Below, piece after piece: positions 1 through 64,000 of a stretch of 64,000 nt of DNA. Source of the stretch: Methanomassiliicoccaceae archaeon UBA472. Its GTDB lineage: Archaea; Thermoplasmatota; Thermoplasmata; Methanomassiliicoccales; UBA472. Made by a program: the position numbers and the translations under genes. The notes under the pieces are model-generated. The model did not search any database, was not told the DNA's origin, and saw only the letters and a program-made list of their open reading frames with translations. Positions within the stretch are counted from its first letter, which is position 1; every line of letters starts with the position of its first letter. The stretch covers positions 276-64,275 of the forward strand of contig DAML01000026.1 of the NCBI GenBank assembly GCA_002497075.1, written 5' to 3'.

Positions 1-254
1 GCGGTCGCCACGCCGGTGACCAGGTTGGTAGCCCCCGGTCCGGACGTGGCCAGGCATACACCGGTCTTGTTGGTTGTTCGCGAGTAGCCGTCCGCCATGT
101 GCGCCGCGCACTGCTCGTGACGGACCAAGACGTGGTGGATGCTAGAATCGATAAGCTCATCGTACAACGGGATGGTGACCCCGCCCGGATAACCGAACAT
201 GACGTCAACCCCCTGTCCTTCAAGCAGTTCCAATACGGCCTTGGCACCTTTCAT
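1..254 (-). CDS. ilvB: acetolactate synthase large subunit (TPP enzyme), N-terminal part; gene runs off the window start
   Basis: My own reverse translation from the ATG (rc of cat at 252-254) gives [34 protein letters not shown]...[45 protein letters not shown]. This is the classic AHAS/IlvB N-terminal TPP-domain signature. It is absent from the ORF track because it has no stop inside the window. Confidence 0.8.
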
Positions 255-460
255 ACACTAATCCCTCATTTTCCGATCAAGGAGGATGGTCGTTAGACCT
301 CCTCTTTCACAAAATAACAACTGCAGTGAGCGATGGCAAAAGCAATGATGTTCTCACACGCGTGTTGTTATGTGACACGGATGGTCTTCATGCCGAGCAA
401 GATATTTAAGAATATCTCAATTCATCACCACCCCTGAGGAACGCTGGGGGACGCCTTAGG

Positions 461-1000
461 ATGACCGTGATGGAAAGACCAGGTATCGGACTGGACATCG
501 TGGAGCTCAAGGACCACGACCAGGGTTGGAAGGACCTCTTTCAGCGGGAGAGGGCGTTCCTTCTTGAGACCCTGGGTCCCCTGGCCAGATCGATAGAGCA
601 TGTGGGAAGCACGGCGGTCCCCGGGATCCGGTCCAAACCGGTGATAGACATCCTGGTCACCGTGGAGAACGTCCGTTTGGAGGAGGTGGAAGGAGCCTTG
701 GGAAAGCTGGGATACATCCACGTTCCGATCGGCGATCCCGAGAGGCTCTTCTTCCGCAAGGGGATGCCTCGCACGCATCATGTGCACGTGGTCCGCCACG
801 GAGGAGAGGAGCATGTCAAACACATCCTTTTCCGGGACCGGCTGCTCGCCCATCCGGAGGAGGCTGCTGCCTACGGTCGGTTGAAGGACGAGCTCGCCCT
901 CCGCTTCAGGGAGGACCGCCAAGCGTATTCCAACGGAAAGGACGAATTCATCGCCATGATACTGGACAGAGCGAAGGATGAGCGGCGGGGAACGATCTAG
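461..1000 (+). CDS. GrpB family protein (nucleotidyltransferase-like)
   Basis: 179 aa. Motifs IEHVGSTAVPGIRSKPVIDILV and HHVHVV...HILFRDRLLAHPEEAAAY are typical of the GrpB/DUF98 family. Confidence 0.85.
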   Translation: MTVMERPGIGLDIVELKDHDQGWKDLFQRERAFLLETLGPLARSIEHVGSTAVPGIRSKPVIDILVTVENVRLEEVEGALGKLGYIHVPIGDPERLFFRKGMPRTHHVHVVRHGGEEHVKHILFRDRLLAHPEEAAAYGRLKDELALRFREDRQAYSNGKDEFIAMILDRAKDERRGTI

Positions 1001-1090
1001 TGCATCGGAAATAGTACGCCAAACTCATATATTGCCAGTAAGCGTTCCCTCCCCGGTCAGGAGAGTGCCCAAACGAACGCCAAGGAATTG

Positions 1091-2335
1091 ATGGAGAACG
1101 GGTCCCGCAGCAAGCTTCTGGAAGATCCGTACGTGAAGAAGGTATGGGACCTGATAATGGGCGAGCCGCTCTTCAAGAAGAGCTCGGCCGAATTGGCGTC
1201 CATCAGGGAATCGCTGCGCCGGGAGTCCCTGCAGTTCTTCGCCAGGCACAGCCCTTATTACGTCGACCTTTTCGAACGGCTGGATATCGATCCGGCCAAG
1301 GCCACGCTGCATGACGTCGCGAAATTGGCCATCCCATCGGACATGCTGCGCGGCGAGGGACAGAAGCGCTTCCTGATCCAGGACATCGAGGAGGGCGGGG
1401 AGACCTTCTCCTCCAGCGGCACCACCGGCAAGGACCCGGTCCGCGTATACCGTTCACCAGTGGACCTGGCCATCATGCTCAAGGCCAACACCGACCTGTT
1501 CGAGCACGTATACGGGGATGTTCTGAAACAGGGAGAGGGTGTCGCCCTCTTCATGGCCGCTCCCGAGCTCCGCTACAAGCTGAGCTTCGTGGCCTTCGTA
1601 GACCTGACGTTGGACAAAAAGGGCATAGAGCTGCTGTACGGCATGGACCTGGAGGACAAGTCGCAGGCCGGGACGCCCTGGCAGAAGCTGACCACCAACA
1701 AGGAGAACTTGTTGAAGTTCCTGAAGTCGAAAAAGGAACCGAAGCTGTTCTTCACCGCTCCGGCCGGAGTGCATATCCTGGGCCAGAAGTTCGAGACCAT
1801 GGGCTTCGGCAAGAAGTTGGCATATAAGCTGGCCTCGGGAGCGCCGCCGATCAAACTGGGCAAGGGCGGCATCGTGGTAACTGGCGGAGGAAGCAAGGGC
1901 TTCGCCGACCTTCCGGAATATCCGCAGCTGGTCTCCGACGCGCAGAAGCATTTCATCAGCAAGGACGTCCAAGGAACGCAGATCGACACCCCGTTCATGG
2001 ACGTGCTGGGAATGACGGAGACGCTCACCGCCCTCATCGACCGCTACGGCGTCATGGACAAGGTGCCCCATCCATTGGCCGAGGCGTTCCTGCTGGACCC
2101 CATGACCTTCGAGCCGATCGAGGAGGAGGGAAGGGAAGGCATACTGGGGATATTCAATCCGTTCACGACATCCTGGCTGGAGGTGTTCTATCCAGGAGAC
2201 ATAATGACCTGTCATTCCTCCAAGGGATTCTACGGCAAGGAGTTCGTCTATAAGCGCCGTTTGAGCGTGAAGGAAGGCTGGGACCTGCAGCGGGCCTGCG
2301 GCGGCACCCTGGAAGAGATGATGACCAAGCAGTAG
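1091..2335 (+). CDS. adenylate-forming acyl-protein synthetase / CoA ligase (LuxE / PaaK-like)
   Basis: About 414 aa with the AMP-forming P-loop-like motif FSSSGTTGKDPVRVY. Its position directly upstream of a LuxC-like reductase supports a LuxE-type call. The ATG at 1091 is preferred over the TTG at 1088. Confidence 0.65.
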   Translation: MENGSRSKLLEDPYVKKVWDLIMGEPLFKKSSAELASIRESLRRESLQFFARHSPYYVDLFERLDIDPAKATLHDVAKLAIPSDMLRGEGQKRFLIQDIEEGGETFSSSGTTGKDPVRVYRSPVDLAIMLKANTDLFEHVYGDVLKQGEGVALFMAAPELRYKLSFVAFVDLTLDKKGIELLYGMDLEDKSQAGTPWQKLTTNKENLLKFLKSKKEPKLFFTAPAGVHILGQKFETMGFGKKLAYKLASGAPPIKLGKGGIVVTGGGSKGFADLPEYPQLVSDAQKHFISKDVQGTQIDTPFMDVLGMTETLTALIDRYGVMDKVPHPLAEAFLLDPMTFEPIEEEGREGILGIFNPFTTSWLEVFYPGDIMTCHSSKGFYGKEFVYKRRLSVKEGWDLQRACGGTLEEMMTKQ

Positions 2336-2367
2336 GCGCATGTTTATTTTCCGGGAAGGGCATCCAG

Positions 2368-3840
2368 GTGGCCATGTGTCCCGCCCTGGCCCCGCTGCTG
2401 TTCGATCGTGCCCTAGAAACGGTGCCCTCCTCCGGGAACTCGGAGGTGCTCGAGCTCTCCCCTTCGGCATTGCGGGAGCTGGTGTCGTCCGCGGGAAAGG
2501 TGCAGGCCGAGCTTTCGTCCATCCCCATCGATGAGAGGCTGCAGGTCATCGAACACATCGCGCGCAGATGGAAGCAGAAGCTGGACAACGGGGACTTTGA
2601 GGAACTGAAGAAGGACATGTCCGCCTCCACCGGGTATTCGCCAGCGTTAATGGAGACCGAGCTGTCGTTCGTGCCGGCGGTGCTGGGCGCTGCGAACATA
2701 CGCAAGAACCTGGACGCCTCGGTGCAGGGAGGCGCGGACGCCCTATACAAGTTCGTGGAGGTGGACGAGACGGAGATGTTCCGCCACGTGCCGGTGGGAC
2801 CGGTCCTGATCATCAGCTCCGGGAACTCCATCGTGCCCACGCTGATCCCTACCGTGGTCTCCCTGGTGACCGGGAACCTCACCATACTGAAACCTTCGAT
2901 AGCCAACTACCGCGGGGTCTGCGAGGTCTTCAAGCTGCTGGCGGACGTCCCCGATTCCCGGGCGGCAAGGGCTGTCCGCTCCGCATTGATCGTCTCTTAC
3001 TTCGGGCACGACTCACCCTCCTTGAAGCTCGCCCTGGAAGAGCTGCCGATGGGCATGATCAACTTCTGGGGCGCCGAACCGGCCCGTACCGTCGTGGCCA
3101 ACATGGTCGGGAAGAACCGGAACCACCCGCGCTTCTTCGTCAACGGCCCGTTCACCGGCATGGCGATCGTCGAGGAAGGCGTTGAGATCTTGCAGGCGGC
3201 GGACGACCTGGCCTTGGACGTCGTTCTTTACGACCAGCAGCTGTGCTCCTCGCCCACCACCGGGGTCTTCATCGGAAGTTACGATAAGGCGAAGGAGTTC
3301 CTGAAGGCCGCCGGAGAGCGCCTGGACGAGACGGGGAACGAGTTTCCCCTGACGCCGGACCAGGACCGTCTGTTCATTCTGCAGGGCGCCCGCCGCTTCA
3401 TCCAGACGGACGGAGGGATGGTGCTCTCCTCGAAGGATCCGGAGAACCCCTGGACCCTGGTGCTTTCCAAGGGGAACAGCTCCCTTGTCAACCTTACGGC
3501 ACAGTTCCCGACGTTCAACCTTTTCGCCAGAAGGCGCTTCCTGGAGATGGTGGTGGTTCCGGACGCGGAGAGCGCCTTGCGGTTGCTGAGGTCCCTGCCG
3601 GAGCATCCGGCCTTCAAGGGCATCGACGGAGTGCAGAGCGTTGGATTGGCAGTTACAGAGGCGTCTCGCGATCTTATCGTCAGCAAGCTGATAGGCGCCG
3701 GGGTGCACAGGATACTTCCCTTGGGCGATATGTTCATGCGCGGAGCCGTCGAGCCTTACGATGGGGTGACGATGTCGTCCCTGTTCACCCGCATCGTGTA
3801 CTGGCGCAAAACCAACGCCGCCCTGGAGGGGCAGCTTTGA
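2368..3840 (+). CDS. LuxC-like acyl-CoA/acyl-protein reductase (aldehyde dehydrogenase superfamily)
   Basis: 490 aa. The length and the ALDH-like core (PVGPVLIISSGNSIVPTLIPTVVSLVTGNLTILKPS, DQQLCSSPT with a candidate catalytic Cys) resemble LuxC family reductases. It is paired with the LuxE-like gene 32 nt upstream. Confidence 0.65.
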   Translation: MAMCPALAPLLFDRALETVPSSGNSEVLELSPSALRELVSSAGKVQAELSSIPIDERLQVIEHIARRWKQKLDNGDFEELKKDMSASTGYSPALMETELSFVPAVLGAANIRKNLDASVQGGADALYKFVEVDETEMFRHVPVGPVLIISSGNSIVPTLIPTVVSLVTGNLTILKPSIANYRGVCEVFKLLADVPDSRAARAVRSALIVSYFGHDSPSLKLALEELPMGMINFWGAEPARTVVANMVGKNRNHPRFFVNGPFTGMAIVEEGVEILQAADDLALDVVLYDQQLCSSPTTGVFIGSYDKAKEFLKAAGERLDETGNEFPLTPDQDRLFILQGARRFIQTDGGMVLSSKDPENPWTLVLSKGNSSLVNLTAQFPTFNLFARRRFLEMVVVPDAESALRLLRSLPEHPAFKGIDGVQSVGLAVTEASRDLIVSKLIGAGVHRILPLGDMFMRGAVEPYDGVTMSSLFTRIVYWRKTNAALEGQL

Positions 3841-4814
3841 GAGTGCTGGTCACCGGAGCCACCGGATTCCTGGGCGGGCACCTGATAGAGGAGATGGCAA
3901 GGGGACCTCACGTTCCGATCTGCGCCCACCGCAAGGGAAGCGACACCGGGAAGATCGACGCCCTGGGGCTGGAGAAGGCGGTGTTCGACCTCACCGACCG
4001 CGATTCCATGCTTCAAGCGTTGAAGGGCGTGGACGCCGTGGTGCACCTGGCCGCGTACTACACCTTCACCGGAAAGAAGGAGACGTACGACAAGGTCAAC
4101 GTGAAGGGGACGGGGGACCTTCTCGAAGCGTGCAAGGAGGCGGGCGTGAGGCGCTTCCTGTACTGCAGCAGCACCGAGGCCATGGGGCCGATAGCGTCCC
4201 CGCCGGGGGACGAGGATTCGCCGCTCAACCCGCAGTACGAGTACGGCCGTTCCAAGGCCGGAGCGGAGGAGCTGGTGAGATCGTCCGGCCTGGATTGGAC
4301 CATCCTGCGTCCCTCGGGCATATACGGCCCGAGCAACGTGGACGACGTGGCGTACTACTTCATCACCTCCTTCAAAGGATTCGCCTCCAAGTTCATCATC
4401 GGTTCCGGGAAGAACTACATCCAGTTCGTGCACGTGAAGGACGTGGTGCAGGGATTCGTGAAGGCTTTGGACAGCCCGGCTTCCATCAAAGGGACCTACA
4501 TCATCACCCAGGCCCGGCCGTACACCTACGAGGAGGTGTACCGCGTCCTGGCGGACATATTCCAGAAGAAAGAGCCCCGGTGGCGAGTATCGAGATCGCT
4601 GGCCAAGCTGATGATGCTGCCCATCGAAGGCGTCAGCCTCCTCATCGGCAGGGAGAACTTCCTCTACCGCCGGGAGACCGTGGAGAGCGTGACCAGCGAT
4701 AGGGCGTTCAGCATCGACCGGGCCCGGCGGGACCTCGGTTACGAACCGGTTTACGACCTTCCGGAAGGCATGGCGGAGACGGTGGCCTGGTACCGGGAGA
4801 ACGGCTACCTCTGA
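3837..4814 (+). CDS. NAD-dependent epimerase/dehydratase family (extended SDR) protein
   Basis: N-terminal Rossmann motif VLVTGATGFLGGHL and the YxxxK motif (YGRSKAGAE). The start (TTG 3837 or GTG 3843) overlaps the stop of the upstream gene. Confidence 0.85.
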   Translation: MRVLVTGATGFLGGHLIEEMARGPHVPICAHRKGSDTGKIDALGLEKAVFDLTDRDSMLQALKGVDAVVHLAAYYTFTGKKETYDKVNVKGTGDLLEACKEAGVRRFLYCSSTEAMGPIASPPGDEDSPLNPQYEYGRSKAGAEELVRSSGLDWTILRPSGIYGPSNVDDVAYYFITSFKGFASKFIIGSGKNYIQFVHVKDVVQGFVKALDSPASIKGTYIITQARPYTYEEVYRVLADIFQKKEPRWRVSRSLAKLMMLPIEGVSLLIGRENFLYRRETVESVTSDRAFSIDRARRDLGYEPVYDLPEGMAETVAWYRENGYL

Positions 4815-4859
4815 GCAACAATTAAATGCGCTCTCCGTTTTAACCGTCCCGGTGAGTGG

Positions 4860-5813
4860 ATGGAGAAGACGCTGTACCGCACCCTGCTGAATATGCTGAG
4901 GATCAGCTACACACTGCCTTTTGTCATGGCCTCGGTGACCGGGGCGGCGTTCGCGCTAACGGTTTGCGACGAATGGCTGCTGGCCGTCCTCATTCCCCTG
5001 GACGTTTTCTTCTTCGCCCTTTTCGCCAATCTCAGCAACGATTACTTCGATCACAAGAGCGGCACCGACGCCACCCGCTTCGACTTCATGACCGCCGAGA
5101 GCAAGGAGGCGATCAAGGAGCTTTACGACGAGCGCATCTACTGGGAGGGCAACATCTTCGACAAGGGCGACGTGAGCGAGAGGACCGGCAAGATCGTGCT
5201 TGCCTTCATACTCGCCATGGCGCTGCTGACCGCCATACCGATCATAATGCACGGCGGCTGGCTCGTTATCGCGTTAGGCGCCATCGGTCTTTTCTTAGCG
5301 TACTTCTACACCGCCCCCCCGTTGAACCTGGGGGCGCGCGGCCTGGGCGAGCTGGACGTCGGGACCTCGTTCTTCATGATGTCCTTCTTCACCTACTACG
5401 TCATAAGGCCGGAGTGGTCCTGGCAGATGTTCCTGATCGCTCTCATCGTTGGAACTTCCGTCCTTCTGATGCGTTTCGTGGACCAGATGTCCGGGTACGA
5501 GGCGCACCTGAAGGGCGGGGAAAAGGACTGGACGGTAAGACTGGGGCTGGAGAGGGCGGTGGGCGCGGTCGGCATCGTCCTGCTCATCATCCACGCCATG
5601 CATCTGGGCCTGGTCTACTTCCACCCGGTGTTCCTGATACTTCTGCTCACCATACCCATGGGAAGGAAGCTGACGAAGGGGCTTCACGATAAGAACGATG
5701 GCCTGCGGTTCATCCGGCCGGCCCCGCAGATAGTGAAGATGGTGATCTTCAGCGAACTGCTCATCGTCATTTCGTTGACAGTCCAAAACGCCCTGCCATG
5801 GACAGTATGGTAG
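4860..5813 (+). CDS. UbiA-superfamily prenyltransferase, MenA-like
   Basis: 317 aa polytopic membrane protein. The first Asp-rich motif NLSNDYFDHKSGTD and the second motif region FVDQMSGYEAHLKGGEKDWTVRLG resemble 1,4-dihydroxy-2-naphthoate prenyltransferase. Confidence 0.8.
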   Translation: MEKTLYRTLLNMLRISYTLPFVMASVTGAAFALTVCDEWLLAVLIPLDVFFFALFANLSNDYFDHKSGTDATRFDFMTAESKEAIKELYDERIYWEGNIFDKGDVSERTGKIVLAFILAMALLTAIPIIMHGGWLVIALGAIGLFLAYFYTAPPLNLGARGLGELDVGTSFFMMSFFTYYVIRPEWSWQMFLIALIVGTSVLLMRFVDQMSGYEAHLKGGEKDWTVRLGLERAVGAVGIVLLIIHAMHLGLVYFHPVFLILLLTIPMGRKLTKGLHDKNDGLRFIRPAPQIVKMVIFSELLIVISLTVQNALPWTVW

Positions 5814-6693
5814 TGATGCTGCCCCTGGTTATCAGCGAATATTCGCGCACGGCGTTGAAGCCGCAGCGCTTGCACGATTCCCCCTTCATCGGGCAGCCAT
5901 AGACCTTGCTGCGGTCCGGGAGAACGAACTCCGAGGCCCAGAACGGGCATCTGCACGAATAGTCCTCGATGAGAAGCTCCTTCAGCGCCTTCTTGGAGTT
6001 CAGAATAGGGTAGCCTTCCTTCTTTAGGGCCACGATCTCCTCCACCACCTTGCGCTTCTCCTCGATGCTCAGCACTTTGGCGTCCGGCGGCGGAGTGAGG
6101 AAGTTGATCATCAGGCCGTTGATGCGCGGATCATCCTTGACGATCTGCGCCGTCTCCCGGATGAGGTGCTTGTTATCCGGCATGACCACCATGTTGGCGA
6201 AGACGTTGGGGTGGTCCACCTTCGAGAGGTTCTCCATCATCTTATCGAAAACACCTTTGCACCGGATGGCGTCGTGCGTCTCCCGCGGCCCGTCCAAGGA
6301 GACGGATATGACGTCGCTCTCCGGATAGAACACGTTCGTCCCGTTGGTCGTGTATCCGGTCACGAAGAAGCCGATCTCCTTTCCGGCCTTGATGAGGTCC
6401 AGCAGCGTGCGTTCCCCGTCGCTCCAGCTGGTAGGTTCCCCGCCCTCGAAGAACAGCACCCGGGCCCCTCGCTCGTAGGAGGCCTTCATCTCCTCCACCG
6501 CCACTTCGTAAGATATCTTGTGCGGTTGCGGTATGGATGGCAGGGTCTCTGCTATCTGGCAGTGCTGGCACCTGAGGTTGCACTGGTAGGTTATGATCAT
6601 CGTTGTGGCCAGTGGCTTCTTGAACCCCAGCAATTCCTTGAGGAACCAGATGCCGTAATAGGCGGTCTGGCCGACGGTCCTCGCGACGCCCAT
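5767..6693 (-). CDS. radical SAM protein with Cys-rich C-terminal (SPASM-like) region
   Basis: CxxxCxxC motif CNLRCQHCQ and GGEP motif FFEGGEPT. The C-terminal cysteines are CRCPFW...GCPMKGESCKRCGFN. I chose the ATG at 6693 (GAGGTG just upstream); the ORF is open back to 6807. The 3' end overlaps the convergent prenyltransferase gene by 47 nt. Confidence 0.8.
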   Translation of the reverse strand: MGVARTVGQTAYYGIWFLKELLGFKKPLATTMIITYQCNLRCQHCQIAETLPSIPQPHKISYEVAVEEMKASYERGARVLFFEGGEPTSWSDGERTLLDLIKAGKEIGFFVTGYTTNGTNVFYPESDVISVSLDGPRETHDAIRCKGVFDKMMENLSKVDHPNVFANMVVMPDNKHLIRETAQIVKDDPRINGLMINFLTPPPDAKVLSIEEKRKVVEEIVALKKEGYPILNSKKALKELLIEDYSCRCPFWASEFVLPDRSKVYGCPMKGESCKRCGFNAVREYSLITRGSITTILSMAGRFGLSTK

Positions 6694-6898
6694 GCCCACC
6701 TCATCCCCACCCGGATATTTCAATTGTGGCCGGCACTCGTTCGGTGCCTGTGTATTCTTTGATAAGAAAGGTCTGGCTCGATGTGGCTCGTTCGTTCCTT
6801 CGTTCATCCAGACATTATTTTTGATTGTTTACAATTTTGATAATCATTAAATACAGGCCAACCAGATTTATCTTAAACGACTTTATGGGAGTGATTCA

Positions 6899-7156
6899 AT
6901 GGCAAGCTTGAAGTTAGAGATAATGGACAAGATCGTGGCCTTGATGACCGCGGCCTTCGGTTTCGTCGCTGCGCTGGCCTGGAACGAGGCAATCTCAACT
7001 TTGATGGTTCAATGGTTGGGTGAGGGCGATGATCAGGTATTGGGTCTGCTCATATACGCTGTGATCGTCACCATCGTGGCAGTGATCGCCATCGTCCTGA
7101 TATCCAGGGTGTACGGCAAGATCAAAGCCAAGGAAGAGGCCAAGGAGAAGAAGTAG
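6899..7156 (+). CDS. small two-TM membrane protein with Lys/Glu tail (DUF5654-like)
   Basis: 85 aa with two hydrophobic helices (IVALMTAAFGFVAALAW and GLLIYAVIVTIVAVIAIVLI). GGAGTG precedes the ATG, and the gene sits after an AT-rich divergent promoter region. Confidence 0.6.
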   Translation: MASLKLEIMDKIVALMTAAFGFVAALAWNEAISTLMVQWLGEGDDQVLGLLIYAVIVTIVAVIAIVLISRVYGKIKAKEEAKEKK

Positions 7157-7275
7157 GCCTTTTTCACAAACCCTTTAATCTCTTCCTTTTTTATGATGTT
7201 TCCACTATTGTTCTCGTCGCACCAAAACGATGATAACCGCCCTTGGCTATCCTGAAAACGTACAGGAGGCTTCGC

Positions 7276-8289
7276 ATGAAGGTCAAGGTAGGGATCAACG
7301 GCTATGGCACGATAGGCAAGAGAGTGGCTTGGGCTGTGAACAGGCAAGACGACATGGAGGTCGTCGGGGTCACCAAAACGCGTCCCTCGTACGAGGCTTC
7401 CACTGCCATACGGGAGGGTTGCCCGCTCTACGCGGCACACGCCGAGGACGTTGATAACTTCGAGAAAGCCGGGATCAAGGTCCAGGGGACATTAGACGAT
7501 CTGCTGAAGAAGGTCGATGTCATCGTGGATTGCACCCCTGGTGGTATTGGAGCAAAGAACAAGGAGCTGTACGACAAGGCCGGGGTCAGGTCCATATTCC
7601 AGGGAGGGGAGGACCATGCCATGGCCGGGATATCCTTCAACGCCCTAGCCAACTACCAGGAGGCGTGGGGAGCGTCTTCCGCCCGGGTCGTCTCCTGCAA
7701 CACTACCGGACTGGTCAGGACGCTGTTCCCATTGCAGCAGGCCTTCGGTATCCAGAAGGTGTTCGCGTCCTTGATACGCCGCGGCGCCGATCCGGCCGAT
7801 AAGAAAGGCGCCGCGCTCAATGCTATCGAGCCATCGCTCAAGTTGCCGACCCATCACGGTCCGGACGTCAAGACGGTCATGCACGGGCTGGACATCCAGA
7901 CCATGGCCGTGGTGACGCCGACCACCCTGATGCATCTGCACTGCATCGTGGTCGACCTGAAGAAGGAGGTCAGTGAGAAGGAGGTCCTTGAGGTCTGGTC
8001 GAGATCTCCGCGACTGCAGCTCGTTTCCGGAAAGGATGGGATCAAGAACACCGGCCAGATAATGGAGCTGGCCAAGGACCTGCACCGGGTCCGCGGGGAC
8101 CTGATGGACATCGCCGTATGGAAGGACGGCATCAGGACCATCGGTTCCACCCTGTACTACTATCAGGCGGTGCATCAGGAGAGCGACGTGGTCCCGGAGA
8201 ACGTGGACTGCATACGGGCCATGATGAAGCTGGAGAAGGACAACCTGGCCTCCATCGAGCGGACCAACAAGGCCATCGGCCTCCACTGA
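7276..8289 (+). CDS. gap: type II (archaeal) glyceraldehyde-3-phosphate dehydrogenase
   Basis: MKVKVGINGYGTIGKRVAWAV, the catalytic region VVSCNTTGL and the length match archaeal GAPDH. GGAGG lies 6 nt upstream of the ATG at 7276. Confidence 0.95.
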   Translation: MKVKVGINGYGTIGKRVAWAVNRQDDMEVVGVTKTRPSYEASTAIREGCPLYAAHAEDVDNFEKAGIKVQGTLDDLLKKVDVIVDCTPGGIGAKNKELYDKAGVRSIFQGGEDHAMAGISFNALANYQEAWGASSARVVSCNTTGLVRTLFPLQQAFGIQKVFASLIRRGADPADKKGAALNAIEPSLKLPTHHGPDVKTVMHGLDIQTMAVVTPTTLMHLHCIVVDLKKEVSEKEVLEVWSRSPRLQLVSGKDGIKNTGQIMELAKDLHRVRGDLMDIAVWKDGIRTIGSTLYYYQAVHQESDVVPENVDCIRAMMKLEKDNLASIERTNKAIGLH

Positions 8290-8290
8290 T

Positions 8291-8319
8291 CTTTTTCAGG
8301 AGGGCTGAGAAGCCCTCCT
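8291..8319. terminator. T-tract plus perfect hairpin between convergent genes
   Basis: cttttt sits directly after the gap stop. It is followed by AGGAGGGCT-gaga-AGCCCTCCT (8298-8319), a 9-bp perfect inverted repeat abutting the stop of the convergent permease gene. Confidence 0.4.
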
Positions 8320-9041
8320 CATAACCCTTTCAGGGACTTCCTCTTCAGTATGTAATTGGCGGTCAGCAGGAAGACCACGGTGAATATCATCAACATCAAC
8401 AGGTCCAGGACCAACGGTAAGGCGCCACCGTTCCCCAGGGCGTGGTTGAACCCGTCCACCAGATAGGTCAGCGGGGAGAGCATGGTGACGATGCGGGCGG
8501 TCCCGGTCATCTCCGCCAACGGCACGAAGATGCCGCTGATGAAAATGAGCGGGAAGCGGACCAGAGCCGCCAACATCATGATGTTGCTGGGCACCGGACC
8601 GGCCGGAGATGACAGCAGCACGCCCAGGGCGGCAAAGCACAGATTGCCCAGTATGAACAGCAGTGGAATGGCCACGACCGCCATTAGGGTTATGGGGAAG
8701 GGCAGGAGCAACGCTCCGGCGGCAAATATCACCAGACTTATAATTAGACCGAACCCGGCCCCGGCGATGGTATCCCCCAGCACCAGTATCGGGATGCTCA
8801 CCGGAAGCGACAGCAGACGTTCGAACGTACCGGCCTGCTTCTCCCAGGGGATGATGAGCGGCCCGACCGAGGAGGCGGTGAAGAACAGGGCCATGGCCAG
8901 GAACCCGGGGTAATACTTCTCCATGTCCAACTGCCTTCCCACGAAGAAGGCGAAGAACAGGAAGGTCGGCAATATCAGGCCGAAGATGAACACCGGGGGC
9001 TTCTTGTAATAGATCTTGATGTCCTTGACCGCGGTGGCCAT
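8319..9041 (-). CDS. ABC-2 type transporter permease
   Basis: About 240 aa, six-TM profile, immediately downstream of the ABC ATPase. An alternative GTG start at 9071 overlaps the ATPase stop. Confidence 0.8.
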   Translation of the reverse strand: MATAVKDIKIYYKKPPVFIFGLILPTFLFFAFFVGRQLDMEKYYPGFLAMALFFTASSVGPLIIPWEKQAGTFERLLSLPVSIPILVLGDTIAGAGFGLIISLVIFAAGALLLPFPITLMAVVAIPLLFILGNLCFAALGVLLSSPAGPVPSNIMMLAALVRFPLIFISGIFVPLAEMTGTARIVTMLSPLTYLVDGFNHALGNGGALPLVLDLLMLMIFTVVFLLTANYILKRKSLKGL

Positions 9042-9067
9042 GACCCCTCGGACCACGATCTTCAGGT

Positions 9068-9988
9068 TCACGCGCTCATCTCCGTGAGCTTGACGAAGAC
9101 GTCCTCCAAAGAGGGCGCGAGGGTGTTCAGGGAGATTATGGTCAGCCCCAGGTCGTCCCGTACCTGCATTATTTTGTTCATGGCCTCGTCCGGGTCCGAG
9201 GTGTAGAACCTGAGCTTGTTGCCTTCCCCCTCGGCCCTGGTAATGCATTGGTCGAAGAATAGCCCGCATTCCACCACCCGGTCGAAGGTGACCTCCACGG
9301 ACCGCGCTCCCTCGAAGGTCGACCTCAATCTTTCAGGGGTGTCCAGGGCGACTATCTTACCGTGGTTGATTATGCAGACCCGGTGGCAAAGGCGATTGGC
9401 CTCCTCGATGTTGTGCGTAGTAAGCACTACAGTGCATCCGGCCTTGTTCATCCCGTTGACCTTTTCCACGATCATGCGCCGGCTCTGCACGTCCAAGCCT
9501 TCGGTGGGCTCGTCCAGGAACAGCACCTGCGGCTGGTGTATGATGGCGCATCCGATGCTTACCCGCTGCTTCATGCCCTTGGAGAACCTCTTGATCTTCT
9601 CATCGGACCTGGCCCCGAGCCCTAGCTCTTCCAGCAGCGCGGAGGCCCGCTCCATGCGGGTTCGTTTGGTCAATCCGTAGAAGCGTCCGAAGAGCTCCAG
9701 GTTCTCCCGGGCGGTGAGGTCCGGGTAAACGTTCCCGATCTCCGGAATGACCCCTAACTTCTCCTTGGCCAGCAAGGGCTCCCTGTCCATACTGACGCCC
9801 ATTATGCGGACGTTGCCCTGGTCGGGGCGGAGCACGCCGATCATCATTCTTATGGTGGTGGTCTTGCCCGCCCCGTTCGGACCGAGCAGACCGAAGAACT
9901 GCCCCTTGGGCACTTCGAAGCTCACGTCGTCCACCGCTTTGAACTCCCCGAAGAGCTTGGTCAATCCATTCGCTTCGATCGCCGGCAT
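9068..9988 (-). CDS. ABC transporter ATP-binding protein (DrrA-like)
   Basis: Walker A GLLGPNGAGKTT, signature FSKGMKQRV and Walker B VLFLDEPTEGLD. I chose the start at MPAIEANGLTK. Confidence 0.92.
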   Translation of the reverse strand: MPAIEANGLTKLFGEFKAVDDVSFEVPKGQFFGLLGPNGAGKTTTIRMMIGVLRPDQGNVRIMGVSMDREPLLAKEKLGVIPEIGNVYPDLTARENLELFGRFYGLTKRTRMERASALLEELGLGARSDEKIKRFSKGMKQRVSIGCAIIHQPQVLFLDEPTEGLDVQSRRMIVEKVNGMNKAGCTVVLTTHNIEEANRLCHRVCIINHGKIVALDTPERLRSTFEGARSVEVTFDRVVECGLFFDQCITRAEGEGNKLRFYTSDPDEAMNKIMQVRDDLGLTIISLNTLAPSLEDVFVKLTEMSA

Positions 9989-10215
9989 ATGGTCAACTGC
10001 CAGTCTGTGATGGCTCCTATGGATATTAAACGATTTCAATTTATTTTTGAACGATACGTCCATTCTGTATTTCGGAATGTGTTCCAGGGGGATGGAACGA
10101 CGCCGCGCTACCCAAGGTCACTGGCCTTCCCAAGCAAATCATTTTTTATTGCATCGCCATCCCTGTGCCGTAGAATCACCGCTAGCGCTCATAACGATCG
10201 CCAGGGGAATTTGCC

Positions 10216-11451
10216 ATGAAGGACCACTTCACCATCGACGACCTGGACATCAAGGGGAAGACCGTCATCTACCGCGTGGACATCAACTGCCCGCTGAAGA
10301 AGGACACCCTGGACCTGGCCAACGATAACCGAATCCAGGAGATATTGCCGACCTTGCGGGAGCTTTTGAATCGTGGGGCCAAGGTCGTCATCCTCGCCCA
10401 TCAGAGCCGCCCGGGGGAGTGGGATTACATCTCATTGGAGAGGCACGCCAAGCGCACCTCGGAGCTTCTTGGCGTGGAAGTGACGTACATACACGACATA
10501 TACGGGGAGAAGGCCAAGAAGACCATACAGCGCATGATGCCCGGCGAGGCGGTCATGCTCAGGAACGTCAGGGACGAGAAGGGGGAGATGGACAAGGCCA
10601 GCATGGAGCAGCATGCCCAATCGCCGATGGTAAAGGAGCTTTCCGCCCTGGCCGATCTTTACATATCGGATGCTTTCGGCGCCGCCCACCGTTCCCAATG
10701 CTCGCTGGTAGGATTCCAGGCGGTGCTCCCGTCGGCCGCCGGGAGGCTGATGGAGAAGGAACTGACCGCGCTAGGCCGGGTCATCGACTCGCCTTCCCAC
10801 CCCTGCGTTTTCGTTCTAGGGGGATCGAAGTTCGCCGACGCCATCAAGGTGGTGGATAGGGTGCTGAGAGAGAACATCGCCGACAAGGTCCTTATGGTGG
10901 GATTGGCCGGCAACGCCTTCCTGAAGGCCAGGGGCATCCAGCTCGGGGAGAGGAACGAACAGATCCTCATGGAGGAGTTCACCGAGGAGAACCTCAAGGC
11001 GGCCAAGGCCCTGCTGGACAAGTACGGCGATCGCATCGAGACCCCGGTGGACGTGGCCCTGGACGACGGAGGGTTGAGGAAGGACGTTCCCATAGGGGCA
11101 TTGCCGTCCGAGCTGCCGATATCCGACATAGGAAAGGAGACGGCGGCCAAGTTCTCGGACATCGTCTCCAAGGCTTGCACGGTGTTCATCTCCGGCCCGG
11201 CCGGGGTCATCGAGAAGGAGGAGTTCTCCTTCGGAACAAAAGCGCTAATGGAGGCGACGGTCTCCTCGGACGCCTTCTCCGTGATAGGCGGAGGGCATAC
11301 GGTGAGCGCCGCGCAGAGGTACGGATGCTGCGACCGTTTCTCGTACGTAAGCACCGGTGGTGGGGCGTTGGAGAACTATATCATGGGCAAGCCGCTGCCG
11401 GTCGTCGAGGCCCTGAAGGCCGCCCATCGGCGGGAGACCGGCAAGCATTAG
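10216..11451 (+). CDS. pgk: phosphoglycerate kinase
   Basis: 411 aa. RVDINCPL, ILAHQSRPG, SDAFGAAHR and STGGGA motifs. Confidence 0.95.
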   Translation: MKDHFTIDDLDIKGKTVIYRVDINCPLKKDTLDLANDNRIQEILPTLRELLNRGAKVVILAHQSRPGEWDYISLERHAKRTSELLGVEVTYIHDIYGEKAKKTIQRMMPGEAVMLRNVRDEKGEMDKASMEQHAQSPMVKELSALADLYISDAFGAAHRSQCSLVGFQAVLPSAAGRLMEKELTALGRVIDSPSHPCVFVLGGSKFADAIKVVDRVLRENIADKVLMVGLAGNAFLKARGIQLGERNEQILMEEFTEENLKAAKALLDKYGDRIETPVDVALDDGGLRKDVPIGALPSELPISDIGKETAAKFSDIVSKACTVFISGPAGVIEKEEFSFGTKALMEATVSSDAFSVIGGGHTVSAAQRYGCCDRFSYVSTGGGALENYIMGKPLPVVEALKAAHRRETGKH

Positions 11452-11525
11452 ATCTGGCGTCCATCCAAAAAACAACGTATAATCGGTGTTAAGGTTTTAT
11501 ATCACAAGCTCCACCTGCATCGTTC

Positions 11526-12665
11526 ATGGACCCCGCGGAGTTCGACGAACGGTGCAGGAGATGCGGAAAATGCCTGGAAGCCTGTTCGCAATACTCGGAC
11601 ATAGAGATAATAGATTCTTTGGTCGATTATCTGAAGAACGGCAAGGAGAGCTCATTCGACATAACCCAGTGTCTGACCTGCGGGAAGTGCGAATCGGTGT
11701 GCCCGGAGAAGCTCAGCCTCAAGCTGCTCATTAAGGACTCCCGGTTGAAGAGGGTCGCGGCGGCTGGCCTATCTGACATCAACTTCATATGCGATCCCGG
11801 TTACGACCGCAACATCTTCAAGACCGCCGCGGAGACCGAGGAGCCGTTGCTCTTTGAGCCGGGAAAGGCGGACGTCGTCTACTACCCGGGTTGCTATTCC
11901 AGCTACATACACAAGACCATGGTCCTGGCCATCACCCGCCTGATGGAGAGGGCGGGAGTGGACTTCGCCGTCCTGGACGGTCTGGACAACTGTTGCGGAC
12001 TGGCCTCGGCGGGGACCGGAAACCCGGCGGTCATAAAGGCCAACGGACCCAAGATCATCGCCAAGCTCAGGGAGATGGGGGCCAAACAGGTGGTCACCTC
12101 CTGCCCGGGCTGTTTCATGGCCCTGTCCAAGGCGTACCCTGCTATGTTCGGGGAGCTGGGCTTCGAAGTGGTACAGGCATCCCAGTTCCTGAAAGGACTG
12201 ATCGAACAGGGCCGGCTTAAGCCCGGGGAAGGGGCCGGAGGCCGGGTCTATTATCATGACCCCTGCCATCTGACCAGGGGGGCGGGGATCTACAAGGAGC
12301 CGAGGGACCTGTTGGAGAAGGTGCCCGGAACCGAGCTGATGAACCCCGGACCGGAGGGCTCCAACTGTTGCGGCTTCGGGGGAGGGGTGAGGCTGAACCA
12401 TCCTACCGAGTCCATAAAGGCCTCATGCACGGAGCACCAGCAGGTGAAGGCCGAGGGAGGGGACATCATCATCACCAATTGCGCGGGCTGCCGGCAGAAC
12501 CTGATCGAAGGCCGGCCTGAAGACGGTCCCAAGGTTTACGATCTGGCCGAGTACCTGTTGCTCTCCCTGGGCGAAGAGCTGCCTCGTGACGACCAGGCCC
12601 TGATAGATCTGGTGAACAAGGCGTATGCCAGGGGCGTGCGGGGGTACAAGAGGCCAGCCCTGTAG
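11526..12665 (+). CDS. (Fe-S)-binding protein with two CCG domains (HdrD / GlcF / LutA-like)
   Basis: Two ferredoxin-type motifs (CRRCGKCLEAC and CLTCGKCESVCP). They are followed by two cysteine-rich CCG repeats (NCCG...CPGC and HDPCH...CCGFGGG...CAGC). Confidence 0.8.
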   Translation: MDPAEFDERCRRCGKCLEACSQYSDIEIIDSLVDYLKNGKESSFDITQCLTCGKCESVCPEKLSLKLLIKDSRLKRVAAAGLSDINFICDPGYDRNIFKTAAETEEPLLFEPGKADVVYYPGCYSSYIHKTMVLAITRLMERAGVDFAVLDGLDNCCGLASAGTGNPAVIKANGPKIIAKLREMGAKQVVTSCPGCFMALSKAYPAMFGELGFEVVQASQFLKGLIEQGRLKPGEGAGGRVYYHDPCHLTRGAGIYKEPRDLLEKVPGTELMNPGPEGSNCCGFGGGVRLNHPTESIKASCTEHQQVKAEGGDIIITNCAGCRQNLIEGRPEDGPKVYDLAEYLLLSLGEELPRDDQALIDLVNKAYARGVRGYKRPAL

Positions 12666-12731
12666 ACCGCAATGCGGACCTCGGACGTGCGCGGTGCGGA
12701 CCATACCATCTGCAGATCCGTGCGCTGGGCG

Positions 12732-13355
12732 CTACACCCGGGCCGAAATGACCGTGAACAGCCCATCACCGTGCCCTTCTCGGACCGGCTCGGGAGCGGT
12801 CAGGCCTCCTGGATCGGAGAATATGGTCTGGAAGGTGCTCTCGATCGTGCAGCCGGCCTGTTCTAGGAGATCGAACGTCTCGGCGGCCGACAGGAACCTG
12901 GCATCGCGATAGAAACGGCTGCCTTCGGCGCCTGCCTCGTACCTCCTTCCCAGAGAACTGTCCCGGTCCAGTATCCCGACCAACAAAGAACCGCCCCTGC
13001 GGACGACCCTCGTGGCTTCCCGAAGGGCATCCAGTGGGTCATTGACGAAACATAGCACCGTGACCATCAATGCGAAATCGAAGGCTCCGTCGCGGAAGGG
13101 AAGGTTCTCCGCCCTGCCCTGGACGACCTGCAGCCCTTTCTTACCGGCCAGGCGGAGCATGGGGATCGACGGGTCCACGCCCACGACCATCTCGAAGGGA
13201 GTGGAGAAGCGCCCGGTCCCCGACCCGATGTCCACCCCCCGGCCTTCCGGTACTACCTTGGCCAGGGCGGCCAGCTCGGAGCGGTAGGCCCATGGATTGC
13301 GCTCGAACCATTCATCGTATTCCATGGCGAACCGGACGAAGGGGTCGTTGAGCAT
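12732..13355 (-). CDS. class I SAM-dependent methyltransferase
   Basis: Motif I VDIGSGTGRFS and post-I/II motifs (LPFRDGAFDFALMV). It is the last gene of the lysine operon strand. Confidence 0.8.
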   Translation of the reverse strand: MLNDPFVRFAMEYDEWFERNPWAYRSELAALAKVVPEGRGVDIGSGTGRFSTPFEMVVGVDPSIPMLRLAGKKGLQVVQGRAENLPFRDGAFDFALMVTVLCFVNDPLDALREATRVVRRGGSLLVGILDRDSSLGRRYEAGAEGSRFYRDARFLSAAETFDLLEQAGCTIESTFQTIFSDPGGLTAPEPVREGHGDGLFTVISARV

Positions 13356-13383
13356 CGGACCTTCCGAACGCGCCCTCCGTGGC

Positions 13384-14541
13384 TCAGAGGACCTTGGACA
13401 TCCGTTCCAACGCTTCCTCGATGCGCTCCACGGACTGGGTGGTCGCCATTCGAACGTAGCCTTCGCCGTTCTTTCCGAAGCCTATGCCCGGGGTGACGAC
13501 GATACCGGCGTTCAGCATGGTCTCGGCGAACTCGAGCGAGGGGCCGTCAACCTTCAGCCAAAGGTAGAAGGTCGCTTTCGGCGGTTTGACCTTGAAACCG
13601 AGCTTGCGCAATCCGTTGACGAGAACGTTCCTCCGCTCCTGATAGACGGCGATGTTGTCCTGGAGCATCTGCGGCCTCTGCCCGTTCTTGTACTCGCCGA
13701 GGGACATGGTCACCGCCCTCTGCAGGAACTTGGGCGCTCCGGAGTCGATCTGGGACTTGACCTTTTTCAATCCGGCTATTAGCTTGGCGTCCCCAACCGC
13801 GTATCCTATGCGGTAACCGGTCATGTTGAACGTCTTCGACAGGGACCCGAACTCAATGATGCCATCACTGTGGCCCACCTCGATTGCCGAAGGTGCCACG
13901 TAGTCGTCGAAGGTCATCTCCGAATAGGCGTTGTCATAGCAGAAGATCGTGTTGGTCTCGTTGCACCACCTGTGGGCCTTTAACAGGAAGGTCTTGTCGC
14001 ACACCGCCCCCGTGGGGTTGTTCGGATAGTTCAGGTATATCATTCGGGCGTCATCCGGCAGGGATTCCATATCTGGGAGGAAGCCCTTCTCTGGAAGAAG
14101 CGGGAAGCGCACCGGGACCGCGTCCGTCAGCAATGCCGCTCCCTGAGCGTACACTGGATAGGCCGGGTCGGGCGCCAGCACCTTCTCGCCGGGGTTGACG
14201 AAAGCGCGGCATATGTTGGCCAGACCCTCCTTGGAACCGATCAGGATGGCCACCTCTCCATTGGGATCGATGTCCACGTTGAAGCGCTCCTTGTACCAGC
14301 GCGCGATCGCCCTTCGGGTATCGGCCTCGCCGGCGCTTGACGGGTAGCGGTGGTTGTCCGGATCGTCCAGCTCGTGCTTGATGAAATCCACTATCGGTCG
14401 GGGCGTTGGAAGGTCGGGATCGCCGATCCCGAGATCGATGATGTCCATGCCTTCCTTTTTCTTCTTCTCCACCTTCTCCTCGATCTCCGCGAAGAGATAT
14501 GGAGGCAGCATCTTCAGCCTGTTAGCGTAATCAAATTCCAT
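13384..14541 (-). CDS. dapL: LL-diaminopimelate aminotransferase (class I PLP aminotransferase)
   Basis: N-terminus LPPYLFAEIEEK...IDLGIGDPDLPTP and PLP lysine region SLSKTFNMTGYRIGY. Embedded between dapF and the rest of the lysine genes, with no dapD/C/E present. Confidence 0.75.
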   Translation of the reverse strand: MEFDYANRLKMLPPYLFAEIEEKVEKKKKEGMDIIDLGIGDPDLPTPRPIVDFIKHELDDPDNHRYPSSAGEADTRRAIARWYKERFNVDIDPNGEVAILIGSKEGLANICRAFVNPGEKVLAPDPAYPVYAQGAALLTDAVPVRFPLLPEKGFLPDMESLPDDARMIYLNYPNNPTGAVCDKTFLLKAHRWCNETNTIFCYDNAYSEMTFDDYVAPSAIEVGHSDGIIEFGSLSKTFNMTGYRIGYAVGDAKLIAGLKKVKSQIDSGAPKFLQRAVTMSLGEYKNGQRPQMLQDNIAVYQERRNVLVNGLRKLGFKVKPPKATFYLWLKVDGPSLEFAETMLNAGIVVTPGIGFGKNGEGYVRMATTQSVERIEEALERMSKVL

Positions 14542-14545
14542 ATGC

Positions 14546-15370
14546 TCACATCCGCCCTTCGAACACCAGTGCCGCCGGGCCGCGCATGGTCACCATGGAT
14601 AGGTCCTCCGAGACCTTTATCCAGAGGCTTCCCCCGGGGAGGCGCACCTGCACCTCCTTTCCGAACGGTGCCTTGCCCAGCAGTCCGGCCGCCACCGCCG
14701 TCGCGCAAGCTCCGGTCCCGCAGGCCATGGTCCACCCGGCCCCCCTCTCGTACACCCTGACATCCAATATCCCATCCACCGATTTAACGAATTCTACGTT
14801 GGTCCGGCGCGGGAACAAATGATGAGCGTGAACGACCGGTCCCAGGCTCTCGACGTCCTGGTCGCTGAGATCGTCGAATATGATCAGGTGAGGATTGCCC
14901 ATGGACACTGCGGTGCCGTGCAGCACCCTCCCCTCGACCTCGATCGCCCTATCTATGAACTTACCCTCCCCGTTCACCGGGATGTCGCGGCATTCCAGGC
15001 GAGGCGCTCCCATCTCCACGGTGGCGGCCACGGCCTTTCCGTTCTCCACGTCCAGCTTGATGTTCATTATGCCGGCCAGGGTCTCGATGGTCATCCTTTC
15101 CTCTTTCTTGTGGCCCATATCGTAAACGTGCTTGGCCAGGCATCTGATGCCGTTGCCGCACATCTCCGCCACCGAGCCGTCGGAGTTCATGACCCGCATG
15201 GTGAAATCTGCTTTTTCGCTGTTCTCCAGATACAGTATGCCGTCCGCCCCGACCCCGAAGCGGCGGTGACAGACGGAACGCACGTGATCGGGGTCCTTGG
15301 ACACGCTCCCGTCGAAATTCTCGACCAGCACGAAGTCGTTGCCCAGCCCGTGGTACTTCCAGAACCTCAT
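14546..15370 (-). CDS. dapF: diaminopimelate epimerase
   Basis: MRFWKYHGLGNDFVLV and the two catalytic Cys contexts (EMCGNGIRC and MACGTGACA). Confidence 0.92.
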   Translation of the reverse strand: MRFWKYHGLGNDFVLVENFDGSVSKDPDHVRSVCHRRFGVGADGILYLENSEKADFTMRVMNSDGSVAEMCGNGIRCLAKHVYDMGHKKEERMTIETLAGIMNIKLDVENGKAVAATVEMGAPRLECRDIPVNGEGKFIDRAIEVEGRVLHGTAVSMGNPHLIIFDDLSDQDVESLGPVVHAHHLFPRRTNVEFVKSVDGILDVRVYERGAGWTMACGTGACATAVAAGLLGKAPFGKEVQVRLPGGSLWIKVSEDLSMVTMRGPAALVFEGRM

Positions 15371-16623
15371 TTGTTCAGCCTCGACGGTATCTTCTGCAGG
15401 CGGAAGAGGTCCTTGATCTCTTCCCTCTCCCGGATCAGGAAGGACTTCCGGTCCGCGACCAGCACTTCCGCGCAGCGCGGCCTGGTGTTGTAGTTGGAGG
15501 ACATCGAGTATCCGTACGCGCCGACATCGTAAACGCAGAGGATGTCCCCGACGTCCACCCTGGGCAGGTAGCGTTCCTTGGCCAGATAATCACCGCTCTC
15601 GCAGAGCGGACCGGCCACGTCGTACTTCATCTGGGCCTGCTCCCCGAACTTGGTGGCCACCGCCACGTGATGATACGAATCGTAGAAGGCCGGGCGGATG
15701 AGAGTGTTGAACCCAGCGTCCACCAGCAGGTACTCCTTGACCGGGGTGGACTTGACGTCGTTCACCCTCGTCAGCAGAACAGTGGTGTCGGCCACGATGT
15801 ACCTTCCCGGCTCGATGACCAGCTGCTTCACGCCGCTGCCTTTGAGCTTCTCCGCGACCTCTGTTGCTATAGCGCCCAGGTCAGCGCGGAGCTCCTCCGG
15901 CCGGTAGGGGATGCTGATGCCCCCGCCGATGTCCAGGAACTCCAGGTCTATCCCGAGCTCGGCCCGCACCTTCTCGAATATGGCGACGAGCACTTCGGTC
16001 ACTTTTCCGAAAACGGCCGGGTCGCTTCCTCCGGAGCCGGTATGGGCGTGCAGCCCCTTGGGAGAGAATCCCAACCTCACCGCTTCCGCGAAGGCCTGGA
16101 CGATATCCTCCTTGGGTATGCCGAACTTGGCCCCTTTCGTTCCGGTGATGACCTTCTGCGAATGCCCGGAACCTACGTCCGGGTTGACCCGCAAGGATAT
16201 CGGGTGCTGAAAGTCGATGGCCGCCAGGCGCCTAAGCTGACCGACAGAGTCCACGTTGATCGGGACCTTTCTCTCCACCAGCATGCGCATCTCCTCGTCG
16301 GAGACGCTGACGCCGGTGTAAAGGATGCGGTCGGGAGAGAACCCGGCCTTCAGGCAGGACTCGACCTCGCCGATGGAAACGGCGTCAATGCAGGAGCCTT
16401 CCTGCTCCAGTATGCGGAGGATGGCAAGATTTGTATTGGCCTTGCAGGCGTAGTTGACCCTGGTCGGGAAAACGGCGTTGAAAGCCCCGGATATCGCCCG
16501 GTAGTTCTCCCGCAGAGCGTTCTCGTCCGTGACCATCAAGGGAGTTCCGAACCGCTGAGCGAGCTTGGCGGCGGAGACGCCGCCGATGAGCATGTTGTCC
16601 TTTCTCTTCTGGAATTCTCTCAT
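15367..16623 (-). CDS. lysA: diaminopimelate decarboxylase
   Basis: The fold-type III PLP motifs YACKAN, HAHTGSG, DIGGG and GPLCESGD are all present. The ATG abuts the lysC stop. Confidence 0.92.
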   Translation of the reverse strand: MREFQKRKDNMLIGGVSAAKLAQRFGTPLMVTDENALRENYRAISGAFNAVFPTRVNYACKANTNLAILRILEQEGSCIDAVSIGEVESCLKAGFSPDRILYTGVSVSDEEMRMLVERKVPINVDSVGQLRRLAAIDFQHPISLRVNPDVGSGHSQKVITGTKGAKFGIPKEDIVQAFAEAVRLGFSPKGLHAHTGSGGSDPAVFGKVTEVLVAIFEKVRAELGIDLEFLDIGGGISIPYRPEELRADLGAIATEVAEKLKGSGVKQLVIEPGRYIVADTTVLLTRVNDVKSTPVKEYLLVDAGFNTLIRPAFYDSYHHVAVATKFGEQAQMKYDVAGPLCESGDYLAKERYLPRVDVGDILCVYDVGAYGYSMSSNYNTRPRCAEVLVADRKSFLIREREEIKDLFRLQKIPSRLNK

Positions 16624-17976
16624 TCAAGCACCTATGTAGAGTTCATGCAATCTTCTAACCACGTCCACGGCCTTGGAGCCGCCGACCATGAAATTCAGCG
16701 CTATGTCCGAAGCGCCTTCGGATATCAGTTCCACGTTGGCCCCCACGTCGGCCACGGCGGAGAATATCTTGGCGGAGACGCCGCAGCTCTCCAGCATGCC
16801 ATCCCCGACCGCGCAGATCAGGGCGGCATCCTCCTTGATCTTTATGGCCTCCACCTGATCGCGGAAGCTTTTCAATCTAGAGCATGCCTCCGGTACCGAT
16901 TCGGAGGGCACGACGACCGCCAACGTCGACAGAGAGGTCGATACTGCGTATATGGTGGTCCCGTCAGCGCTGATGGCCTCCAATATCCTGGCCACCAGCT
17001 CCGGCTGGTAGAACAGCTCGGATGAATATATCTTCACGATGCTGAGCCCGGTCTTCAGGGCGACGCTCCTGAGCAGGTCCTGGCTGCTGCGGTTCAGCCC
17101 GTGAATGCGAGTGCCCTGCCCGGAAGGATTGAAGGTGTTCTTGACCAGGACCGCCACGCCCTTGCGTTTTGCCGGCTCTATGGTCCGGGGGTGCAGTACC
17201 TTGGCACCGAAATACGCTAGCTCGGCCGCCTCGCCGTAGTCCATCTCGGCTATGGTGCGAGCTCCTTTGACCACACGGGGATCAGCGGACATGAAGCCGT
17301 CCACGTCCGTCCAGATCTCGACTACATCGGCGTCCACCCCGTGGCCTACCACGGCGGCGGAGTAATCGGAACCGCCCCTTCCGAACGTCAGCGGACGTCC
17401 CCGGTTATCTGTTCCATAGAAACCGGTGATGATAGGGACCTTTCCCTCGTTCAACAGCGGCGCGAGCGTTCTGCGCAGGTTCGTCTCGGTCGCCGGAAGC
17501 ACGGCGCTGCCGTTCCCCGGGGGACCGGCGGCCACGATGCCGATCTCTTCTGATGTCAGAGCCAAAGAATCGGCACCGCGGGTGAGCAGTATGCACGAGA
17601 GGGTGAGGGACGACAAACGCTCGCCCCAGCTGGCCAGGGCGTCCTGGTACATTATGCGGTCCTCGTCCTGACGATACAGATGAATGAGATGTCCCAGTCC
17701 GGAGAGCCGGTACTCCAGCTGGTCCAGGTACTCGGGCATCAGCTCCTTAGAGATGTTTCCCTGGGCGGCATCCAGATGCTTCTGCCTCAGCCAATTGAGG
17801 TATTCCGGAACTTCTTTGCCGCCGCCCATCATCTCCAGGAGCGAGTTGGTGACCCCGGACATGGCCGAGACGACCACCGCCTTCTGGCAATCGTAGGACA
17901 TGATGATGTCCGCAGTACGGGACATGGCCTCGCCGGAGCCGACGCTGGTGCCCCCGAACTTCATGACCTTTCTCAT
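16624..17976 (-). CDS. lysC: aspartate kinase
   Basis: MKFGGTSVG, GRGGSDYSA, and the C-terminal ACT-domain region. Confidence 0.9.
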   Translation of the reverse strand: MRKVMKFGGTSVGSGEAMSRTADIIMSYDCQKAVVVSAMSGVTNSLLEMMGGGKEVPEYLNWLRQKHLDAAQGNISKELMPEYLDQLEYRLSGLGHLIHLYRQDEDRIMYQDALASWGERLSSLTLSCILLTRGADSLALTSEEIGIVAAGPPGNGSAVLPATETNLRRTLAPLLNEGKVPIITGFYGTDNRGRPLTFGRGGSDYSAAVVGHGVDADVVEIWTDVDGFMSADPRVVKGARTIAEMDYGEAAELAYFGAKVLHPRTIEPAKRKGVAVLVKNTFNPSGQGTRIHGLNRSSQDLLRSVALKTGLSIVKIYSSELFYQPELVARILEAISADGTTIYAVSTSLSTLAVVVPSESVPEACSRLKSFRDQVEAIKIKEDAALICAVGDGMLESCGVSAKIFSAVADVGANVELISEGASDIALNFMVGGSKAVDVVRRLHELYIGA

Positions 17977-18752
17977 ATACCGAGCACCTCGTCCATCCCG
18001 TGGACCTTGCCGTCCCGCAGCGGAGCTATCCAGCGTACGGCGGCGATGCAGCCTTCGGCGAAGGCCATTCGGGAATGAGCGCGGTGCGTCAGCTCGATGC
18101 GTTCCCGGTTGCCGGCGAAAATCACCGTATGCTCACCGACGATGTCCCCAGCCCGCACGGCGTGTATGCCGATCTCCCTGCCCCGGGCGCCGACCATGCC
18201 CTCCCTTCCGTTGACCATGCGGTCCACGCCAGTTTCTGCGGAGATCAGTTGAGCGGCCTTGACCGCCGTTCCGGAGGGGGCGTCCTTCTTCTTGTCGTGA
18301 TGCATCTCGATTATCTCGACTTCGTACTCCGGCAAAGCCCGGGCCAGGGTCTGGCACGCTTTCCAGAACACGTTCACGCCGATGGAGAAGTTCGGCGTGA
18401 CCAGAGCGGAAGAGCCGCTGCGTCCGACCATCTCGCTGATGCGGCCCAACGTTTCCGCAGATAGCCCGGTCGTTCCGACCACCACGTTCGTTCCGGCGCG
18501 AAGCGCCACTGGCAGGTTCCTTTCCACCGCCGCGGCGTTCGTCACGTCGACCAGCACCGTGCTGCGCTTGCACAGCTCCTCGAGGCCGTCCGGTCCCACC
18601 GCGATCACGCCCGGGTAGAGCTCGGTCCCGGCCTTCCCGCCTTCCGCGGATACTATGGCGCCGATCAAACGCATGTCCTTCTGTTCCCTGACGAGGGAGC
18701 ACACCATGGAGCCCAGTTTGCCCGTGGCTCCGGCTACTGTAACGTCTATCAT
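17973..18752 (-). CDS. dapB: 4-hydroxy-tetrahydrodipicolinate reductase
   Basis: VAGATGKLG N-terminus and EIIEMHHDKKKDAPSGTA catalytic motif. Confidence 0.92.
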   Translation of the reverse strand: MIDVTVAGATGKLGSMVCSLVREQKDMRLIGAIVSAEGGKAGTELYPGVIAVGPDGLEELCKRSTVLVDVTNAAAVERNLPVALRAGTNVVVGTTGLSAETLGRISEMVGRSGSSALVTPNFSIGVNVFWKACQTLARALPEYEVEIIEMHHDKKKDAPSGTAVKAAQLISAETGVDRMVNGREGMVGARGREIGIHAVRAGDIVGEHTVIFAGNRERIELTHRAHSRMAFAEGCIAAVRWIAPLRDGKVHGMDEVLGI

Positions 18753-18773
18753 GTCTGGGAGCCTCCTTTTCGC

Positions 18774-19661
18774 TCAGAGCAGCTTCAAGTCCGCTAACGT
18801 CTTCCTCAACACCTCGGCGGTCGCCGGCTCCATGTCGCACAGGGGCAGACGGAAAACGCCGGACGGTCTCCTGAGCATGCGCATGGCCGTCTTGACCGGG
18901 ATCGGATTCGTATCCAGGAACAGGTCGTTGAACAGCGGCAACAGCTGGAAATGCAGCTTTCTTGCTTGATCCCATTCACCGTCCAGAGCGGCATGGGTCA
19001 TCTGCACCATGAGCTCCGGAACGACGTTGGAGGTGACCGAGATGACGCCCTTGGCGCCCAATGCCATCATCGGGAACGTAAGAAGATCGTCACCGGACAG
19101 CACGCTGAAATCGGGACGGACGCTGGCCAGTATGGCGTTGATCTGGGTCATGTTCCCGCTTGCTTCCTTGACGGCCACGATGTTCGGCACCTCGGACAGG
19201 CGCTTGATCGTCCCGGCGGCGATGTTGGACCCCGTTCGGGAAGGCACGTTGTAGACGACGATGGGAACGTCCACCGCCTTGGCTATCGCCTCGTAGTGAC
19301 GGAAAATGCCCTTCTGATTGGGTTTGTTATAGTATGGGGAGATGAGCAATACACCGTCAACCCCCAGGTCCTTGGCCCCCCGGGACAGGTGGATCGCTTC
19401 ATGGGTGGCATTGCTGCCCGCCCCGGCGATGACCTTGGCCCTCTTGGCTTCCTCCCTAACGATACCTATGACCTTGAGGTGCTCCTTGTGTGATAGGGTG
19501 GCGGATTCTCCGGTGGTGCCGCATGGCACTATCGCATCAATGCCCGCCTCCTCTTGCATGCGTACTAGTTCTCTAAGACCTTCCTCATCGATCTCGCCGT
19601 CCTCTCGGAACGGGGTGATAAGCGCGGTGGCGCAGCCTTTGAACATCTTACTCAGCTCCAA
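18774..19661 (-). CDS. dapA: 4-hydroxy-tetrahydrodipicolinate synthase
   Basis: GCATALITPF, VPCGTTGES, YNVPSRTG and active-site Lys region VAVKEASG. Confidence 0.93.
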   Translation of the reverse strand: MELSKMFKGCATALITPFREDGEIDEEGLRELVRMQEEAGIDAIVPCGTTGESATLSHKEHLKVIGIVREEAKRAKVIAGAGSNATHEAIHLSRGAKDLGVDGVLLISPYYNKPNQKGIFRHYEAIAKAVDVPIVVYNVPSRTGSNIAAGTIKRLSEVPNIVAVKEASGNMTQINAILASVRPDFSVLSGDDLLTFPMMALGAKGVISVTSNVVPELMVQMTHAALDGEWDQARKLHFQLLPLFNDLFLDTNPIPVKTAMRMLRRPSGVFRLPLCDMEPATAEVLRKTLADLKLL

Positions 19662-20070
19662 AATGCTCTTTGAGGATCAGCCGCGTTCGGGTCGATTCGA
19701 CATTATCATAGCGGCGGATGCGCTCGATTATCTCGTTCAACTGGGGGGACGAGGTGACGTCGATGATGGCCACGATGTCCTCCTCGCCGGTAACCTCGTA
19801 AACTTCCGATACGCCTTCAAAGCTGGCTATCTGGTCGGCGATGTCGGATGTGTTGACGTTCACGTCGATCTTCACCTCCACCAGGGCCTTGACGTTCTTG
19901 CTGCTGGTCTTGATGGTGAAGGCCTGGATGATATCCTCTTCGAACAGCTTCTTCACTCGGGAGCGGATGGTGCCCTCGGAAACCTCGAGCTCGTTGGCTA
20001 TCTCCACGAAGGGTCGTCGGGAGTCCTTCTTCAATATCTCGATTATCTTGTCGTCTAGGTGATCGATCAT
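19648..20070 (-). CDS. Lrp/AsnC family transcriptional regulator
   Basis: 140 aa with an N-terminal HTH (LDDKIIEILKKDSRRPFVEIANELEVSEGTIRSRVKKL) plus a RAM/ACT-like C-terminal domain. First gene of the lysine operon. Confidence 0.9.
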   Translation of the reverse strand: MIDHLDDKIIEILKKDSRRPFVEIANELEVSEGTIRSRVKKLFEEDIIQAFTIKTSSKNVKALVEVKIDVNVNTSDIADQIASFEGVSEVYEVTGEEDIVAIIDVTSSPQLNEIIERIRRYDNVESTRTRLILKEHFGAE

Positions 20071-20117
20071 GTCTGCATCCTCCTAGTGTTTTTTTCCGAT
20101 TTCGTATTCGAATCTCA

Positions 20118-20146
20118 GTAAATAGTAAAATATTATTAATATATTC
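20118..20146 (-). promoter_or_regulatory. AT-rich TATA/BRE-like block upstream of the lrp-lys operon
   Basis: agtaaatagtaaaatattattaatatatt lies 48-76 nt upstream of the lrp ATG (20070). AGGAGG (rc of 20079-20084) lies 8 nt upstream of the ATG. Confidence 0.4.
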
Positions 20147-20191
20147 CTAGAAAGCGCGTAAATTGTGATTAAATACGTGTGAAAAATGCCC

Positions 20192-20632
20192 TTACTTGAC
20201 CTTTTGCAGGAAGTTCAGCCACCGCTTTTCATCCGATACTTTGGACATCAGCTCCCTGGCCTTCACGTTGCGGTCCTCCAGCTTGACGTCGCGCAGTTCG
20301 TCCACCGCCCTCAGCAGACCGAGCGCCTCGTGCATCACCCGGTAGGCGGTCTCCCTCTCCATCGGTTCCAGGCGCAGGTCCTTCTCCAGAGACCTGGCCT
20401 TGTGTTCCAAAGCGCTAGCGAGCTCATGTGCGCTGCGCACCGTGTCCTCGTTCGGCTGCATCTCGGTGATGAAACGAAAAACCACGTCCCTCAACGGCAA
20501 TTTTTTTCCGTCCAGCTCCTCTGTGTCCGGTACGTTCTCCCCGACCCAGAACAGCAGCGAATGGAAACGGGAGAGTATCTTCGCCCTCCCCTCGGGAGTC
20601 AAGCAATCCTTGACGCAGGAGTACTCGGTCAT
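20192..20632 (-). CDS. hypothetical helical protein, co-operonic with the AGT-EndoV gene
   Basis: 146 aa with GC3-rich codon usage. The start overlaps the upstream stop by 4 nt. I recognise no family. Confidence 0.5.
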   Translation of the reverse strand: MTEYSCVKDCLTPEGRAKILSRFHSLLFWVGENVPDTEELDGKKLPLRDVVFRFITEMQPNEDTVRSAHELASALEHKARSLEKDLRLEPMERETAYRVMHEALGLLRAVDELRDVKLEDRNVKARELMSKVSDEKRWLNFLQKVK

Positions 20633-21573
20633 GTCGCCGACCGCCTGAACTTGGTCGCCAGACGATGAGCCAAGGCCATGGGATCAGCGGGCAACGACGT
20701 CACGGCGCGGGACACGGAATCCAGGCTCGCCTTATGCCCGACGGAGACGAAGTAGGTGCGCCCATCAATGGTTCGGACCAGCCGTCCGGCCTCCTCACCG
20801 TCCAATAGCAAAGAATCCCCCTTCATCACCCCGGTCAGTATGGACTTGGCCGCGCCTGCCGCGGCGACATCGTGCACCACTCCGAACTGGCAGGCCACCC
20901 CGGCGCGCCTCGGGTGAGCCTTTCCGTGACCGTCGATCAGGTATAGGGTATCCTTTCTCGGTTCGCCCATCACGGCCGTGTAAGGTCGCATCTCGCGGAA
21001 GCCGAGATACCCGGGCACATAAGGGAAGTTCACCGTGCAGCGAACGGTGCGTTCTTCCAGCACGCTGCCTTTACGGTCGACGGCCACCATGGCGGCGAAC
21101 GCTTCGTCCCCGCGGTAGGAGACGTCTAGCGCGGCCAGGCGTTCAAATCGCGTAGCATCCCCTATCTGCGAGACGTGGGAAGCGACACTCCTCTGGGCCT
21201 CGGCCATTCTAACAAGGAGCGGATCGCCCGAGAAAACGGTGAACAAGGAACCTTCCAGGTCCTTGACCCGGTCGGCCAAAATAGCTACGCCTTCGGAACG
21301 CAGCAATTCCCTCTTCTTTTCCGCTCCCTGCCCCATGCCGGTGTACCAACCGGTGCGACCGTCGGAATATATCACCCTGTGGCATGGCACTTTGAACGGC
21401 CTTTCCCGGTCGGCGGACATTATCTGCCCTACCGCCCGGGACGCGGAGATATCGCCTAGCGCCCTGGCGATGGCGCCGTAGGTGCTCACCTTGCCCGGGG
21501 GGATCTGAGCGGCCAGCTTGAACGCTTCTAGGTACAGGTCGTGGTCCTGGAGATGGAACTCCCGATCGATCAT
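20629..21573 (-). CDS. fusion protein: O6-alkylguanine-DNA alkyltransferase-type DNA-binding domain + endonuclease V
   Basis: The N-terminal roughly 105 aa carry GKVSTYGAIARALG and the active-site PCHRV (Cys codon at 21382-21384). The C-terminal roughly 195 aa carry endonuclease V motifs (LDVSY..., FPYVPGYLGFRE, LIDGHGKAHPRRAGVACQFG). Confidence 0.85.
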   Translation of the reverse strand: MIDREFHLQDHDLYLEAFKLAAQIPPGKVSTYGAIARALGDISASRAVGQIMSADRERPFKVPCHRVIYSDGRTGWYTGMGQGAEKKRELLRSEGVAILADRVKDLEGSLFTVFSGDPLLVRMAEAQRSVASHVSQIGDATRFERLAALDVSYRGDEAFAAMVAVDRKGSVLEERTVRCTVNFPYVPGYLGFREMRPYTAVMGEPRKDTLYLIDGHGKAHPRRAGVACQFGVVHDVAAAGAAKSILTGVMKGDSLLLDGEEAGRLVRTIDGRTYFVSVGHKASLDSVSRAVTSLPADPMALAHRLATKFRRSAT

Positions 21574-22076
21574 AGCCGGTCGCGCTCGCCGTAGCGGTTC
21601 CAGCTGAACAGCTCATCGGCCTTCTTGCGGCCTCGGGCGGCAGGCGCCTCATCCGGATAACCCAGGGCCATGCAGACAGTGACGGCGCGATCGGCCGGCA
21701 GTCCGATGAACTCGGCCATCCGGGCCTGGTCGAATGCCCCGAGCCAGCAGGTGCCCAGCCCTTCCTCGACCGCCACCAGCGTAATGTGATCAAGGGCGAT
21801 GGTGAGGTCCACCTTGGCCCACTTCTGCTGCGGGTCGTCTATGCCAATTAAAAAGGCAGAGCAGTCCCCGACGAAGGCCTGGTCCTTGCAGATCGGCACG
21901 ATGTCCTTCAGTCTCTGACGGTCCGTGATCACCACGACCTCCCAGGGCTGCCGGTTCGCTCCGGACGGGGCGATGCGAGCCATCTCCAGAACGTGGTCCA
22001 GCAGCTCCGACGGTATCTCCTTCCGCTTGAACTTCCTGATGCTTCTCCTAGCCTTTATCGCGCTTGTGACTTCCAT
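21570..22076 (-). CDS. nitroreductase family protein
   Basis: 168 aa. The N-terminus AIKARRSIRKF and SGANRQPWE are nitroreductase hallmarks. Confidence 0.85.
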   Translation of the reverse strand: MEVTSAIKARRSIRKFKRKEIPSELLDHVLEMARIAPSGANRQPWEVVVITDRQRLKDIVPICKDQAFVGDCSAFLIGIDDPQQKWAKVDLTIALDHITLVAVEEGLGTCWLGAFDQARMAEFIGLPADRAVTVCMALGYPDEAPAARGRKKADELFSWNRYGERDRL

Positions 22077-22130
22077 ATGTCCCCAACTCAGCGCTATTGA
22101 TATTGAGGTGGAAAGGCATAATTTTTCTGG

Positions 22131-23675
22131 TCAGGCCTCTTCCGCCTTTCCCAGGTCCCGGAGCCAAACCACGGATTGCGGGAAAGGTATCTCGATGCCG
22201 TTGTTGTCGAACCGGCGCAGCAGCTCGGCGCGATAATCGGACGCTACCTTGAACTGCAGGTCCAGGTCCTTGACCCAGATGAAGGCGGTGAAGTTGAGCG
22301 AGGAATCGGCGAAGTCGCTGAAGCGGACCACTGTCTGGTGGTCCGGATCGTCCATTACTTCCGGCAGGGCTTGCGCGGCCTCCGTCATCAAGCGCATGAC
22401 GGTGTCCACGTCGCTTCCGTACGCCACGCCCACGGCAACGGCTATCTTCAGCCGGCGGTCCGGCTGCACCATGTTCACGATCTTCTTGTTGGCGATGTCA
22501 TTGTTCGGGACGATCACCATCTCGTTGGTGAAGGTGTTGTACAGTTCCGTCGCCCTCATGCCGATGTGGCGTACTTCACAAATATCACCGTTGTCGAGAC
22601 GCAATAGATCGCCTATCTTGAAGGGGCGATCGAACATCATCTGCATTCCAGCGAAGAAGTTGGCCAGGGTGGCCTGGGCGGCGTAACCGATGACGATACC
22701 CATGAACCCCAGGCCGGCCAGGATCACGGTGAGATTGTAACCGAATAGCCCGAGGATGACCGCCAGGGCGATTATCGGGATGACTATCAATCCCAGCTTC
22801 TCCAATATCGGCACGAGAACATCGTCCACCTCGGAGTCGGTCTTGGCGGCCAGCTTATGTCCGTAGTACACGATTACCCCGGCGTATATCTTGTAGGAGA
22901 GCCAGGCCATGGCCAATATGAACGCTACGCTGTAAGCGAGCTCCAGATCGGCTATCAGGGTGCGGCTCAGATTGAGGATCTCCAGGGAATTGACCGCCCC
23001 GAAGAGCACCATCAGCAGCAGGACCGGCCCGCGAATTATCTTAAGGATAATATCGTCCAGATCGGTGGCGGTCTTGGAAGTTAAGCGATGCAGTAAAGGG
23101 TCGGCCACTAATATGATGAACAGCGCGACCAGCGCCCAGATGCCAACGCTCACCACGAAGGCGCCGACGTTCCCGTCAAGCGGCCAGGGAAGATCGTTAT
23201 CCCACGTTCCTAGTATCTTGTTGTCCCCGGCTCCCGCGCCGAAGACCGGTACGACAACGAGCCGGACCGTGCTGTTGATCGAGAAAGTGTTGCCCAGTTC
23301 GTTCATCTGGGTTATGTTGAAGCGTACGTCGAATATGATGTTGGAATCTGACATCTCTCTGACCGTGGTCACGGTCATGATGATCGATTCCGATTCCCCC
23401 GGATACAGCGTCAGATAGCTCTGGTCGAAGTCCACCGAGAACTCGCTGTTACTGGAAGGATCGGACGTGGGAGTGATGACGTAGGGAACGGTGTCGTTGT
23501 TGTAGAGGATCCATTCAAAACTGGCTGGAGTGCCAGCGACGGTGGTCAGCTCAGCCTCCCCGACCATGAAACCGTTGACCGGGTCAGCGGAAACGGCTGG
23601 AGCGAGAGCTGCCGTGAAGACCATCAGACCGAGCAAAATGAGCCCGACGAGATAGAGAGCCGTCCGTGACCTCAT
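22131..23675 (-). CDS. mechanosensitive ion channel (MscS family) with large N-terminal extracellular domain
   Basis: A signal/TM segment is followed by a domain of about 150 aa, then TM helices. The MscS beta-domain motif follows (PFKIGDLLRLDNGDICEVRHIGMRATEL). Confidence 0.85.
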   Translation of the reverse strand: MRSRTALYLVGLILLGLMVFTAALAPAVSADPVNGFMVGEAELTTVAGTPASFEWILYNNDTVPYVITPTSDPSSNSEFSVDFDQSYLTLYPGESESIIMTVTTVREMSDSNIIFDVRFNITQMNELGNTFSINSTVRLVVVPVFGAGAGDNKILGTWDNDLPWPLDGNVGAFVVSVGIWALVALFIILVADPLLHRLTSKTATDLDDIILKIIRGPVLLLMVLFGAVNSLEILNLSRTLIADLELAYSVAFILAMAWLSYKIYAGVIVYYGHKLAAKTDSEVDDVLVPILEKLGLIVIPIIALAVILGLFGYNLTVILAGLGFMGIVIGYAAQATLANFFAGMQMMFDRPFKIGDLLRLDNGDICEVRHIGMRATELYNTFTNEMVIVPNNDIANKKIVNMVQPDRRLKIAVAVGVAYGSDVDTVMRLMTEAAQALPEVMDDPDHQTVVRFSDFADSSLNFTAFIWVKDLDLQFKVASDYRAELLRRFDNNGIEIPFPQSVVWLRDLGKAEEA

Positions 23676-23773
23676 CGTTCTTTCCCTGGCAGGCGTTAAA
23701 CTTACCGCCTATATAGGATTTCTCGCCCGTCCCGGTGGCAAACCATTAATCGTCCTTCGTCCCATGACCGGGC

Positions 23774-24655
23774 ATGGAAGAGCTGACCTGGGCCCGGATA
23801 GCGCTGGCCCTGGCCATCATGGTCGCCGCGTCCGTATCCGATTGGCGCAGCCGGACCGCTTCCGACCTTTACTGGTACATCATGGGGGTGGGCGGTTCCG
23901 TCCTTTTCGGGGCCCAGCTTTTTAACGATGGAGAATCGTGGATATACCTGGTCTGCTTAGCGCTGATCACCATAGTGTTCGTGGACCTGCTTCGCGATCG
24001 CCGAGGGATGTTCGAGGACGGCGTGAACGTCGCGCCGCTGCTGCTCTACGTCCTGACTTTACTGGCGTTCGGCTTTCTGAGCCTGGAGCATTTCGGCGAG
24101 GACCGTTATTGGACGATGCTCTCCATACCGCTGCTCATCGTGTTCTTCTTCGTCATGTACCAGCTGGACGTGATCAAGGGCGGCGCGGACGCCAAGGCGC
24201 TGATCGCCCTCTCCCTCGTTTTCCCGATTTACCCGGAGCTTGCCGGCCTGCCGGTGCTGGAGCTGAACGATCCGGCCGCCCTGACCATACTCCCGTTCCC
24301 GGTGCTGGTGCTCTTCAACGGAGCCATACTAACCTTGCTGGTGCCCGTCGGTATGCTGTTGTTGAACGTGGTTCGCCGCGACCTCCGATTCCCACTGATG
24401 CTTTTCGGCACCCGGATGACGATCGAGGACGCAAAGAAAAAGCATGTCTGGCCTATGGAGAGGGTTGCTGAAGGAAAGGTTAGGACGGTATTGTTCCCCC
24501 GTTCAGATGAGGAGATCGATTGGGATTCTCTGCAAGGAGCGGGCGTGGACCGGCCGTGGGTGACCCCCAAGGTGCCGTTCCTCATTCCGCTGACGTTGGC
24601 GGTGCCATTCTCGCTATTGATGGGTAATACGCTGCTGTACCTGATGGGCGCCTGA
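23774..24655 (+). CDS. A24 family aspartic peptidase (archaeal prepilin/preflagellin peptidase-like)
   Basis: Polytopic membrane protein. The first Asp context is VSDWRSRTASD and the second catalytic motif is KGGADAKALIALSL (a GxGD-type variant). It has a C-terminal soluble extension as in FlaK-type enzymes. Confidence 0.7.
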   Translation: MEELTWARIALALAIMVAASVSDWRSRTASDLYWYIMGVGGSVLFGAQLFNDGESWIYLVCLALITIVFVDLLRDRRGMFEDGVNVAPLLLYVLTLLAFGFLSLEHFGEDRYWTMLSIPLLIVFFFVMYQLDVIKGGADAKALIALSLVFPIYPELAGLPVLELNDPAALTILPFPVLVLFNGAILTLLVPVGMLLLNVVRRDLRFPLMLFGTRMTIEDAKKKHVWPMERVAEGKVRTVLFPRSDEEIDWDSLQGAGVDRPWVTPKVPFLIPLTLAVPFSLLMGNTLLYLMGA

Positions 24656-24661
24656 TCCGAG

Positions 24662-25684
24662 CTACCAGATGATGTCCGTTACGCGCCCGCATTTCGAGCA
24701 CGCCCTGTCCTTCACTCCCAGAACCTCGGCGGAGAACCCCGTGCGGCGGACGAGAAGCGAACCGCATTTCGGACAGTAGGTGTTCTCCCCCCGCTCCGTG
24801 GCCATGTTGCCAACGTATACGTAATCAAGACCATGGCCCTTCCCCTCGTTCAATGCCAGTTCCATAGTGGACCGTGGCGTGGGCGGCACGTCCTCCATCT
24901 TGAAATCGGGATGGAAGCGGGAGAAGTGCACCGGCGTCTGCGTTCCCATGCGGTCCCGGACCCATTGGCAGAAGTCGGCGATCTCCTGCTGGCGGTCGTT
25001 CTTTCCAGGAATGATGAGGTATGTCAGCTCGACGTGGATCCCGACCTCCCTGGCCACCTCGCAAGCCCTGAGCACCGGGGCGAGACGGCCCTTGCACACC
25101 TCACCGTAGAAATCCTCCGTGAAACCCTTCACGTCGATGTTCATGGCGTCGATGACCCCCTTCAGGGAACGAAGTGGTTCTTCCTGGATGAAGCCGTTGG
25201 TCACGGAGACGGTGAAAAGCCCGCGCTCCTTGCATAGGCGGCTCGATTCGAGCAAGTACTCGTACCAGATGGTCGGCTCGTTGTAGGTCCAGGCCACCCC
25301 GTTGGAGTTGGCCCGTAGGCACATGTCCGGGACCTCCTCGGGCGGGACGTACTGAGAAAGCCCGCGGTCGAGCCCGACCTGGGCGATGGTGAAGTTCTGG
25401 CAGTGCTGGCAGCGCAGATTGCAGCTCAGTCCTCCGAACGATAGTACTGGCTCCCCGGGCCGGAAGTGGAAAAGAGGCTTCTTCTCCAGGGGGTCCAGGT
25501 GCATCGAGGAAACCAGTCCGTAGCTGATGGCCTTCAACGCGCCGCCAACGTTCTGGCGGACCCGGCATATTCCGACCTTTCCATCCTTGATCAGACAGGA
25601 ATGAGGACATAGCTGGCAGCGCACGGCGTCCTTTTCCCTCTCCCAGAACAGGGCTTCCTTGAGATCAGCGGCGGAAGTGCTCAT
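24662..25684 (-). CDS. AmmeMemoRadiSam-system type radical SAM enzyme (PFL-activase-like)
   Basis: N-terminal Cys cluster CQLCPHSCLIKDGKVGICRVR, radical SAM CNLRCQHCQN and C-terminal CPKCG...CSKCG. Confidence 0.8.
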   Translation of the reverse strand: MSTSAADLKEALFWEREKDAVRCQLCPHSCLIKDGKVGICRVRQNVGGALKAISYGLVSSMHLDPLEKKPLFHFRPGEPVLSFGGLSCNLRCQHCQNFTIAQVGLDRGLSQYVPPEEVPDMCLRANSNGVAWTYNEPTIWYEYLLESSRLCKERGLFTVSVTNGFIQEEPLRSLKGVIDAMNIDVKGFTEDFYGEVCKGRLAPVLRACEVAREVGIHVELTYLIIPGKNDRQQEIADFCQWVRDRMGTQTPVHFSRFHPDFKMEDVPPTPRSTMELALNEGKGHGLDYVYVGNMATERGENTYCPKCGSLLVRRTGFSAEVLGVKDRACSKCGRVTDIIW

Positions 25685-26627
25685 ACCCCTTCGGCTCCAG
25701 TTCCTTTCGGGACCGTCCCCGCTTCAGGACGTTCCTCTTTCCCTCGATGCAGCGCCCGATGACCTTGGCCTCGTCGCCCAGGGCATCCAGGACGCCATCC
25801 GATCCTTCCGGTCCGACCGTGAACAGCAGCTGATAGTCGCCTCCGCCGCACAATGCGAGTTCCAACGGGTCCTTATCGACGAGCTTCGCCAGCCTCACGA
25901 CCTCCGGGTCGATGGGAACGGCGGAGGAATCCACTTCGAAGAATACCCCGCCTGCCATTCCCAGTTCGTGCAAGGACATCGATAGTCCGTCGGAAGTGTC
26001 CATGCAGGAGGTGACACGACCGGTGGATGAGAGCAGGGTACCCTCTTTGATTCGGGGCTGCGGTTCGAAGAGCGCCTTGATCGCTTTTTCAGAACCTACC
26101 TCGTTCTCCAGGGCGATCAAACCTGCGGAGGCTAGACCGGCGGTCCCGGTCATCATGAGCAGGTCCCCGGGACGGGCGCCCTTCCTGGTAAGTAGGCCGC
26201 TCTTTGGAGCGGACCCCAGGGACGTACCGGTAAGCACTAGTTCGGAGCATTCCTTGGTGTCCCCTCCCAGATAATCAGTCCCGAATTGGTCGCAGCAGTC
26301 CGCTGCGCCCTGCACCATTTCCCGGACGTCGCTCTCATCGAGATGCGCCGGCAGCCCCATGGCCATCAGGAACCCGATGGGCTGGGCGCCCATCGCGGCG
26401 ATGTCGCTCAGATTGACGGCCGCGGCCATCCAGCCTTTCTGTTTCCAGGACATGCGGGGATGAAAATGGGTGGCTTCCCAGAGCATATCGGTGCTCACCA
26501 CCAGATATCTGCCCCCGAACTCGATGGCGGCCGCGTCATCCCCTGGACCGAGGCGGGCGGAGGTGCTCAGCATGGATGCTATGGAGCGGACCATGCTTTT
26601 CTCGCCGACATCGCTCAGGCGGGCCAT
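25665..26627 (-). CDS. thiL: thiamine-monophosphate kinase
   Basis: AIR-synthase-like fold motifs: GPGDDAAAIEF, VVSTDM and LSDIAAMGAQP. I chose the start at MARLSDVGEK. Confidence 0.85.
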   Translation of the reverse strand: MARLSDVGEKSMVRSIASMLSTSARLGPGDDAAAIEFGGRYLVVSTDMLWEATHFHPRMSWKQKGWMAAAVNLSDIAAMGAQPIGFLMAMGLPAHLDESDVREMVQGAADCCDQFGTDYLGGDTKECSELVLTGTSLGSAPKSGLLTRKGARPGDLLMMTGTAGLASAGLIALENEVGSEKAIKALFEPQPRIKEGTLLSSTGRVTSCMDTSDGLSMSLHELGMAGGVFFEVDSSAVPIDPEVVRLAKLVDKDPLELALCGGGDYQLLFTVGPEGSDGVLDALGDEAKVIGRCIEGKRNVLKRGRSRKELEPKGYEHFRR

Positions 26628-26708
26628 GGAACATAGAGGGAGACCAAAGCGAATAACCCTTTCTCTCACGGAGCACAGAAAAATAAAAGAAGAGGTTTAG
26701 ATGGGGGC

Positions 26709-29700
26709 CTACTTCTTTTTAAAGTACACCACCGCAGCTACGGCCACCACCGCTATTATCGCCAGGACCGCGATCACCATGACCCAGGGGGTCCCTCCGT
26801 TCTCCCCGCCGTCGTCCGCCGAGACGAGGGTCAGCTCGCCCAGGTCAGTAATGCCTTCTGCCGCCGATTCGACGCTCATCGAAAGGACCTCATACCCATC
26901 GGCATCCACCGTCAGCGTGTAGTTGCCTTCGCCGACCTGTTCGAAGAGGAAGCTGCCCTGTGAGTCTGTGGTGACGTTGTCCCCGTTGCTCAATCGAACC
27001 TCTATCCCTTCCAAGGGATCGCCATCCCCGTTGACCAGCTTGCCTTGGACGCTGCCTACCGACAATGTGCTGAAGGTCCAGGAGGTCGTCATGGAGTTCC
27101 CGGCCAGGTCCGTTCCGGTCACCGTAACGTTGTGGGCGGTGCCATACGCCAGCCTTTGAGAAAGGGTGAGCGTGGCGGTGTTACCGCTCCAATCTACGCT
27201 GCCCTCCACTCCGTCTACTGTGATCTCCACGGAGGTCTGGTTCATGAGCTCCGAGAACTCGACCACGATGAGGGGGCTCAAGGAAGCCTGGTCACCGGTG
27301 GGGGACACCTCCGCCGTAGGGGCGGTCGTATCCACGGTGAAGTTAACGGTCGCGGTTGCGGAGTTGCCAGCTGCGTCAGTGACCTTCACCTCGATGGTGT
27401 GCGCCCCGTCCTCCAGCGAATATATCCATGCAGTTGCCGACCCCAGTTCGGTCCAGTTCCCCCCGTCCACCCTAACGAAGGTGCCGTTAAGGCTGGATGT
27501 GGGGTCCTCGGCCGTCCATTCCACCGTACCGACGGTGTCATTGAGGAGTGCGCCTTCGGCCGGGGACACGATGACCACGACCGGGTCGTCGAGATCCAGG
27601 GTGAAGTTGCCGGACGATATTGCGAAGTTGCCGGCGGCATCGGTGACCTTGACATATACCGCGTGCGGGCCGGCCGTAAGCGCCAGTTTGACGAACTGCT
27701 CCTCGTACACCAGCACCCAAGGTTCTCCGTCGAACCTTATCTGTATCGTTCCCGGATTGACATCAGAGGTGGTCCAGGTCACCGTCACCGAGGTGACGTT
27801 GAACAGCTGCCCCTCCTCAGGAGTATCAATTTCCAGTGTCGGAGCGATAGTGTCCACGATGAAGGTGACGACCTCGTCCCTGCAATTACCCAAAGCATCA
27901 TAGGCGCTCACCATCACCGTATAAGTGCCATCCTCCAGATCGTTGATGGTATACGAGCTGCCAGTGGTGTTGATGGAGAACGATCCCTCCATGCTCACCG
28001 TGTAGTAAGTGATGCCTGTTCCCGCATCGAAGCCCGCCCAGGTGACCGTTACCTCGCTGTTCGCCACGTAACCGCCTTCGGCCGGGTAGGTTATGCTCAG
28101 CGAAGGCGCCTGGATGTCCACCTTTACCGTGACGGAGTCGGAGGACGATCGGCCGGCCTTGTCGTATATGGTCACGGTCAGGACGTGCGAACCATCACTG
28201 AGCCCATTGAAGGTGTAGGTGTTCACGCTGGGCAGCAATGTCACCGGAGATCCGCCCTCCCAGCTGACCTCGTAACGGTCAACTCCGGAACCGATGTCGC
28301 TGCCGTTCCAGATCACCGTGACACTATTGTCGGTGCTGAGGAAGTTGTCGGCCGGGGAATCGATGGTCACGGTCGGGGAGGTGACATCAACGGTGAAGGA
28401 GACCGCCATGTCCAGGTAGTTGCCGACGGCGTCGTAGGCGCTCACCAGCACCGTATAAGTGCCATCGGCCAGATCGTTGATGGTGTACGAACTTCCAGTT
28501 ACGTTGACGAAGAACATTCCCTCAATGCTAACGGCGTAGTAATCGATGCCGGATTCGGCGTCGCTGCCGTTCCAGGTCACCGTGACGCTGCTTCCGAGGT
28601 ACGCACCCTCCGCGGGATAAGTTATTTCCAAGGTCGGGGGAACGACGTCGAGCACCACTGTTATCGAGGCGTTAGCTTCTGATCCGTGAAGATCGACCAT
28701 GGTCACCGTGATGACGTTGTCGCCATCTGCCAGGGGAACGGCGGCCGTCCAGGCGTCCGTGCCGTAGCAGTCACCGGACGCATCGTTGGCGGCATTGTGC
28801 CAGGTCAGATGGTCCACGCCGAAGTAACTGAGCGCAGTTCCGGAAATGTCGACGCTAGTCTCGCCGGTGGCGAACCCGTCGGCCGGGGAGGTTATCGCCA
28901 CGCTTACAGCCAGCGGCAAGAGGTCTTTGCTCGCCCCGCCATCGATCAGGTACGCCTCGTCCACGATGCCATCGCCGTTGGAATCCGGAGAGGTCCAGTC
29001 GGCCCACAGGTTGCCGTACTCTGTATCGTTCCAGAAGTTCTCCCCACTGTCGTACGCCTGAACGTGCGCAGGGTCGTACTCAGATGTCGCGCCATTGTTG
29101 CCGATCAGCACATTGCCGAAGATGTGGTTCCTTGTCGAGGAGGTGATGCTAATGCCATACGCCATGCTGCTCTCGATGGTGTTGTTGGCGATTGTGTTCC
29201 CATAACAGTCGTCGTCTCCAACCCCAGTTAGGATCATGCCGTTGTGGTTGTTTACGAGGGTATTGTCGGCGATAACGTTGTTGTACGACCGGTACTCAAA
29301 ATACATACCCGCCATGCTGTTGTCCTCGCAGGTGTTGTTGATCACCCTGGAATCGTACAGCGGCCCTTGCACCCAAATTCCGTACACGTTGCCGATGCAG
29401 GTGTTGTTGGCTATCACGTACCGCGCTTTATCATACCAGATGTTGTTGATCTCGATCCCTTTATCAGCGTTGTTGCTGAAATCGTTCCCTTCCATACGAA
29501 TATCATCCCCACCCGAGATGGATATCCCATAGTCGGAACCCATGCAGGAATTGTTTGTTATGTTATTGTTAGAAGATGATACCACGTTGATGCTCCTGCG
29601 AAGCCCCATGAAATAATTGTTGTAGTTCAGCTCATTGAATGATATGCTGTTGAAATTGGAGCCATCCATGATCAGACCAACACCATTGTGTTCGCAGATG

Positions 29701-31880
29701 TTCCTGAATACCTCGTTATGATCGGAGCCGTATAATTTGATCCCAACAGTAGAGCTTGGACCATTAGCGGGGTTGTCTGCGATGCAGGTGTTCTTATCCA
29801 GAATGTTGTACTGTGCATTCTCCAGCAATATACCGCAATTGCCATTGTCCTGGCAATAGTTGTTGAACAGGGTGTTGCTGGCAGAGGTGCCTATGACGAT
29901 TCCGTGCCCGATGTTCTGATTACAAGTGTTGTACGACAACAGATTCCTTTCAGAATAACCGACCGTTATGCCATGCATGGCGTTATTGTTGCAGGAGTTC
30001 AGAATTAACGTGTTGTCATCGCTGTCCGAGCTTAGCAAGATGCCATATGTGTTGCCGTCGCACACGTTGCCAGCGATCGTGCTGTCACTGGACTGGAAAA
30101 CCACGATGCCATCATAGTTCCCGGTGCAAGTGTTATTGAGCATCGACGAACCGGGAGAGTTGGATACGCTAATTCCGTCATAGTTTCCGGTGCAAGTGTT
30201 ATTGCTGACCGTGGAATTGGCAGAGGATTCGATCACTATCCCGACATTCCCGCTACAGGTGTTGTACGATATCGAATTGTTCGCCGAGCCGTCCAGCAGT
30301 ATACCTGTGTAGACATTATCTATGCAGGTGTTGTGGTCAATGTCGTTCAGCTGGGAAATGCCCGTAACGTATATGCCAAACTCATTATCGGTGCAGTTGT
30401 TCTCGGTGATCGAGTTGCCCGACGAATTATAGAGGAATAATCCGAAGGTGTTCCCATCGAGGTCGTTCCCAGACAACTCGTTGAGATCGGAATCGGAGAG
30501 GTATATACCGTCCGTGTTGAGCTCTCCGGTATTGTTCCGTATCACGCAGCGCTCAGAATTATCCAGCCATATCCCGGAATCCCCATTTTGGTAGACGGTG
30601 TTGGACGAAACTATGGTGTATGAGGAACCTTCGAGCCTAATTCCAGAACCGGCATTATCGTGGACGGTGTTGAAGGCAATGGTATTGTTTGGCGAGTTGA
30701 GGATGTAAATTCCGTAATAGTTGTCGCTGCAGTCGTTCCCTACCATGGTGTTGTACGACACCAGATAGGAACCTGACCACAGTTGAATGCCGTAGCATTC
30801 CCAAAGTGCGCCAGGGTACGAGCACTGATTGTTGAGAACCGTGTTGAATCGGCTATCGAAATAGCCGGATTTGATAATTATCCCGGCGTAGGCGTACCCG
30901 TTGCAGTGGTTGTCCGAGACGGTGTTGTTATTGGAGGAGTCGACCTCTATGCCGTTCCCTTCGTTGTCGAGGCAGGTGTTGGCGTGGACGGTGTTGTTGT
31001 CAGAGAGGGTGAGCAGTATCCCGCCGTAATTGTAACTGCAATTGTTCTCGATGAGGGCGTTGTAATGGGAATAGTCAAGAGTTATGGCCGCGGAACCGCT
31101 CAGGCCGTTGCTACAGTTATCCCTGAACAAGGTATTGTTGACCGCGTCGATCAGGGCGATGCCGGTCCCGCATGCGTATAAGGTATTGTTGGAAACGGTG
31201 TTGTTGGCGCTGAAGTCTATTGTGATGCCGCTGTTCTGAGAGCGGATGCAGATGTTACCGTTGATGACGTTCCAGTCGCTCTCCGATTGAACTAGTATCC
31301 CATCGAACGTGTCGTTGCAGGTGTTATTGTTTAAGATGTTATCGCTGGATTCGGTGAGATATACACCAGTTTGCCCACCCGAGCAGTTGTTGTAACGTAT
31401 CGCTACTTCGTTCGAACCGTCCAGGTAGACGCCCACATCGTTTTCCCTGCAATCGTTCCCGTTCACGACTATGTTCGAACAGGCCCCCAAATAGATTCCG
31501 AATGTGGTCTGGTTGCAGGAGTTGTTCTCCAGGACGACGTTCTGAACGTTGTAGAACCTTATCGCGTAGTTCGTGGGATCGTGCAGGACGCAGTCCTTGA
31601 TCACCAGGTATCGGTCGGTGTTCCTGATCCAGATCGCCGCATCATACGTGGCGGCATTGATGTCCAGGTTCTCGATTATGTAGGGATCTGCTTCCGTGCC
31701 TAAACCAGCCCAGGCAGGATTGCTGCCGAACAGGTCGTCCAATTCCGCGTTGCCGTCGACGCTGATGGGCATGAACGGATCTGCCGCCTCGGCAGAACCC
31801 GCCATCAATGTGGACAACAAGACTAGAGCAGTAAAGATCAACAGAACAGATCCGATATACTTACCGAACACCTTTTGCAT
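26709..31880 (-). CDS. giant cell-surface protein: signal peptide, about 870 aa of parallel beta-helix (PbH1/NosD-like) repeats, tandem Ig-like domains, carboxypeptidase-regulatory-like domain, C-terminal TM anchor
   Basis: 1723 aa. The N-terminus is a signal peptide ending AGSAEA. Repeats of about 22-23 aa of the type NNTCxxNxxGIxl recur dozens of times. The Ig-like modules contain W.GSD..SG...Y motifs. The C-terminus is VMVIAVLAIIAVVAVAAVVYFKKK. Confidence 0.85.
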   Translation of the reverse strand: MQKVFGKYIGSVLLIFTALVLLSTLMAGSAEAADPFMPISVDGNAELDDLFGSNPAWAGLGTEADPYIIENLDINAATYDAAIWIRNTDRYLVIKDCVLHDPTNYAIRFYNVQNVVLENNSCNQTTFGIYLGACSNIVVNGNDCRENDVGVYLDGSNEVAIRYNNCSGGQTGVYLTESSDNILNNNTCNDTFDGILVQSESDWNVINGNICIRSQNSGITIDFSANNTVSNNTLYACGTGIALIDAVNNTLFRDNCSNGLSGSAAITLDYSHYNALIENNCSYNYGGILLTLSDNNTVHANTCLDNEGNGIEVDSSNNNTVSDNHCNGYAYAGIIIKSGYFDSRFNTVLNNQCSYPGALWECYGIQLWSGSYLVSYNTMVGNDCSDNYYGIYILNSPNNTIAFNTVHDNAGSGIRLEGSSYTIVSSNTVYQNGDSGIWLDNSERCVIRNNTGELNTDGIYLSDSDLNELSGNDLDGNTFGLFLYNSSGNSITENNCTDNEFGIYVTGISQLNDIDHNTCIDNVYTGILLDGSANNSISYNTCSGNVGIVIESSANSTVSNNTCTGNYDGISVSNSPGSSMLNNTCTGNYDGIVVFQSSDSTIAGNVCDGNTYGILLSSDSDDNTLILNSCNNNAMHGITVGYSERNLLSYNTCNQNIGHGIVIGTSASNTLFNNYCQDNGNCGILLENAQYNILDKNTCIADNPANGPSSTVGIKLYGSDHNEVFRNICEHNGVGLIMDGSNFNSISFNELNYNNYFMGLRRSINVVSSSNNNITNNSCMGSDYGISISGGDDIRMEGNDFSNNADKGIEINNIWYDKARYVIANNTCIGNVYGIWVQGPLYDSRVINNTCEDNSMAGMYFEYRSYNNVIADNTLVNNHNGMILTGVGDDDCYGNTIANNTIESSMAYGISITSSTRNHIFGNVLIGNNGATSEYDPAHVQAYDSGENFWNDTEYGNLWADWTSPDSNGDGIVDEAYLIDGGASKDLLPLAVSVAITSPADGFATGETSVDISGTALSYFGVDHLTWHNAANDASGDCYGTDAWTAAVPLADGDNVITVTMVDLHGSEANASITVVLDVVPPTLEITYPAEGAYLGSSVTVTWNGSDAESGIDYYAVSIEGMFFVNVTGSSYTINDLADGTYTVLVSAYDAVGNYLDMAVSFTVDVTSPTVTIDSPADNFLSTDNSVTVIWNGSDIGSGVDRYEVSWEGGSPVTLLPSVNTYTFNGLSDGSHVLTVTIYDKAGRSSSDSVTVKVDIQAPSLSITYPAEGGYVANSEVTVTWAGFDAGTGITYYTVSMEGSFSINTTGSSYTINDLEDGTYTVMVSAYDALGNCRDEVVTFIVDTIAPTLEIDTPEEGQLFNVTSVTVTWTTSDVNPGTIQIRFDGEPWVLVYEEQFVKLALTAGPHAVYVKVTDAAGNFAISSGNFTLDLDDPVVVIVSPAEGALLNDTVGTVEWTAEDPTSSLNGTFVRVDGGNWTELGSATAWIYSLEDGAHTIEVKVTDAAGNSATATVNFTVDTTAPTAEVSPTGDQASLSPLIVVEFSELMNQTSVEITVDGVEGSVDWSGNTATLTLSQRLAYGTAHNVTVTGTDLAGNSMTTSWTFSTLSVGSVQGKLVNGDGDPLEGIEVRLSNGDNVTTDSQGSFLFEQVGEGNYTLTVDADGYEVLSMSVESAAEGITDLGELTLVSADDGGENGGTPWVMVIAVLAIIAVVAVAAVVYFKKK

Positions 31881-32076
31881 ACGAATGTCCCCCTTGAATG
31901 AAATGGGACCTTATGGGAGGACCGCCATTAATGGTTTCGCCGCAAATTTTCATTTCATGAACGAACTGGACGCGTTCGGATCACCTTAGTTTCGGCAGAT
32001 GGGGCAAGGGAGAACGGACCGTTCCGCCCCGAGAAATGACAATTCTTTAATAGTCAGTTCGCCAACGGTGGACCGG

Positions 32077-33315
32077 ATGCTCCTAAAGCTGCCATACGGC
32101 GAAGGCGGATTGCTCAAGGCGAAGGTTCCCAATGAAAATCTGGCCGGGATCGTCGGACCGCACGAGGTCCACTGCGCACCGGACGAGATCGAAAGGGCGC
32201 TCTCCAAGCCGTTCGGCCGTGCCCTGGATTCGTTCCTGAAGGACGCGGAGGACGTGGTCTTCCTGGTCAATGACGGAACGAGACCGACGCCTACCTCGAA
32301 GGTGCTGAACGTTTTGGCGGGCCATATGGACCTGAAGAAGGCGCGCTATCTTATCGCCACCGGCGCTCACCGGGGACCGACCGAGGGGGAGCTGAAGTTC
32401 ATATTCGGAGATCATCTGGACGAGCTGCGAAACCAGATCGTCGTCCACGATGCCAGGCGTTCCAATTGCGTTCATCTGGGCGTTTCCAAGAACGGCACGG
32501 AAATGGACGTGAACGAGATAGCGGTGAACGCCGACCGCCTGATCATCATCACCAGCGTGGAGCCGCACTACTTCGCCGGCTACACCGGAGGTCGTAAGTC
32601 CTTCCTCCCCGGCGTCGCTTCCTTCCGCACCATCGAGCAGAATCACCGCCTGGCCATGCGCCCCGAGGCACAGACCCTCGTTCTGGAAGGCAACCCGGTC
32701 CACGAGGACATGATGGACGCCCTTTCGGTCGTCAAGAAGGAGATATTCTCCATCCAGGTGGTATTGGACCGCCACCAGCGCATCTACAAGGCCGCGGCGG
32801 GCGACCTGCACAAAGCGTTCCGGCAGGCGGTGGAATGGGCCGATGAAGTGTTCTCGATCACCATCAAGCAGCGCTACGACGCCGTGATAACCGTCGCCCC
32901 TTACCCCATGGACGTCGACCTCTACCAATCGCAGAAGGCCATCGACAACGCCAAATGGGCGCTGAAGGACGGAGGGACGCTCATATTGGTGGCAAAGTGC
33001 CGCGAGGGCATGGGCGAGGAGACCTTCGCCAAACAGCTGTCATTCTCACCGGACAAGAGGAAGGTCCTCAAGAACCTGGAGAAGGAGTACAAGCTCGGAT
33101 ATCACAAAGCCGCCAAGGTGGCCGAGGTGATGTGCTCTGCCGATCTCTGGGCGGTTACCGCCCTCGGTCCTGATAAACTAAGGGAAATGGGCATAGTTCC
33201 GTACGGCACATTGCAGGAAGCGGTCGACTCGCTCCTGAGGGAAAAACCAAAAGCCCAGGTCCTCGTTCTGCTGGACGGCAGCGTGACCGTGCCGAAGGTG
33301 CGTGAAGATGAGTGA
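32077..33315 (+). CDS. larA: LarA-family nickel-pincer-dependent 2-hydroxyacid racemase/epimerase (DUF2088)
   Basis: The motif block VNDGTRPTP, ATGAHRG and VEPHYFAGYTGGRKSFLPG (with the conserved Lys) is typical of lactate racemase LarA. I chose the ATG at 32077, about 25-30 nt downstream of ttctttaatag. Confidence 0.8.
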   Translation: MLLKLPYGEGGLLKAKVPNENLAGIVGPHEVHCAPDEIERALSKPFGRALDSFLKDAEDVVFLVNDGTRPTPTSKVLNVLAGHMDLKKARYLIATGAHRGPTEGELKFIFGDHLDELRNQIVVHDARRSNCVHLGVSKNGTEMDVNEIAVNADRLIIITSVEPHYFAGYTGGRKSFLPGVASFRTIEQNHRLAMRPEAQTLVLEGNPVHEDMMDALSVVKKEIFSIQVVLDRHQRIYKAAAGDLHKAFRQAVEWADEVFSITIKQRYDAVITVAPYPMDVDLYQSQKAIDNAKWALKDGGTLILVAKCREGMGEETFAKQLSFSPDKRKVLKNLEKEYKLGYHKAAKVAEVMCSADLWAVTALGPDKLREMGIVPYGTLQEAVDSLLREKPKAQVLVLLDGSVTVPKVREDE

Positions 33316-34408
33316 GACGATCGAGGCGACCAACCTCCGCAAGATGAAGAAGGAGCTGATGACCTGCACCTATTGCGGGTTCTGCAAGAGCGTCTGCCCG
33401 ACATTCCAGAGGGTGGGCTGGGACCCCTCCGTCGCCCGAGGCAGGATGGTCCTTGCGTACGGCCTATTGCAGAAGGAGATACCCGCCGATCCGTCCGTTC
33501 TTGAATACCTGTACCAGTGCACCACCTGCAAGGACTGTGAGAGGAGATGCCCTTCCAAGATCTCCGTCGTCGATGTGGTGGAGAGCGCCCGCCGCGATCT
33601 GGTGGCTGCGGGGCACATGCTACCGAAGCACAAGGCCATGGTTGAAAAGGTAATCGCCACCGGCAATCCTTACGGCGAGAAGAAGAGCGTTCCTGATACG
33701 CTTGGTTCCCAACCGAAAAAGGCCAAGGTCGGCTACTTCGTCGGCTGCACCGCGACGTATCGCGATAGGGCTTTGGCGGACGCCACAATGTCGATCCTGC
33801 GCAAGATAGGCGAGGATTTTACGCTCATAAACGAGAACTGCTGCGGCTCCGTTCTGCAGCGCATAGGCGTGGACGAGGTGGAAGTGGAGAAGCTCTGGGA
33901 GAGCAACGTGAAAAGCATCCGCTCCCTCGGTGTTGAAAAGGTCGTCTTCTCCTGCGCTGGCTGCTACCGCATGTTCAAGGAGGAGTATCCTAAGAAGCTT
34001 GACCTGGGGTTCGAAGTACTTCACATCACGGAATACCTGGCCTCCAAGGACCTGAAGATGAAGCCGTTCGAAGGGATCATAACATACCATGACCCGTGCC
34101 ATCTGGGAAGACATTGCCATGTGTACGACGCTCCCCGTGCCGTGCTGGCCAAGATACCTGGCGCCCAGTTCAAGGAGATGCCTCGCAATCGGGATACGTC
34201 GGCCTGCTGCGGAGGCGGCGGAGGCGTTCGCTCCGCTTATCCCGAGCTGTCCAAGGAGATAGCCGCTCGTCGAGTGGAAGAAGCGTCCTTCGCCGACCTG
34301 CTGGTGACGACCTGCCCGTTCTGCGTGAACAATCTGAAGGCCGGGGCCTCCGGACGTCCGTCCCCGGAGATAATCGACCTGGTGCAACTGGTCGACAGGC
34401 TGCTGTGA
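33308..34408 (+). CDS. (Fe-S)-binding protein with two CCG domains (GlcF / LutA / HdrD-like), second paralog
   Basis: CTYCGFCKSVCP and CTTCKDCERRCP ferredoxin motifs, followed by NCCG...CAGC and HDPCH...CCGGGGG...CPFC. The start overlaps the larA stop. Confidence 0.8.
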   Translation: MSETIEATNLRKMKKELMTCTYCGFCKSVCPTFQRVGWDPSVARGRMVLAYGLLQKEIPADPSVLEYLYQCTTCKDCERRCPSKISVVDVVESARRDLVAAGHMLPKHKAMVEKVIATGNPYGEKKSVPDTLGSQPKKAKVGYFVGCTATYRDRALADATMSILRKIGEDFTLINENCCGSVLQRIGVDEVEVEKLWESNVKSIRSLGVEKVVFSCAGCYRMFKEEYPKKLDLGFEVLHITEYLASKDLKMKPFEGIITYHDPCHLGRHCHVYDAPRAVLAKIPGAQFKEMPRNRDTSACCGGGGGVRSAYPELSKEIAARRVEEASFADLLVTTCPFCVNNLKAGASGRPSPEIIDLVQLVDRLL

Positions 34409-34414
34409 GGGGAC

Positions 34415-35575
34415 ATGGCTAGAGTTCGAACTTACCGCAACTACCAGGAGGCTTGGGGGGAATGGCGCCGGCTAGGAATACCGGACGGAGCGTTCACTAG
34501 GTTCGATCTGGCATCCAGGCAGTTCATTTTCATCGATTCCATCAGCAAGGAAGAGGTGAGCGCGCTCCAGGAAGAGCTGGCGCCTAAAAAAACGACGGTC
34601 CTGCCGTGCCGCGGAGACCGCGTTCTGGTCACCATCACCCCCCTTACCCTGGAGAACCTCCTGATGACCGGCGCCTCACCGAGGGTGTTGGAGATGGGCG
34701 AAGCGCTGCGTTTCCGCAACGAAGTGGAACCGCCATTGTTCGAGTGGTCGGACGGTTCGTTAGATCTATCGAAGCCGAGGGTCGTGGGCATTCTTAACCT
34801 GACCCCGGATTCCTTCTCCGACGGTGGACGGAATCCTGACGTGGACACGGCGGTGCAACGAGCTCTCGCCATGAAGGATGAGGGCGCGGACATCATCGAC
34901 ATTGGAGGAGAGTCCACCCGGCCTGGCTCGGCGCCAGTATCTCCGGACGAAGAATGGTCCCGGATCTCCGAGGTCGTAAGGAGAGTGAGCGAGGAGGCCG
35001 GTGTTCCGGTATCTGTAGATACTCGGCGTCCCGAGGTCGCGAGGAAAGCGCTTCGCGCGGGAGCGGTCATCGTGAACGACGTTTCCGGCCTCCAGGAGAA
35101 CATGGCCCAGGTGGTCCGTGACGAGGGGGCGGCCGCTGTCGTCATGCATATGCGAGGGGAACCGTCCAACATGCAGAACGACACCAGATACGTGGACGTG
35201 GTCGGGGACGTATACGCCTTCCTTGAGGGCCGGGTGAGAAAGGCCGTCGCCGGCGGGGTCCCGATGGAAAGACTGGCGATAGATCCTGGGCTGGGGTTCG
35301 CCAAGGACGTCGATGGCAACTTGGAGATCATGTCACGATTGGACGAGTTCAGATCGATGGGGCGTCCAGTTCTATTGGGGGCGTCCAGGAAGGCCTTCCT
35401 GGGGAAGATCTCCGGCGGCGGACCGGAGGACCGTTTGGAAGCCAGTCTGGCCGCTGTGGCCGTGGCCTGCTGGCAGGGCGTTCACCTCTTCCGGGTGCAT
35501 GATGTAAAAGAGACGGTGAGGGCTCTCAAGGCGGTCAGCGCCATGAGGGCGGGGATCAGCCCAAGGTCACCATGA
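34415..35575 (+). CDS. folP: dihydropteroate synthase with about 115-aa N-terminal extension
   Basis: The core motifs GILNLTPDSFSDGG, DIGGESTRPG and DPGLGFAK are present. The N-terminal 115 aa match no family I recognise. Confidence 0.85.
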   Translation: MARVRTYRNYQEAWGEWRRLGIPDGAFTRFDLASRQFIFIDSISKEEVSALQEELAPKKTTVLPCRGDRVLVTITPLTLENLLMTGASPRVLEMGEALRFRNEVEPPLFEWSDGSLDLSKPRVVGILNLTPDSFSDGGRNPDVDTAVQRALAMKDEGADIIDIGGESTRPGSAPVSPDEEWSRISEVVRRVSEEAGVPVSVDTRRPEVARKALRAGAVIVNDVSGLQENMAQVVRDEGAAAVVMHMRGEPSNMQNDTRYVDVVGDVYAFLEGRVRKAVAGGVPMERLAIDPGLGFAKDVDGNLEIMSRLDEFRSMGRPVLLGASRKAFLGKISGGGPEDRLEASLAAVAVACWQGVHLFRVHDVKETVRALKAVSAMRAGISPRSP

Positions 35576-35750
35576 TGGTTATGGCGATAAGGAGAACCGC
35601 CGCGATCCCGAAGAAGACCATGTTCCTGGTGCGCTCCTTCTTAGCCTCGCTTTCCGCAGCGGCCTTGCACTCGTCGGAGCAGTACTCCTGACCCACATCG
35701 ACAGGATCGTCGCAGCGAAGGCAATGGGAGTGTTCGGGAAGCAGGCTCAT
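35556..35750 (-). CDS. small zinc-ribbon plus TM protein (DUF2116-like)
   Basis: 64 aa: CLRCDDPV...YCSDEC, then a basic linker and a C-terminal TM helix (MVFFGIAAVLLIAITIMV). Confidence 0.6.
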   Translation of the reverse strand: MSLLPEHSHCLRCDDPVDVGQEYCSDECKAAAESEAKKERTRNMVFFGIAAVLLIAITIMVTLG

Positions 35751-35783
35751 AATATCTCCAAAGGAAAAGGGGATGATAAGGGT

Positions 35784-36371
35784 TTAGGCGGGACGCAGGA
35801 ACAGCGAGCCCGTTCCGGCGGCCATCAGCACCTTCAGGGCGTCCACGGTCGCGAACGGGACCACCCCTAGAAGAATGGCCTCCCCCACGTCCAGACCCAG
35901 GAACAAGGCCAGCTGCGCCGCGCCGAGAGCGTAGATGATCAGCACGCCCAGGGACATGGCGGCCAGCACTTGGCTCGTGCTCCAGTCCTTCCGGCGCTCC
36001 ACCATCTCACCGAGGACCATCGAGGCCAAAACGAATCCGAGCAGATATCCGCCGGTCGGTCCGAGAAGAGCCGCGAAACCGGCCATGCCGCTGAACCAGC
36101 CGAGCGCCGCCCCCATTCCCAGGTACATGCCCTGGCCTAGGGCGCCGTACCTTCCCAGGACGACCGCCCCCAGCAAAACCAGCAGCACCTGGCCAGTGAA
36201 CGGCACTGGGGTGAACGGCAGCACTATGCGAACCTGCGCGGCTAACGCCATTAGGAGAGCGAGAAAGAACGCCGCGCTGACCTTGGTGACGACGCTGGAC
36301 TCCTCCCTCCATTTGTAGAGAGGTGCGGACGTCGCTCTTCGCCAGCCGTGGACCGTGTCAAACACTTGCAT
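35784..36371 (-). CDS. bioY: biotin transporter BioY
   Basis: About 196 aa membrane protein with BioY-type motifs (PFTPVPFTGQVLLVLLGAVVLG and GPTGGYLLGFV). I chose the ATG at 36371; the upstream part of the ORF has no membrane or family character. Confidence 0.8.
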   Translation of the reverse strand: MQVFDTVHGWRRATSAPLYKWREESSVVTKVSAAFFLALLMALAAQVRIVLPFTPVPFTGQVLLVLLGAVVLGRYGALGQGMYLGMGAALGWFSGMAGFAALLGPTGGYLLGFVLASMVLGEMVERRKDWSTSQVLAAMSLGVLIIYALGAAQLALFLGLDVGEAILLGVVPFATVDALKVLMAAGTGSLFLRPA

Positions 36372-36456
36372 GGGTCTTGCAGTATGAGCGACCGCCAAAT
36401 AAACATTTCCCGACCGAGGGCAAGCTTTAATTGCCAGCAGGGGGTTTTTGGCCTTC

Positions 36457-36855
36457 ATGTGGAAGGTCTTCGGAGAGGAAGGGGTCATGGTCCAGTTCGG
36501 GCCGCTCTGGAAAGAAAGGATGATAGAGCTGTCCAAGCGCCGGAAGGACCGAGCAAGGTTCCTCGAGCTCCTGGAGAAGGCGGACATCACGCACTATCTG
36601 GACATACACCAGCGTTTGCACGTGTTCCGCATGGACCTGCCCGCCACCTGCACCAAGGATGACGTTGAGTTCTTGAAGAGCTTCGTGCAGCGCGTCATCA
36701 AGAGCACGGAGTATCCCATGGTCGATCTGGATGATGAAGAACAGAGGGCCGCCCTTGTCATCTCCGCCGAGGAGGCGGAGGACGAGCACACCTCCCGTAT
36801 GTCCGGCTGGTACAAGATGAAGCAGGACGAGGACCGGAAGAGGCAGGGGAACTAG
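36457..36855 (+). CDS. hypothetical acidic protein
   Basis: About 132 aa with coding-like GC3 bias. gctttaatt lies about 27-32 nt upstream of the ATG at 36457, suggesting a leaderless transcript. I recognise no family. Confidence 0.45.
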   Translation: MWKVFGEEGVMVQFGPLWKERMIELSKRRKDRARFLELLEKADITHYLDIHQRLHVFRMDLPATCTKDDVEFLKSFVQRVIKSTEYPMVDLDDEEQRAALVISAEEAEDEHTSRMSGWYKMKQDEDRKRQGN

Positions 36856-37961
36856 GCCCTGTCGGCCATCCGTTCCAACCGATCCAGCTTCTCTCCGGGA
36901 TCGCCGGAGTTCTGCGCTTTCACCCAGTTCTTCAGTTTATCGAATCCTCTGCCGCTCTCCAGGATGTCCATGGCCTTCGCGACGCCTTCTTCGAGCGAAC
37001 CGGCGTTTCCGTTCAGATAGAGGATCGGAGCGGTGTTCAAGGCCACCATGTCCCTCCGGGAGCCTTTCTCCTTCCCCATGAGCACCCGGATGAAGCGCAA
37101 CGCTTCCTCATCCCGGTCCAGGGTGCTCAAGATATCCTTTTCTTCACCGAGGGATATCCCCATTTTCTTTGGGGTGATTTTGTAACTGGTGACATCCCCA
37201 TCCTCGTGGAACTCGGCGATGATCGTCGCTCCTAACGTGGAAAGCTCGTCCATCCCTCGTTCACCGCTGCCGTCCAGTCCGTGGGCGACGATGCCTTTGC
37301 GGTAGCCCATCTCCCTCATGGTCTTGGCCAGGGGCAGTACCAGCTCCCGGGAGTAGACGCCGCGCACACCAACCTCCGGTGAAGCTGGATTGGCCAGCGA
37401 TCCGGCCACGTTCAGTATCGTTCCGAAACGTATCTGCGACAGTATGCGGTACAGCGCCTGCGGATGCACTTTCGCGCTCATGCCGTTGAAGAGACCGATG
37501 CCGGCCACCTCTACGCTGCGCTTTACGACCGAAACGTCGCACTCCACGTCCACGCCTAGCGTTTCTGCCATGTCCACGATGCCGCACTTGGAAGTGATCG
37601 CCCGGGCTCCGTGCTTGGCCATGTAGGCACCTCCGGCGGCGGCCACAACGGACGATAAGGTGCTCACGTTGAAGGTCTTGATGCGGTCCATGCCGGTGCC
37701 GCAGTTCTCCACCAGGAACCCGTCGACCTCTGGCCTGGCTTTCACCGTATCGATCTCGAATATCGCTTCCCAGCTGCCGGCGATCTCCTCCGGGGTCGGC
37801 CTTGCGGAAGTGAGCGCGGCCAAGAACGCTCCCTGCTGCAGGTCCGGCTGTTTGTTCAGAAGGACGTCGCGGAACATGTCCCTGGCCCTCTGCCGTCCTA
37901 TGTGCTCTCCCCTGATCAGTGCGTCCACCGACGCCCCGAACTCCCTAAGCTCGTTCTCCAT
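36852..37961 (-). CDS. anthranilate phosphoribosyltransferase family (glycosyltransferase family 3) paralog
   Basis: 369 aa with TrpD-like architecture. The signature CGTGGDG..TFNIST is changed to CGTGMDRIKTFNVST. There are no other trp genes nearby. Confidence 0.7.
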   Translation of the reverse strand: MENELREFGASVDALIRGEHIGRQRARDMFRDVLLNKQPDLQQGAFLAALTSARPTPEEIAGSWEAIFEIDTVKARPEVDGFLVENCGTGMDRIKTFNVSTLSSVVAAAGGAYMAKHGARAITSKCGIVDMAETLGVDVECDVSVVKRSVEVAGIGLFNGMSAKVHPQALYRILSQIRFGTILNVAGSLANPASPEVGVRGVYSRELVLPLAKTMREMGYRKGIVAHGLDGSGERGMDELSTLGATIIAEFHEDGDVTSYKITPKKMGISLGEEKDILSTLDRDEEALRFIRVLMGKEKGSRRDMVALNTAPILYLNGNAGSLEEGVAKAMDILESGRGFDKLKNWVKAQNSGDPGEKLDRLERMADRA

Positions 37962-37973
37962 GATGTTCCCTCT

Positions 37974-38987
37974 TTACAGCGTAATGACGGCCTTCTGGCC
38001 AGTTCGTCCGGAGGCGTGCCCGAACGCTTGCCGCACATCTTCCAGACCATATCTTCCGGTGAAGATCCAAGATAGGTCCGACCCTTCCCTCAGTAATTTG
38101 ACCGCATCCCTACCGTGCCGGCTTGCATGGCCATAACTTCCGACCACGGTAAGCTCCCGGTAGTGCATATCTCGAACGTCGATAGGCAACGGGGAGTCCT
38201 CCCGGCGCGGACCGGAGAAGACGCAAAGCCGGCCGCCGGGGGCCAATAGCCCGAAGACGTTGCTGTCCAGACGGATGTTGGGTGTGCACGGGATGATCAC
38301 GTCGGCACCTCTGCCGTGGGTTCCGCGCTTTACCATCTCCGCGATTTCGTCGCCCTTCGGCTGCGAAATCCGGTCGAAGAGCCCGTTCGGCACGTGATGC
38401 AAACGTTCCAGCACCGGTTCGCTGAGCATGACGCTTTCGGCGCCTCGGCGCCTGGCCAGGAACGCGTTCAGGCAACCCATCGGCCCTCCGCCCAGGATGA
38501 GAACCGAATCGCCCTCTCCCACCCGGAGCTTCCCCTGGGCGTTGATGCAGCACGCTAGCGGTTCGGCAAGGGTCAGCATCATCGGATCAGCGTTGCCGAT
38601 AGGGACCAGCCGAGAGGGATCGACCACGGCCATCATCTCGGCCATGCCGCCGTCGGTGTTGAACCCCATTATCTTTACATGGGGGCAGAGATGGTCGTTG
38701 CCCGAGCGGCATTGCGCGCATGTACCGCACGATTCGCCCGGCCACACCTGCACCCTGTCCCCGATGCGCATCATCGAGATGTCGGTCTCCAGAACTTCGG
38801 CGGTGACCTCGTGCCCCGGTATGCGGGGGTACGTAAGGTCGCGGTGCCCGGCCTCCAGCATCTTGATGTCAGTGCCGCAGACCGCGCAGGCAAGGACCTT
38901 CAGGAGCACGCCGCCCTTCGGCAGGACGGGATCGTGCACCTCGTCCACGTCCAGCACTCCCGGGGAACGCATCAGGGCAGCTTTCAT
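37974..38987 (-). CDS. zinc-dependent medium-chain alcohol/polyol dehydrogenase
   Basis: Catalytic-zinc motif CAVCGTDIK...GHE, structural-zinc motif CGTCAQCRSGNDHLC and Rossmann motif ILGGGPMG. Confidence 0.85.
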   Translation of the reverse strand: MKAALMRSPGVLDVDEVHDPVLPKGGVLLKVLACAVCGTDIKMLEAGHRDLTYPRIPGHEVTAEVLETDISMMRIGDRVQVWPGESCGTCAQCRSGNDHLCPHVKIMGFNTDGGMAEMMAVVDPSRLVPIGNADPMMLTLAEPLACCINAQGKLRVGEGDSVLILGGGPMGCLNAFLARRRGAESVMLSEPVLERLHHVPNGLFDRISQPKGDEIAEMVKRGTHGRGADVIIPCTPNIRLDSNVFGLLAPGGRLCVFSGPRREDSPLPIDVRDMHYRELTVVGSYGHASRHGRDAVKLLREGSDLSWIFTGRYGLEDVRQAFGHASGRTGQKAVITL

Positions 38988-39116
38988 CTTCTCACCGGAT
39001 TTGAGTTGGATATATCATCCAATTATATAACCGATACGAGCAAGTCTTGACCAAGAGATGAATTCCCTCAGGTCAGATGGTGAGGGATTTAAACCAGTAG
39101 CTACCTAGACCGCTCG

Positions 39117-40844
39117 ATGGCGCGTCGGAACTTCATCGCCCTGGCCTTGGCCTTCCTGTTGCTGACCACGAGCTTCAGCATTCCCGCATCAGGATATGTT
39201 GCCGACGACGCTCGGCGCTTCACCTCCGGGCCGACCGGGTATCCTTCCAATGACCTGCGATCGTCGGAGCTGACGCCCGATATCATATCCGCCCGCTCCG
39301 CCGAAGGTCTTCTGTTCAATATCAGCGTCACCTTCTCATACAATCTGCTGGATGCGCAGGAGAGCGATCCCTGTGCCGGCGCTTACGTCCAGCTCAGATT
39401 GAACGGGATGAGCTCCTTCAACACCATCCGTTCCGGACATACCGACAATGAGGGAAAGGTCACCTTTTCAGGACTTACGGCCGGCACGTACATGACCCGC
39501 ATAGAGACGGACGACGATCACTGGGTGCGGGTGACGGACGGGTCCAAGAGCACATCGCCGACGTTCTACTGGAACACCCAGCAGTTCACCGCCAGTTCGC
39601 AGACGGATGTCGAGTACCGTATCACCGATCAGACCAGGGGGGCCTGGGCGGTCTACAGCAACATTCGTGACGGAGGCTCCTGGCTCAACGACCGGACCGG
39701 ATGGGAACGGTCCCAGGTGACCGTGGTCTGGCCGGAGGGCGATTGGCCGCACTCCCATGGCAGCGAGATCCACATGCCCTCTGACGAGTTCTTCCAGGAC
39801 GCCATATGGCGGAGGGACATCGCCCTGCATGAGTACGCCCATTGCGTTCATTTCGAACTCAGAGGCGGAAGCTTCCCGGACGGGGACGGGCCGGACCCGC
39901 ATTACATCGACAGCGAGTCATCCCCGGGGTTCGCCTTCACCGAAGGCTGGGCCCAGTTCTTTGAGAGAGTGATAGATGGCGATCCGCTGCGTTTGGACGG
40001 GTCCTCGCTGGAAAGCACGGTCTTCGCCGACGGCCCTTATGGCCATGGTGACGATGGGGACATGGACGGTATGATCGTCGAGGGGGCGGTGGCCAATGTG
40101 CTCTGGGACCTGTGCGACGGAATTGACGGTTCGGACCGTCCGTCAGGCAGCGTCCGAGGGGATTTCGTGGATAACGAGTTCTCCACCCTCTGGAACATAA
40201 TGTATGATATGCAGCCGGAGAGCCTGGAGGACATCAAGAGGGTCTGGCCATCGCGCGATGTGAACGTCACCGCGGCGTTCCGAAACTCGCGCGTGCCGAT
40301 GGAACTGGACCCGCCGAGCAACCCCTCTTCGTTCAGCTCCTCTCACGTGATCGGAGAAGGCTCGCAGGACAGCACGATAAGTATCATCTGGTCGGGGGCG
40401 GGAGACAGCGGAAGCGGGGTGCTGGGATACAGCACCCTGGTCAGCCCGGACGCTAACGCTGTGCCGGACCTGGTGATGGACACTACCTCCGGATCTTACA
40501 CCACGGTCTCGCTGTCCCCGGGAACATACTATTTCCACATCAGAACGGTGGACGGGGACGGCAACTGGGCGGAGGACGTCTACACCATCGGTCCTTTCGT
40601 GATAGACGAGGGAGCGATGCCTTTGGATGACGACCTGTTCCAGGAGGGTGACCCGGAGCAGGCGCTGCTCGGACTGCTGATAGTGCTGGCGGTGGTGGTC
40701 TCGCTTCTGATGCTGGTGATATTCATGGACAAGAAGAGCGCCAGGCCGCAGCCTCCGGCGCCGGCATCGAACAACTGCCCCTACTGCGGGCGGTTCGACC
40801 ACGGGGGCCAGTTCTGCCCCTACTGCGGCGGAAGATTGAGGTGA
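39117..40844 (+). CDS. secreted/membrane-anchored putative zinc metalloprotease with Ig-like domain, TM helix and cytoplasmic zinc ribbon
   Basis: The N-terminus is a signal peptide (MARRNFIALALAFLLLTTSFSIPASG). HEYAH (HExxH) lies at 39828-39842. The Ig-like module is IIWSGAGDSGSGVLGY...GTYYFHIRTVDGDGN. The TM helix is LLGLLIVLAVVVSLLMLVIFM. The C-terminus is CPYCG...CPYCG. Confidence 0.6.
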   Translation: MARRNFIALALAFLLLTTSFSIPASGYVADDARRFTSGPTGYPSNDLRSSELTPDIISARSAEGLLFNISVTFSYNLLDAQESDPCAGAYVQLRLNGMSSFNTIRSGHTDNEGKVTFSGLTAGTYMTRIETDDDHWVRVTDGSKSTSPTFYWNTQQFTASSQTDVEYRITDQTRGAWAVYSNIRDGGSWLNDRTGWERSQVTVVWPEGDWPHSHGSEIHMPSDEFFQDAIWRRDIALHEYAHCVHFELRGGSFPDGDGPDPHYIDSESSPGFAFTEGWAQFFERVIDGDPLRLDGSSLESTVFADGPYGHGDDGDMDGMIVEGAVANVLWDLCDGIDGSDRPSGSVRGDFVDNEFSTLWNIMYDMQPESLEDIKRVWPSRDVNVTAAFRNSRVPMELDPPSNPSSFSSSHVIGEGSQDSTISIIWSGAGDSGSGVLGYSTLVSPDANAVPDLVMDTTSGSYTTVSLSPGTYYFHIRTVDGDGNWAEDVYTIGPFVIDEGAMPLDDDLFQEGDPEQALLGLLIVLAVVVSLLMLVIFMDKKSARPQPPAPASNNCPYCGRFDHGGQFCPYCGGRLR

Positions 40845-40848
40845 GGAG

Positions 40849-41307
40849 ATGAGGAAGGCGGAGAGGGAGATCAAGGACCCGGTAGAGCTGGAGAACGTCA
40901 TCCGGAGAGCGGAGGTCTGCCGGCTGGCGATGGTGGACGACGGGGAACCGTACATCGTGCCGTTGAACTTCGGGTATCGAGACGGAAGCCTGTACTTTCA
41001 TTGCGCCAGGGAGGGCCGCAAGCTGGACATCCTGAGGGAGAACCCCAAGGTATGTTTCGAGCTGGAAACGGACGTGCATTTGGTGAAGGGCGAAAAGGCC
41101 TGCCAATGGTCCACCAGCTTCGAGAGCGTCATCGGCTGGGGCACGGCGGCGATATCTTTGGACGAGAAAGAGATCAGGGAGGGGCTGGAGGTCCTGATGT
41201 CCCATTACACCGAAGGACCGTACGATCTCGACCCTCGTTCCCTGTCGCTCACGGCTTTGATAAAGGTAAAAGTGGAAAGGATGACCGGCAAGCGGTCTAA
41301 GCGGTGA
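40849..41307 (+). CDS. pyridoxamine 5'-phosphate oxidase family (FMN-binding split-barrel) protein
   Basis: 152 aa. CRLAMVDDGEPYIVPLNFGY...LYFHCAREGRKLDIL is typical of the PNPOx-like / nitroimidazole-reductase-like family. Confidence 0.8.
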   Translation: MRKAEREIKDPVELENVIRRAEVCRLAMVDDGEPYIVPLNFGYRDGSLYFHCAREGRKLDILRENPKVCFELETDVHLVKGEKACQWSTSFESVIGWGTAAISLDEKEIREGLEVLMSHYTEGPYDLDPRSLSLTALIKVKVERMTGKRSKR

Positions 41308-42010
41308 CCTTGACCACCTTTCCGCCGTAGCGCTCCACGATGAACTCCTGGAGCGGTAACTTCTTACCGCTCAACCGGAGGGCTTCGTGAACCATGCGCT
41401 GAAGGCCGCCGCAGCAGGGCACCTCCATGCGGATCAGGGTGATGTCCTTGATCTCGTTGTTCTTGAAGATCCTGGTGAGCTTTTCGACGTAGGCCTGAAC
41501 GTCGTCCAGCTTCGGGCAGCCTATTATCGCCACCCTTCCGGCGATGAAATCTCGTTGGACATTGCCGAGGGAGAACCCGGTGCAGTCGGCGGCGATGAGC
41601 AGCGAGGCGTTCTTGTACGCCGGGGTGACCTCAGGCGCCAGATGCAGCTGGATAGGCCAGTTCCTAAGCTGAGATGTATTGTCACCGGCAACTGCCGGCG
41701 CCGTCTCGGGCATGAGCGTCATCGGCCGGGAGGAGCTGCAGGCCTGCAGCGGCTGGTCCTTTGTTGATTCCACGTGCTCTTTCGCTGCATCCTCATCGAA
41801 CGGATCGGCTTCCCTCTCCTCTATCGAGAGTGCGCCTTCCGGGCAATGCCCAAGGCAGGCCCCCAATCCGTCGCAGTACATGTCCTTGACCACTTTGGCC
41901 TTGCAGTTCTCTATCACTATCGCGCCTTCCGCACAGGATAGCACACATTCTCCGCAACCCGTGCACTTCTCCTCGTCGATCTTGATGATCTTCCGCTTGA
42001 CCTTGGACAT
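41297..42010 (-). CDS. 4Fe-4S dicluster domain protein with Cys-containing C-terminal domain
   Basis: CTGCGECVLSC and CDGLGACLGHCP motifs at the N-terminus. The C-terminal region has IIGCPKLDD and VPCCGG. Confidence 0.7.
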   Translation of the reverse strand: MSKVKRKIIKIDEEKCTGCGECVLSCAEGAIVIENCKAKVVKDMYCDGLGACLGHCPEGALSIEEREADPFDEDAAKEHVESTKDQPLQACSSSRPMTLMPETAPAVAGDNTSQLRNWPIQLHLAPEVTPAYKNASLLIAADCTGFSLGNVQRDFIAGRVAIIGCPKLDDVQAYVEKLTRIFKNNEIKDITLIRMEVPCCGGLQRMVHEALRLSGKKLPLQEFIVERYGGKVVKVTA

Positions 42011-42085
42011 GGCGGACGTTCAATCGAACTGCTCGTTTATCCCGTTTATCATTAGGTGACCGATATGAAGCGAATCTTCTCTGAA

Positions 42086-43654
42086 CTATCTGACATATTT
42101 TTCCCTGTATCGGAGCAGCTCCTTCCAAAAAACGGGTGTTAGCAACACAAGCACCGCGATGAACTCCAGACGGCCCGCCCACATGGTGAATGATAAAACA
42201 ATCTTCGCCAAATCTGGGAGCGCCGCATATGTACCATAAGGTCCGAGAACCCCTATACCTGGTCCCGCATTCGACATCGTAGCTATGGCTGCGCTAGCGG
42301 ATGTCGCTGGATCGATCCCCAACATAATGAGAGCGACCACCGCAACGAAACCAGTGGCGAAGTAGCACATGACCATTGCAACGACCGATGACATCGCCTC
42401 CTGGCTCATTGGCCTTCCATCAAATTTTACCGTAAAGACGGAACGAGGGTGAACTGTTTTATGGAGAGCCGATGATATAAACTCCTTGGTCAGATAGAAA
42501 CGAGCAGTCTTAATCCCTCCGGCCGTGGATCCGGTGCAACCACCAATTATCATTAGAGCCATGAACAGAAACACTACGGCTTTATCCCAGGTCACGTAAT
42601 TCGCGGTGGCGAATCCCGTACAAGTCAGTACATTGACGACTTGGAAGGCAGAAAGACGTAATGCATCATCGATATTATCGAAGGCTCGTCCCCACATTAC
42701 GAACATGACCACTGCCGTGGATGCAACGACTAAGGACAAGTATATTCGGAATTCGGTGCTCCTCCAATATATATTTGGATTTTTGGTGATTATCGCTTGG
42801 AAATGAAGGTAGAAATTGGTACCCGCGAGAAACATGAAGATGGTGACTATCCACTCGACGGTGGGCGAACCATAACTTGCGATACTCAGGTTCTGGGTCG
42901 AGAAACCTCCGGTGGGCAGGGTTGAGAACATCACGCATATGGACTCGAAAGCCCCGATACCGGTGAAAAGGAGGAGAACGAACATTGCCATCGACAAGGC
43001 GAAGTAAATGTAGTGGAATTTGCGCGCCTCCTCCTGTATTCGCAAAGAGAAGTTCTGAACGTCCAGCCCAGGGAACTCGTTCTTGAACAAGTTGCGACCT
43101 CCGATCCCCAGCATCGGCAGGATGGTGACGAAAATCATGATGATGCCTGCCCCTCCCAGCCAATTGGTGAAGCTCCTCCAGAACAGTATGCTTTTGGGCC
43201 AGGACTCGATGTCGGTCATGATCGATGCCCCCGTGGTGGTGAAACCGCTCATGGTCTCAAATATGGCGTCGATGATCCCCATGCCATGAAGCACGAAAGG
43301 GATCGCGCCCATGATGGTGATGGCCAGCCAGCCAGTGGACACCACGAACATCGCCTCGGTGGGCCGGGTCATCTCCGGGGACCGGTAACGCATAAGCAAA
43401 AGTATTCCAGAGATGAAACAGAGAAGGATCGGGAATATCCATGGCCGAGTGTCCTCTCCATATTGTACCGCGATAATTAATGGGAACAACATGGCGATGG
43501 ACATATAGAGCATGAGTATCCCGAAGATATGCGGTATGGAGCTCTCCTTGCGGGCAAATTTGTTAAAAAGCTCCCTGAAATCCACATTGAGGCTATCGAA
43601 CGAGTAAGCTAGACGCCCGATGGTGCGACGGAACTTCTCGTAGTAGCTGGTCAT
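42086..43654 (-). CDS. trkH: TrkH family potassium uptake protein
   Basis: 522 aa polytopic protein with repeated selectivity-filter-like motifs (SGFTTTGAS, PTGGFS, TCTGFAT, CTGSTAGG). Confidence 0.9.
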   Translation of the reverse strand: MTSYYEKFRRTIGRLAYSFDSLNVDFRELFNKFARKESSIPHIFGILMLYMSIAMLFPLIIAVQYGEDTRPWIFPILLCFISGILLLMRYRSPEMTRPTEAMFVVSTGWLAITIMGAIPFVLHGMGIIDAIFETMSGFTTTGASIMTDIESWPKSILFWRSFTNWLGGAGIIMIFVTILPMLGIGGRNLFKNEFPGLDVQNFSLRIQEEARKFHYIYFALSMAMFVLLLFTGIGAFESICVMFSTLPTGGFSTQNLSIASYGSPTVEWIVTIFMFLAGTNFYLHFQAIITKNPNIYWRSTEFRIYLSLVVASTAVVMFVMWGRAFDNIDDALRLSAFQVVNVLTCTGFATANYVTWDKAVVFLFMALMIIGGCTGSTAGGIKTARFYLTKEFISSALHKTVHPRSVFTVKFDGRPMSQEAMSSVVAMVMCYFATGFVAVVALIMLGIDPATSASAAIATMSNAGPGIGVLGPYGTYAALPDLAKIVLSFTMWAGRLEFIAVLVLLTPVFWKELLRYREKYVR

Positions 43655-43663
43655 GACCGTTCA

Positions 43664-45007
43664 CTAGATTCCCATTGGTATGTTGGCCTTAAACATCCAT
43701 TCCAATTTTGCGATGGCGGATTGCATTGCGTAGATGAAGACCTTGTCCCCTTCCTCCACGACCGTATCCGGTGTGGGAATAATGGCCTTCTTGTCCTTGA
43801 CCACCAGGGCGATGGACGACATTTTGGGCATATCGATCTCGCTGATCCTCTTATTGATAATGCGACATCCTGGCAAGACCTTTAGGTCGAAGAACTCCTC
43901 AGAGAACTTCTCCAGCAGGAGCATGACCTCATAGTTGTGCACGGTCTCCTTGATTATCTCGTTGGCCACCACGTGATAGTAACCGACCGCGGCGTCGATC
44001 CCTGTCATGCTGAATATCTCCTCGTACTCCCTTTTAGAATATCGGGATATAACCTTGGATACACCAAGGTGCTTTCCGATGAGGGATGCCAGCAGATTCT
44101 CTTCTTCATTTTCTGTGGCACAGACCAGGACATCGGCCATGCTAACGTTCTCGTTCCTCAATACCGAAGGGTCGGAACCATTGTCATTAATTATCACGGT
44201 GTGGTTGAGCTTCTTGGCCAATATCCTGCACCGGTCCTCATCGTTCTCAATGAGTTTGACCGACAGCCGTTTTTCTAGCATTGCGGCTAGGTGCTCACCT
44301 ACCACTCCGCCACCAATGATGATCACATCCCGCGGTTCACGAAGAATTCCTAGCATCCGGTTGAACTCGTCGATGGAATTTTCCTTGCCGACCACTGTGA
44401 CCTCGTCACCCTTCATGAGAACATCGTTTTCAGAGGGGACGATCACCTGTTTACCCCGGTGGATGATCAGTATCTTGCACTCCGGGGGTATCAAAAGCTC
44501 CCTGAACGGGACCATTATCACCCTCTCGTTCTTTCCCACCACCTTGAACATGGCAAGCTCCACCCCCAGAGACGGGATGCTCTCACATCCTATGGCGTTC
44601 TCCAACAAAGCGATGCGGTGGAGCTTAACAGCGGTAAGATATTCAGGCGAGATTATGTGATCAACATTCAATGACTTGGCTACCAAAGGATCGTCGATGT
44701 AGTCTGGGTTCCTAGCCCTGGCCACCGTGATGACCTTAGGATTGATCTGTTTGGCCATCATGCAGGTGAAGATGTTCGTTTCATCCCTTTCTGTGACGGC
44801 CAATATTAGATTTGTTTCCTCGTTGATGACGCTCTTGAGGATCCTAGGACTTGCACCGTTGCCGTTCAATGCCCCTACATTGAGATGGTTGACGACATAA
44901 TCGTAACGTTTTATGTCATCTTCGATGACGAGCACTGAATGCTGCTTTGATAGCATTTTAGCAATAGTAAACCCGACATTCCCCGCCCCTACCACAATGA
45001 CGTGCAT
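43664..45007 (-). CDS. trkA: Trk system NAD-binding protein TrkA
   Basis: Two RCK_N/RCK_C repeats. Rossmann motifs MHVIVVGAGNVG and VIIIGGGVVG. Confidence 0.9.
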   Translation of the reverse strand: MHVIVVGAGNVGFTIAKMLSKQHSVLVIEDDIKRYDYVVNHLNVGALNGNGASPRILKSVINEETNLILAVTERDETNIFTCMMAKQINPKVITVARARNPDYIDDPLVAKSLNVDHIISPEYLTAVKLHRIALLENAIGCESIPSLGVELAMFKVVGKNERVIMVPFRELLIPPECKILIIHRGKQVIVPSENDVLMKGDEVTVVGKENSIDEFNRMLGILREPRDVIIIGGGVVGEHLAAMLEKRLSVKLIENDEDRCRILAKKLNHTVIINDNGSDPSVLRNENVSMADVLVCATENEEENLLASLIGKHLGVSKVISRYSKREYEEIFSMTGIDAAVGYYHVVANEIIKETVHNYEVMLLLEKFSEEFFDLKVLPGCRIINKRISEIDMPKMSSIALVVKDKKAIIPTPDTVVEEGDKVFIYAMQSAIAKLEWMFKANIPMGI

Positions 45008-45129
45008 CCATCAACGCTCCCTGTGCCATTGGCTATTGTCTGAATATCGGATAAAGAACACGTTACCCATTAAGATATGTTTGGTAAGAAGGGCGGATAA
45101 ATGACCGTTATAACTGCTGGACATGTCCC

Positions 45130-46227
45130 TCATACCAGCAGGACGGTCAAGATCAGAAGCAATGCCAGCTGGACCACCCAGACCAGAGCGGCCACGGGCA
45201 TCAACCTCCGTCCCACCCTTATCGTCTGGCGAAGGTCCATGGAAAGACCGACACCGGCCATGGCCACTGTGAGCAGCGAGGCCGATGTTGACACGATCGC
45301 CGACCTGATCTCCCCACCAAGCCCTGGGTGGGTGTGGATCAACAACGATATGAGGGCGGCCACGACGATGAAAGCGATGAGGAAGCCAGGCATCCTGGTG
45401 CCGGTGGTCTTGCCGTCGTTCTGGAAGACCTTGGCCAGGACGTAGGCCACCACGACCAGCATGGCCACCCTGATCATCTTGTAGGCCAGCACCAGGGAGG
45501 CCACGTCCTCGCCTCCTAGGGCGTTGTGGTACAGGTCAGCCGCCGGGATGACGTTCCCGACCTCGTGCAGGGAGCCGCCTATTAGCACTTCTGCCTGGGC
45601 GGCGCTCAGCCCCGCGATGGACGCCAGCCAGGGGACGACGAACACTCCGATCAGACCAAGGACGCTGATGACCCCGATCACCGCGTGGGTGTTGTGCGCC
45701 TTGGCGTCAATTACCGGAGCAACGCTCAGGCAAGCAGAAACGCCGCAGATGCTGTTGCCGGTGCCGATCAAAGCCGCGGCGTCCTTCTCCAACCGAACCC
45801 TTTTACCGATGAACATGGAGAGCCATATCGTGAAGGCCATGACCACCAGGATGATCACGATGCCGACCGGGGATGCTTTGGAAAGGACGTCCGCGGTCAC
45901 TCGCGCGCCCATGAGCATTATCGCCAGTCGCAGTAGGAAGCGGCCAGCGTAAGCGCCGCCTGGGTTCAGCGGTGAGAGGTTGACCAGAAGGCCGATCAGG
46001 AGGGCCAGCACGATCGGGCCGACCTTGAAGAGGGCGGAGAAGACGGGGTCGTTCTCAAAGAGATCGGCATCCAGGACCCGCGGCCCACTGTCTATGAGGA
46101 CCCCGCGCGTGATCACGTATGATAATAGGGCCACCAAGACGCAGAACATCAGGCCAGGTAACTCTTTCCGGCCGATGCCCAGATACGCTCTTGCGTCGTC
46201 GAGATATGACATAGATATCTCACCCAC
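45130..46227 (-). CDS. YeiH/UPF0324 family putative sulfate-exporter-type membrane protein
   Basis: About 360 aa with 10-11 TM helices. Overall resemblance to YeiH family proteins (IGTGNSICGVSA motif). Confidence 0.75.
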   Translation of the reverse strand: MGEISMSYLDDARAYLGIGRKELPGLMFCVLVALLSYVITRGVLIDSGPRVLDADLFENDPVFSALFKVGPIVLALLIGLLVNLSPLNPGGAYAGRFLLRLAIMLMGARVTADVLSKASPVGIVIILVVMAFTIWLSMFIGKRVRLEKDAAALIGTGNSICGVSACLSVAPVIDAKAHNTHAVIGVISVLGLIGVFVVPWLASIAGLSAAQAEVLIGGSLHEVGNVIPAADLYHNALGGEDVASLVLAYKMIRVAMLVVVAYVLAKVFQNDGKTTGTRMPGFLIAFIVVAALISLLIHTHPGLGGEIRSAIVSTSASLLTVAMAGVGLSMDLRQTIRVGRRLMPVAALVWVVQLALLLILTVLLV

Positions 46228-46249
46228 GGTTATTGGTGAAAAGGAAAAG

Positions 46250-46325
46250 TGGTGGGTCTGTCCGAATTTGAATCGGAGTCACCTGCACCCCAAGCAGGAA
46301 GGATTCCAAGCTACCCCACAGACCC
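46250..46325 (-). tRNA. tRNA-Pro (anticodon GGG), CCA encoded
   Basis: The reverse complement reads GGGTCTGTGGGGTAGCTTGGAATCCTTCCTGCTTGGGGTGCAGGTGACTCCGATTCAAATTCGGACAGACCCACCA. The acceptor stem is GGGTCTG/CAGACCC. The anticodon stem is CCTGC/GCAGG with loop TTGGGGT. The T arm is TCCGA-TTCAAAT-TCGGA. Confidence 0.9.
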
Positions 46326-46347
46326 ATTGTAAAGGGGTGAAAGAGGT

Positions 46348-46539
46348 TTAACCCAGGGGGATCAGCTCACCGAGCAGGTCCGAGTGGGAGATTATCATAC
46401 GGCGGCAGCAGTACCGTTTGATGTCCAGATCGTCCAGCACTTCTTGGGGGTTCTCCCCCATCTGCACCCTCTTGACGAAGGTCTGGTAGGAGCTTCCCAC
46501 CACCTTGCCGCACGTGAAACATCTTACCGGTATTATCAT
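46348..46539 (-). CDS. rpoN: DNA-directed RNA polymerase subunit N (Rpb10 homolog)
   Basis: 63 aa. [14 protein letters not shown]...YCCRRM zinc-binding signature. Confidence 0.93.
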
Positions 46540-46545
46540 TTCTGC

Positions 46546-46947
46546 TCACCTGTACGATTTCTGCCTCTTCTTCCTGGCGCCACGACCCAGCGGCTTCTTC
46601 GGGAGCTTGCGGCGAACGTCGCTGATCAGCAGGGACCTGTCAAAGTGCTTGAAGGCCAGCTTCAGCTCCTCGTCGTTGAAGAACTCCACGATGGCCTTGG
46701 CGATGGCGGTACGGGTGGCCTCCGCCTGACCCATAACGCCTCCGCCAGCCACGCTGACGTCGATATCGATCTTGGCGGCCTTTTCAGGCACCAAGGTCAA
46801 AGGCTCGGCCATCTTCAGCCTAGCCAGTTCGGGGGTGACGATGTCCAGCGGCACGCTGTTGATGCGCACCTTGCCGGTTCCCTCGCGGGCGACCGCGCGG
46901 GCCACCGCCGTCTTCCTCTTACCACTGGTGTTGACAACTTCGGACAT
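46546..46947 (-). CDS. rps9: 30S ribosomal protein S9 (uS9)
   Basis: 133 aa. [10 protein letters not shown] near the N-terminus and a basic C-terminus ending KKRQKSYR. Confidence 0.95.
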
Positions 46948-46948
46948 A

Positions 46949-47368
46949 TCACTTCACCCTCGAGCCCAGGTATTCAGCTATCTGACTGAGCGTGACGTAT
47001 TGGGTCAGCCCGGTCTTGATCGCCACGTCGACCTTCTCCTTCTGCATGTCGACGAACTCCTTCGGTACGCCTACGTAGACCTTCAGTCTCCTGTAGGCCT
47101 CCCTGCCGGAGGTGGTCTTCCAAGGAAGCATCCCGCGGACGGTCCTCTTCATGATGAGGTCAGCGCGGCGGGGGAAGAACGGGCCGCTCTTGACGTTACC
47201 CAGGTCCTTCTTCTGCTTGTAAGAGGCAAGTACGGAGTCGCGCTCGCCGGTGATTATGATCTTCTCGGCGTTGACGACGACTATCTCCTCGCCCTTCAGA
47301 AGCCTCTTGGCTATTACGGTAGCAAGTCTTCCTGCGATGTGGTTCTCAGCGTCTATGATTGCAACCAT
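46949..47368 (-). CDS. rpl13: 50S ribosomal protein L13 (uL13)
   Basis: 139 aa. [20 protein letters not shown] and [19 protein letters not shown]. Confidence 0.95.
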
Positions 47369-47372
47369 CTGC

Positions 47373-47732
47373 TCACCTCATTATCTTCACGCCAGTTCCC
47401 TGGGGCATCTCCTTGACCAGCTCCATGATGGTCAAGTTCTTGCCCCCGGCAGCCATGATCTTCATCTTGGCGGACTCAGAGAACCCGTAGGCGGCTACGG
47501 TCACTTTCTTGTTGATCGCTCCAGACCCCAACACCTTTCCCGGTACGACTATGACGTCGCCCTCGGAGGCATATCGCTCGATCTTGCTCAGATTGACCTC
47601 GGCCCAATTGGCCTTGGCCTTTTCCAATCTTAGAGCAATGTCTCGCCAGATCCCCGCACCGCTGGACCTCGACTCCGCCTTCAGGGCGGATATGAGGGTC
47701 AAGAGATTGGGGTCAGTCTTTGCATGTGCCAT
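47373..47732 (-). CDS. rpl18e: 50S ribosomal protein L18e (eL18)
   Basis: 119 aa. Position at the head of the conserved archaeal L18e-L13-S9-RpoN cluster, and the GKVLGSG motif. Confidence 0.9.
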   Translation of the reverse strand: MAHAKTDPNLLTLISALKAESRSSGAGIWRDIALRLEKAKANWAEVNLSKIERYASEGDVIVVPGKVLGSGAINKKVTVAAYGFSESAKMKIMAAGGKNLTIMELVKEMPQGTGVKIMR

Positions 47733-47957
47733 GTTCTGACTCTCCCGACATTGGTAAGCCCCTCTAATATGGAGGGGTATTAAATACCTTTGCCATCCAA
47801 TCGAGGCTAGAGAGGAGGGCCGCCGCGTACCACTGGCTCAGTGGCATGGCGGTCCTGATAGCATCTATGCGGTGCCGGCATCATGATCATTGCCAAGTCG
47901 GGCATTGAACGATGTACACTATAATATTAACGCCTTTAAATTAATTTTTGATAGCCC

Positions 47958-47965
47958 TTATATAT
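47958..47965 (+). promoter_or_regulatory. TATA box candidate for the 48004 gene
   Basis: ttatatat lies 39 nt upstream of the ATG at 48004, in a 271-bp AT-rich divergent intergenic region. Confidence 0.4.
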
Positions 47966-48003
47966 CTCATTCGACATATCGTTTAGTTTGCTCGGGGTTT
48001 TAG

Positions 48004-49053
48004 ATGATTCGCTTTGGTCCAGCTGGTATTCCACTTTCTTGTAAGGGTCGCACTTTGAAGGACGGTATCGAGGATGTTCACGGCCTCGGCCTAAACGCCA
48101 TGGAGGTGCAGATGGTCAGGGTGAACGTGTCGCCGCGCTCCCCTGACGACGAGGAGGTCGGTCTGACCCCCCGCCAGCTCGATGGCGACCTAGTGGTGGA
48201 GATGCACCGTAAGAAGGGCAAGAAGGACGTTCAGATTACTAATCTGGATGAGAAGATAAAGGAGGACGATGTCCTGATCAGCCTCTCGTCCGGGCTCGCC
48301 CACAACTTCGACGAACTGCAGAAGCTGGGAGTAATGGGAAGCGAGCTCGATGTTGAGCTATCCATGCACACCCCATATTACATAGACCTGGCCGGCGAGG
48401 GCGATCTCACCAAGAAGAGCATGGACTCCATCCGCTGGGCCGGGCTCATGACCCAGGCCATGGGCGGCAACATGGTTGTAACCCATATGGGGCTTTACGG
48501 CAACATCAGCCGCCGCGAGGCCGCGGAGAACATATCCGACCGTTTGGAGGAGATCGTCACCTGGTGGGAGAAGAACAAGCTCACCCCCAGATTGGGTCTG
48601 GAGACCTCCGGACGCAAGGAAGTGTTCGGGGGTTTGGACGAGATCATGGATCTGTGCGACAAGTTCGACCGCCTGTCGCCTGTGGTCAATTTCGCCCACC
48701 TTCACGCCCGCAGCAACGGCATGCTGCGCGAACCGGAGGACTTCGCTGAGGTCTTCGACAAGGTCAGCAGCTACGTCGGCGGATTTCATTACACTCATTT
48801 CTCGGGCGTGGAGCACGAGGGGGGCAACGAGAGAAGGGTCACCCCCATCAAGAAGGGCGACCTGCGCTTTGAGCCGATGGCCGAGTACCTGGCCGATGCA
48901 AATCTGAACGCCACGATCATCTCCAGCTCTCCGCTCTTGGAGCATGACGCCATGTACATGAAGGTCATTTACGAAAGGGTCATGACCAAGAGGGTCACTA
49001 AGGACATCAAGGTCAAGAAAGGCAAGGGTGCCAAGGACGAGGATGAGGATTGA
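48004..49053 (+). CDS. xylose-isomerase-like TIM-barrel protein (AP endonuclease 2 / endonuclease IV-related family)
   Basis: 349 aa. The N-terminus FGPAGIP... and the HTPYYIDL, THMG and HYTHFSG metal-ligand contexts resemble the family. It has a charged insert and a Lys/Asp/Glu-rich tail. Confidence 0.7.
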   Translation: MIRFGPAGIPLSCKGRTLKDGIEDVHGLGLNAMEVQMVRVNVSPRSPDDEEVGLTPRQLDGDLVVEMHRKKGKKDVQITNLDEKIKEDDVLISLSSGLAHNFDELQKLGVMGSELDVELSMHTPYYIDLAGEGDLTKKSMDSIRWAGLMTQAMGGNMVVTHMGLYGNISRREAAENISDRLEEIVTWWEKNKLTPRLGLETSGRKEVFGGLDEIMDLCDKFDRLSPVVNFAHLHARSNGMLREPEDFAEVFDKVSSYVGGFHYTHFSGVEHEGGNERRVTPIKKGDLRFEPMAEYLADANLNATIISSSPLLEHDAMYMKVIYERVMTKRVTKDIKVKKGKGAKDEDED

Positions 49054-49589
49054 AGGAGACCACCGCCTACATTCTTGACGAGGTCAGGCGGACCATCGAA
49101 AAGGTCGACGAGACGATAATAGATGATATCGTCACCACCCTCGCCGCCGCCCCCAAGATATTTATCTACGGGGTTGGACGGTCCGGACTGGTCGGCGAGG
49201 CGTTCGCCGCCCGTCTGGTGCAGATCGGCCTCAACGTTCATTTCGTCGGAGACACGACCACGCCTATCGTGGAGAAGGGGCACGTCGTGCTCATCATCTC
49301 CAACACCGGGGAGACCATGTCCGCGGTGCAGACCGCCAACATCGTCCGTCGTCTGGGAGCGGTGGTGATAAGCATCACCGGCAGCGCCCACTCGAAGCTG
49401 GGGATCGCCAGCAACATCGTGATGGAGCTTGTGCAACCGAGGGATGAGCAGAAGAAGAGGAACGCGCCGCTTGGAACGATATTCGAGGCGTCCAGCATGG
49501 TCATGATGGACTCCATGGTGCCGCTTCTGATGGCCAAGCTGAACCAGGACGAGTCCTCGTTAAGACGAAGGCACGCCATCTGGGTCTGA
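49050..49589 (+). CDS. phi: 6-phospho-3-hexuloisomerase (SIS domain)
   Basis: IFIYGVGRSGLVGEAFAARLVQIGLNVHFVGDTTTP, PLGTIFEASSMVMMD and the C-terminal LNQDESSLRRRHA closely parallel archaeal PHI. The TTG start overlaps the upstream stop. Confidence 0.88.
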   Translation: MKETTAYILDEVRRTIEKVDETIIDDIVTTLAAAPKIFIYGVGRSGLVGEAFAARLVQIGLNVHFVGDTTTPIVEKGHVVLIISNTGETMSAVQTANIVRRLGAVVISITGSAHSKLGIASNIVMELVQPRDEQKKRNAPLGTIFEASSMVMMDSMVPLLMAKLNQDESSLRRRHAIWV

Positions 49590-50186
49590 TCACATCCTTA
49601 TTTTCCGGGGACGAACGCTCTCGCCGTAATAGGGATTCTGGAACTCGTCCCAGTACACCAGGAACTTTCTGCGCCGAACTTCGTCGTTGGAAAGGCAGAA
49701 GGCGTCCATCTCCTTGCGGATGGGATCGACCACCAGGGCGGTATGGTATGGCTTATCGAACATCCCCTTCTGGGTTGACACGTCCGTAGAGGAAAGGAAG
49801 CAGCCGTGCCCGGGATGGGAGTGGTACCAGCCCACGAGCACGTAGCGGAACCGGGCGCATTCCAGTGAGGCGAACAGTGATTCGAAGCCCTCCGGGTCGA
49901 ATCTGACGCTTACGGACGTCGCTTCCAGATCGGTGGTGGCCACATCACGGACCACCGTGTATTCCGCGCCTTTGTGCGTGAACACCTCGCCGAGCAGGAA
50001 GCCCATGACCTCCAGCCCCGCCTTTACCTGGGAGAGGGCGTGGTTGCGCACCTTCTCCTCGGCGGTCTTGAAGAGATACATCTCCGCCCCCCTGATGTCC
50101 GTGTAAAGCGATGCGGCCTCCTTGGGCAGCCACTTGTGCGGCAGCGTTCTCTCCTCGGCCGGGGGCAGCATCTCCTCCACCTCCAT
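49590..50186 (-). CDS. MPN+/JAMM metalloprotease (Rpn11-like deubiquitinase candidate)
   Basis: About 198 aa. GFLLGE (catalytic Glu context) and the complete JAMM motif WYHSHPGHGCFLSSTD. I chose the ATG at 50186, 32 nt after the E2 stop; the ORF is open back to 50402. Confidence 0.85.
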   Translation of the reverse strand: MEVEEMLPPAEERTLPHKWLPKEAASLYTDIRGAEMYLFKTAEEKVRNHALSQVKAGLEVMGFLLGEVFTHKGAEYTVVRDVATTDLEATSVSVRFDPEGFESLFASLECARFRYVLVGWYHSHPGHGCFLSSTDVSTQKGMFDKPYHTALVVDPIRKEMDAFCLSNDEVRRRKFLVYWDEFQNPYYGESVRPRKIRM

Positions 50187-50218
50187 GTCCTTTCCGCCGA
50201 GGATGACCGGGGGCCTCT

Positions 50219-50725
50219 TCAACGACGCACCACCTTGGGAGCGGGGGCGATTATCACCGGAGGTGTTCGACGGGGGGAGGAATTGAAGTACTGGGCGGCG
50301 GCGGTGCAGGTGTCGGTGCCGAACGGGCTGTTGCCGTTCGGCGAGATGAGCAGGGATTCCAGCCCCTTTATGAAATTGGATAACGTGGAATTGAAGGACC
50401 ATTCCGAGAGCAGCTTGATGCAGACATGACCGCCATCCTCGGGCATCATGATGTTGGGATGGAATATCGGCGTCCTCCAGATCACCAGCGGCTTCTCGAA
50501 CGGATATTCTCGGCCGATTATCAGCTCCAGCCGGTGGTTGTAACGGTAACCGAGCTTCCCGTTCTCCATGACCGGGCCGGGTATGCCTTCCATGGCCACC
50601 TCCACCTTCAGCGGGAACGTCGTCAGATGCCCTTCGCTGTAATCGAAGTCTTTGGGGAGGTTGTGATGGCAGGCCTCCAGCTCGTTCCTCAATCTTATGT
50701 AAAGGATCTCCTGGGGCAGGGTCAT
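50219..50725 (-). CDS. ubiquitin-conjugating enzyme E2 (UBC fold)
   Basis: 168 aa. YPFEKPLVIWRTPIFHPNIMMPEDGGHVCIKLLSEWSF...LESLLISPNGNSP reproduces the eukaryotic UBC pattern YPf.pP...F.t.i.HPNi...G.iCl..L...W...i..LL..PN...P, including the catalytic Cys. Confidence 0.8.
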   Translation of the reverse strand: MTLPQEILYIRLRNELEACHHNLPKDFDYSEGHLTTFPLKVEVAMEGIPGPVMENGKLGYRYNHRLELIIGREYPFEKPLVIWRTPIFHPNIMMPEDGGHVCIKLLSEWSFNSTLSNFIKGLESLLISPNGNSPFGTDTCTAAAQYFNSSPRRTPPVIIAPAPKVVRR

Positions 50726-50967
50726 CTGTTCCCGCCCTCGGGGTCGGGTATCAGCTCAAGCTCCTCGTTGGCCTGGACATCCAGTTCCTGGACCTTCTGC
50801 TGACCGCGTAGCAAGCGCCGGCCCTTACGGATGACGTAGGCGCCCGGGTCCTTCTCCCAATAGGCCGAGACGCCCTCGATGATCTCCTCCACGGTGTTCT
50901 CCATCTCCAGCTCCATGTCGACCGTGGCACCGGTCTCCGCGTTCCTGACCCTTACCCTTACCACCAT
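50722..50967 (-). CDS. ubiquitin-like (beta-grasp) modifier precursor ending GG-NR
   Basis: 81 aa. The alternating beta-strand-like start is VVRVRVRNAETGATVDMEL. The C-terminal tail is LELIPDPEGG followed by two extra residues (NR). The stop overlaps the E2 start (ATGA at 50722-50725). Confidence 0.65.
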   Translation of the reverse strand: MVVRVRVRNAETGATVDMELEMENTVEEIIEGVSAYWEKDPGAYVIRKGRRLLRGQQKVQELDVQANEELELIPDPEGGNR

Positions 50968-51025
50968 TTTATCGCCCCGGGCAATCCCTGGGAAGGAGGT
51001 ATAATCCTTTCCATTAGAGTCAGCA

Positions 51026-51913
51026 TTATGATAATTTGGCCGAGAGATGATTGGAACAGCCTGGGTCGATGTCTAGGGCGAATACTTCGCTCGTCCCCGC
51101 CAGACCATCGTAATGCATCACGTTCGCGATCGCCGATCTTCCGGAGAGGATCTTCACCGCCTCCCTCACCTGCACGGCGGCTACTATGCTGGTGGTGGTT
51201 ATCTCCGCCGCCATCTTCGGCTGGTAGAACACGGTGTCCTGACCGGTGCAGCTGAAGCGGCGCTCCATGACCTTGAAGTGGCTGCGGTTCATGCCGCATT
51301 GCAAGCATGGCGAAAACGGAGGGACGACCGCCTGCACCCTTCCCCGGAACCCGTCCGTGCCGCCGTCCACGTAAGGCACCTGGGCATGATAGGAGTTGGC
51401 GTTCAGGTGCAGTCGGGCCGCAACGTTATCCAGGCACCCCAGTATCATGTCGTATCGTTTCATATCCTCCGGACCCAGGGACTGTACCTTCCCCTCGATG
51501 GCCTTGATATCGATCTCCGGACATAGCCCCCTGGCCCTCTCCGCGACCAATGGCGCTTTGCCTTTTCCGGATGATTGATCGCCTTCCCGGAACAGCACAC
51601 AGCGGCTGAGGTTTGACCGCACCACGGTATCCATGTCCAGAACGTCCACGTGGCGGAAGCCGAAGAGCGCCAGGTCCTTCACCGCTTCGTTCCCCAGCGC
51701 ACCCGCTCCGACGACGAGCACGTTGGAGGAACTTACCTTATCCATGTCCACCCAGGTAATGAGCCTGGTCCGGTCGTGGCGGTCCTCGTCCCTTTCCCCT
51801 GGACGGATCAGCTCGGCCATGTCGGGAGCGACCGATCCCTGACTATAAAAAAATGGACCGTACCAGTACATATTGTGATATTCACGAACATATGGACTGG
51901 ACGGTAACCTCAT
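51026..51913 (-). CDS. ThiF/MoeB/UBA-type E1-like adenylating enzyme
   Basis: About 296 aa. The nucleotide-binding motif is VLVVGAGALGNEAVKDLALFGFRHVDVLDMDTVVRSNLSRC. GCLDNVAARLHLN and the CxxC motif (PCLQCG) are also present. I chose the ATG at 51913 because the longer ORF (to 52348) would run antisense through ppk. Confidence 0.85.
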   Translation of the reverse strand: MRLPSSPYVREYHNMYWYGPFFYSQGSVAPDMAELIRPGERDEDRHDRTRLITWVDMDKVSSSNVLVVGAGALGNEAVKDLALFGFRHVDVLDMDTVVRSNLSRCVLFREGDQSSGKGKAPLVAERARGLCPEIDIKAIEGKVQSLGPEDMKRYDMILGCLDNVAARLHLNANSYHAQVPYVDGGTDGFRGRVQAVVPPFSPCLQCGMNRSHFKVMERRFSCTGQDTVFYQPKMAAEITTTSIVAAVQVREAVKILSGRSAIANVMHYDGLAGTSEVFALDIDPGCSNHLSAKLS

Positions 51914-51946
51914 ATATACTGGAGGTAGGATGTAATAAGGACGCCC
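51911..51946. promoter_or_regulatory. 33-bp back-to-back intergenic region between the E1 gene and ppk, with TATA-like elements
   Basis: catatatact (51911-51920) lies about 27 nt upstream of the ppk ATG (51947). On the other strand CTTATTACA lies about 15-25 nt upstream of the E1 ATG (51913). Both genes would be near-leaderless. Confidence 0.35.
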
Positions 51947-54073
51947 ATGCCGGCCCGCAAGAGCAGCGCAGACCGTAAGACCAGTGCTCGCAACAGCAAG
52001 TCCAAGAAGCAGTCCAGGAACTCGCCGTTCATCAACCGGGAGATCAGCTGGGTACGGTTCCACAAGCGAATACTTGAGGAGGCGCAGGACACCGCCCACC
52101 CCATTTTGGAGAGGGTGAAGTTCCTGGCCATCTGCGGCAGCAACCTGGACGAGTTCTTCATGGTCCGGGTGTCCGGGCTGATGAGTCAGTTGAAGAAGGG
52201 CGCCCTGGAGGCACCGCCGGACGGACTGACGCCTTTGGAGCAGCTGGAGACCATCAGTGAGGAAATTCTGCCGTTGCTGGAAGCGCACGGCAAGCTGTGG
52301 CATGAAGATCTCCAGCCCAAGCTGAGGACGGCGGGTATCAGTATCCACACCGTGAAGGACCTCGAGCCAGACAAACGCCAGGGATTACGCGATTACTTTG
52401 AGCGGATGATCTTCCCGGCCTTGACGCCATTGGCCTTGGACTTCAATCAACCGTTCCCGTTCATTTCCAACCTGAGCATCAACCTGGCCGTCAGCGTGAG
52501 GCATCCCCAGAGAGGGGACCGCTACGCCCGGGTCAAGGTCCCTCTAAGCCTATTCCCTCGCTTCGTGCCTATCCCCGGAAGCGCACTAGGAAAGCAGCAG
52601 GACTTTGTTCTGCTGGAGGACCTGGTGGCCGATAACCTCGATCTGTTGTTCCCGGGCATGAAGGTGCGGGACGTGCACGTGTTCCGCATAACCCGTGATG
52701 CGGACATCGAGATAACCACCGACGAGGCGGAGGACCTTCTGACCGCCGTCGAAGAGAGCGTGGAGACCAGACGTGTCGGTTCACCGATCCGCCTGGAGGT
52801 GGACAACGACATGCCGGATAAGCTCGTCGACCTCTTCGCCACGAAGCTAGGGCTCCATCCTCTGATGGTGTTCCGCTCCCACGCTCCACTCTCGCTGGTC
52901 GGATTCTGGGACCTTCTTTCACTTAACCGACCGGACCTCAAGGACCCGCCGTTCCTTCCCTATGTGCCGCCGGACCTGGTGCCCGAGAAGTCGCTGATGT
53001 CCGCGGTGGAGCATCGCGACCGGCTGTTCTATCATCCTTACGATTCCTTCGTGCCGTTGGTAACCTTCCTGAAGCAGGCGGCCAACGACCCCCAGGTGCT
53101 GGCGATAAAGATCACTCTTTATCGCATCGACAAGCACTCTCCGATCATCGACGCTCTCATGGAAGCGAGGGAGAACGGCAAGGCGGTGGCTGCGGTGGTC
53201 GAACTGAAGGCGCGCTTCGATGAGGAGAACAACATCGTCTGGGCTCGGGCCTTGGAGAACGCCGGCGTCCACGTGGTCTACGGCCTCATGGACCTGAAGG
53301 TGCATGCCAAGCTGCTTCTCGTCGTCCGTAAGAAGGGCGACAGCATCGTGCGTTACAGTCACATGAGCTCTGGGAACTACAACGCACAGACGTCCCGCAT
53401 CTACGGTGACATAGGATACCTCACCGCCGACCCGGACATCGGGGCGGACGTGGCCGACCTGTTCAATTACCTCACTGGATACTCGCACAAGGACTCCTAC
53501 CGAAAGCTGCTGGTGGCGCCTGTGGCACTGAAGAAGGAGATGATCGCTCGCATCGACCGCGAGGCGGCCAGGCAAAGGGAGCATGGGGACGGGTATCTGG
53601 CCTTCAAACTGAACGGTCTTCTGGACCCGGACATCATTCTGGCGCTGTACCAGGCCTCTCAGGAAGGCGTCCGCATCGATCTGAACGTGCGCGGGCTGTG
53701 CGCCTTGCGCCCCGGCGTGAAGGGGCTTAGCGAGAACATCAAGGTCAACAGCATCGTCGGGCGCTTCCTGGAGCACGCCAGGATATACTACTTCCGCAAC
53801 GGTGGTGAGGAGGAGGTGTTACTGGGCAGCTCGGACATGATGCCCCGCAACCTCAAGCGCAGGGTTGAGGTGCTGTTCCCCGTGCTGGACGAGCAGTACC
53901 GCCGGCGGCTGGTGGACGAGATACTGTCTATACATCTGAAGGACAACGCCAAGTCCCGCGACATGCTGCCCGACGGCACCTACGTCAAAAGGAAGATCGC
54001 CAAGGGCGAGGAGAGGGTTGATTCCCAGGCCTGGCTGATCAAGAACCGCGGTTCCTGGCACAGGGAGGAGTGA
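51947..54073 (+). CDS. ppk: polyphosphate kinase 1
   Basis: 708 aa. FINREISWVRFHKRILEEA N-terminus, the autophosphorylated-His region VVYGLMDLKVHAKLLLVVR and the PLD-like HxK motifs. Confidence 0.95.
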   Translation: MPARKSSADRKTSARNSKSKKQSRNSPFINREISWVRFHKRILEEAQDTAHPILERVKFLAICGSNLDEFFMVRVSGLMSQLKKGALEAPPDGLTPLEQLETISEEILPLLEAHGKLWHEDLQPKLRTAGISIHTVKDLEPDKRQGLRDYFERMIFPALTPLALDFNQPFPFISNLSINLAVSVRHPQRGDRYARVKVPLSLFPRFVPIPGSALGKQQDFVLLEDLVADNLDLLFPGMKVRDVHVFRITRDADIEITTDEAEDLLTAVEESVETRRVGSPIRLEVDNDMPDKLVDLFATKLGLHPLMVFRSHAPLSLVGFWDLLSLNRPDLKDPPFLPYVPPDLVPEKSLMSAVEHRDRLFYHPYDSFVPLVTFLKQAANDPQVLAIKITLYRIDKHSPIIDALMEARENGKAVAAVVELKARFDEENNIVWARALENAGVHVVYGLMDLKVHAKLLLVVRKKGDSIVRYSHMSSGNYNAQTSRIYGDIGYLTADPDIGADVADLFNYLTGYSHKDSYRKLLVAPVALKKEMIARIDREAARQREHGDGYLAFKLNGLLDPDIILALYQASQEGVRIDLNVRGLCALRPGVKGLSENIKVNSIVGRFLEHARIYYFRNGGEEEVLLGSSDMMPRNLKRRVEVLFPVLDEQYRRRLVDEILSIHLKDNAKSRDMLPDGTYVKRKIAKGEERVDSQAWLIKNRGSWHREE

Positions 54074-56217
54074 AGTTGTCCGAGGACCTATGCGCCTATG
54101 GACGGCTGGTTACCGCACAGAGGCTGGAGGCGCTCTTGGCCGAGGTCGAGGGAGTGCGGACCGGGGAGGACATCGAATACGTGCACCGGATGCGCGTGGC
54201 CTCCCGGCGCCTGCGCTCCGCGCTTCGCATATTCGAGGAATGCTTCAAAGGCAAGAAAGGAAAGAAGTGGAGAAGAGCGGTCAGACAGGTCACCACCTCG
54301 CTCGGCGAGGCGAGGGACCTGGACGTGCAGATGGACCTGCTCGGCTCTATCGGAAAAAGCTGGGAAGGGGAGGAGGCGGTCGGCCTAGCGCTCATTATCG
54401 AGATGCTCAGATGCCGACGCACGTCCCTGCAGCCGGACGTCGTTACGCTGATGGAATCCATCGTCGGCGACGGCGATCTCGCAGAGATGAGAACGGAACT
54501 TGCTGCTCCTACGGAGTGGAAAGGCGATCCGTCCGTCCTCTATCCATACGCCTATGCCCACGCCGCGGTGGCCGTCGAGGAGCTGATGGAGCATTCCCAT
54601 TCCGTCCCGGTCTATGAGGATTGGCAGGGGCACCACGCCCTGCGTATCGCCGGCAAGCATTTGCGTTATGCGCTCGAGGCTTTCCGGGACGCTTACCCAG
54701 ATGGGCTGGATGGCGAGCTGAAGGCCCTCAAGAAGCTGCAGGATACGGTTGGCGAGCTGCACGATTGCGACGTCTGGCTGCAGCGGTTGCCCGGTCTGCG
54801 CGAGGAAGCGCCCAGCGCGGTCAAGGCCATTGACCGCCTCCAGATCACGTTCGGGTCGAGAAGGAAAGAGCTGCACGCGAAGCTCGTGGAGCAATGGTTC
54901 GCTATTCTGCAGGAGCGCTTCCTTTTCCGGCTGCTTGACGATCTTAAAGGCCGTCCGTTAGTGGAGGCTTGCCCGGTCAAGGTGGCCCTGATCTCGGACG
55001 CGCACGGGAACGTTTCCGCCCTTCGAGCGGTGATGGAGCATGCCCGGGCGAACGGAGCGACGGCCTTCCTGAACGCCGGGGACGCGGTGGGTCTGCCTCA
55101 ACCTCTGGAAACGATCCATCTGCTGAGGGACAAGGACGTCCTGAACGTCTTCGGCAACATCGACAGGGCGGCGTTGAAGATCGCCTCGGGTAAAAAGATC
55201 AAGGACCGCCAGTGGGAGATGGCGACGGAAATGCTCGGGGAGAACGAAATGGAATGGTTAGGCTCATTACCGGACGAGCTGCGCCTGGACATCTGCGGCC
55301 GAACCGTGCTGGTCACCCACGCCTCCCCAGGACAGGAGGCGGAGAAACTGACCCCATCCACGCCTGAGACCAGGCTGCGCCATCTGGCCGAGGAGAGCGG
55401 GGCGGACGTGATCGTCACCGGGCATTCGCACGTTCCGATGGTCCGGGAGAGTGCTGGAACATTGTTCGTCAATCCGGGGAGCGTGGGACGCCCCCGCGAC
55501 GGAGCTGACGCTTCCTACGCCCTGCTGGACTTCCCGTCCATGAATGTCAAGCTCATCAGGGTTCCCTACGACGCAAGAGGCGTCGCCGACGAGATCCGGG
55601 CGCAGGGATTCAAGGACCTGCCCCAGGACGTTGAGAACGGGCGAACGGAGGACAAGGTCAAGGACGCCGCGGCCTGGGCGGAACAGTTCGGTATCGACCG
55701 TCCGCACGCTGAGCAGGTGAGGACGCTCGCGGCGCTGATATTCGATAACGCACGAGGGCTGCACCGTCTCGACCCCAAGGACCGCGAGCTCCTGGAAATG
55801 GCGGCCATGGTGCATGACGTTGGGCTAAACGAAGGAGCGGAGGGGCATCAGAGAAGGGCCCTGGACATCGTTATGAAGGCGGGTCTGCCCCTGGACGAAG
55901 TGGAGAAAAGGATGCTGGCCTGCATCGCCCGCTATCACGGCATGCGCTCTCCGCGCCGTGAAGACCGGGTGTTCAAGGGACTGACCCAATCGGAGCGGAA
56001 GAGGGTGACCAAGATCTCGGCCATCCTTGCATTGGCTGATGGCCTGGACCGCAGCCACTCCTCCCTGGTGGGAGGATTGGAAGTGATCGTGGGCAGAAAG
56101 GCCGTGAAGATCATGATCTCCGGACAGGGAGACCTTTCAACGGAAAAGGAATGGGGAACCCGAAAAGCTGTACAGTTCGCCCGTGCCTTCGGCCGGGAGG
56201 TGACCGTCAATGGTTGA
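54070..56217 (+). CDS. tri-domain protein: CHAD domain + calcineurin-like metallophosphoesterase (YfcE/MJ0936-like) + HD domain
   Basis: Residues 1 to about 300 are CHAD (VHRMRVASRRLRSALRIFEE, HALRIAGKHLRYALEAF). Residues about 305-530 are the phosphoesterase (VALISDAHGN, NAGDAVG, LVTHASPG, VTGHSHVP, NPGSVGRPRDG). Residues about 540-715 are the HD domain (AAMVHDVGL, IARYHG). The start overlaps the ppk stop. Confidence 0.8.
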   Translation: MKLSEDLCAYGRLVTAQRLEALLAEVEGVRTGEDIEYVHRMRVASRRLRSALRIFEECFKGKKGKKWRRAVRQVTTSLGEARDLDVQMDLLGSIGKSWEGEEAVGLALIIEMLRCRRTSLQPDVVTLMESIVGDGDLAEMRTELAAPTEWKGDPSVLYPYAYAHAAVAVEELMEHSHSVPVYEDWQGHHALRIAGKHLRYALEAFRDAYPDGLDGELKALKKLQDTVGELHDCDVWLQRLPGLREEAPSAVKAIDRLQITFGSRRKELHAKLVEQWFAILQERFLFRLLDDLKGRPLVEACPVKVALISDAHGNVSALRAVMEHARANGATAFLNAGDAVGLPQPLETIHLLRDKDVLNVFGNIDRAALKIASGKKIKDRQWEMATEMLGENEMEWLGSLPDELRLDICGRTVLVTHASPGQEAEKLTPSTPETRLRHLAEESGADVIVTGHSHVPMVRESAGTLFVNPGSVGRPRDGADASYALLDFPSMNVKLIRVPYDARGVADEIRAQGFKDLPQDVENGRTEDKVKDAAAWAEQFGIDRPHAEQVRTLAALIFDNARGLHRLDPKDRELLEMAAMVHDVGLNEGAEGHQRRALDIVMKAGLPLDEVEKRMLACIARYHGMRSPRREDRVFKGLTQSERKRVTKISAILALADGLDRSHSSLVGGLEVIVGRKAVKIMISGQGDLSTEKEWGTRKAVQFARAFGREVTVNG

Positions 56218-57769
56218 GCCGGAAAAAGGAAAGGTCGTGGCTTTCCTGGACGTCGGTACCAACTCCGTCCGGCTGCTGGTGGTGCGCATCAATCCCAACC
56301 GCTCTTACACGGTCATCAGCGAACAGAAGGAGATGGTGAGGCTGGGCGAACAGGAGTTCTCGGACGGACTGCTGCTGGAGAGCGCCATGGAACGGGCGGT
56401 GAGGGTGACAAAGAACTTCTGCGACCTTTCCAAAACGTACGGAGCGACGGAGTTCGTGGCCATGGCCACCTCGGCCACCCGGGAGGCGTCCAACCGCTCC
56501 GAGCTGGTCGAAAGAGTTAAGGAAGCCACCGGCCTGGAGCTGCAGATCATCTCGGGCATGGAGGAGGCCAGGCTGATCTATCTCGGCGTGTCGAGCGGGC
56601 ACCACATCGGCCGCAAGACCGCCCTGTTCCTGGACATCGGCGGGGGCAGCACCGAGCTGGCCCTGGGCGATCAGAACGAGTATTCCTATCTGGAAAGCCT
56701 GAAGGTGGGGGCCATCCGCCTCACCACCATGTTCGTGAAGAAGCCGGAGGCGCCGATCCCTGACGACGCCTTGGTCAAGATGCGCAAGTACGTGAAGAGC
56801 TCGCTGGTCCGGGCGAAGAAGGAGATAGTGCAGAGCAAGGTGTCCCTGGCCTTCGGCAGCTCCGGGACCGTGGTGAACCTTGGCGAGATATTGCTGCGCC
56901 AGGACAGCAGCTCGCGCCCCGGGGTGATCAGGTACTCGCAGCTGAGGAAACTGACACCCCAACTGGCGTCGCTGGACCTGGCCGCCCGGCGCAAGGTGCC
57001 CGGGATGAACCCGGAGAGGGCGGACATAATCGTGGCCGGGGCGATGGTCCTGGAAACGGTCATGGACGAGCTGAAGCTGAACGAGATCGCCGTAAGTCAG
57101 CGAAGTATGCGGGACGGGATGCTGCAGGACTATCTCGGCGGTCTGGAGGAGTTCCCGGGCTTCCGCGAGCTGTCCGTGCGCGAACGCAGCGTGATCCAAT
57201 TGGGGCGGGCCTGCTCGATAGATGAGGAGCACGCCCGGCGGGTGACGTCCATAGCATTGGAACTTTTCGACAGCGCCACGAAGAAGGGCCTGCACACTTT
57301 GGGCAAGAAGGAGCGGGAGATGCTGAACCACGCGGCCTTCCTGCACGACGTGGGCGATTTCATCTCCTTCAACGATCATCATCTGCACTCGCACTACATT
57401 ATCTGCCACGCCGAGCTGCTGGGATTCTCCAACCGCGAGGTGTTGCTCATCGCCAACATCGCCAAGTATCACCGCAAGCGCACGCCGAAGATGAGGGCGG
57501 CCGACCTGCGCGAACTGGATGAGAAGGACCAGCAGGTGCTGATCCGCCTATCGACGCTGCTGAGAATGGCCGAGAGCCTGGACCGTTCCCACTCCAATCT
57601 GGTGCAGAACGTGCGCTTCAGCAAGGTGACGAAACGCTCGGTCAAGCTGATAATCACCGCCAGCGGGGACCCCCAGCTGGAGATGTGGCGCATGGAAGAA
57701 GATCGAAAAGCATTCAAGAAGGCCTACGGAAAGGACCTCATGGTGGTATTGAACAACATCGAAGGCTGA
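56210..57769 (+). CDS. ppx: exopolyphosphatase / guanosine pentaphosphate phosphohydrolase family (Ppx/GppA) with C-terminal HD domain
   Basis: FLDVGTNSVRLLVV, DIGGGSTEL, and C-terminal HAAFLHDVG and IAKYHRK. The start overlaps the upstream stop by 8 nt. Confidence 0.92.
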   Translation: MVEPEKGKVVAFLDVGTNSVRLLVVRINPNRSYTVISEQKEMVRLGEQEFSDGLLLESAMERAVRVTKNFCDLSKTYGATEFVAMATSATREASNRSELVERVKEATGLELQIISGMEEARLIYLGVSSGHHIGRKTALFLDIGGGSTELALGDQNEYSYLESLKVGAIRLTTMFVKKPEAPIPDDALVKMRKYVKSSLVRAKKEIVQSKVSLAFGSSGTVVNLGEILLRQDSSSRPGVIRYSQLRKLTPQLASLDLAARRKVPGMNPERADIIVAGAMVLETVMDELKLNEIAVSQRSMRDGMLQDYLGGLEEFPGFRELSVRERSVIQLGRACSIDEEHARRVTSIALELFDSATKKGLHTLGKKEREMLNHAAFLHDVGDFISFNDHHLHSHYIICHAELLGFSNREVLLIANIAKYHRKRTPKMRAADLRELDEKDQQVLIRLSTLLRMAESLDRSHSNLVQNVRFSKVTKRSVKLIITASGDPQLEMWRMEEDRKAFKKAYGKDLMVVLNNIEG

Positions 57770-57810
57770 GAAAAGATAAAAGGAATGTAAGGGGTTTGAC
57801 TGGGTTGAAA

Positions 57811-57833
57811 GGAAGACCTTACTTGGTCTTCTT
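57811..57833. terminator. hairpin between convergent ppx and small ORF
   Basis: GAAGACC-ttactt-GGTCTTC followed by ttc. It overlaps the stop of the 57819 ORF. Confidence 0.3.
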
Positions 57834-58043
57834 CATTATCTTCATCCAGCCGCCACTCTCGAACACCGCGAGACCCCTCTTGGTGAGGGTCTTCTCGAAC
57901 TCCTCCCAGGATACGATCTCCAGCCTCGCGTTGTTGCCCTTTGTGAACTGAACTCCGTTGGTGCCCTTTACGCGCCCCGGCTTGAGACCCTTCTTCTTCG
58001 CGATGTCCTTGGCCTTGTCTAAGTTAATTTTCTCCATCACCAT
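57819..58043 (-). CDS. small basic hypothetical protein
   Basis: About 74 aa (MVMEKINLDKAKDIAKKKGLKPGRVKG...). GGAGG lies 7 nt upstream of the ATG at 58043. I recognise no family. Confidence 0.45.
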   Translation of the reverse strand: MVMEKINLDKAKDIAKKKGLKPGRVKGTNGVQFTKGNNARLEIVSWEEFEKTLTKRGLAVFESGGWMKIMKKTK

Positions 58044-58298
58044 GGAACGACCTCCGCGATAATCGACCATTCTGGCCTGTTATCCAGTAAGTAATGGAAA
58101 TATTCAATATATAATATTTATCGCATAAAGGACGTTGCCCAGCGCTTATTCCTCTTATATAGTATAGCCCGTTAACACCCCTTCGCACCCAGATTTTTAT
58201 CCCCCCGGACGCTATGCCGAAACGATGCTGGCCGGATGACTGGCTGTGTCTGGAATGGCAGGGATTAAATGCCTTAGCAGGGATTACCTGCGGATAAC

Positions 58299-59594
58299 AT
58301 GGGCCTCTTCGGTTCCTCCGGCATACGCGGTCTGATAGGAAAGGACATAGACGCCGAGCTTGGCGTACGCATCGGCAGGGCGGTGGGAAGTATTTCCGGA
58401 ACCGTCGTCGTCGGAAAGGACCCTAGGACCAGCGGGGACCTCTTGGTGAACGCCCTGATAGCCGGGCTCATCGAGGCCGGCGCGGAGCCGTACCGGGCGG
58501 GCATGGTGCCCACGCCGACGCTGGCCTGCGCGGCATCCCATTTCGATTGCGGCCTCATGGTCACCGCCTCCCACAACCCCCCGGAGTACAACGGGGTCAA
58601 GATGTGGAACCAGGACGGCAGCGCCTTCGACGGGGAGCAGACCGAGGAGGTGGAGAGGCTGATCGCCGAGGGCGGCAGGAAGGCCCCCTGGAACGAGATG
58701 TTCTCCGAACGACCGTGGGAAGGAGCCATCGACGAGCATATCCTGACCATCATGGAAGAGGTGGGACCGGTCGAGCGTTCTATAGTCCTCGATTGCGGGT
58801 GCGGGGCCACCGGCCCGATCAGCCCCCGTCTGTTCCAGGACCTGGGCTGCGATATCGTAGCATTGAACGCCAACCCGGACGGGCGCTTCCCCGGGCGGCC
58901 GTCGGAACCGTCCGAGGCGAACCTCGGAGACCTGATGTCTCTTTGCAGGTCCAAGGGCGTGGTGGGCATCGCCCATGACGGTGACGGGGACCGCATGGTG
59001 GCGGTGGACGAGGACGGCCGCTACGTGAGCGGAGATCGCCTTCTAGCGCTGTTCGCATCTCTCTTGCAGGTCAAGGACATGGCCGCCCCGGTGGACGCCT
59101 CCATGGTCCTGGACGACATAGTCGGAAGACCGATCGTGCGTACCAAGGTGGGGGACATGTTCGTGTCCGAAGCACTGAAGAAGAAGGGGTTACCGTTCGG
59201 CGGCGAGCCGTCCGGCACGTTCATCTTCCCCTCGGTCAACTATTGCCCGGACGGCATGCTGGCCGGCGCGTATCTGCTGAAGCTGCTGGGCGGTAGGCCG
59301 CTGAAGAACGTTGTCGGATCCCTGCCGGCCTATCCCTCGGTGCGGGACTCCTTCTCCTTCGACCCCTTGGTCCGTAAGAAGGTCCAGGACAGGCTGGCCG
59401 AGGAGATGTCCTCGATCGAGGGCGACCTGACCACCGTGGACGGTTTCCGAGTCGATCTGGGGCACGGCTGGATCCTGGTCCGCCTATCGGGAACGGAGCC
59501 CAAGGTGCGTTTGACGGCCGAGGCCCGCAACCAGAAGGACCTGGATGAGATCGCTGAACTGGCCAGGGCAAGGGTCCGCAAGGCCCTGTGCTGA
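58299..59594 (+). CDS. glmM: phosphoglucosamine mutase / phosphohexomutase
   Basis: Active-site motif MVTASHNPPEYNGVK, metal motif AHDGDGDRM and sugar-binding motif GGEPSG. Confidence 0.88.
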   Translation: MGLFGSSGIRGLIGKDIDAELGVRIGRAVGSISGTVVVGKDPRTSGDLLVNALIAGLIEAGAEPYRAGMVPTPTLACAASHFDCGLMVTASHNPPEYNGVKMWNQDGSAFDGEQTEEVERLIAEGGRKAPWNEMFSERPWEGAIDEHILTIMEEVGPVERSIVLDCGCGATGPISPRLFQDLGCDIVALNANPDGRFPGRPSEPSEANLGDLMSLCRSKGVVGIAHDGDGDRMVAVDEDGRYVSGDRLLALFASLLQVKDMAAPVDASMVLDDIVGRPIVRTKVGDMFVSEALKKKGLPFGGEPSGTFIFPSVNYCPDGMLAGAYLLKLLGGRPLKNVVGSLPAYPSVRDSFSFDPLVRKKVQDRLAEEMSSIEGDLTTVDGFRVDLGHGWILVRLSGTEPKVRLTAEARNQKDLDEIAELARARVRKALC

Positions 59595-59640
59595 GCAGGC
59601 ATTTAATAGCTGACAGCCATTTTCATTTTGAAGGGTCCAA

Positions 59641-60867
59641 ATGAAAGCGCTCATCCTGGCCGCCGGGGAAGGCACCCGCCTCAGACCGCTCACCAGCAAC
59701 ATTCCCAAGCCGCTGCTGACCGTGGCCGGAAGACCGTACCTTGCCCATTTAGTGCAGGCGCTTGGCGACGCGGGCATCAAGGAGCAGGTCATACTGGTGG
59801 GCTGGAAGGCCAACCGGGTCAAGGAGTTCTTTGGTGACGGAGGGCAGATGGGCGTGGAGCTCAGCTACCTGGAGCAGAAGGAGCGCCTGGGCACCGCCAA
59901 CGCCATAGGGGTTGCCGAAGGGGTCATGGACGGCGACTTCATCTGCGTGAACGGGGACGTGGTCATGGCCCCGGAGGCGGTGGCCGAGATGGTCTCGACG
60001 TTCCAGAAGGACCACACGCCGTTCATGGGCGCCGTCGAGGTCCCGGAGCCGCAGCGGTTCGGGGTCGTCCAGCACGAAAACGGGAAGCTGGTCAGGATAA
60101 TCGAGAAGCCGTCCAACCCTCCATCGAAGCTTATCAACGGGGGCTTCTTCGGTCTCACCACCGAGATTTTCGATCATATAAGGAAGACCGGGCGATCGCC
60201 ACGCGGGGAGTATGAGTTCACCGACACCCTGAACATGATGGCCTCGAACACGGAGGTTGCCGTCCGTAATATAAAGGGGGAGTGGATGGACGTCGGCTAC
60301 CCCTGGGAGCTGCTGCGTGCCAACGAGTTCCTCATGGGCCGCCTGAAGCGCGATATCCGAGGGACGGTGGAAGAGGGAGCGGTGCTCAAGGGTGAGGTCG
60401 TCGTCGAAGAGGGCGCCCTGATCAGGAGCGGGAGCTACATCGAAGGCCCAGCGTACATCTCCAAGGGCTGTGATATCGGGCCGAATTGCTACATCCGGCC
60501 CTCCACCAGTCTTGGTGAAGAGGTGCGTATCGGAAGCTCGGTGGAGGTCAAGAACTCCATAGTCATGAAGAGGGCGCACATCCCGCATCACAATTACGTC
60601 GGCGACAGCATTATCGGGGAAAGGTGCAACTTCGGCGCCGGGACCAAGGTGGCCAACCTGCGCTTCGACGATCGCACCGTTCGCGTTACGAACAAGGGGC
60701 AGATGCTGAGCAGCGGCCGGCGCAAGCTGGGAGTGGTGATGGGGGACGATGTCAAAACCGGCATCAACGCCATGATCGAGCCGGGAACGGTGATCTGGGA
60801 AGGCACCGTGGTGGGCATGGGCGCCCGGGCCCGCGGGAACATCGGGCCGAACAGCAAGGTGTTCTAA
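59641..60867 (+). CDS. bifunctional sugar-1-phosphate nucleotidylyltransferase / acetyltransferase (archaeal GlmU-type)
   Basis: N-terminal MKALILAAGEGTRLRPLT nucleotidyltransferase fold plus C-terminal left-handed beta-helix hexapeptide repeats. Confidence 0.85.
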   Translation: MKALILAAGEGTRLRPLTSNIPKPLLTVAGRPYLAHLVQALGDAGIKEQVILVGWKANRVKEFFGDGGQMGVELSYLEQKERLGTANAIGVAEGVMDGDFICVNGDVVMAPEAVAEMVSTFQKDHTPFMGAVEVPEPQRFGVVQHENGKLVRIIEKPSNPPSKLINGGFFGLTTEIFDHIRKTGRSPRGEYEFTDTLNMMASNTEVAVRNIKGEWMDVGYPWELLRANEFLMGRLKRDIRGTVEEGAVLKGEVVVEEGALIRSGSYIEGPAYISKGCDIGPNCYIRPSTSLGEEVRIGSSVEVKNSIVMKRAHIPHHNYVGDSIIGERCNFGAGTKVANLRFDDRTVRVTNKGQMLSSGRRKLGVVMGDDVKTGINAMIEPGTVIWEGTVVGMGARARGNIGPNSKVF

Positions 60868-61241
60868 AGCTCGACCACCGGCAGCTGCATGCGCCGTCCG
60901 CGTCCGTCGTAAGCGCGCCAGCTGCCCTCGTCGTACGGCAGGCACGTGATTATATGGATGTATCCGTAGCGGCGGAAAAGCTCCAGGTCCTCGCGGGAGG
61001 GCCGGTTGCTGTAGCCCGGGTGGGAGTGCACCGTGCCGACGACCGAGTAGTCTATGGGCATCATGTGCATCATCAGGGTGGCGGAGTCCTCGCCCTGCAG
61101 CGTGCCCGGCAGTAGCAGCAGCTCCTCGATGACGCCTTCCTCGGCCCGGAGCATGGCCACGAACTCGTTCGGCAGCGAATCGCGGGCGGCCTGGTTGATC
61201 ATTTCCAAGAGGCCGCGATCGATGCCACGGACCTTCAGCAT
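60864..61241 (-). CDS. stand-alone JAMM/MPN+ metalloprotease (archaeal JAMM1-type)
   Basis: 125 aa. NEFVAMLRAEEG (Glu context) and GTVHSHPGYSNRPSREDL (HxHx7Sx2D). Confidence 0.85.
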   Translation of the reverse strand: MLKVRGIDRGLLEMINQAARDSLPNEFVAMLRAEEGVIEELLLLPGTLQGEDSATLMMHMMPIDYSVVGTVHSHPGYSNRPSREDLELFRRYGYIHIITCLPYDEGSWRAYDGRGRRMQLPVVEL

Positions 61242-62053
61242 AGGGTCCCCATCAGCTTCTCTCTGGTCCGGGCGTAGAAGCCTTTTCCGAAGCTGACGAA
61301 GCGCGCCCGGTCCGGGGCGGCCTTGAACTCCACCGTCTCGTTACCGGCCATGAGCAGTTCCTGCTGGCCGTCCACGACCACAACGCACTCCTTGGGGCGT
61401 ACGACCTGCACGGTGATACGGCTGCTGGCCGGGACCACCACCGGGCGGGCGGAGAACTTGAACGGGGCCATTGGCGCGATGACGAGAGCTTCCACCCGCG
61501 GATCGATCAGCGGGGCGCCCAGGCTCATGGCGTAGCAGGTCGAGCCGGTGGGGGTGGCCACAACGATCCCGTCCGCCCTCACGTTCATGGCCATCTCCCC
61601 GTCCACGAACACCTGGAAGTGGCGGATCTTGGCCACATGGGCGGTGTGCAGCACCGCCTCGTTCATGGCGTCCAGCATGCGCTTCCCGCCCACGGTGGTC
61701 TGCAGCTTGATGCGCTCCTCCAGTTCGTAGTTGCCGTGGAGCACGTTATCGATGGCCTCCTCCAGCTCCTCCTCCGAGGCGACCGTGAGGAACCCCAGGT
61801 CACCGGCGTTTATGCCCAGTATCGGGGCCTTGTTGTGCTGCAATGCCCTGAGTATCGTCCCGTCGCCCCCGACGGTGACCATCATGTCCACTTCCATTTC
61901 CTCCAGGCGCAGGCCCTTGGTCTTGAACCGCTCGGCCATCTCCTTCTCCAGCAGCACCTCGTGCCCCTTGAGCAGGTCCAAGGTCCTCTTGGCCATGCGC
62001 GGGGCGTCGGGTATGTTCATGTTGACGCTCATCCCGAACCTCATAGCAGCCAC
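61235..62053 (-). CDS. nadK: NAD kinase
   Basis: MVTVGGDGTILRA (GGDG motif), INAGDLGFL and ATPTGSTCYAMSLGAP. Confidence 0.9.
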   Translation of the reverse strand: MAAMRFGMSVNMNIPDAPRMAKRTLDLLKGHEVLLEKEMAERFKTKGLRLEEMEVDMMVTVGGDGTILRALQHNKAPILGINAGDLGFLTVASEEELEEAIDNVLHGNYELEERIKLQTTVGGKRMLDAMNEAVLHTAHVAKIRHFQVFVDGEMAMNVRADGIVVATPTGSTCYAMSLGAPLIDPRVEALVIAPMAPFKFSARPVVVPASSRITVQVVRPKECVVVVDGQQELLMAGNETVEFKAAPDRARFVSFGKGFYARTREKLMGTLC

Positions 62054-62862
62054 CTCAGCAATGCCACGTCCCCCGCGGCCAGGCAGTTCGCCCGGACCTC
62101 CAGGTCCAGGCTCATGTCCAGTACGTTTCCCTCAAGATCGTAAAGCTCCCCGCCGGCTTCCCGCAGGATCAGGGTGCTGGCGGCGATGTCCACTACTCTC
62201 AGCGCTCTCCGGTACACCTCGGAATGCAGGTAGAAACCGTCGGCCAGTCCCGCCGCCACCAGGCACATTTCCAACGACGAGCAGCCCATGGAACGGGTGC
62301 GTCGGGCCTTGCGCAGCACGCCGTTGGCGGTGGCCGCAGAGAATTTTCCCAAGTACACGAACAGCACCGAACTTTCCAGATCGCATTTTCTGACGTGAAT
62401 GGGCTTGCCGTTCCAGGTCGCCCCTTTACCTTTTTCTGCATAGAACTGGTCCCCGGTCACCAGGTTCCGGACGATGCCGTGGGTGGCGTCGTTCATGCTT
62501 TTCGTGCAGACGGCCAGGGAGACGCTGTAGAACGGGATGCCCATCAGAGCGTTGTATGTTCCGTCCACCGGGTCCATGACCAGAGTGCGTTCGTAACCCC
62601 GGTCCACGAAACCCGCCTCCTCGCTCAGAACGTTCAACGGAACCTTCCTCTCGTCCATCAATCTCAGGAGCAGGTCCTCGGCGGCCTGGTCAATGCGGCA
62701 GGTTGGCGTTCCGTCGGCACCCATGCCCACCTCGGCGGCCCTCTCGCTGAACGCGCACTCCTGGTCGATGCTGCCGGCCACCGAGGCGGCCAGCCATTCC
62801 AAAGTTTCCCTCATCCCCCTGGATATTGGCGGAGGGTTATTCATAATTGCGCCAGTGAACAT
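62041..62862 (-). CDS. suhB: inositol monophosphatase / fructose-1,6-bisphosphatase family phosphatase (NADP phosphatase candidate)
   Basis: VLSEEAG, MDPVDGTYN and a late metal-binding region (GCSSLEMCLVAAG). The stop overlaps the nadK start by 13 nt. Confidence 0.85.
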   Translation of the reverse strand: MFTGAIMNNPPPISRGMRETLEWLAASVAGSIDQECAFSERAAEVGMGADGTPTCRIDQAAEDLLLRLMDERKVPLNVLSEEAGFVDRGYERTLVMDPVDGTYNALMGIPFYSVSLAVCTKSMNDATHGIVRNLVTGDQFYAEKGKGATWNGKPIHVRKCDLESSVLFVYLGKFSAATANGVLRKARRTRSMGCSSLEMCLVAAGLADGFYLHSEVYRRALRVVDIAASTLILREAGGELYDLEGNVLDMSLDLEVRANCLAAGDVALLRWLL

Positions 62863-62925
62863 TCATGGAAACGGTTTATACGGAACAAGCCGTTCCCTTT
62901 ACGCCCCACGTGGCAGAGGGATCGT

Positions 62926-64000
62926 TTGGGAGAACAAGTCATCTCGTTGGCGGCTAAGGGAGATACCAAGGAAATAGGCGGGAAGGCCCGCAACCTGATG
63001 GACCTGATGGCCGCAGGGTTCCCGGTGCCGGAGGGATGGGTGGTCAGCACCGCGGCCTATGAGCAGTTCCTGGACAGGAACGGCCTGAGGCAGCGCATCT
63101 CTGACGCGCTCAATGGCCTGGATCATAAGGACGCGGTCAAGGTGGTCCGCTGCGCCGAAAGCATACGCGGCTGGATGATGGCCGGAGAGATGGACCCCGA
63201 GCTTGCGGAACGGCTTACCGAGGAGACCGCTAACTTCGGACCTTCCGGACTGTGGGCGGTGCGTTCCTCGGCGATAGCGGAAGATCTTGAGCAGGCCTCC
63301 TTCGCCGGTCAGCAGGACACTTACCTTAACGTGACCAGGGAGAGGCTGGCCGAGAGCGTTAAGAAATGCTGGGCCTCCTACTGGAACGACCGGGCCATAG
63401 AGTACCGCCACGACAAGGGCGTAGGCCATCTTGACACCGGCATGGCGGTGGTCGTGCAGCACATGGTGAACGCCGATTCCTCGGGGATCATGTTCACCTC
63501 CGACCCCATCACCGGCGAGGAGATCATCGTGATCGAATCCAGCTGGGGACTGGGCGAGTCGATTGCCTCCGGTCTGGTGACGCCGGACCGCTTCGTCTGC
63601 GACGCCTCCACGGGAGAGGTCGAGGAGTCCAAGATCAACAGCAAGTCCCAGGCGATCTTCCTTTCCCCGGAAGGGGAGAAGGTGGTGGACGTGCCCGAAT
63701 CGGAGCGCAGCCGGCCGTCGCTGACCAAAGGAAAGGTGGAGCTGGTTGCGAAACTGGGCATTCAGCTGCACAAGCATATGGGATCCCCCCAGGACATCGA
63801 GTGGGCGGCGGAGGGCGACAAGATCTATCTGTTGCAGTCCCGGCCGATCACCACCATCGGCGGGGACCTGACCCTCTGGACCCGCGGATATGGCGACGAA
63901 TATTGGGCGGACGTTACGTCGCCGCTGTTCTTCTCGATACTGGGACCGTGGCTGACCCAGTACGTCAACTGGGAGGGCAGCGCCATCATGGGGTACCGCG
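62926..64000 (+). CDS. PEP synthase / pyruvate phosphate dikinase-type ATP-grasp (PPDK_N) protein; 3' end beyond the window
   Basis: My own translation in the frame of codon 62959 reads ...KGDTKEIGGKARNLMDLMAAGFPVPEGWVVSTAAYEQF...WAVRSSAIAEDLEQASFAGQQDTYLNV...MAVVVQHMVNADSSGIMFTSDP...DIEWAAEGDKIYLLQSRPITT. There is no in-frame ATG upstream of the GGKARNL motif, so the TTG at 62926 is a guess. It is not in the ORF track because it has no stop in the window. Confidence 0.8.
   Translation, partial: MGEQVISLAAKGDTKEIGGKARNLMDLMAAGFPVPEGWVVSTAAYEQFLDRNGLRQRISDALNGLDHKDAVKVVRCAESIRGWMMAGEMDPELAERLTEETANFGPSGLWAVRSSAIAEDLEQASFAGQQDTYLNVTRERLAESVKKCWASYWNDRAIEYRHDKGVGHLDTGMAVVVQHMVNADSSGIMFTSDPITGEEIIVIESSWGLGESIASGLVTPDRFVCDASTGEVEESKINSKSQAIFLSPEGEKVVDVPESERSRPSLTKGKVELVAKLGIQLHKHMGSPQDIEWAAEGDKIYLLQSRPITTIGGDLTLWTRGYGDEYWADVTSPLFFSILGPWLTQYVNWEGSAIMGYR

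Follow-up and report, generated by a model that had tools for sequence, protein, structure and literature searches.

Among the closest described counterparts of the locus reported here is the LuxC-LuxE complex of Photobacterium phosphoreum (7XC6), in which an adenylating subunit and an ALDH-fold reductase are encoded by adjacent genes. The Lys238/Arg355 pair of LuxE is catalytic by mutagenesis, and Cys364, located in a short flexible C-terminal motif (TRxxKGCxLS), accepts the acyl group (PMC9157457), while the usual ALDH catalytic Glu/Asn are absent from LuxC (PMC12041015). LuxE and LuxC homologs also occur outside light production, in the flagellin glycosylation islands of Aeromonas and Enterobacteriaceae (PMC4875605, PMC7874193), where the pairs are accompanied by an acyl carrier protein, FabG, an AMP ligase, and glycosyltransferases. 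PaaK-type ligases (e.g., PaaK1, 2Y27, and BT_0428, 4R1L) offer a second comparison for the adenylating subunit; they use CoA and possess neither a C-terminal Cys tail nor a LuxC partner. A literature search found no description of the archaeal cassette discussed below, in which LuxE-type and LuxC-type genes are followed by an extended SDR gene.

In the DNA of Methanomassiliicoccaceae archaeon UBA472 (GCA_002497075.1, DAML01000026.1:276-64275; “the window” refers to this whole stretch of 64,000 nucleotides), the ORF listing contains five genes, G1 to G5, of which four are on the plus strand and one is convergent on the minus strand:

G1, 1091-2335 (alternative start 1088), plus strand, 415 aa: predicted LuxE-type acyl-protein synthetase with an ANL/PaaK-like fold
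G2, 2368-3840, plus strand, 490 aa: predicted LuxC-type acyl-thioester reductase
G3, 3837-4814, plus strand, 325 aa: extended SDR, probable aldehyde or keto reductase
G4, 4860-5813, plus strand, 317 aa: UbiA-superfamily membrane prenyltransferase
G5, 5767-6693, minus strand: radical SAM enzyme (long ORF, 5767-6807)
4815-4859, plus strand: putative G4 promoter element, conserved G3-G4 intergenic sequence
1001-1090, plus strand: possible promoter of G1-G3, a weak candidate containing an AT-rich ATATATT

G1 and G2 are separated by 32 nt, G3 starts over the stop of G2 (a 4-nt overlap, TTGA), 45 nt lie between G3 and G4, and G4 and G5 overlap convergently by 47 nt. These genes and spacings agree with the initial annotation, and the motifs quoted there are all present. 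The third-position GC content is 0.80-0.87 in all five ORFs in a window of ~60% GC, and they can therefore be regarded as coding sequences rather than chance ORFs.

The LuxE/LuxC/SDR trio

The assignment of G1 to the LuxE type is based on family membership of its homologs and on catalytic residues. G1 contains an SSGTTGK motif (residues 109-115) and has homologs of 54-98% identity in many archaeal phyla (54-66% across phyla). A profile check gave a divided result for the proposed LuxE/LuxC pair: G2 passes its Pfam model, whereas G1 itself has no match in Pfam, even at E 10. However, two G1 homologs of ~64% identity exceed the gathering cut-off of the LuxE family PF04443 (24.9 bits), namely P0058 (25.9 bits, profile positions 15-387 of 391) and P0072 (30.1 bits). 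P0058 also matches the LuxE chain 7XC6_E (E 3.6e-4), and via this homolog, not via G1 itself, LuxE K238 (GGGWK) and R354-R355 align with K270 (GGGSKG) and R390-R391 of G1, all of which are invariant across 51 sequences. In addition, a Cys close to the C-terminus of G1, Cys404 in QRACGGT (12 residues from the end), is nearly invariant: all of 12 sequences have it, as do no fewer than 90% of a set of 51 family members. It sits on a disordered C-terminal tail (pLDDT <50 for residues 405-415). More distant relatives likewise terminate in R-x-x-C-G. A LuxC gene lies immediately 3' of the G1-type gene in 73 of 82 loci; it also comes next in the distant relatives, but no SDR gene follows there. In P0371, a G1-like domain and LuxC are naturally fused, and the Cys motif lies where the two meet.

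For G2, the match to LuxC PF05893 is well above threshold (E 4.6e-31; 108.5 bits vs. a cut-off of 21), and the general Aldedh family is also matched. Its alignment with 7XC6_A (E 7.8e-7) places YDQQLC293SSPT over YDQQACFST, so that Cys293, the putative single catalytic Cys, is equivalent to LuxC Cys296; it is conserved with its flanking residues as in G2 in at least 97% of 69 homologs. The Lys/Arg pair, the C-terminal Cys tail, the aligned LuxC Cys, gene adjacency, and the natural fusion all bear out the initial view of G1 and G2, which we predict to be a genuine LuxE-type acyl-protein synthetase and a genuine LuxC-type thioester reductase. Nevertheless, sequence similarity to the lux system is very low. 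G2 scores 40.1 bits against the LuxC equivalog NF052251, for which the cut-off is 750 bits; G2 and the enzyme of the lux operon are not orthologues, and specificity for long-chain fatty acyl groups is not to be assumed. Unlike the lux system, the archaeal cassette has no luciferase or LuxD, includes an extended SDR, and is hosted by anaerobic archaea.

It is worth noting that the predicted fold of G1 is closest to PaaK. PaaK1, PaaK2, and other PaaK-family CoA ligases head the Foldseek matches (TM 0.59-0.64 over ~380 columns, with 0.64 for PaaK1), the SSGTT motif is common to both, and a profile search against the PDB yielded the PaaK-like 4R1L as the one match, a weak one. G1 (415 aa) is also ~40 residues longer than LuxE (373 aa) and aligns with most of the 427-aa PaaK1. 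LuxE is reported to lack the ANL C-terminal subdomain (PMC9157457), and the PaaK1 alignment covers regions said to be missing from LuxE; the length of the G1-PaaK1 alignment suggests that G1 may keep part of this subdomain. Since G1 has no Pfam match and its fold is nearest to PaaK, free CoA is a possible acyl acceptor. In a rival reading, G1 is a common acyl-CoA ligase of the PaaK type, and its free CoA thioester is the substrate of G2, acting as an acyl-CoA reductase/aldehyde dehydrogenase; the two would have a catabolic or fermentative role, e.g., as an acid-to-alcohol electron sink. The JGI label “phenylacetate-CoA ligase” on many G1 homologs and the Aldedh match of G2 agree with such a role, but we consider it unlikely. 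G1 is only 13-16% identical to PaaK proteins, and a near-invariant Cys tail, the LuxE Lys/Arg pair, the PF04443 membership of close homologs, and a fusion with the Cys motif at its junction all point away from it, as does the lack of the ALDH catalytic Glu/Asn in LuxC (PMC12041015). Because it would also consume ATP (to AMP) and two NAD(P)H, the route would be unattractive for energy metabolism.

The third gene was initially described as an SDR, and this description is upheld by motifs, family match, and conservation. The GATGFLG motif occupies residues 7-13 (G7xxG10xxG13), the catalytic triad of S111 and Y136xxxK140 (YxxxK) is intact, and G7, G10, G13, S111, Y136, and K140 are conserved as in G3 in at least 97% of 65 homologs. 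The best family match is to Epimerase PF01370/3beta-HSD (E 9e-42), and GDP_Man_Dehyd, RmlD, and dTDP-glucose 4,6-dehydratase structures are also matched. Over its full length G3 matches 3WJ7_A (E 9.5e-33), which we take to be a non-sugar reductase. The best NCBIfam models were HpnA (141 of 368 bits), SdmB (126 of 600), and OleD (117 of 580), all below cut-off and indicating resemblance only; these three relatives act on lipid-like substrates.

The matches of G3 to sugar-modifying families raise the possibility that the SDR is a nucleotide-sugar epimerase or dehydratase, in a trio that modifies a sugar or glycan and in which LuxE and LuxC supply or modify an acyl substituent. The LuxE/LuxC pairs of bacterial flagellin glycosylation islands provide a precedent (PMC4875605, PMC7874193). 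However, beside the archaeal trio there is no conserved glycosyltransferase, acyl carrier protein, or sugar-nucleotide gene, and the archaeal cassette has an extended SDR in place of the accessory genes of those islands. The best full-length matches of G3 (3WJ7, HpnA, SdmB, and OleD) are non-sugar reductases, and every sugar-enzyme NCBIfam cut-off was missed widely, all of which makes a glycan-related role improbable.

By contrast with its surroundings, which differ and are unrelated from one lineage to the next, the trio itself is a tight cassette whose order is conserved in about ten archaeal lineages: among loci outside Methanomassiliicoccales, 32 of 36 keep it, as do all 19 Methanomassiliicoccales loci with enough flanking sequence. 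This conserved order supports the view that G3 belongs with G1 and G2. An ATATATT at 1027-1033, ~60 nt upstream of the G1 ATG, lies within the region that is a possible promoter of the unit. The trio (1091-4814) is most likely a self-contained cassette that takes a carboxylic acid to the alcohol. In the proposed relay, G1 would convert the acid to acyl-AMP and pass the acyl group to its own Cys404 on the flexible C-terminal tail, and the tail would hand it to Cys293 of G2, which would use NAD(P)H to convert the thioester into an aldehyde. The final reduction to a primary alcohol would most likely be performed by the G3 SDR, a step that we infer from gene linkage. The substrate is probably hydrophobic (aliphatic or isoprenoid), considering weak family resemblances and the presumed identity of 3WJ7.

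The UbiA-radical SAM pair

G4 belongs to the UbiA superfamily (PF01040, E 3.8e-16; 59.6 bits vs. a cut-off of 34.2) and appears, by sequence, to fall on its ChlG/MenA/UBIAD1 branch. Like ChlG (9SAU), UBIAD1 (8DJK), and MenA, it has the first NDxxDxxxD motif, here NDYFDHKSGTD at residues 60-70, and the YTAPPLxLxxxGLGE region. The first Asp-rich motif is intact (N57..N60-D61-x-x-D64-H65..D70), with NDYxDHxxGxD invariant in homologs; the second is non-canonical (D208xxxG212..H216), with His216 where ChlG has Asp. The “MenA-style” label given to G4 holds for the NDYFDHKSGTD motif and the superfamily, but MenA membership was not confirmed. All MenA models were missed (31-65 bits vs. cut-offs of 102-555; 64.6 vs. 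225 bits for the best and 31.3 vs. 102 for TIGR00751), as were the NCBIfam cut-offs for ChlG, and the altered second motif likewise fails to support MenA membership. No men or mqn genes were found among the window ORFs examined, part of which were family-scanned, and none are conserved in related loci. Among solved structures, chlorophyll synthase (3.7e-9) and UBIAD1 (7e-5) come nearest. In contrast to ChlG, UBIAD1, and MenA, G4 has an extra conserved loop (YWxGNxFDxG), its clade is found in Methanomassiliicoccales only, and the G4-type gene is paired with a radical SAM gene as a convergent neighbor in 50 of 51 Methanomassiliicoccales metagenome loci.

The intergenic sequence between G3 and G4 is probably G4's own promoter. 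It holds GCAAC-N2-3-TTAAAT, with TTAAAT at 4822-4827, ~35 nt upstream of the G4 ATG, followed by a ribosome-binding-like GGTGA at 4851-4855. The TATA-like element is conserved in eight related loci, and the same AAACGTTAAATCCGC element occurs 5' of the UbiA gene in L082, a locus without the trio.

G5 matches Radical_SAM PF04055 (E 3e-16; 60 bits vs. 29.5). Because its homologs are 308-310 aa long, the real start is taken to be the ATG at 6693 (Met39 of the long ORF), a position that coincides with the end coordinate of the initial annotation. CNLRCQHC (CxxxCxxC) is invariant in the family, as are four more Cys in the C-terminal region, and the protein has an N-terminal hydrophobic helix. This core and Cys-rich auxiliary-cluster region are shared with SkfB, CteB, anSME, MoaA, and GDGT-MAS/Tes, which Foldseek also returned (E 2.5e-9 to 6e-6), the highest identity being 23%, to GDGT-MAS. 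Of the label “radical SAM/SPASM-like”, the radical SAM part is confirmed, and the C-terminal Cys and the structural matches fit a twitch/SPASM-type enzyme; the SPASM Pfam model, however, has no match in G5. Since G5 lacks the complete seven-Cys motif of SPASM, the auxiliary domain is best described as twitch-like. G5 is much shorter than Tes and, unlike the methylases, ring synthases, and desaturase known to act on archaeal lipids, has no B12-binding domain. It reached no NCBIfam family cut-off, the best being the PTO1314 family (49 vs. 306 bits).

Separability of the trio and the pair

The initial annotation had joined the LuxE, LuxC, SDR, and UbiA genes in a possible single pathway. When gene neighborhoods were compared, the trio portion of that quartet stood, but its linkage to the UbiA gene did not extend beyond Methanomassiliicoccales, as none of the 36 trio loci elsewhere has a UbiA gene nearby. 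Extended to all five genes, such a pathway would lead from a trio-derived aldehyde or alcohol through UbiA prenylation to radical SAM modification. The end product in Methanomassiliicoccales would then be a new lipid or quinone-like carrier, both reduced and prenylated. Precedents for prenylation of a hydroxyl or carboxyl acceptor exist within the UbiA family (DGGGP synthase and chlorophyll synthase), and chlorophyll synthase is the nearest solved relative of G4. The trio and the UbiA gene also share an orientation across the 45-nt gap and are linked in 13 of 19 Methanomassiliicoccales genome loci and in 12 of 30 metagenome loci (the latter being loci retrieved with the UbiA gene; the eight window genes were tested by tblastn). 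This adjacency persists down to 47% UbiA identity, and there may be a functional link within the clade.

Against this, the two sets of genes are often found apart. The trio is missing upstream of the UbiA-radical SAM pair in the other 18 of the 30 metagenome loci, and six Methanomassiliicoccales trio loci lack the UbiA gene. Trio deletion scars adjoin intact pairs in L102, L143, L128, and L110, which points to four or more losses of the trio that left the pair whole. Among the trio-less loci, L082 keeps the synteny and L083 has a different one, and the promoter-like element of the UbiA gene is retained in the former. Moreover, trio-UbiA adjacency is confined to a single clade in the G1 tree and therefore counts as one evolutionary event. 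We thus place little credence in a single five-gene pathway.

Overall, the locus probably comprises two independent units side by side, of which the trio would be an acid-reducing cassette with an acyl relay. The second unit (G4-G5, 4860-6693), specific to Methanomassiliicoccales, would combine a UbiA prenyltransferase and a radical SAM enzyme of the twitch/SPASM type that is associated with the membrane; a link to tetraether backbones or to an electron carrier is speculation. The pair would presumably make, and then modify, a prenylated membrane compound, and its position next to the trio appears to reflect synteny inherited within one Methanomassiliicoccales clade rather than a shared pathway.

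Gene layout and surroundings

The five genes under discussion and three flanking genes are arranged as follows.

461-1000, GrpB gene (flanking)
1091-2335, plus strand, G1, LuxE-type synthetase gene (alternative start TTG at 1088)
2368-3840, plus strand, G2, LuxC-type reductase gene
3837-4814, plus strand, G3, extended SDR gene
4860-5813, plus strand, G4, UbiA-superfamily prenyltransferase gene
5767-6693, minus strand, G5, radical SAM gene (start ATG at 6693)
6899-7156, DUF5654 gene (flanking)
7243-8289, archaeal type II GAPDH gene (flanking)

The spacing is 32 nt between G1 and G2, -4 nt (TTGA) between G2 and G3, and 45 nt between G3 and G4, and the 3' ends of G4 and G5 share 47 nt; the four plus-strand genes and the converging minus-strand gene are all present as the initial annotation described them. 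Because homologues of G5 are 308-310 aa long, the ATG at 6693, which is also the end coordinate of that annotation, is considered the true start. GC at third positions is 0.80-0.87 in all five genes, as is typical of real genes in a window of ~60% GC. Among public sequences, a Methanomassiliicoccales MAG comes closest (98% identity for G1), and an Rfam scan of the whole window gave no match.

Other gene groups were identified elsewhere in the window. LarA-like (lactate racemase family), HdrD-like CCG/4Fe-4S and pterin-binding (MtrH/DHPS-like) genes are consecutive at 31999-35575, the HdrD-like gene being the second of its kind in the window, and a polyphosphate kinase gene is followed by one for a protein with CHAD, metallophosphoesterase and Ppx/GppA domain III at 51947-56217 (plus strand). 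The window has its lowest GC (0.51-0.54) in the part with 26709-31880 (minus strand), a gene whose 1723-aa product carries repeats of NosD/right-handed beta-helix and Ig-like domains and is probably a surface protein. A second low-GC stretch (0.505-0.545) with TrkH/TrkA potassium-uptake genes (42086-45007, minus strand) has a third-position GC of ~0.65 versus ~0.8 elsewhere and may be foreign DNA.

LuxE/LuxC-type features and proposed chemistry of the G1-G3 trio

Fatty acid reductases of the LuxE/LuxC type are known mainly from bacterial bioluminescence. A Pfam search with G1 of the window gave no match even at E 10, while two of its homologues (~64% identical) pass the PF04443 (LuxE) gathering score, one of them across nearly the whole profile, and one of the two also matches LuxE of the cryo-EM structure 7XC6 (E 3.6e-4). 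In the alignment made via this homologue, G1 K270 (GGGSKG) lies opposite LuxE K238 (GGGWK), and G1 R390-R391 opposite LuxE R354-R355. Mutagenesis identified LuxE K238 and R355 as the pair driving adenylation and thioesterification, and the acyl acceptor of LuxE is Cys364, within the flexible motif TRxxKGCxLS at its C-terminal end (PMC9157457). The G1 counterparts of K238 and R355 are invariant in the family (n=51), and Cys404 of G1, in QRACGGT 12 residues before the C-terminal end, is near-invariant; residues 405-415 have a pLDDT <50 in the AlphaFold model.

Out of 1.84 billion cluster representatives, a G1 profile retrieved just 72 relatives at E <=1e-3. All ten full-length relatives with retrieved sequence have a comparable Cys motif close to or right at the C-terminal end, in the form R-x-x-C-G in eight and as RGC and FGCC in the remaining two. 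In one relative (P0371, 884 aa), a G1-like and a LuxC domain are naturally fused, and the Cys motif sits where the two meet; two further distant relatives have a LuxC gene directly downstream. The nearest structures to G1 are PaaK CoA ligases (TM ~0.6, 13-16% identity), and a PaaK-like fold is expected for LuxE-like proteins; the authors of 7XC6 had themselves compared LuxE with PaaK1 (PMC9157457). Overall, the Pfam scores of the homologues, the Lys/Arg pair, the Cys tail and the fusion identify G1, at the level of sequence, as LuxE-type.

The fusion gene (L170:6001-8655) closes a same-strand gene run (L170:668-8655). Ahead of it come genes for a carbamoyltransferase, for two proteins without assigned function (399 and 369 aa) and for a radical SAM/SPASM protein, the last with its stop directly against the start of the fusion. 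The run contains no SDR and looks like a different, uncharacterised biosynthetic cluster.

G2 is clearly a LuxC-family protein: it passes PF05893 with 108.5 bits (cut-off 21) and matches LuxC of 7XC6, with YDQQLC(293)SSPT opposite YDQQACFST, and Cys293 and its neighbours are the same as in the window in at least 97% of 69 homologues. The proposal of LuxE/LuxC-type enzymes in the initial annotation is therefore borne out for both proteins, which are not an ordinary PaaK and ALDH. G3, an extended SDR, keeps both its cofactor motif and the Ser-Tyr-Lys triad intact. Among named families it comes closest to HpnA, SdmB and OleD, with scores far under each cut-off, and among solved structures to 3WJ7 (E 9.5e-33 over the full length), which we take to be Gox2253, a reductase acting on C7-C10 aldehydes.

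Based on conserved residues and the LuxCE precedent, G1 would turn a carboxylate and ATP into an acyl-AMP and load the acyl group onto Cys404 in its tail, from where it would be transferred to Cys293 of G2 and released as an aldehyde with NAD(P)H. Linkage and family resemblance suggest that G3 would then reduce the aldehyde to a primary alcohol. The substrate might perhaps be hydrophobic. To our knowledge, conversion of a carboxylic acid to an alcohol by a covalent Cys relay is not known in archaea.

Distribution of the trio among archaea

The G1 family profile matched 88 loci among 185,579 species representatives, all of them MAGs, and 80 were fetched. The trio occurs in ~10 archaeal lineages, including Methanomassiliicoccales, Methanomethylicia, Odinarchaeia, Nitrososphaeria, Conexivisphaerales, Brockarchaeota, Bathyarchaeia/Bathyarchaeota, Thermofilaceae, Sulfolobales/Zestosphaera/Desulfurococcaceae, Archaeoglobales and Methanofastidiosia. 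Across these phyla, identity is ~35-50% for G2, ~45-55% for G3 and 54-66% for G1, the last being unusually high for such a range. Among loci with at least 6.5 kb past the G1 start, the complete trio is found, with its order unchanged, in 32 of 36 outside Methanomassiliicoccales and in all 19 inside, and a neighbour-joining tree of G1 roughly tracks taxonomy. As the order is kept across lineages while the flanks are unrelated from one lineage to another, we consider the trio a self-contained, strongly constrained cassette.

ORF clustering of 82 loci, in which most other recurring "families" are antisense ORF artefacts, revealed only lineage-specific conserved neighbours beyond the trio and no clue to its substrate. 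In Methanomethylicia (e.g., Methanosuratincola, L087:6944-12666), an HTH regulator and two thioredoxin-like genes lie upstream of the trio, and a glutaredoxin and a ferredoxin-thioredoxin-reductase/rubredoxin fusion, kept in 9-10 loci, lie downstream. These neighbours could reflect a link to redox stress or plain lineage synteny.

A literature search found no paper on an archaeal LuxE/LuxC/SDR cassette. The nearest described non-luminous LuxE/LuxC pairs are those of bacterial flagellin glycosylation islands (PMC4875605, PMC7874193), which have other partner genes than the trio and are without tested function. Compared with LuxE/LuxC of bioluminescence, the trio is divergent and has an SDR permanently attached.

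The UbiA-radical SAM pair and its relation to the trio

The initial annotation joined the trio to the UbiA gene as one quartet. As a conserved structure, this quartet fails outside one clade: no UbiA homologue lies within the fetched flanks of the trio in any of the 36 loci outside Methanomassiliicoccales, and the 13 of 19 Methanomassiliicoccales loci with one beside the trio all fall in one part of the G1 tree. Homologues found with G4 as seed (41-95% identity) are limited to Methanomassiliicoccales-type contigs. In 50 of the 51 loci that extend far enough, a radical SAM gene is adjacent to and convergent with the UbiA gene. Directly upstream of UbiA lies an SDR in 22 of 57 loci and the complete trio in just 12 of 30. 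A hemerythrin gene takes the place of the trio in L082, a locus in which the surrounding synteny (acetolactate synthase, UbiA, radical SAM, DUF5654, GAPDH, PGK) is kept, and in L083 the pair is found in a rearranged context. In addition, four loci have an intact pair with deletion scars of the trio immediately before it.

Deletion scars of the trio
L102:7491-7952, G1 residues 1-87 joined to G3 residues 258-325
L143:6477-7115, G1 residues 1-100 and G3 residues 166-325
L128:3407-3793, G1 residues 1-129 alone
L110:2691-2966, G3 residues 234-325 alone

The UbiA protein of L102 is 82% identical to G4 of the window, so that the loss there is recent and in a close relative. Judging from such remnants, the trio was lost independently, several times, in Methanomassiliicoccales. 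The 45-nt spacer between G3 and G4 contains a conserved GCAAC-N-TTAAAT/TTATAT ~35 nt before the ATG, plus GGTGA, and AAACGTTAAATCCGC is also present upstream of the UbiA gene in the trio-less L082; this element is a putative BRE/TATA-type promoter of G4's own. Taken together, a two-unit architecture, with trio and pair side by side, is very probable.

GrpB and DUF5654 stay close to the pair despite rearranged gene order, as in L083:7653-11509 (DUF5654, UbiA, radical SAM, a 344-aa protein without assigned function, GrpB). The arrangement suggests an older neighbourhood of GrpB and the UbiA gene, with the trio inserted between them later.

G4 passes the general UbiA model and widely misses every MenA, ChlG and BchG cut-off, and a profile of its family found only chlorophyll synthase (3.7e-9) and UBIAD1 (7e-5) among solved proteins. 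The first Asp-rich motif, NDYxDHxxGxD, is invariant. In the second, D208xxxG212...H216 (residues 208-216, window ~5481-5507), His216 is invariant in the clade at the position where chlorophyll synthase has its second metal-binding Asp, and the clade has an extra conserved loop, YWxGNxFDxG (invariant as W95-x-G-N-x-F-D-x-G103, residues 95-103, window ~5142-5168). DGGGP synthase and heme O synthase were rejected as identities for G4, as no such model matched.

G5 has a CxxxCxxC motif, four more invariant cysteines in its C-terminal part and a hydrophobic helix at the N-terminus; it lacks a B12 domain and reaches no NCBIfam cut-off. Foldseek groups it with the twitch/SPASM enzymes SkfB, CteB, anSME, SuiB and MoaA, and the match with the highest identity (23%) is GDGT-MAS, an archaeal lipid enzyme. 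The radical SAM enzymes already known to act on archaeal lipids, which are B12-dependent or much larger, were rejected as an identity for G5, as was a B12-dependent methylase for butanetriol/pentanetriol backbones, given the missing B12 domain. A literature search on Methanomassiliicoccales UbiA, radical SAM, prenyltransferase, menaquinone or butanetriol lipid biosynthesis returned nothing on these genes. We infer that G4 would prenylate an acceptor and that G5 would then modify the product by radical chemistry, the natural guess being a prenylated membrane compound altered in this way. The full proposal, i.e., two units with these roles for the pair and the acyl reduction for the trio, is held with moderate confidence.

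For cultured Methanomassiliicoccales, a MenA-like "ubiA" (AGI85875, AGN26416, WP_019178349) and a "ubiE" were listed as genes of a liposoluble, uncharacterised electron transporter (Borrel et al., 2014; PMC4153887). A UbiE-type methyltransferase adjoining the UbiA gene was seen in none of the other loci examined. Between PGK and an aminotransferase, the window encodes two proteins, an HdrD-like one (4Fe-4S dicluster and two CCG domains; 11526-12665) and a class I methyltransferase that weakly matches UbiE/COQ5 (12732-13355). As PGK and the aminotransferase are adjacent in L082 and L085, the HdrD-like and methyltransferase genes, ~6 kb from UbiA, look like a clade-specific insertion.

The single pathway first proposed for G1-G5 is quite unlikely and would apply as a clade-specific add-on, in the Methanomassiliicoccaceae in which trio and pair adjoin; the trio itself holds as its own cassette. 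The alcohol of the trio (or the acid or aldehyde) would then be the acceptor of G4, followed by modification by G5. This would give an isoprenoid membrane compound, with an ether or ester link, that is new to science and could be the lipid-soluble carrier "X" of Borrel et al. (2014; PMC4153887). Under the favoured two-unit architecture, trio and pair are better studied separately. Knowing the substrate of the trio could point to an archaeal lipid or metabolite that has so far gone unrecognised, and the UbiA-radical SAM pair, near-universal among the sampled Methanomassiliicoccales loci, offers two concrete genes with which to ask what prenylated membrane compound this order makes.

Follow-up and report, generated by a model that had tools for sequence, protein, structure and literature searches.

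Predicted maturation of a ubiquitin-type modifier encoded with E1, E2 and an Rpn11-like protease in a Methanomassiliicoccales operon

A four-gene operon of the Methanomassiliicoccaceae archaeon UBA472 encodes a ubiquitin-like protein (Ubl) of 81 residues which, judged from its sequence, from structure models and by analogy with characterised systems, is probably the precursor of a conjugatable ubiquitin-type modifier, to be trimmed after its Gly-Gly (GG) by the operon's own Rpn11-like JAMM protease and then handled by the E1 and E2 enzymes encoded beside it. According to this model, the JAMM protease would bind the Ubl and hydrolyse the Gly79-Asn80 bond. The short E1, probably working as a MoeB-like homodimer, would then adenylate Gly79 and form a thioester on Cys191 of an invariant SCTG motif, from which the Ubl would be passed to Cys102 of the UBC-type E2, an enzyme with an HPN motif. 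The E2 would transfer it to target lysines without an operon-encoded RING E3, and the same JAMM protease would also strip the Ubl from its conjugates. The features on which the model is built are collected in Table 1, with positions counted along the window, that is, the whole stretch of 64,000 nucleotides that was analysed.

Table 1 Features of the operon and their positions in the window.
Feature	Position	Strand	Evidence
A/T-rich TATA-like box (TTTTTTTATA), candidate archaeal promoter	51844..51853	-	Read from sequence; lies 23 nt ahead of the E1 start codon (ATG)
E1-like activating enzyme, 264 aa, single adenylation domain of ThiF/MoeB size, without ubiquitin-fold domain	51026..51820	-	Pfam ThiF 4.6e-46
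Mature ubiquitin-like modifier, residues 1-79, ending ...ELIPDPEGG	50731..50967	-	Predicted fold, Foldseek, family profile, alignment
C-terminal tail Asn80-Arg81, predicted propeptide; its final base doubles as the A of the E2 ATG	50725..50730	-	Sequence
E2 (UBC-fold conjugating enzyme), 168 aa, start ATG overlapping the Ubl stop	50219..50725	-	Pfam UQ_con 4.1e-14
Rpn11/CSN5-like JAMM metalloprotease, about 210 aa from TTG 50222	49590..50222	-	Pfam JAB 1.5e-13; alternative ATG 50186 gives 198 aa

The Ubl reading frame occupies positions 50722-50967 of the minus strand. Its codons (from 50967 to 50722, ATG GTG GTA ... CCC GAC CCC GAG GGC GGG AAC AGA TGA) confirm the claim of a sequence-only reading of this DNA that the protein ends in GG followed by Asn-Arg: the frame closes with P-D-P-E-G-G-N-R-stop, where Gly78-Gly79 are encoded at 50731-50736, Asn80-Arg81 at 50725-50730 and the stop codon lies at 50722-50724.

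Searches with the Ubl sequence alone against Pfam and the PDB returned only sub-threshold matches to ubiquitin and YukD, and NCBIfam holds no model matching the Ubl or the E2. The AlphaFold model of the Ubl (pLDDT 91.8) has a beta-beta-alpha-beta-beta-3/10-beta topology, with strands at residues 2-9, 15-21, 44-48 and 68-74 and a helix at 26-36. With Foldseek it aligns to ubiquitin with a TM of 0.82-0.86 and an rmsd of 1.2-1.6 A at an identity of about 17-18%, and to the Caldiarchaeum ubiquitin CsUb (6fno_D) with a TM of 0.86. The 50 best Foldseek matches are ubiquitin, SUMO, ISG15, Hub1 and CsUb, with no MoaD or ThiS among them, so that the beta-grasp fold anticipated from the sequence is predicted, and predicted to be of the ubiquitin type. 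A profile of the Ubl family retrieved only (poly)ubiquitin chains from the PDB, aligning G79 with G76 of ubiquitin, and in a search of 1.8 billion proteins it reached eukaryotic polyubiquitin at an E-value of about 1e-5. Fold prediction and family profile, added to the sub-threshold sequence searches, thus settle the assignment.

Of the 120 best homologues, 118 carry the C-terminal pattern PDP-x-GG, the two exceptions being sequences without that C-terminal segment; the pattern also recurs at all related genome loci that we examined, and an alignment of 63 Ubl sequences has both G78 and G79 invariant. These three observations together argue that the pattern is not due to chance. The other invariant residues of the Ubl are G13, M18, N24, W37, G42, V45, E71, P74, D75 and P76. 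As the sequence-only reading had proposed for orthologues, the GG is invariant and what follows it differs in both length and sequence. The same reading had described ELELIPDPEGG as a flexible, acidic, Pro-rich tail resembling the exposed tails of Ub/SAMP family proteins, and this holds in part: only residues D75-R81 are exposed, and AlphaFold leaves residues 75-81 unstructured at low confidence, but ELELIP forms strand beta-5 in the model, and the exposed segment is acidic where ubiquitin has the basic LRLRGG. There are also distant relatives in which the PDP motif is retained and GG is entirely absent.

The four genes are co-directional, in the order E1-Ubl-E2-JAMM, and closely packed. A gap of 58 nt separates E1 from Ubl, Ubl and E2 overlap by 4 nt (ATGA, the E2 ATG lying at 50725-50723), and E2 and JAMM overlap by another 4 nt (TTGA), given the TTG start inferred for the protease. 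No further ORF lies between or beside these genes at the locus, and the TATA-like box TTTTTTTATA is a candidate promoter for a leaderless operon transcript. The gene order is kept in 78 species-level Methanomassiliicoccales/Thermoplasmata genomes examined, of 200 with a relative, and it is the same in loci with tails of 0, 2 and 6 residues among the four contexts that we read. Neighbouring genes encode SIS and AP_endonuc_2 proteins, an L18e-L13-S9-RpoN cluster is found in three of the four contexts, and the GC content of the operon resembles that of its flanks. The 80 related loci listed, out of the 200 genomes with a relative, all belong to Methanomassiliicoccales, Thermoplasmata or unclassified euryarchaeal MAGs. 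A regular-expression search of all six frames of the 64-kb window found no C3HC4 or C3H2C3 pattern of a RING E3; in the L065 subclade two genes are inserted between E1 and Ubl, neither of which encodes a RING protein.

The start of the E1 was fixed by alignment of orthologues, which measure 260-274 aa in the four genomic contexts; within the 440-aa ORF, the ThiF domain spans residues 199-431 and therefore nearly the whole 264-aa enzyme. Its best solved relatives are the eukaryotic-type SAE2 (4e-24), UBA3 (9e-23) and UBA1 (3e-22), followed by MoeB (2e-18) and ThiF (1e-17). At least 98% of 68 orthologues conserve R17, the residues G38/G40/A41/G43/N44/E45, D62/D64, S69-N70-L71-x-R73 and D131, together with C172xxC175 and C255xxH258 and with S190-C191-T192-G193, in which C191 is the candidate catalytic cysteine. 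Transfer from E1 to E2 is a less certain step of the model because this E1 lacks the ubiquitin-fold domain (UFD) that recruits E2 in the eukaryotic and Caldiarchaeum enzymes. The E2 itself scores 52.8 bits against UQ_con (curated cutoff 27), and 239 eukaryotic E2 chains of known structure match it at E<=0.01, with 7e-09 as the best value. Its HPN motif (H89-P90-N91) and C102 are conserved in at least 98% of 81 orthologues.

The sequence-only reading had placed a JAMM protease two genes downstream of the Ubl. The second gene downstream does encode a JAMM protein, but translation probably begins at TTG 50222, 12 codons before the ATG at 50186 from which it had been read: orthologues 209-210 aa long start with M-x-x-x-P-V-I-L-G-G-K-D, as the TTG-initiated frame does, and both their lengths and their N-termini point to this codon. 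PDB matches are led by Rpn11 (4.4e-16), CSN5 (7e-14) and the Caldiarchaeum Rpn11 homologue (4e-11). The AlphaFold model (pLDDT 79.6) matches Rpn11, CSN5 and 6fjv in Foldseek, with a TM normalised to the target of up to 0.77. Residues E59, H122, H124, S132 and D135 are conserved and make up an intact E...HxHx7Sx2D site, and the H.H.{7}S..D motif occurs in 119 of 120 homologues. Sequence and model together place the enzyme in the Rpn11 type and not in the desampylase type. As we read the alignment with Rpn11, the 210-aa form has its counterpart of Ins-1 at residues 100-108; this segment is present and modelled at low confidence, and is probably flexible.

Unlike the invariant GG, the residues behind it are hypervariable. 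Across the family 0-15 residues follow the GG, with unrelated sequences, and junctions read in genomes have tails of 0, 1, 2, 5 or 6 residues. In 14 genomes whose Ubl is 89-100% identical to this one, the tail reads NR, NK, KI or SR, and all of them keep the xxA-TGA overlap with the E2 gene; more generally, the E2 start codon lies 2-8 nt past the GG codons in 68 of the 78 genomes. By comparison of these sequences, the tail results from the overlap of the Ubl and E2 genes, the Ubl frame being read across the junction until a stop is met, and is not a selected signal or a conserved regulatory element. We propose that the stop position drifts freely because the protease erases the tail. It could still be that the Glu-Gly-Gly codons (GAGGGCGG) act as the ribosome-binding site of E2, with the tail serving translational coupling, or that the short tail gates activation via the JAMM protease. 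Rfam and tRNA scans found no rRNA genes, a tRNA-Pro being the sole RNA gene.

In some relatives the junction has disappeared altogether and in-frame Ubl-GG-E2 fusions adjoin E1 or JAMM genes. A metagenome scan with a single protein turned up one independent contig, at 97% identity, on which Ubl and E2 are likewise fused in frame. The fusion P0133 is a singleton, coming from one contig of 2.9 kb, and is weak on its own. At the opposite extreme, the Ubl is tail-less and already mature in 36 of the 78 genomes (47 of 118 homologues), which shows that trimming is no obligatory step of the family's pathway. The JAMM gene is retained in these genomes too, indicating that the conserved job of the enzyme is probably deconjugation and not maturation.

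Support for trimming by the operon's JAMM enzyme comes from related systems. The Caldiarchaeum homologue, CsRpn11, cuts the CsUb precursor precisely behind GG, releasing a propeptide of 9 aa, and without this cut the precursor is refractory to E1 (PMC5654768, PMC6043591). A Helarchaeial pro-ubiquitin has a 4-aa tail (bioRxiv 10.1101/2023.07.25.550441), and in bacteria a JAMM domain cleaves the BubAB Ubl-E2 fusion behind a conserved Gly (PMC11601596). CsRpn11 is sensitive to residues past the cut, which counts against our reading; among the 71 tailed homologues of the family described here, 49 have A, G, S, C or N at P1', a set consistent with the steric preference that was determined for CsRpn11 (PMC6043591).

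Other explanations differ in whether, and by what, the tail is removed. Asn-Arg might be taken off by a general carboxy- or aminopeptidase or by some other protease, leaving the JAMM enzyme with a single conserved job, the stripping of Ubl from conjugates. Since the JAMM gene is kept in all genomes with a tail-less Ubl, maturation cannot explain its conservation, and a tail of only two residues could be nibbled off by an unrelated carboxypeptidase. However, CsRpn11, the closest characterised relative, does both jobs (PMC5654768, PMC6043591), the tails of 6-15 residues and whole E2 fusions of relatives need an endopeptidase specific for the position after GG, and an exopeptidase would have no obvious reason to halt precisely at Gly79. 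We consider this explanation unlikely. Still less probable, in our judgement, is that the tail stays on, the Ubl of this clade being unconjugated and non-covalent or the capped form a dead end. The distant relatives with PDP and no GG do indicate that non-conjugatable versions of the fold exist, but the 14 close genomes keep the GG, the E1 cysteine and adenylation motifs, the HPN and cysteine of E2 and the JAMM site while the tail changes, as one would expect if the pathway is active and its tail disposable.

Two further explanations concern the kind of system, and we regard both as very improbable. In the one, the Ubl would be a sulfur carrier or a beta-grasp protein of SAMP/Urm1 type (ThiS/MoaD-like) served by a MoeB-like E1, with conjugation through E2 secondary or absent. 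The E1 is indeed MoeB-sized and does score against the NCBIfam models of ThiF, MoeB and UbaA, although none of the scores comes near its cutoff (74 bits for UbaA, cutoff 450), and tailed SAMP precursors are known from work cited in Supplementary Note 7 of PMC5654768. Against it stand a canonical UBC E2 (HPN and Cys) translationally coupled to the Ubl in every genome, the ubiquitin-type fold matches of the Ubl, an E1 that scores eukaryotic E1s above MoeB and ThiF, and a JAMM protease of Rpn11 type. An assignment to the SAMP/UbaA/desampylase system was rejected on the presence of the E2, the UbaA score and the 33 bits of the protease against the desampylase model (cutoff 130). In the other, the operon would be a mobile anti-virus cassette comparable to the Bil, Bub or CBASS type II systems, with viral proteins as the targets of tagging. 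E3-less E1-E2-Ubl-JAMM operons are the bacterial Bil architecture (PMC11601596), and the E1 adenylation domain gives generic matches to the PADLOC E1-E2 (Cap2) and BilD models. PADLOC, however, recognises neither the Ubl nor the E2 and gives no more than marginal JAB matches, and the conserved core-genome position of the operon, its flank-like GC and the taxon range of the listed loci fit vertical inheritance rather than a defence island. A defence system was rejected on these generic or marginal matches and on the conserved core-genome synteny.

The preferred reading, a ubiquitin-type precursor trimmed by the operon's Rpn11-like enzyme, has its nearest counterpart in Caldiarchaeum subterraneum, whose operon encodes the CsUb precursor, E1, E2, the RING E3 srfp and CsRpn11 (Nunoura 2011; Hennell James 2017, PMC5654768; Fuchs 2018, PMC6043591). 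In both systems a ubiquitin-fold modifier is encoded with residues after its GG and shares an operon with an E1, an E2 of UBC type that has HPN and Cys, and a JAMM enzyme of Rpn11 type; the two models described above superpose on CsUb and, at the TM of 0.77 normalised to the target, on CsRpn11. They differ in several respects: the tail is 2 aa (NR) here and absent in about half of the family, as opposed to 9 aa (CGEPIRRAA) in Caldiarchaeum; the mature end is an acidic PDPEGG instead of TRTVGG; the 264-aa E1 lacks the second Rossmann-like and the C-terminal ubiquitin-like domains described for CsE1; and the JAMM gene lies co-directionally inside the operon, whereas it is divergent in Caldiarchaeum. 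Measured against the complete E1/E2/RING-E3 operons (Hennell James clusters I/II), both srfp and the E1 UFD are absent here, srfp from the operon and from the 64-kb window alike. In its lack of an E1 UFD the operon resembles the 'cluster III' of Hennell James. The hosts also differ, a mesophilic Thermoplasmatota lineage here and Aigarchaeota there.

In eukaryotes, polyubiquitin with its extra C-terminal residue, ubiquitin-ribosomal protein fusions, pro-SUMO and pro-NEDD8 are processed by DUBs or ULPs. As in these precursors, GG is hidden here behind a variable extension or a fusion partner and would have to become accessible before the E1 can act; the processing enzyme is presumed to be a JAMM metalloprotease instead of a cysteine DUB, and the tail derives from gene overlap. 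Bub type I and Bil systems share the E3-less set of Ubl, E2, JAMM and E1, and fusion cleavage by the BubCD JAMM parallels the Ubl-GG-E2 fusions of the present family (PMC11601596). Bub, in contrast, uses oxyester intermediates and an E1 without a catalytic Cys (PMC11601596), whereas the Cys residues are conserved here, and Bub and Bil belong to bacterial defence islands while this operon has a housekeeping context and a Ubl and E2 to which PADLOC is blind. The Haloferax SAMP/UbaA/HvJAMM1 system likewise joins an archaeal beta-grasp protein with C-terminal GG to a MoeB-size E1 and a JAMM enzyme, and HvJAMM1 can cut linear extensions; SAMPylation is E2-independent, as opposed to the E2-coupled, ubiquitin-type Ubl described here.

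Trimming of pro-ubiquitin by an Rpn11-like protease is already established for Caldiarchaeum and seen in Asgard archaea, and the mechanism is therefore not new. On sequence grounds, the same logic would extend to a large, mostly mesophilic euryarchaeal lineage, with about 200 species-level genomes carrying a relative. The searchable literature mentions this lineage in fragments only, namely an Rpn11-like protein in Methanomassiliicoccus luminyensis, noted in 2015 (PMC4453063), and a deep-branching Thermoplasmatota E2 clade (bioRxiv 10.1101/2023.07.25.550441); our search for Methanomassiliicoccales or Thermoplasmata with ubiquitin, E2 or JAMM found no description of the operon. The family makes clear how a propeptide originates, by read-through of a compact gene junction that is tolerated, in our reading, because a GG-specific protease erases the product, and that can extend as far as full Ubl-E2 fusions. 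With no E3 and an E1 of MoeB size, the system is also minimal and could be reconstituted from four small proteins, and relatives may exist in cultivable methanogens.

A broader proposal, which we put forward tentatively and hold to be possible rather than probable, is that Thermoplasmatota, Methanomassiliicoccales among them, carry a vertically inherited, E3-less, cysteine-dependent ubiquitylation cassette of short E1, UBC-type E2 and Rpn11-type protease, with a modifier class of its own that ends in an invariant acidic PDPEGG, distinct from those of Aigarchaeota and Asgard archaea. The boundary between Ubl and E2 would be fluid in this cassette (separate, overlapping or fused), as we propose is possible because the JAMM protease makes all versions equivalent at the protein level. 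If this is true, E2-dependent ubiquitylation would be older or wider in Archaea than the TACK/Asgard-centred view has it, and the cultivable M. luminyensis could become an in vivo model.

The ubiquitin-like protein (Ubl) is read from the minus strand, 50967 to 50722, and direct translation gives 81 residues, MVVRVRVRNAETGATVDMELEMENTVEEIIEGVSAYWEKDPGAYVIRKGRRLLRGQQKVQELDVQANEELELIPDPEGGNR. Its final codons are ccc gac ccc gag ggc ggg aac aga tga, just as the sequence-only reading had them, and the TGA stop and the E2 start codon have three bases in common (ATGA overlap). The genes for E1, Ubl, E2 and JAMM protease run in the same direction as a compact four-gene unit, with the JAMM gene second downstream of the Ubl, where it had been placed before. 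The earlier JAMM start (ATG 50186), by contrast, is probably 12 codons short: because orthologues are 209-210 aa long with the N-terminus M-x-x-x-PVILGGKD of the TTG frame, the start is most likely TTG 50222, which overlaps the E2 stop (TTGA) and gives 210 aa. For E1, the ATG was chosen to agree with orthologues. The TTTTTTTATA box upstream of E1, read directly from the sequence, suggests a leaderless operon transcript.

Coordinates of the operon, its flanks and two Ubl-E2 fusions (window positions unless a fetched locus is named)
Feature	Position	Strand	Description
TTTTTTTATA box	ends 23 nt before E1 ATG	minus	
ThiF-family E1	51026-51820	minus	264 aa; Pfam ThiF 4.6e-46
Ubl	50722-50967	minus	81 aa
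Ubl Gly78-Gly79	50731-50736	minus	codons
Ubl Asn80-Arg81 tail	50725-50730	minus	codons
E2	50219-50725	minus	Pfam UQ_con 4.1e-14, exceeds curated cutoff
JAMM protease (most likely start)	49590-50222	minus	Pfam JAB 1.5e-13
JAMM P-P...H-K-W-L extension	50126-50160	minus	residues about 9-20 counted from ATG 50186
PPK1	51947-54073	plus	polyphosphate cluster
CHAD + metallophosphatase + Ppx-GppA domain III fusion	54070-56217	plus	polyphosphate cluster
Ppx/GppA	56210-57769	plus	polyphosphate cluster
tRNA-Pro(GGG)	46250-46325		downstream neighbourhood of operon
Fusion P0133	L088 259-1008		Ubl-GG-E2
Fusion P0200	L089 526-1356		Ubl-GG-E2

The likeness to ubiquitin is weak from sequence alone (Pfam ubiquitin E=0.012, sub-threshold; only summed polyubiquitin matches in the PDB) and becomes clearer by predicted structure and family profile. 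An AlphaFold model built on a 63-sequence alignment of homologues (pLDDT 91.8, pTM 0.80) has the topology of ubiquitin, beta-beta-alpha-beta-beta-3/10-beta, in line with the beta-grasp fold previously expected. The top 50 Foldseek matches in the PDB are ubiquitin, SUMO, ISG15 and Hub1 (TM 0.79-0.86, rmsd mostly 1.1-2.1 A, 71-80 alignment columns), with Caldiarchaeum ubiquitin 6fno_D at TM 0.86. The family profile matched (poly)ubiquitin chains alone in the PDB, aligning G79 to ubiquitin G76, and reached eukaryotic polyubiquitin at about 1e-5 among 1.8 billion proteins. The model is unstructured from about residue 75 onward; the flexible tail described earlier as ELELIPDPEGG is thus free over residues about 75-81, but its upstream part forms strand beta-5.

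The Gly-Gly is invariant while what follows it varies, as had been anticipated. PDP-x-GG occurs in 118 of the 120 best homologues, the other two lacking the C-terminal segment, and E71, P74, D75, P76, G78 and G79 are invariant in the 63-sequence alignment. All named carriers are Methanomassiliicoccales, Thermoplasmata or Methanobacteriota metagenome-assembled genomes (MAGs). Nothing follows the GG in 47 of the 118; the others add 1-15 residues without shared sequence (for example NR, SR, A, C, KW, CHVPAC, YRAPPQ and NSVPRGRNRVSKDGA). In the clade that includes the window, whose Ubls are 89-100% identical, tails read NR, NK, KI or SR, and the protein itself is 100% identical in the MAGs UBA8940 and PPR_0077. 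In 49/71 tailed homologues the residue straight after GG is A, G, S, C or N, a spectrum compatible with the steric preference measured for the residue after the cut in CsRpn11, the Caldiarchaeum subterraneum Rpn11 homologue (PMC6043591); the overlapping DNA constrains this residue too.

A scan with one genome per species found a relative in 200 genomes, and the 80 loci kept all belong to Methanomassiliicoccales, Thermoplasmata, Thermoplasmatota or unclassified euryarchaeal MAGs. The order E1-Ubl-E2-JAMM is kept almost everywhere, and also in independent contigs with Ubl tails of 0, 2 and 6 aa, in which the same SIS and AP_endonuc_2 genes usually adjoin the operon. The tail is the Ubl frame read across the Ubl/E2 junction. 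In 68/78 genomes E2 starts 2-8 nt past the final G of the Gly-Gly codons. A stop directly after GG gives no tail in 36 of the 78, a TGATG overlap gives one residue in 19, and the xxA-TGA overlap of the window gives two in 14; tails of five occur in 2, and tails of six in 7, where E2 starts with GTG and the Ubl frame extends 17 nt into it. Genomes with a 20-21-nt Ubl-E2 spacer have their own purine-rich AGGAG- or GGGGG-like motif ahead of the E2 start, which suggests that GAGGGCGG of the Glu-Gly-Gly codons serves as the E2 ribosome-binding site in compact junctions. One Thermoplasmata/Methanomassiliicoccales subclade with such a spacer and AGGAG-like motif has two opposite-strand genes inserted between E1 and Ubl, encoding a 275-aa protein and a 170-aa membrane protein (L065 1452-2912; also loci L057, L066, L067, L072).

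The extreme end of this trend is the in-frame Ubl-GG-E2 fusion, found in five distinct, distant relatives (P0133, P0172, P0190, P0200, P0211) with DP-x-GG invariant at the junction. For one of them, an independent contig carrying a 97% identical copy confirms the fusion, and an E1 gene precedes it there. An E1 C-terminus lies upstream of P0200, and P0133 is followed by a 213-aa membrane protein and then a JAMM gene. Such a fusion yields an activatable Ubl only if cut after GG. In further relatives the same Ubl domain, lacking GG, is joined at its C-terminus to other modules (P0136, P0143, P0148, P0186, about 185 aa; P0168, P0175, P0182, P0184, P0208, 145-178 aa). These look like non-conjugatable Ubl-domain proteins; in one group the C-terminus looks, by eye, like a candidate FHA domain, and in another it is a domain of about 70 aa that ends ...(E/K)YRP(L/I/M). 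A weaker-scoring sister group of 79-143 aa (P0188, P0193, P0195, P0201, P0204, P0207, P0210, P0217, P0218) keeps (I/L)PDP with no Gly-Gly after it (for example ...ELIPDPTELMF and ...EIIPDPFFL).

The best solved relatives of E1 are eukaryotic SUMO, NEDD8 and ubiquitin E1s (4e-24 to 3e-22), with MoeB and ThiF behind; E2 has matches at E<=0.01 to 239 chains of solved eukaryotic E2s, and the JAMM matches Rpn11 (4.4e-16), CSN5 and CsRpn11. Orthologue alignments from the fetched loci, with features listed if present in at least 98% of sequences, indicate that all three are under purifying selection: in 68 E1s, Arg17, the nucleotide loop G38/G40/A41/G43/N44/E45, D62/D64, S69-N70-L71-x-R73, D131 and a CxxC...CxxH pair; in 81 E2s, H89-P90-N91 and C102; in 70 JAMMs, E59, H122, H124, S132 and D135. 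E1 S190-C191-T192-G193 is invariant and presumably resembles the eukaryotic catalytic-Cys motif. HxHx7Sx2D occurs in 119/120 JAMM homologues. The JAMM model (pLDDT 79.6) superposes on Rpn11, CSN5 and CsRpn11 (TM normalised to target up to 0.77; 29-37% identity to Rpn11 and CsRpn11), with a low-confidence loop where the Rpn11 alignment places Ins-1, the segment that grips the ubiquitin tail (PMC6043591). All JAMM orthologues also have a conserved P-P...H-K-W-L extension (P9, H17, W19 in at least 98%) ahead of the stretch alignable to solved Rpn11 structures, which could be a docking element.

Most likely, judging by homology, the JAMM would cut the precursor between Gly79 and Asn80, Gly79 would be adenylated by E1 and transferred to its Cys191, the Ubl would pass to Cys102 of E2 and then to target lysines, and the JAMM would also reverse the modification. 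The Caldiarchaeum precedent for trimming is direct: CsRpn11 cuts a nine-residue propeptide off pro-ubiquitin exactly after GG, as well as linear fusions and isopeptides, and the uncut form is not activatable by its E1 (PMC5654768, PMC6043591). Removal of Asn-Arg by another peptidase is unlikely, and a tail left untrimmed is less probable still. That the Ubl is a sulfur-carrier or SAMP-type protein is very improbable, given its coupling to a UBC E2, its ubiquitin-type fold and the far sub-threshold scores for UbaA and desampylase. An equally slight chance attaches to a defence system (Bil/Bub/CBASS), against which stand the housekeeping synteny, the unremarkable base composition and the lack of a PADLOC match for Ubl or E2.

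The operon is bordered by the divergent polyphosphate kinase gene and a convergent SIS-domain gene (49050-49589). The polyphosphate cluster (51947-57769) has its start codon 127 bp from that of E1, a linkage that is probably incidental because the upstream neighbour is not the same in other genomes. The downstream neighbourhood (46250-49589) is kept across Thermoplasmata: the SIS-domain gene, a xylose-isomerase-like TIM-barrel gene, then ribosomal L18e, L13, S9 and RNA polymerase subunit N; the L18e-L13-S9-RpoN genes lie near the operon in 3/4 contexts. Elsewhere in the window, a 1723-aa ORF (26709-31880, minus strand) with NosD/right-handed beta-helix repeats and many Ig-like domains presumably encodes a surface protein.

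Pro-ubiquitin-like trimming as a phenomenon is already known, and Helarchaeial pro-ubiquitin has a four-residue tail (bioRxiv 10.1101/2023.07.25.550441). Unlike in Caldiarchaeum, no RING E3 was found in the operon or the 64-kb window, and the E1 is MoeB-sized without a ubiquitin-fold domain, closer to the 'cluster III' class of Hennell James et al. (PMC5654768). The exposed end of the Ubl is acidic (DPEGG) rather than basic, so E1 must recognise it differently from ubiquitin. In the searchable literature neither the Ubl nor its pro-form nor the operon is described; this lineage is mentioned only through a Methanomassiliicoccus luminyensis Rpn11-like MPN protein grouping with eukaryotic Rpn11/Rpn8 (PMC4453063) and a Thermoplasmatota clade that branches deeply in a tree of E2s (bioRxiv 10.1101/2023.07.25.550441). 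For euryarchaea, Grau-Bove et al. found components in just one genome, from marine group II. A useful side result, the tails encoded by the junction together with the Ubl-E2 fusions, parallels the bacterial BubAB fusion cut by a JAMM (PMC11601596). About half of the Ubl family is encoded already mature and the JAMM is nonetheless kept; its conserved role is therefore probably deconjugation, and maturation is required only where the junction adds residues, as in the window.

Follow-up and report, generated by a model that had tools for sequence, protein, structure and literature searches.

An E1-Ubl-E2-JAMM cassette on the minus strand

The 64-kb window analysed here, i.e., the whole stretch of DNA to whose positions all coordinates refer, carries four consecutive genes in the order E1-Ubl-E2-JAMM, all on the minus strand, with the gene of a UBC-fold E2 in third position (Table 1). 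The open reading frame that the earlier note had placed at 50219-50725 is present and belongs to the minus strand, the note having named none; a stop codon interrupts the plus-strand frame over the same interval. The genes are closely packed: Ubl and E2 overlap by 4 nt (ATGA), E2 and JAMM overlap at TTGA, with the TTG start of JAMM spanning the E2 stop codon (CGTTGA), and a gap of 58 nt separates E1 from Ubl, junctions that leave no space for a hidden gene. To judge from these overlapping start and stop codons, Ubl, E2 and JAMM are translationally coupled. The mechanical E1 frame continues to 52348, the additional stretch overlapping the opposite-strand ppk1 gene and displaying no conservation, and the JAMM frame holds an alternative start (ATG 50186) giving a product of 198 aa; among relatives, JAMM starts 0-24 nt past E2 and begins with M..P-x-[IV]-[IVL]-G. 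The two convergent genes downstream, encoding SIS-domain and AP_endonuc_2 proteins, are listed as syntenic neighbours rather than as parts of the tagging system.

Table 1. Coding features of the cassette and its convergent neighbours, in window positions.
Feature	Position	Strand	Basis
E1-like activating enzyme, ~264 aa from Met at 51820	51026..51820	-	Pfam ThiF, 157 bits
Ubl modifier, 81 aa, pro-form ending ...ELIPDPEGG-NR	50722..50967	-	Weak Pfam ubiquitin and YukD matches
E2 (UBC fold), 168 aa	50219..50725	-	Pfam UQ_con, phmmer, AF2/Foldseek
HPN codons of E2 (His89-Pro90-Asn91)	50453..50461	-	Invariant in orthologue alignment
Cys102 codon of E2, predicted thioester-forming catalytic Cys	50420..50422	-	Aligned with catalytic Cys of UBE2E1 and UBE2D2
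C-terminal tail motif of E2, P163-K-V-V-R-R	50222..50239	-	Family consensus P-x-P-[KR]-V-V
Rpn11-like JAMM/MPN+ metalloprotease, 210 aa from TTG 50222	49590..50222	-	Pfam JAB, 51 bits
SIS-domain protein	49050-49589	+	Pfam; convergent neighbour
AP_endonuc_2/xylose-isomerase-like TIM barrel	48004-49053	+	Pfam; convergent neighbour

Identity and conservation of the E2

The third gene encodes a real UBC-type E2, a member of the UBC superfamily. Its product scores 52.8 bits against Pfam PF00179 UQ_con (cut-off 27; E = 4.1e-14), a domain also carried by all 120 of the E2 homologues listed, and the best 60 of its 261 solved-structure matches (PDB phmmer, E <= 2e-7) are all eukaryotic E2s. The AF2 model (pLDDT 86.7) was matched by Foldseek with probability 1.0 to UBE2S, UBE2N and UBE2D, at TM values of 0.52-0.62. 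We identified 142 orthologues by protein search and at least 206 genome loci; the locus counts given below were drawn from 83 related loci, read 10 kb to either side.

The motifs quoted in the earlier note were found at residues 11-19 (RLRNELEAC), 74-83 (YPFEKPLVIW), 89-91 (HPN) and 125-134 (LLISPNGNSP, for LL..PN...P), and the Trp said to follow the catalytic Cys is Trp109, 7 residues past Cys102; HMMER and BLASTP alignments with UBE2E1, E2-C, UBC12 and UBE2D2 agree with the claim that all of them stand in register with canonical UBC domains. The spacing given for the catalytic residue was wrong: instead of seven residues, Cys102 lies 3 after the Gly-Gly, which occupies residues 98-99. The fold, the loop-4 YPF, HPN, the Cys, the Trp at +7 and LLxxPNxxxP are thus shared with eukaryotic E2s such as UBE2D, UBE2E, UBE2N, UBE2S and UBC12. 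With UBE2D2 the identity reaches 39% across a 64-residue core; however, the archaeal protein differs from UBE2D2 in a 3-residue insertion between HPN and Cys, in the change of Pro95-Ala96 to Phe-Asn and in that of Asp117 to Ser, and from eukaryotic E2s in general in a second invariant Cys (C140), a conserved proline-rich basic tail and a TM of only ~0.6. Therefore, the description of its sequence as near-complete eukaryotic UBC grammar holds for the motifs and is slightly overstated as a whole, in view of the insertion, the altered loop 7, the Asp117 replacement and the modest TM.

Among 23 orthologues, down to 49% identity, residues H89, P90, N91, C102, W109 and P129-N130 are invariant, and the E2 is canonical and probably active. 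In 66 of 83 loci its final 14 residues include P-[RKP]-[IVL]-[IVL], the remaining tail being variable, and the motif also occurs in the distant E2s P0182, P0189 (in three copies) and P0193. Accessory proteins of distant relatives likewise contain P-x-[VI]-[VI].

Partner proteins

The best solved relatives of the E1 are the adenylation domains of SAE2/UBA2 (4e-24), UBA3 and UBA1, with MoeB behind (2e-18) and UBA5 at 2e-9. Residues 14-256 align to residues 11-245 of the 249 of MoeB, and this end-to-end alignment indicates an E1 without a UFD and without a separate Cys domain; the orthologue of Methanomassiliicoccus luminyensis spans 253-259 aa. Invariant in 70 orthologues are a Zn site (C172xxC175...C255xxH258) and C191 within RFSCTG. 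As in the minimal non-canonical E1 UBA5, there is a single MoeB-sized adenylation domain, with the candidate catalytic Cys on a short crossover loop ~16 residues past CxxC; by sequence, the enzyme is far closer to SAE2, UBA3 and UBA1 (~1e-24) than to UBA5.

The Ubl, labelled "hypothetical protein" in all named public records examined, gave an AF2 model (pLDDT 92.7) whose best Foldseek matches were ubiquitin (TM 0.86), SUMO2, Hub1, ISG15 and the Caldiarchaeum Ub. Its ELIPDPEGG stretch is invariant among orthologues, and the residues past GG number 0 in 37 loci and 1-13 in the others. Genuine Ubl-E2 fusions, joined at ...PDPTGG-, were found in more distant relatives only, which also include E2-JAMM fusions and Cys-less Ubl-E2-like proteins; apparent Ubl-E2 fusions in loci L046, L056 and L079 were rejected, a stop codon parting the genes. 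Variable tails together with natural fusions imply that a processing protease is required. The tryptic remnant of the Ubl would comprise 21 residues (VQELDVQANEELELIPDPEGG), so that standard K-GG enrichment would fail; Glu-C cuts after ...PE, leaving GG.

The JAMM protein is closest among solved structures to Rpn11 (4e-16) and CSN5 (7e-14), then to the Caldiarchaeum Rpn11 (4e-11), with AMSH (2e-5) and BRCC36 (7e-5) more distant, and its catalytic motif (EVMG, H134-S-H136, S144 and D147) is kept in 80 orthologues.

Distribution and synteny

Species-level genomes that carry the cassette number at least 206 and belong to Methanomassiliicoccales and related Thermoplasmata; complete genomes carrying it include M. 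luminyensis B10 and chromosomes OW818644.1, OY760646.1, OY968769.1 and OY970070.1. Of the 83 related loci, 68 display the complete RING-less four-gene layout with the same downstream neighbours; contig ends or a missing flank gene explain most of the remaining 15, one of which (L083) carries a RING-like finger. SIS and AP_endonuc_2 genes are placed and oriented alike in 71 of the 83, and the M. luminyensis locus reads E1-Ubl-E2-JAB-SIS-AP_endonuc_2 as well. The surroundings consist of housekeeping genes (ribosomal proteins, RpoN, ppk1, lysine biosynthesis), and neighbours that constant across the whole order indicate a locus passed on vertically and not a mobile defence island. In some loci an opposite-strand gene of 275 aa is inserted between E1 and Ubl, and in some a glycoprotein-like membrane protein of 380-416 aa follows JAMM.

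Search for an E3

The earlier note had seen no RING gene inside or beside the cassette, and had named an overlooked one as the finding that would overturn its reading. We looked for such a gene, and a six-frame scan, the gene junctions and Pfam scans all yielded no candidate: neither RING nor paired CxxC patterns appeared in 49-52.5 kb, no RING pattern appeared across the window, and Pfam scans of essentially every gene of the window gave no RING, U-box, HECT or IBR domain. Over the related loci, canonical C3HC4/C3H2C3 and loose cross-brace patterns had zero matches in 1.39 Mb. These canonical patterns are blind to C4HC3 and all-Cys fingers, which are covered by a generic scan for binuclear Cys/His fingers; this found none within 10 kb of the cassette in 82 of the 83 loci. 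Further candidates were discarded: the inserted 275-aa gene and the 380-416-aa membrane protein are not Cys/His-rich, and a DUF2116 "probable treble clef" gene (35556-35750) holds four Cys only, lies 14.5 kb off and is inconsistently linked.

The one exception to the binuclear scan was L083, the most divergent family member, where a 3161-aa protein with a C-terminal C4HC3 finger is encoded 130-160 nt upstream of the Ubl in Ubl-E2-JAMM. The finger scores below threshold against Prok-RING_1 (21.8 bits) and zf-RING_2 (21.1 bits), and a near-identical protein, P0275, has a precomputed PF14446 assignment. No homologue of the L083 protein was detectable among the other loci, and a protein search with its CARDB+RING tail returned 2 near-identical matches only, a weak null given that the index is insensitive to short fingers. 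Two distant E2 operons (L087 and L089) encode TM-anchored 8-Cys fingers weakly similar to that of L083, and together these fingers indicate that the lineage is not intrinsically RING-free.

The E2 surface itself offers two further points. Loop 7 reads W-S-F-N, with Phe111, invariant in the family, replacing the Ser-Pro-Ala/Ser RING contact; the Caldiarchaeum E2 keeps this contact, and mutation there shows its importance. The Tyr-Pro-Phe of loop 4, the other RING/E1 contact, is retained.

A reading without an operon-encoded E3, and its alternatives

We put at about 50% the probability that a competent E2 within a self-contained, vertically inherited E1-Ubl-E2-JAMM operon tags proteins without an operon-encoded E3. 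Precedents exist: in Caldiarchaeum, E1 and E2 become auto-ubiquitylated when no E3 is present (PMC5654768), and prokaryotic Ub/E1/E2 operons lacking an E3 cluster with Rpn11-like JAMMs (PMC6043591).

The main competitor is the same cascade served by an E3, of RING type or other, or by a specificity factor whose gene lies outside the operon, at another place in the genome. The operon as seen would then be incomplete; we regard this as possible and as the less probable of the two. The only reconstituted archaeal system, that of Caldiarchaeum, required a RING protein for substrate modification, with only E1 and E2 auto-modification otherwise (PMC5654768), and RING/RINGv proteins have been reported in Marine Group II, another Thermoplasmatota lineage (PMC4327156). 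The L083 finger adjoining Ubl-E2-JAMM, the TM-anchored fingers of distant operons and the retained loop 4 point in the same direction. Against it stand the empty scans of the window and of the 10 kb around all related loci but L083, the isolation of the L083 protein with its 2 database relatives, the diverged loop 7, and the fact that archaeal and bacterial RINGs are, in the literature consulted, operon-linked where present.

A second alternative is self- or single-partner modification, in which E2~Ubl or E2-Ubl would itself be the end product and act as a regulatory switch. The Caldiarchaeum E2 is auto-ubiquitylated on a lysine of its C-terminal tail (PMC5654768), the E2 described here has a conserved basic C-terminal tail, and the fused and Cys-less relatives mentioned above would suit such a role. 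However, family members have either Lys or Arg at the tail position, so that no acceptor lysine is conserved, and a dedicated DUB together with an invariant catalytic apparatus over >200 species would seem excessive for a switch; we consider this explanation unlikely.

An anti-virus defence module of the Bil or CBASS-Cap2 kind is disfavoured and, in our judgement, very improbable. The gene content (E1, E2, Ubl and JAB) equals that of BilABCD, whose operons comprise E1, E2, Ubl and DUB only, conjugate without an E3 and have their Ubl pre-processed by the DUB (PMC10557695), and the E1 has weak PADLOC matches to Cap2-type E1-E2 models (best 1.2e-15) and to BilD (7.6e-5, 19.6 bits). Conversely, PADLOC assigned 0 families to the E2 and the Ubl and gave marginal JAB matches, the E2 has HPN...Cys where BilB has CEHH, and Bil is a sporadic defence operon, unlike the fixed, syntenic chromosomal locus with housekeeping surroundings found here. 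The earlier suggestion of E3-independence as in bacterial Bil/Bub systems is thus sound as to E3-less precedents, and the likeness is a functional analogy only, given the E2 and Ubl results. Least probable of all, and likewise disfavoured, is a MoaD/ThiS-MoeB/ThiF-type pathway for sulfur carriage or a cofactor, suggested by the MoeB size of the E1 and its end-to-end alignment with MoeB and ThiF. Sulfur transfer has no use for an Rpn11-like isopeptidase or for an E2 whose catalytic Cys is invariant, the top matches of the Ubl model are ubiquitin, SUMO and ISG15 rather than MoaD/ThiS, the E1 scores SAE2, UBA3 and UBA1 above MoeB, and the linked genes include no rhodanese or cofactor-biosynthesis gene.

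Proposed mechanism

Under the favoured reading of transfer without an operon-encoded E3, JAMM would first trim the Asn-Arg that follows the Gly-Gly of the Ubl, as suggested by the variable tails of orthologues and by the Caldiarchaeum Rpn11, which matures pro-Ub (PMC5654768). The MoeB-sized E1 would then adenylate the Ubl C-terminus and, to judge from its sequence, form a thioester on the invariant crossover-loop Cys191; the Ubl may next be handed to Cys102 of the E2, whose motif and fold are those described above. Discharge would take place directly onto lysines, either of a target or of the E2 itself, with substrates recognized by the E2 or its P-x-V-V tail rather than by a RING adaptor, and JAMM would also reverse the conjugates.

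The P-x-V-V motif, which E2 has at its C-terminus and JAMM at its N-terminus, is, speculatively, a candidate docking element in a system whose E1 has no UFD. The model is borrowed from the UBA5-UFC1 pair, where the partner E2 is recruited through a short linear motif on the E1; here the candidate motif sits on the E2. A further-reaching proposal, which we find doubtful, is that the cassette performs autonomous, E3-less and UFD-less ubiquitylation, with P-x-[VI]-[VI] docking E2 and JAMM and perhaps acting, like a SIM or a UFM1-interacting motif, by binding to E1 or Ubl.

Comparison with known systems

The Caldiarchaeum subterraneum (Aigarchaeota)/Asgard operon comprises Ub, E1, E2, small RING finger protein(s) and Rpn11 (PMC3082918, PMC5654768, PMC6043591), and the presence of a small RING finger protein, which the earlier note attributed to the Caldiarchaeum operon, agrees with the latter two papers. 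Both arrangements share a pro-form ubiquitin-fold modifier with residues past GG, a UBC E2 in which HPN and Cys are present and the loop between them is lengthened, a JAMM of Rpn11 type, and components nearer to eukaryotic proteins than to those of the SAMP/MoeB type; the two E2s are 29% identical over 149 aa. Unlike Clusters I/II of Hennell James 2017, the present operon has no small RING finger (srfp) gene within or beside it. Its E1 of 264 aa differs from the Caldiarchaeum/Asgard enzymes in having neither the C-terminal UFD nor the ~60-aa Cys domain, loop 7 carries S-F-N in place of SP[S/A], the genes follow a single-strand E1-Ubl-E2-JAMM order, and the host belongs to a euryarchaeal Thermoplasmata methanogen lineage. 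Sampylation by SAMP/UbaA and the MoaD-MoeB pair differ from the cassette in that an E2 is present here and that the Ubl, by its top matches, is not of MoaD/ThiS type.

Prokaryotic E1/E2/Ubl/JAMM (JAB) operons without an E3 are already published, a kind to which the cassette conforms. As in the JAMM-3 E3-less operons of Fuchs 2018 (PMC6043591), Ubl, E1, E2 and JAMM are co-linear without a RING, and the JAMM is nearer to Rpn11/CSN5 than to archaeal JAMM1/2, judged by sequence scores. Probably close as well is what Hennell James 2017 call "Cluster III", an arrangement whose E1s likewise have no UFD; Cluster III E2s are said to group with bacterial E2-like proteins, whereas the E2 reported here is well above the eukaryote-derived UQ_con threshold. 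No Methanomassiliicoccales operon is named in the text consulted of Fuchs 2018 (PMC6043591) and Hennell James 2017 (PMC5654768), and our literature search found nothing joining Methanomassiliicoccales with ubiquitin-conjugating. M. luminyensis WP_019177758 has been flagged as a PSMD14/Rpn11 orthologue, the JAMM alone, with the adjacent E1, Ubl and E2 undescribed (Fort et al. 2015, PMC4453063); its position suggests orthology with the JAMM reported here.

Significance

The eukaryote-like set of Ub, E1, E2 and Rpn11 is not restricted to Aigarchaeota and Asgard, and has a fixed chromosomal place in a large order of euryarchaea, among whose members is Methanomassiliicoccus luminyensis, a cultured species associated with humans. 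With no linked E3, and an E1 free of UFD and Cys domains, it ranks about smallest among systems assembled from eukaryote-type parts, and offers a convenient in vitro model for an E2 acting alone and for E1-to-E2 transfer without a UFD. If the docking proposal is true, P-x-[VI]-[VI] would replace the roles of the eukaryotic UFD and RING, a previously unrecognised solution to E1-E2-DUB coupling, and a methanogen lineage that can be cultivated might have kept, in this cassette, the eukaryote-like cascade as it stood before the addition of E3s.

Structure of the E2 and of its cassette

A UBC-type E2 was confirmed in the window: all the motifs quoted in the earlier note are present in the ORF and in register with eukaryotic E2s, and the Pfam UQ_con profile matched at 52.8 bits (E = 4e-14; cut-off 27). 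YPF, HPN, Cys, Trp and LLxxPN share columns with UBE2E1, E2-C and UBC12 in printed alignments, the UBE2D2 core is 39% identical over 64 residues, and all 60 listed best sequence matches of solved structure are eukaryotic E2s (each E <= 2e-7). The claimed Trp beyond the Cys also held, as Trp109 lies seven residues after Cys102, but the Cys itself had been misplaced seven residues past a Gly-Gly: the Gly-Gly is at 98-99, with Cys102 three residues later. The AlphaFold model, from 23 orthologues (mean pLDDT 86.7), matched UBE2S, UBE2N and UBE2D structures with probability 1.0, at TM-scores of only 0.52-0.62. Unlike eukaryotic E2s, the protein carries a three-residue insertion between HPN and Cys, and Ser replaces UBE2D2 Asp117; a second invariant Cys (C140) and a conserved proline-rich, basic tail are further departures from canonical E2s.

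Four genes run in the same direction here, with the E2 in third place. Upstream lies an E1 of the ThiF family (Pfam, 157 bits), whose 440-aa mechanical ORF is a long-ORF artefact of 59% GC; the real E1 has ~264 aa, as the conserved protein begins at about 51820 (264 aa), and Methanomassiliicoccus luminyensis orthologues have 253-259 aa. Because it aligns end to end with Escherichia coli MoeB, it has neither a UFD nor an inserted Cys domain; for its adenylation domain, SAE2/UBA2 (4e-24), UBA3 and UBA1 outscore MoeB (2e-18). Seventy orthologues retain both C172xxC175...C255xxH258, a probable zinc site, and Cys191 (RFSCTG, crossover loop), the candidate catalytic cysteine.

Between E1 and E2 lies the Ubl (81 aa, C-terminus ELIPDPEGG-NR), with sub-threshold Pfam matches to ubiquitin and YukD. 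Structural superposition of its model (pLDDT 92.7) matched ubiquitin (TM 0.86, rmsd 1.3-2.1 A), as well as SUMO2, Hub1, ISG15 and Caldiarchaeum Ub. In related loci ELIPDPEGG is invariant, and the Gly-Gly is followed by no residues in 37 loci, 1-2 in 31 and 5-13 in 13; this pattern is characteristic of a conjugatable modifier whose end must in some cases be trimmed. Among the matches listed, each named public Ubl record (P0277-P0396) is labelled 'hypothetical protein' beside a named E2, leaving the modifier effectively without annotation in public records.

The E2 is followed by a JAMM/MPN+ protease. Among solved structures it is closest to Rpn11 (4e-16), ahead of CSN5 and the Caldiarchaeum Rpn11 homologue (4e-11), and EVMG, H134-S-H136, S144 and D147 are conserved; its mechanical ORF (270 aa) over-extends into the E2 gene. 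The Ubl stop and E2 start overlap (AGATGA), the E2 stop overlaps the TTG opening the JAMM frame (CGTTGA), and E1 and Ubl are 58 nt apart. These junctions are too tight for a missed small gene.

Features of the window and of related loci (strand as reported; motifs of the window E2 by residue)
Feature	Position	Strand	Description
E2 ORF	window 50219-50725	minus	168 aa; plus-strand frame interrupted by stop
E2 RLRNELEAC	residues 11-19
E2 YPFEKPLVIW	residues 74-83
E2 HPN	residues 89-91
E2 Cys	residue 102		predicted catalytic Cys
E2 Trp	residue 109		seven residues past Cys102
E2 LLISPNGNSP	residues 125-134
E2 tail P-K-V-V-R-R	window 50222-50239	minus	family P-x-P-[KR]-V-V
JAMM N-terminal MKRPPVILGG	window 50193-50222	minus
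E1 mechanical ORF	window 51026-52348	minus	440 aa; ~400 nt into ppk1 (51947-54073, plus)
DUF2116 'probable treble clef'	window 35556-35750	minus	64 aa; four-Cys zinc finger, C-terminal TM helix
L083 finger protein	9-9494 (finger at about 9342-9470)		3161 aa; alpha-helical repeats, C-terminal CARDB and C4HC3 RING-like finger
L083 Ubl	9624-9893
L083 E2	10061-10543
L083 JAMM	10587-11528		C-terminal membrane extension
L087 finger protein	3377-3949		TM helix, P-R-I-[IV] motif, 8-Cys finger
L089 finger protein	3036-3494		TM helix, P-R-I-[IV] motif, 8-Cys finger

Search for an E3

Six-frame pattern scans detected no RING in the window, and Pfam scans covering essentially every window gene turned up no RING, U-box, HECT or IBR domain; with the tight junctions, these results bear out the claim that no RING-like gene lies in or beside the cassette. 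The only small zinc protein in the window, of the DUF2116 family, was rejected as an E3: it has only four Cys, lies 14.5 kb away and is inconsistently linked. In three related loci (L041, L057, L070) a homologue and the E2 are separated by about 5-6 kb.

Our first RING regexes, blind to all-Cys and C4HC3 fingers, gave zero matches over 1.39 Mb of related loci. A generic binuclear finger scan of these loci returned one real case, in L083, the relative that has diverged most (its E2 is 47% identical to that of the window), where the finger gene sits 130-160 nt upstream of Ubl-E2-JAMM and E1 is absent nearby. The 3161-aa product ends in CHICLGTIKSGLPLVRCECGKTYHETCASRVGECPNCG, and its finger scored below threshold in Pfam (Prok-RING_1, 21.8 bits; zf-RING_2, 21.1 bits); a near-identical database relative carries a precomputed Prok-RING_1 assignment. 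No homologues of this protein were found in other loci or the window. The operons of two distant relatives, L087 and L089, encode small membrane-anchored proteins that had no Pfam match and whose 8-Cys fingers (e.g., CHHC-x13-CSNC-x4-CEEC-x4-CVHC) weakly resemble that of L083. The wider clade therefore associates with RING-like fingers, whereas the window lineage has no linked one.

Conservation of the locus

The database holds 142 E2 homologues; among the matches listed, the named ones are all from Methanomassiliicoccales or Euryarchaeota, mostly as 'ubiquitin-conjugating enzyme E2' and some as 'hypothetical protein', and that of the cultured M. luminyensis is 58% identical to the window E2. 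With one genome scanned per species, 206 E2 loci were detected, all within Methanomassiliicoccales, Methanomethylophilaceae or unclassified Thermoplasmata/Thermoplasmatota. E1-Ubl-E2-JAMM followed by convergent SIS and AP_endonuc_2 genes was found in 68 of the 83 loci examined, the other 15 being mostly cut by contig ends or missing one flank gene; the sole variable part is the upstream neighbour. PADLOC returned no match for E2 or Ubl. The cassette is a vertically inherited chromosomal locus, not a mobile island.

The SIS and AP_endonuc_2 (TIM-barrel) genes (window 48004-49589, plus) are convergent with JAMM in 71/83 loci, order-wide, a synteny unusually stable even at about 50% protein identity. 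One Thermoplasmata subclade (L053, L058, L067, L068, L071, L072, L074, L076, L082) has an extra co-directional gene between JAMM and SIS, for a product of 380-416 aa with an N-terminal signal/TM, many N-x-S/T sites and a C-terminal TM helix. In L062, L063, L073 and L080, an opposite-strand gene of ~275 aa (repeats e.g. QSxDGSWN) splits E1 from Ubl, and a 57-66-aa CxxC-x7-CxxC-x3-CxxH-x8-CxxC protein is encoded 6-7 kb off.

Divergent from E1 is a polyphosphate cluster (window 51947-57769, plus) of ppk1 (708 aa), a CHAD-metallophosphoesterase-HD fusion (715 aa) and Ppx/GppA (519 aa); only the 13 closest relatives share the ppk1-CHAD pair. A second JAMM (window 60864-61241, minus; 125 aa, Prok-JAB type, HSHP motif), 10 kb from the cassette and adjoining an NAD kinase gene, is presumably an ordinary archaeal JAMM1/2-type enzyme. 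The window also encodes a surface-type protein of 1723 aa that combines NosD/beta-helix repeats with numerous Ig-like domains (26709-31880, minus) and a lysine (diaminopimelate) biosynthesis run of aminotransferase, DapF, LysA, aspartate kinase, DapB and DapA (13384-19661, minus).

An exhaustive HMMER search for distant E2 relatives gave 4375 matches (30 < 1e-30). Encoded in the operons of such relatives are E2-JAMM fusions (P0122, P0140) and Ubl-E2 fusions joined at ...PDPTGG- (P0129, P0189, P0193), some of which are natural Ubl-GG-E2 polyproteins and would have to be cleaved. Three proteins combine a Ubl with an E2-like domain without the catalytic Cys (P0152, P0158, P0161), and some E2-like domains are apparently inactive, UEV-like. 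L089 has two E2 paralogues, one Ubl-fused.

Loop 7 and a shared P-x-V-V motif

Hennell James et al. (PMC5654768) showed that RING-dependent activity of the Caldiarchaeum E2 requires its PY motif in loop 4 and its PS motif in loop 7, the latter loop reading HWSPS in the supplementary alignment. The window E2 retains loop 4 (YPF), while its loop 7 is W-S-F-N against the canonical W-S-P-A, with Phe111 invariant and a polar residue following in the orthologue alignment. This altered loop 7 fits a surface no longer serving a RING, which is only suggestive, because the same E2 face also binds E1s in eukaryotes.

With no UFD on the E1 and no E3, something else must join the parts. The last 14 E2 residues contain P-[RKP]-[IVL]-[IVL] in 66/83 loci, the remaining tail being variable, and most tails without it read R-[IV]-R-[IV]-[IV]-G; the JAMM, which begins 0-24 nt past the E2 gene, opens with M..P-x-[IV]-[IVL]-G in most loci. 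This co-occurrence was seen across L004-L083, and motifs of the P-x-[IV]-[IVL] type recur elsewhere: distant E2 tails carry them (P0189 has three copies), as do the linker between E2 and JAMM in the P0122 fusion and small accessory proteins encoded at L084, L087 and L089. Judging from these sequences, the shared motif may be a docking element.

Proposed mechanism and relation to known systems

The catalytic apparatus is intact and conserved in all four proteins of the operon. From this we infer an E3-free cascade with the following chemistry: JAMM would trim Asn-Arg off the Ubl, exposing GG; E1 would adenylate the Ubl, form a thioester at Cys191 and hand it to Cys102 of the E2; the E2 would discharge directly to lysines, and JAMM would reverse the modification. 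In Caldiarchaeum (PMC5654768), Rpn11 matures pro-Ub, and E1 and E2 auto-ubiquitylate without RING, which was required for substrate modification; in Bil systems, conjugation proceeds with no E3 (PMC10557695). The sequence at hand fits both E3-free transfer and an E3 encoded elsewhere, and the earlier note, which had offered both, is partly supported in this interpretation.

The cassette differs from the Caldiarchaeum-type operon, which has a RING and an E1 with UFD and Cys domain, and tests for the Bil system were negative. According to Fuchs et al. (2018; PMC6043591), prokaryotic JAMMs that cluster near Rpn11 share their operons with homologues of Ub, E1 and E2, RING proteins being added only in Caldiarchaeum and Asgard, and the 'Cluster III' of Hennell James et al. 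(PMC5654768) has E1s without UFD. Since E3-less Ub/E1/E2/JAMM operons are published, this kind of system is already known. Fort et al. (2015; PMC4453063) marked the JAMM of M. luminyensis as orthologous to Rpn11, and Grau-Bove et al. (2015; PMC4327156) reported a Ub toolkit among Euryarchaeota in a Marine Group II cell alone; our literature search found no paper joining Methanomassiliicoccales with a ubiquitin-conjugating enzyme. The Methanomassiliicoccales cassette family is an undescribed, yet database-annotated, member of this kind, and it matters as a minimal and widespread system found in a cultivable archaeon.
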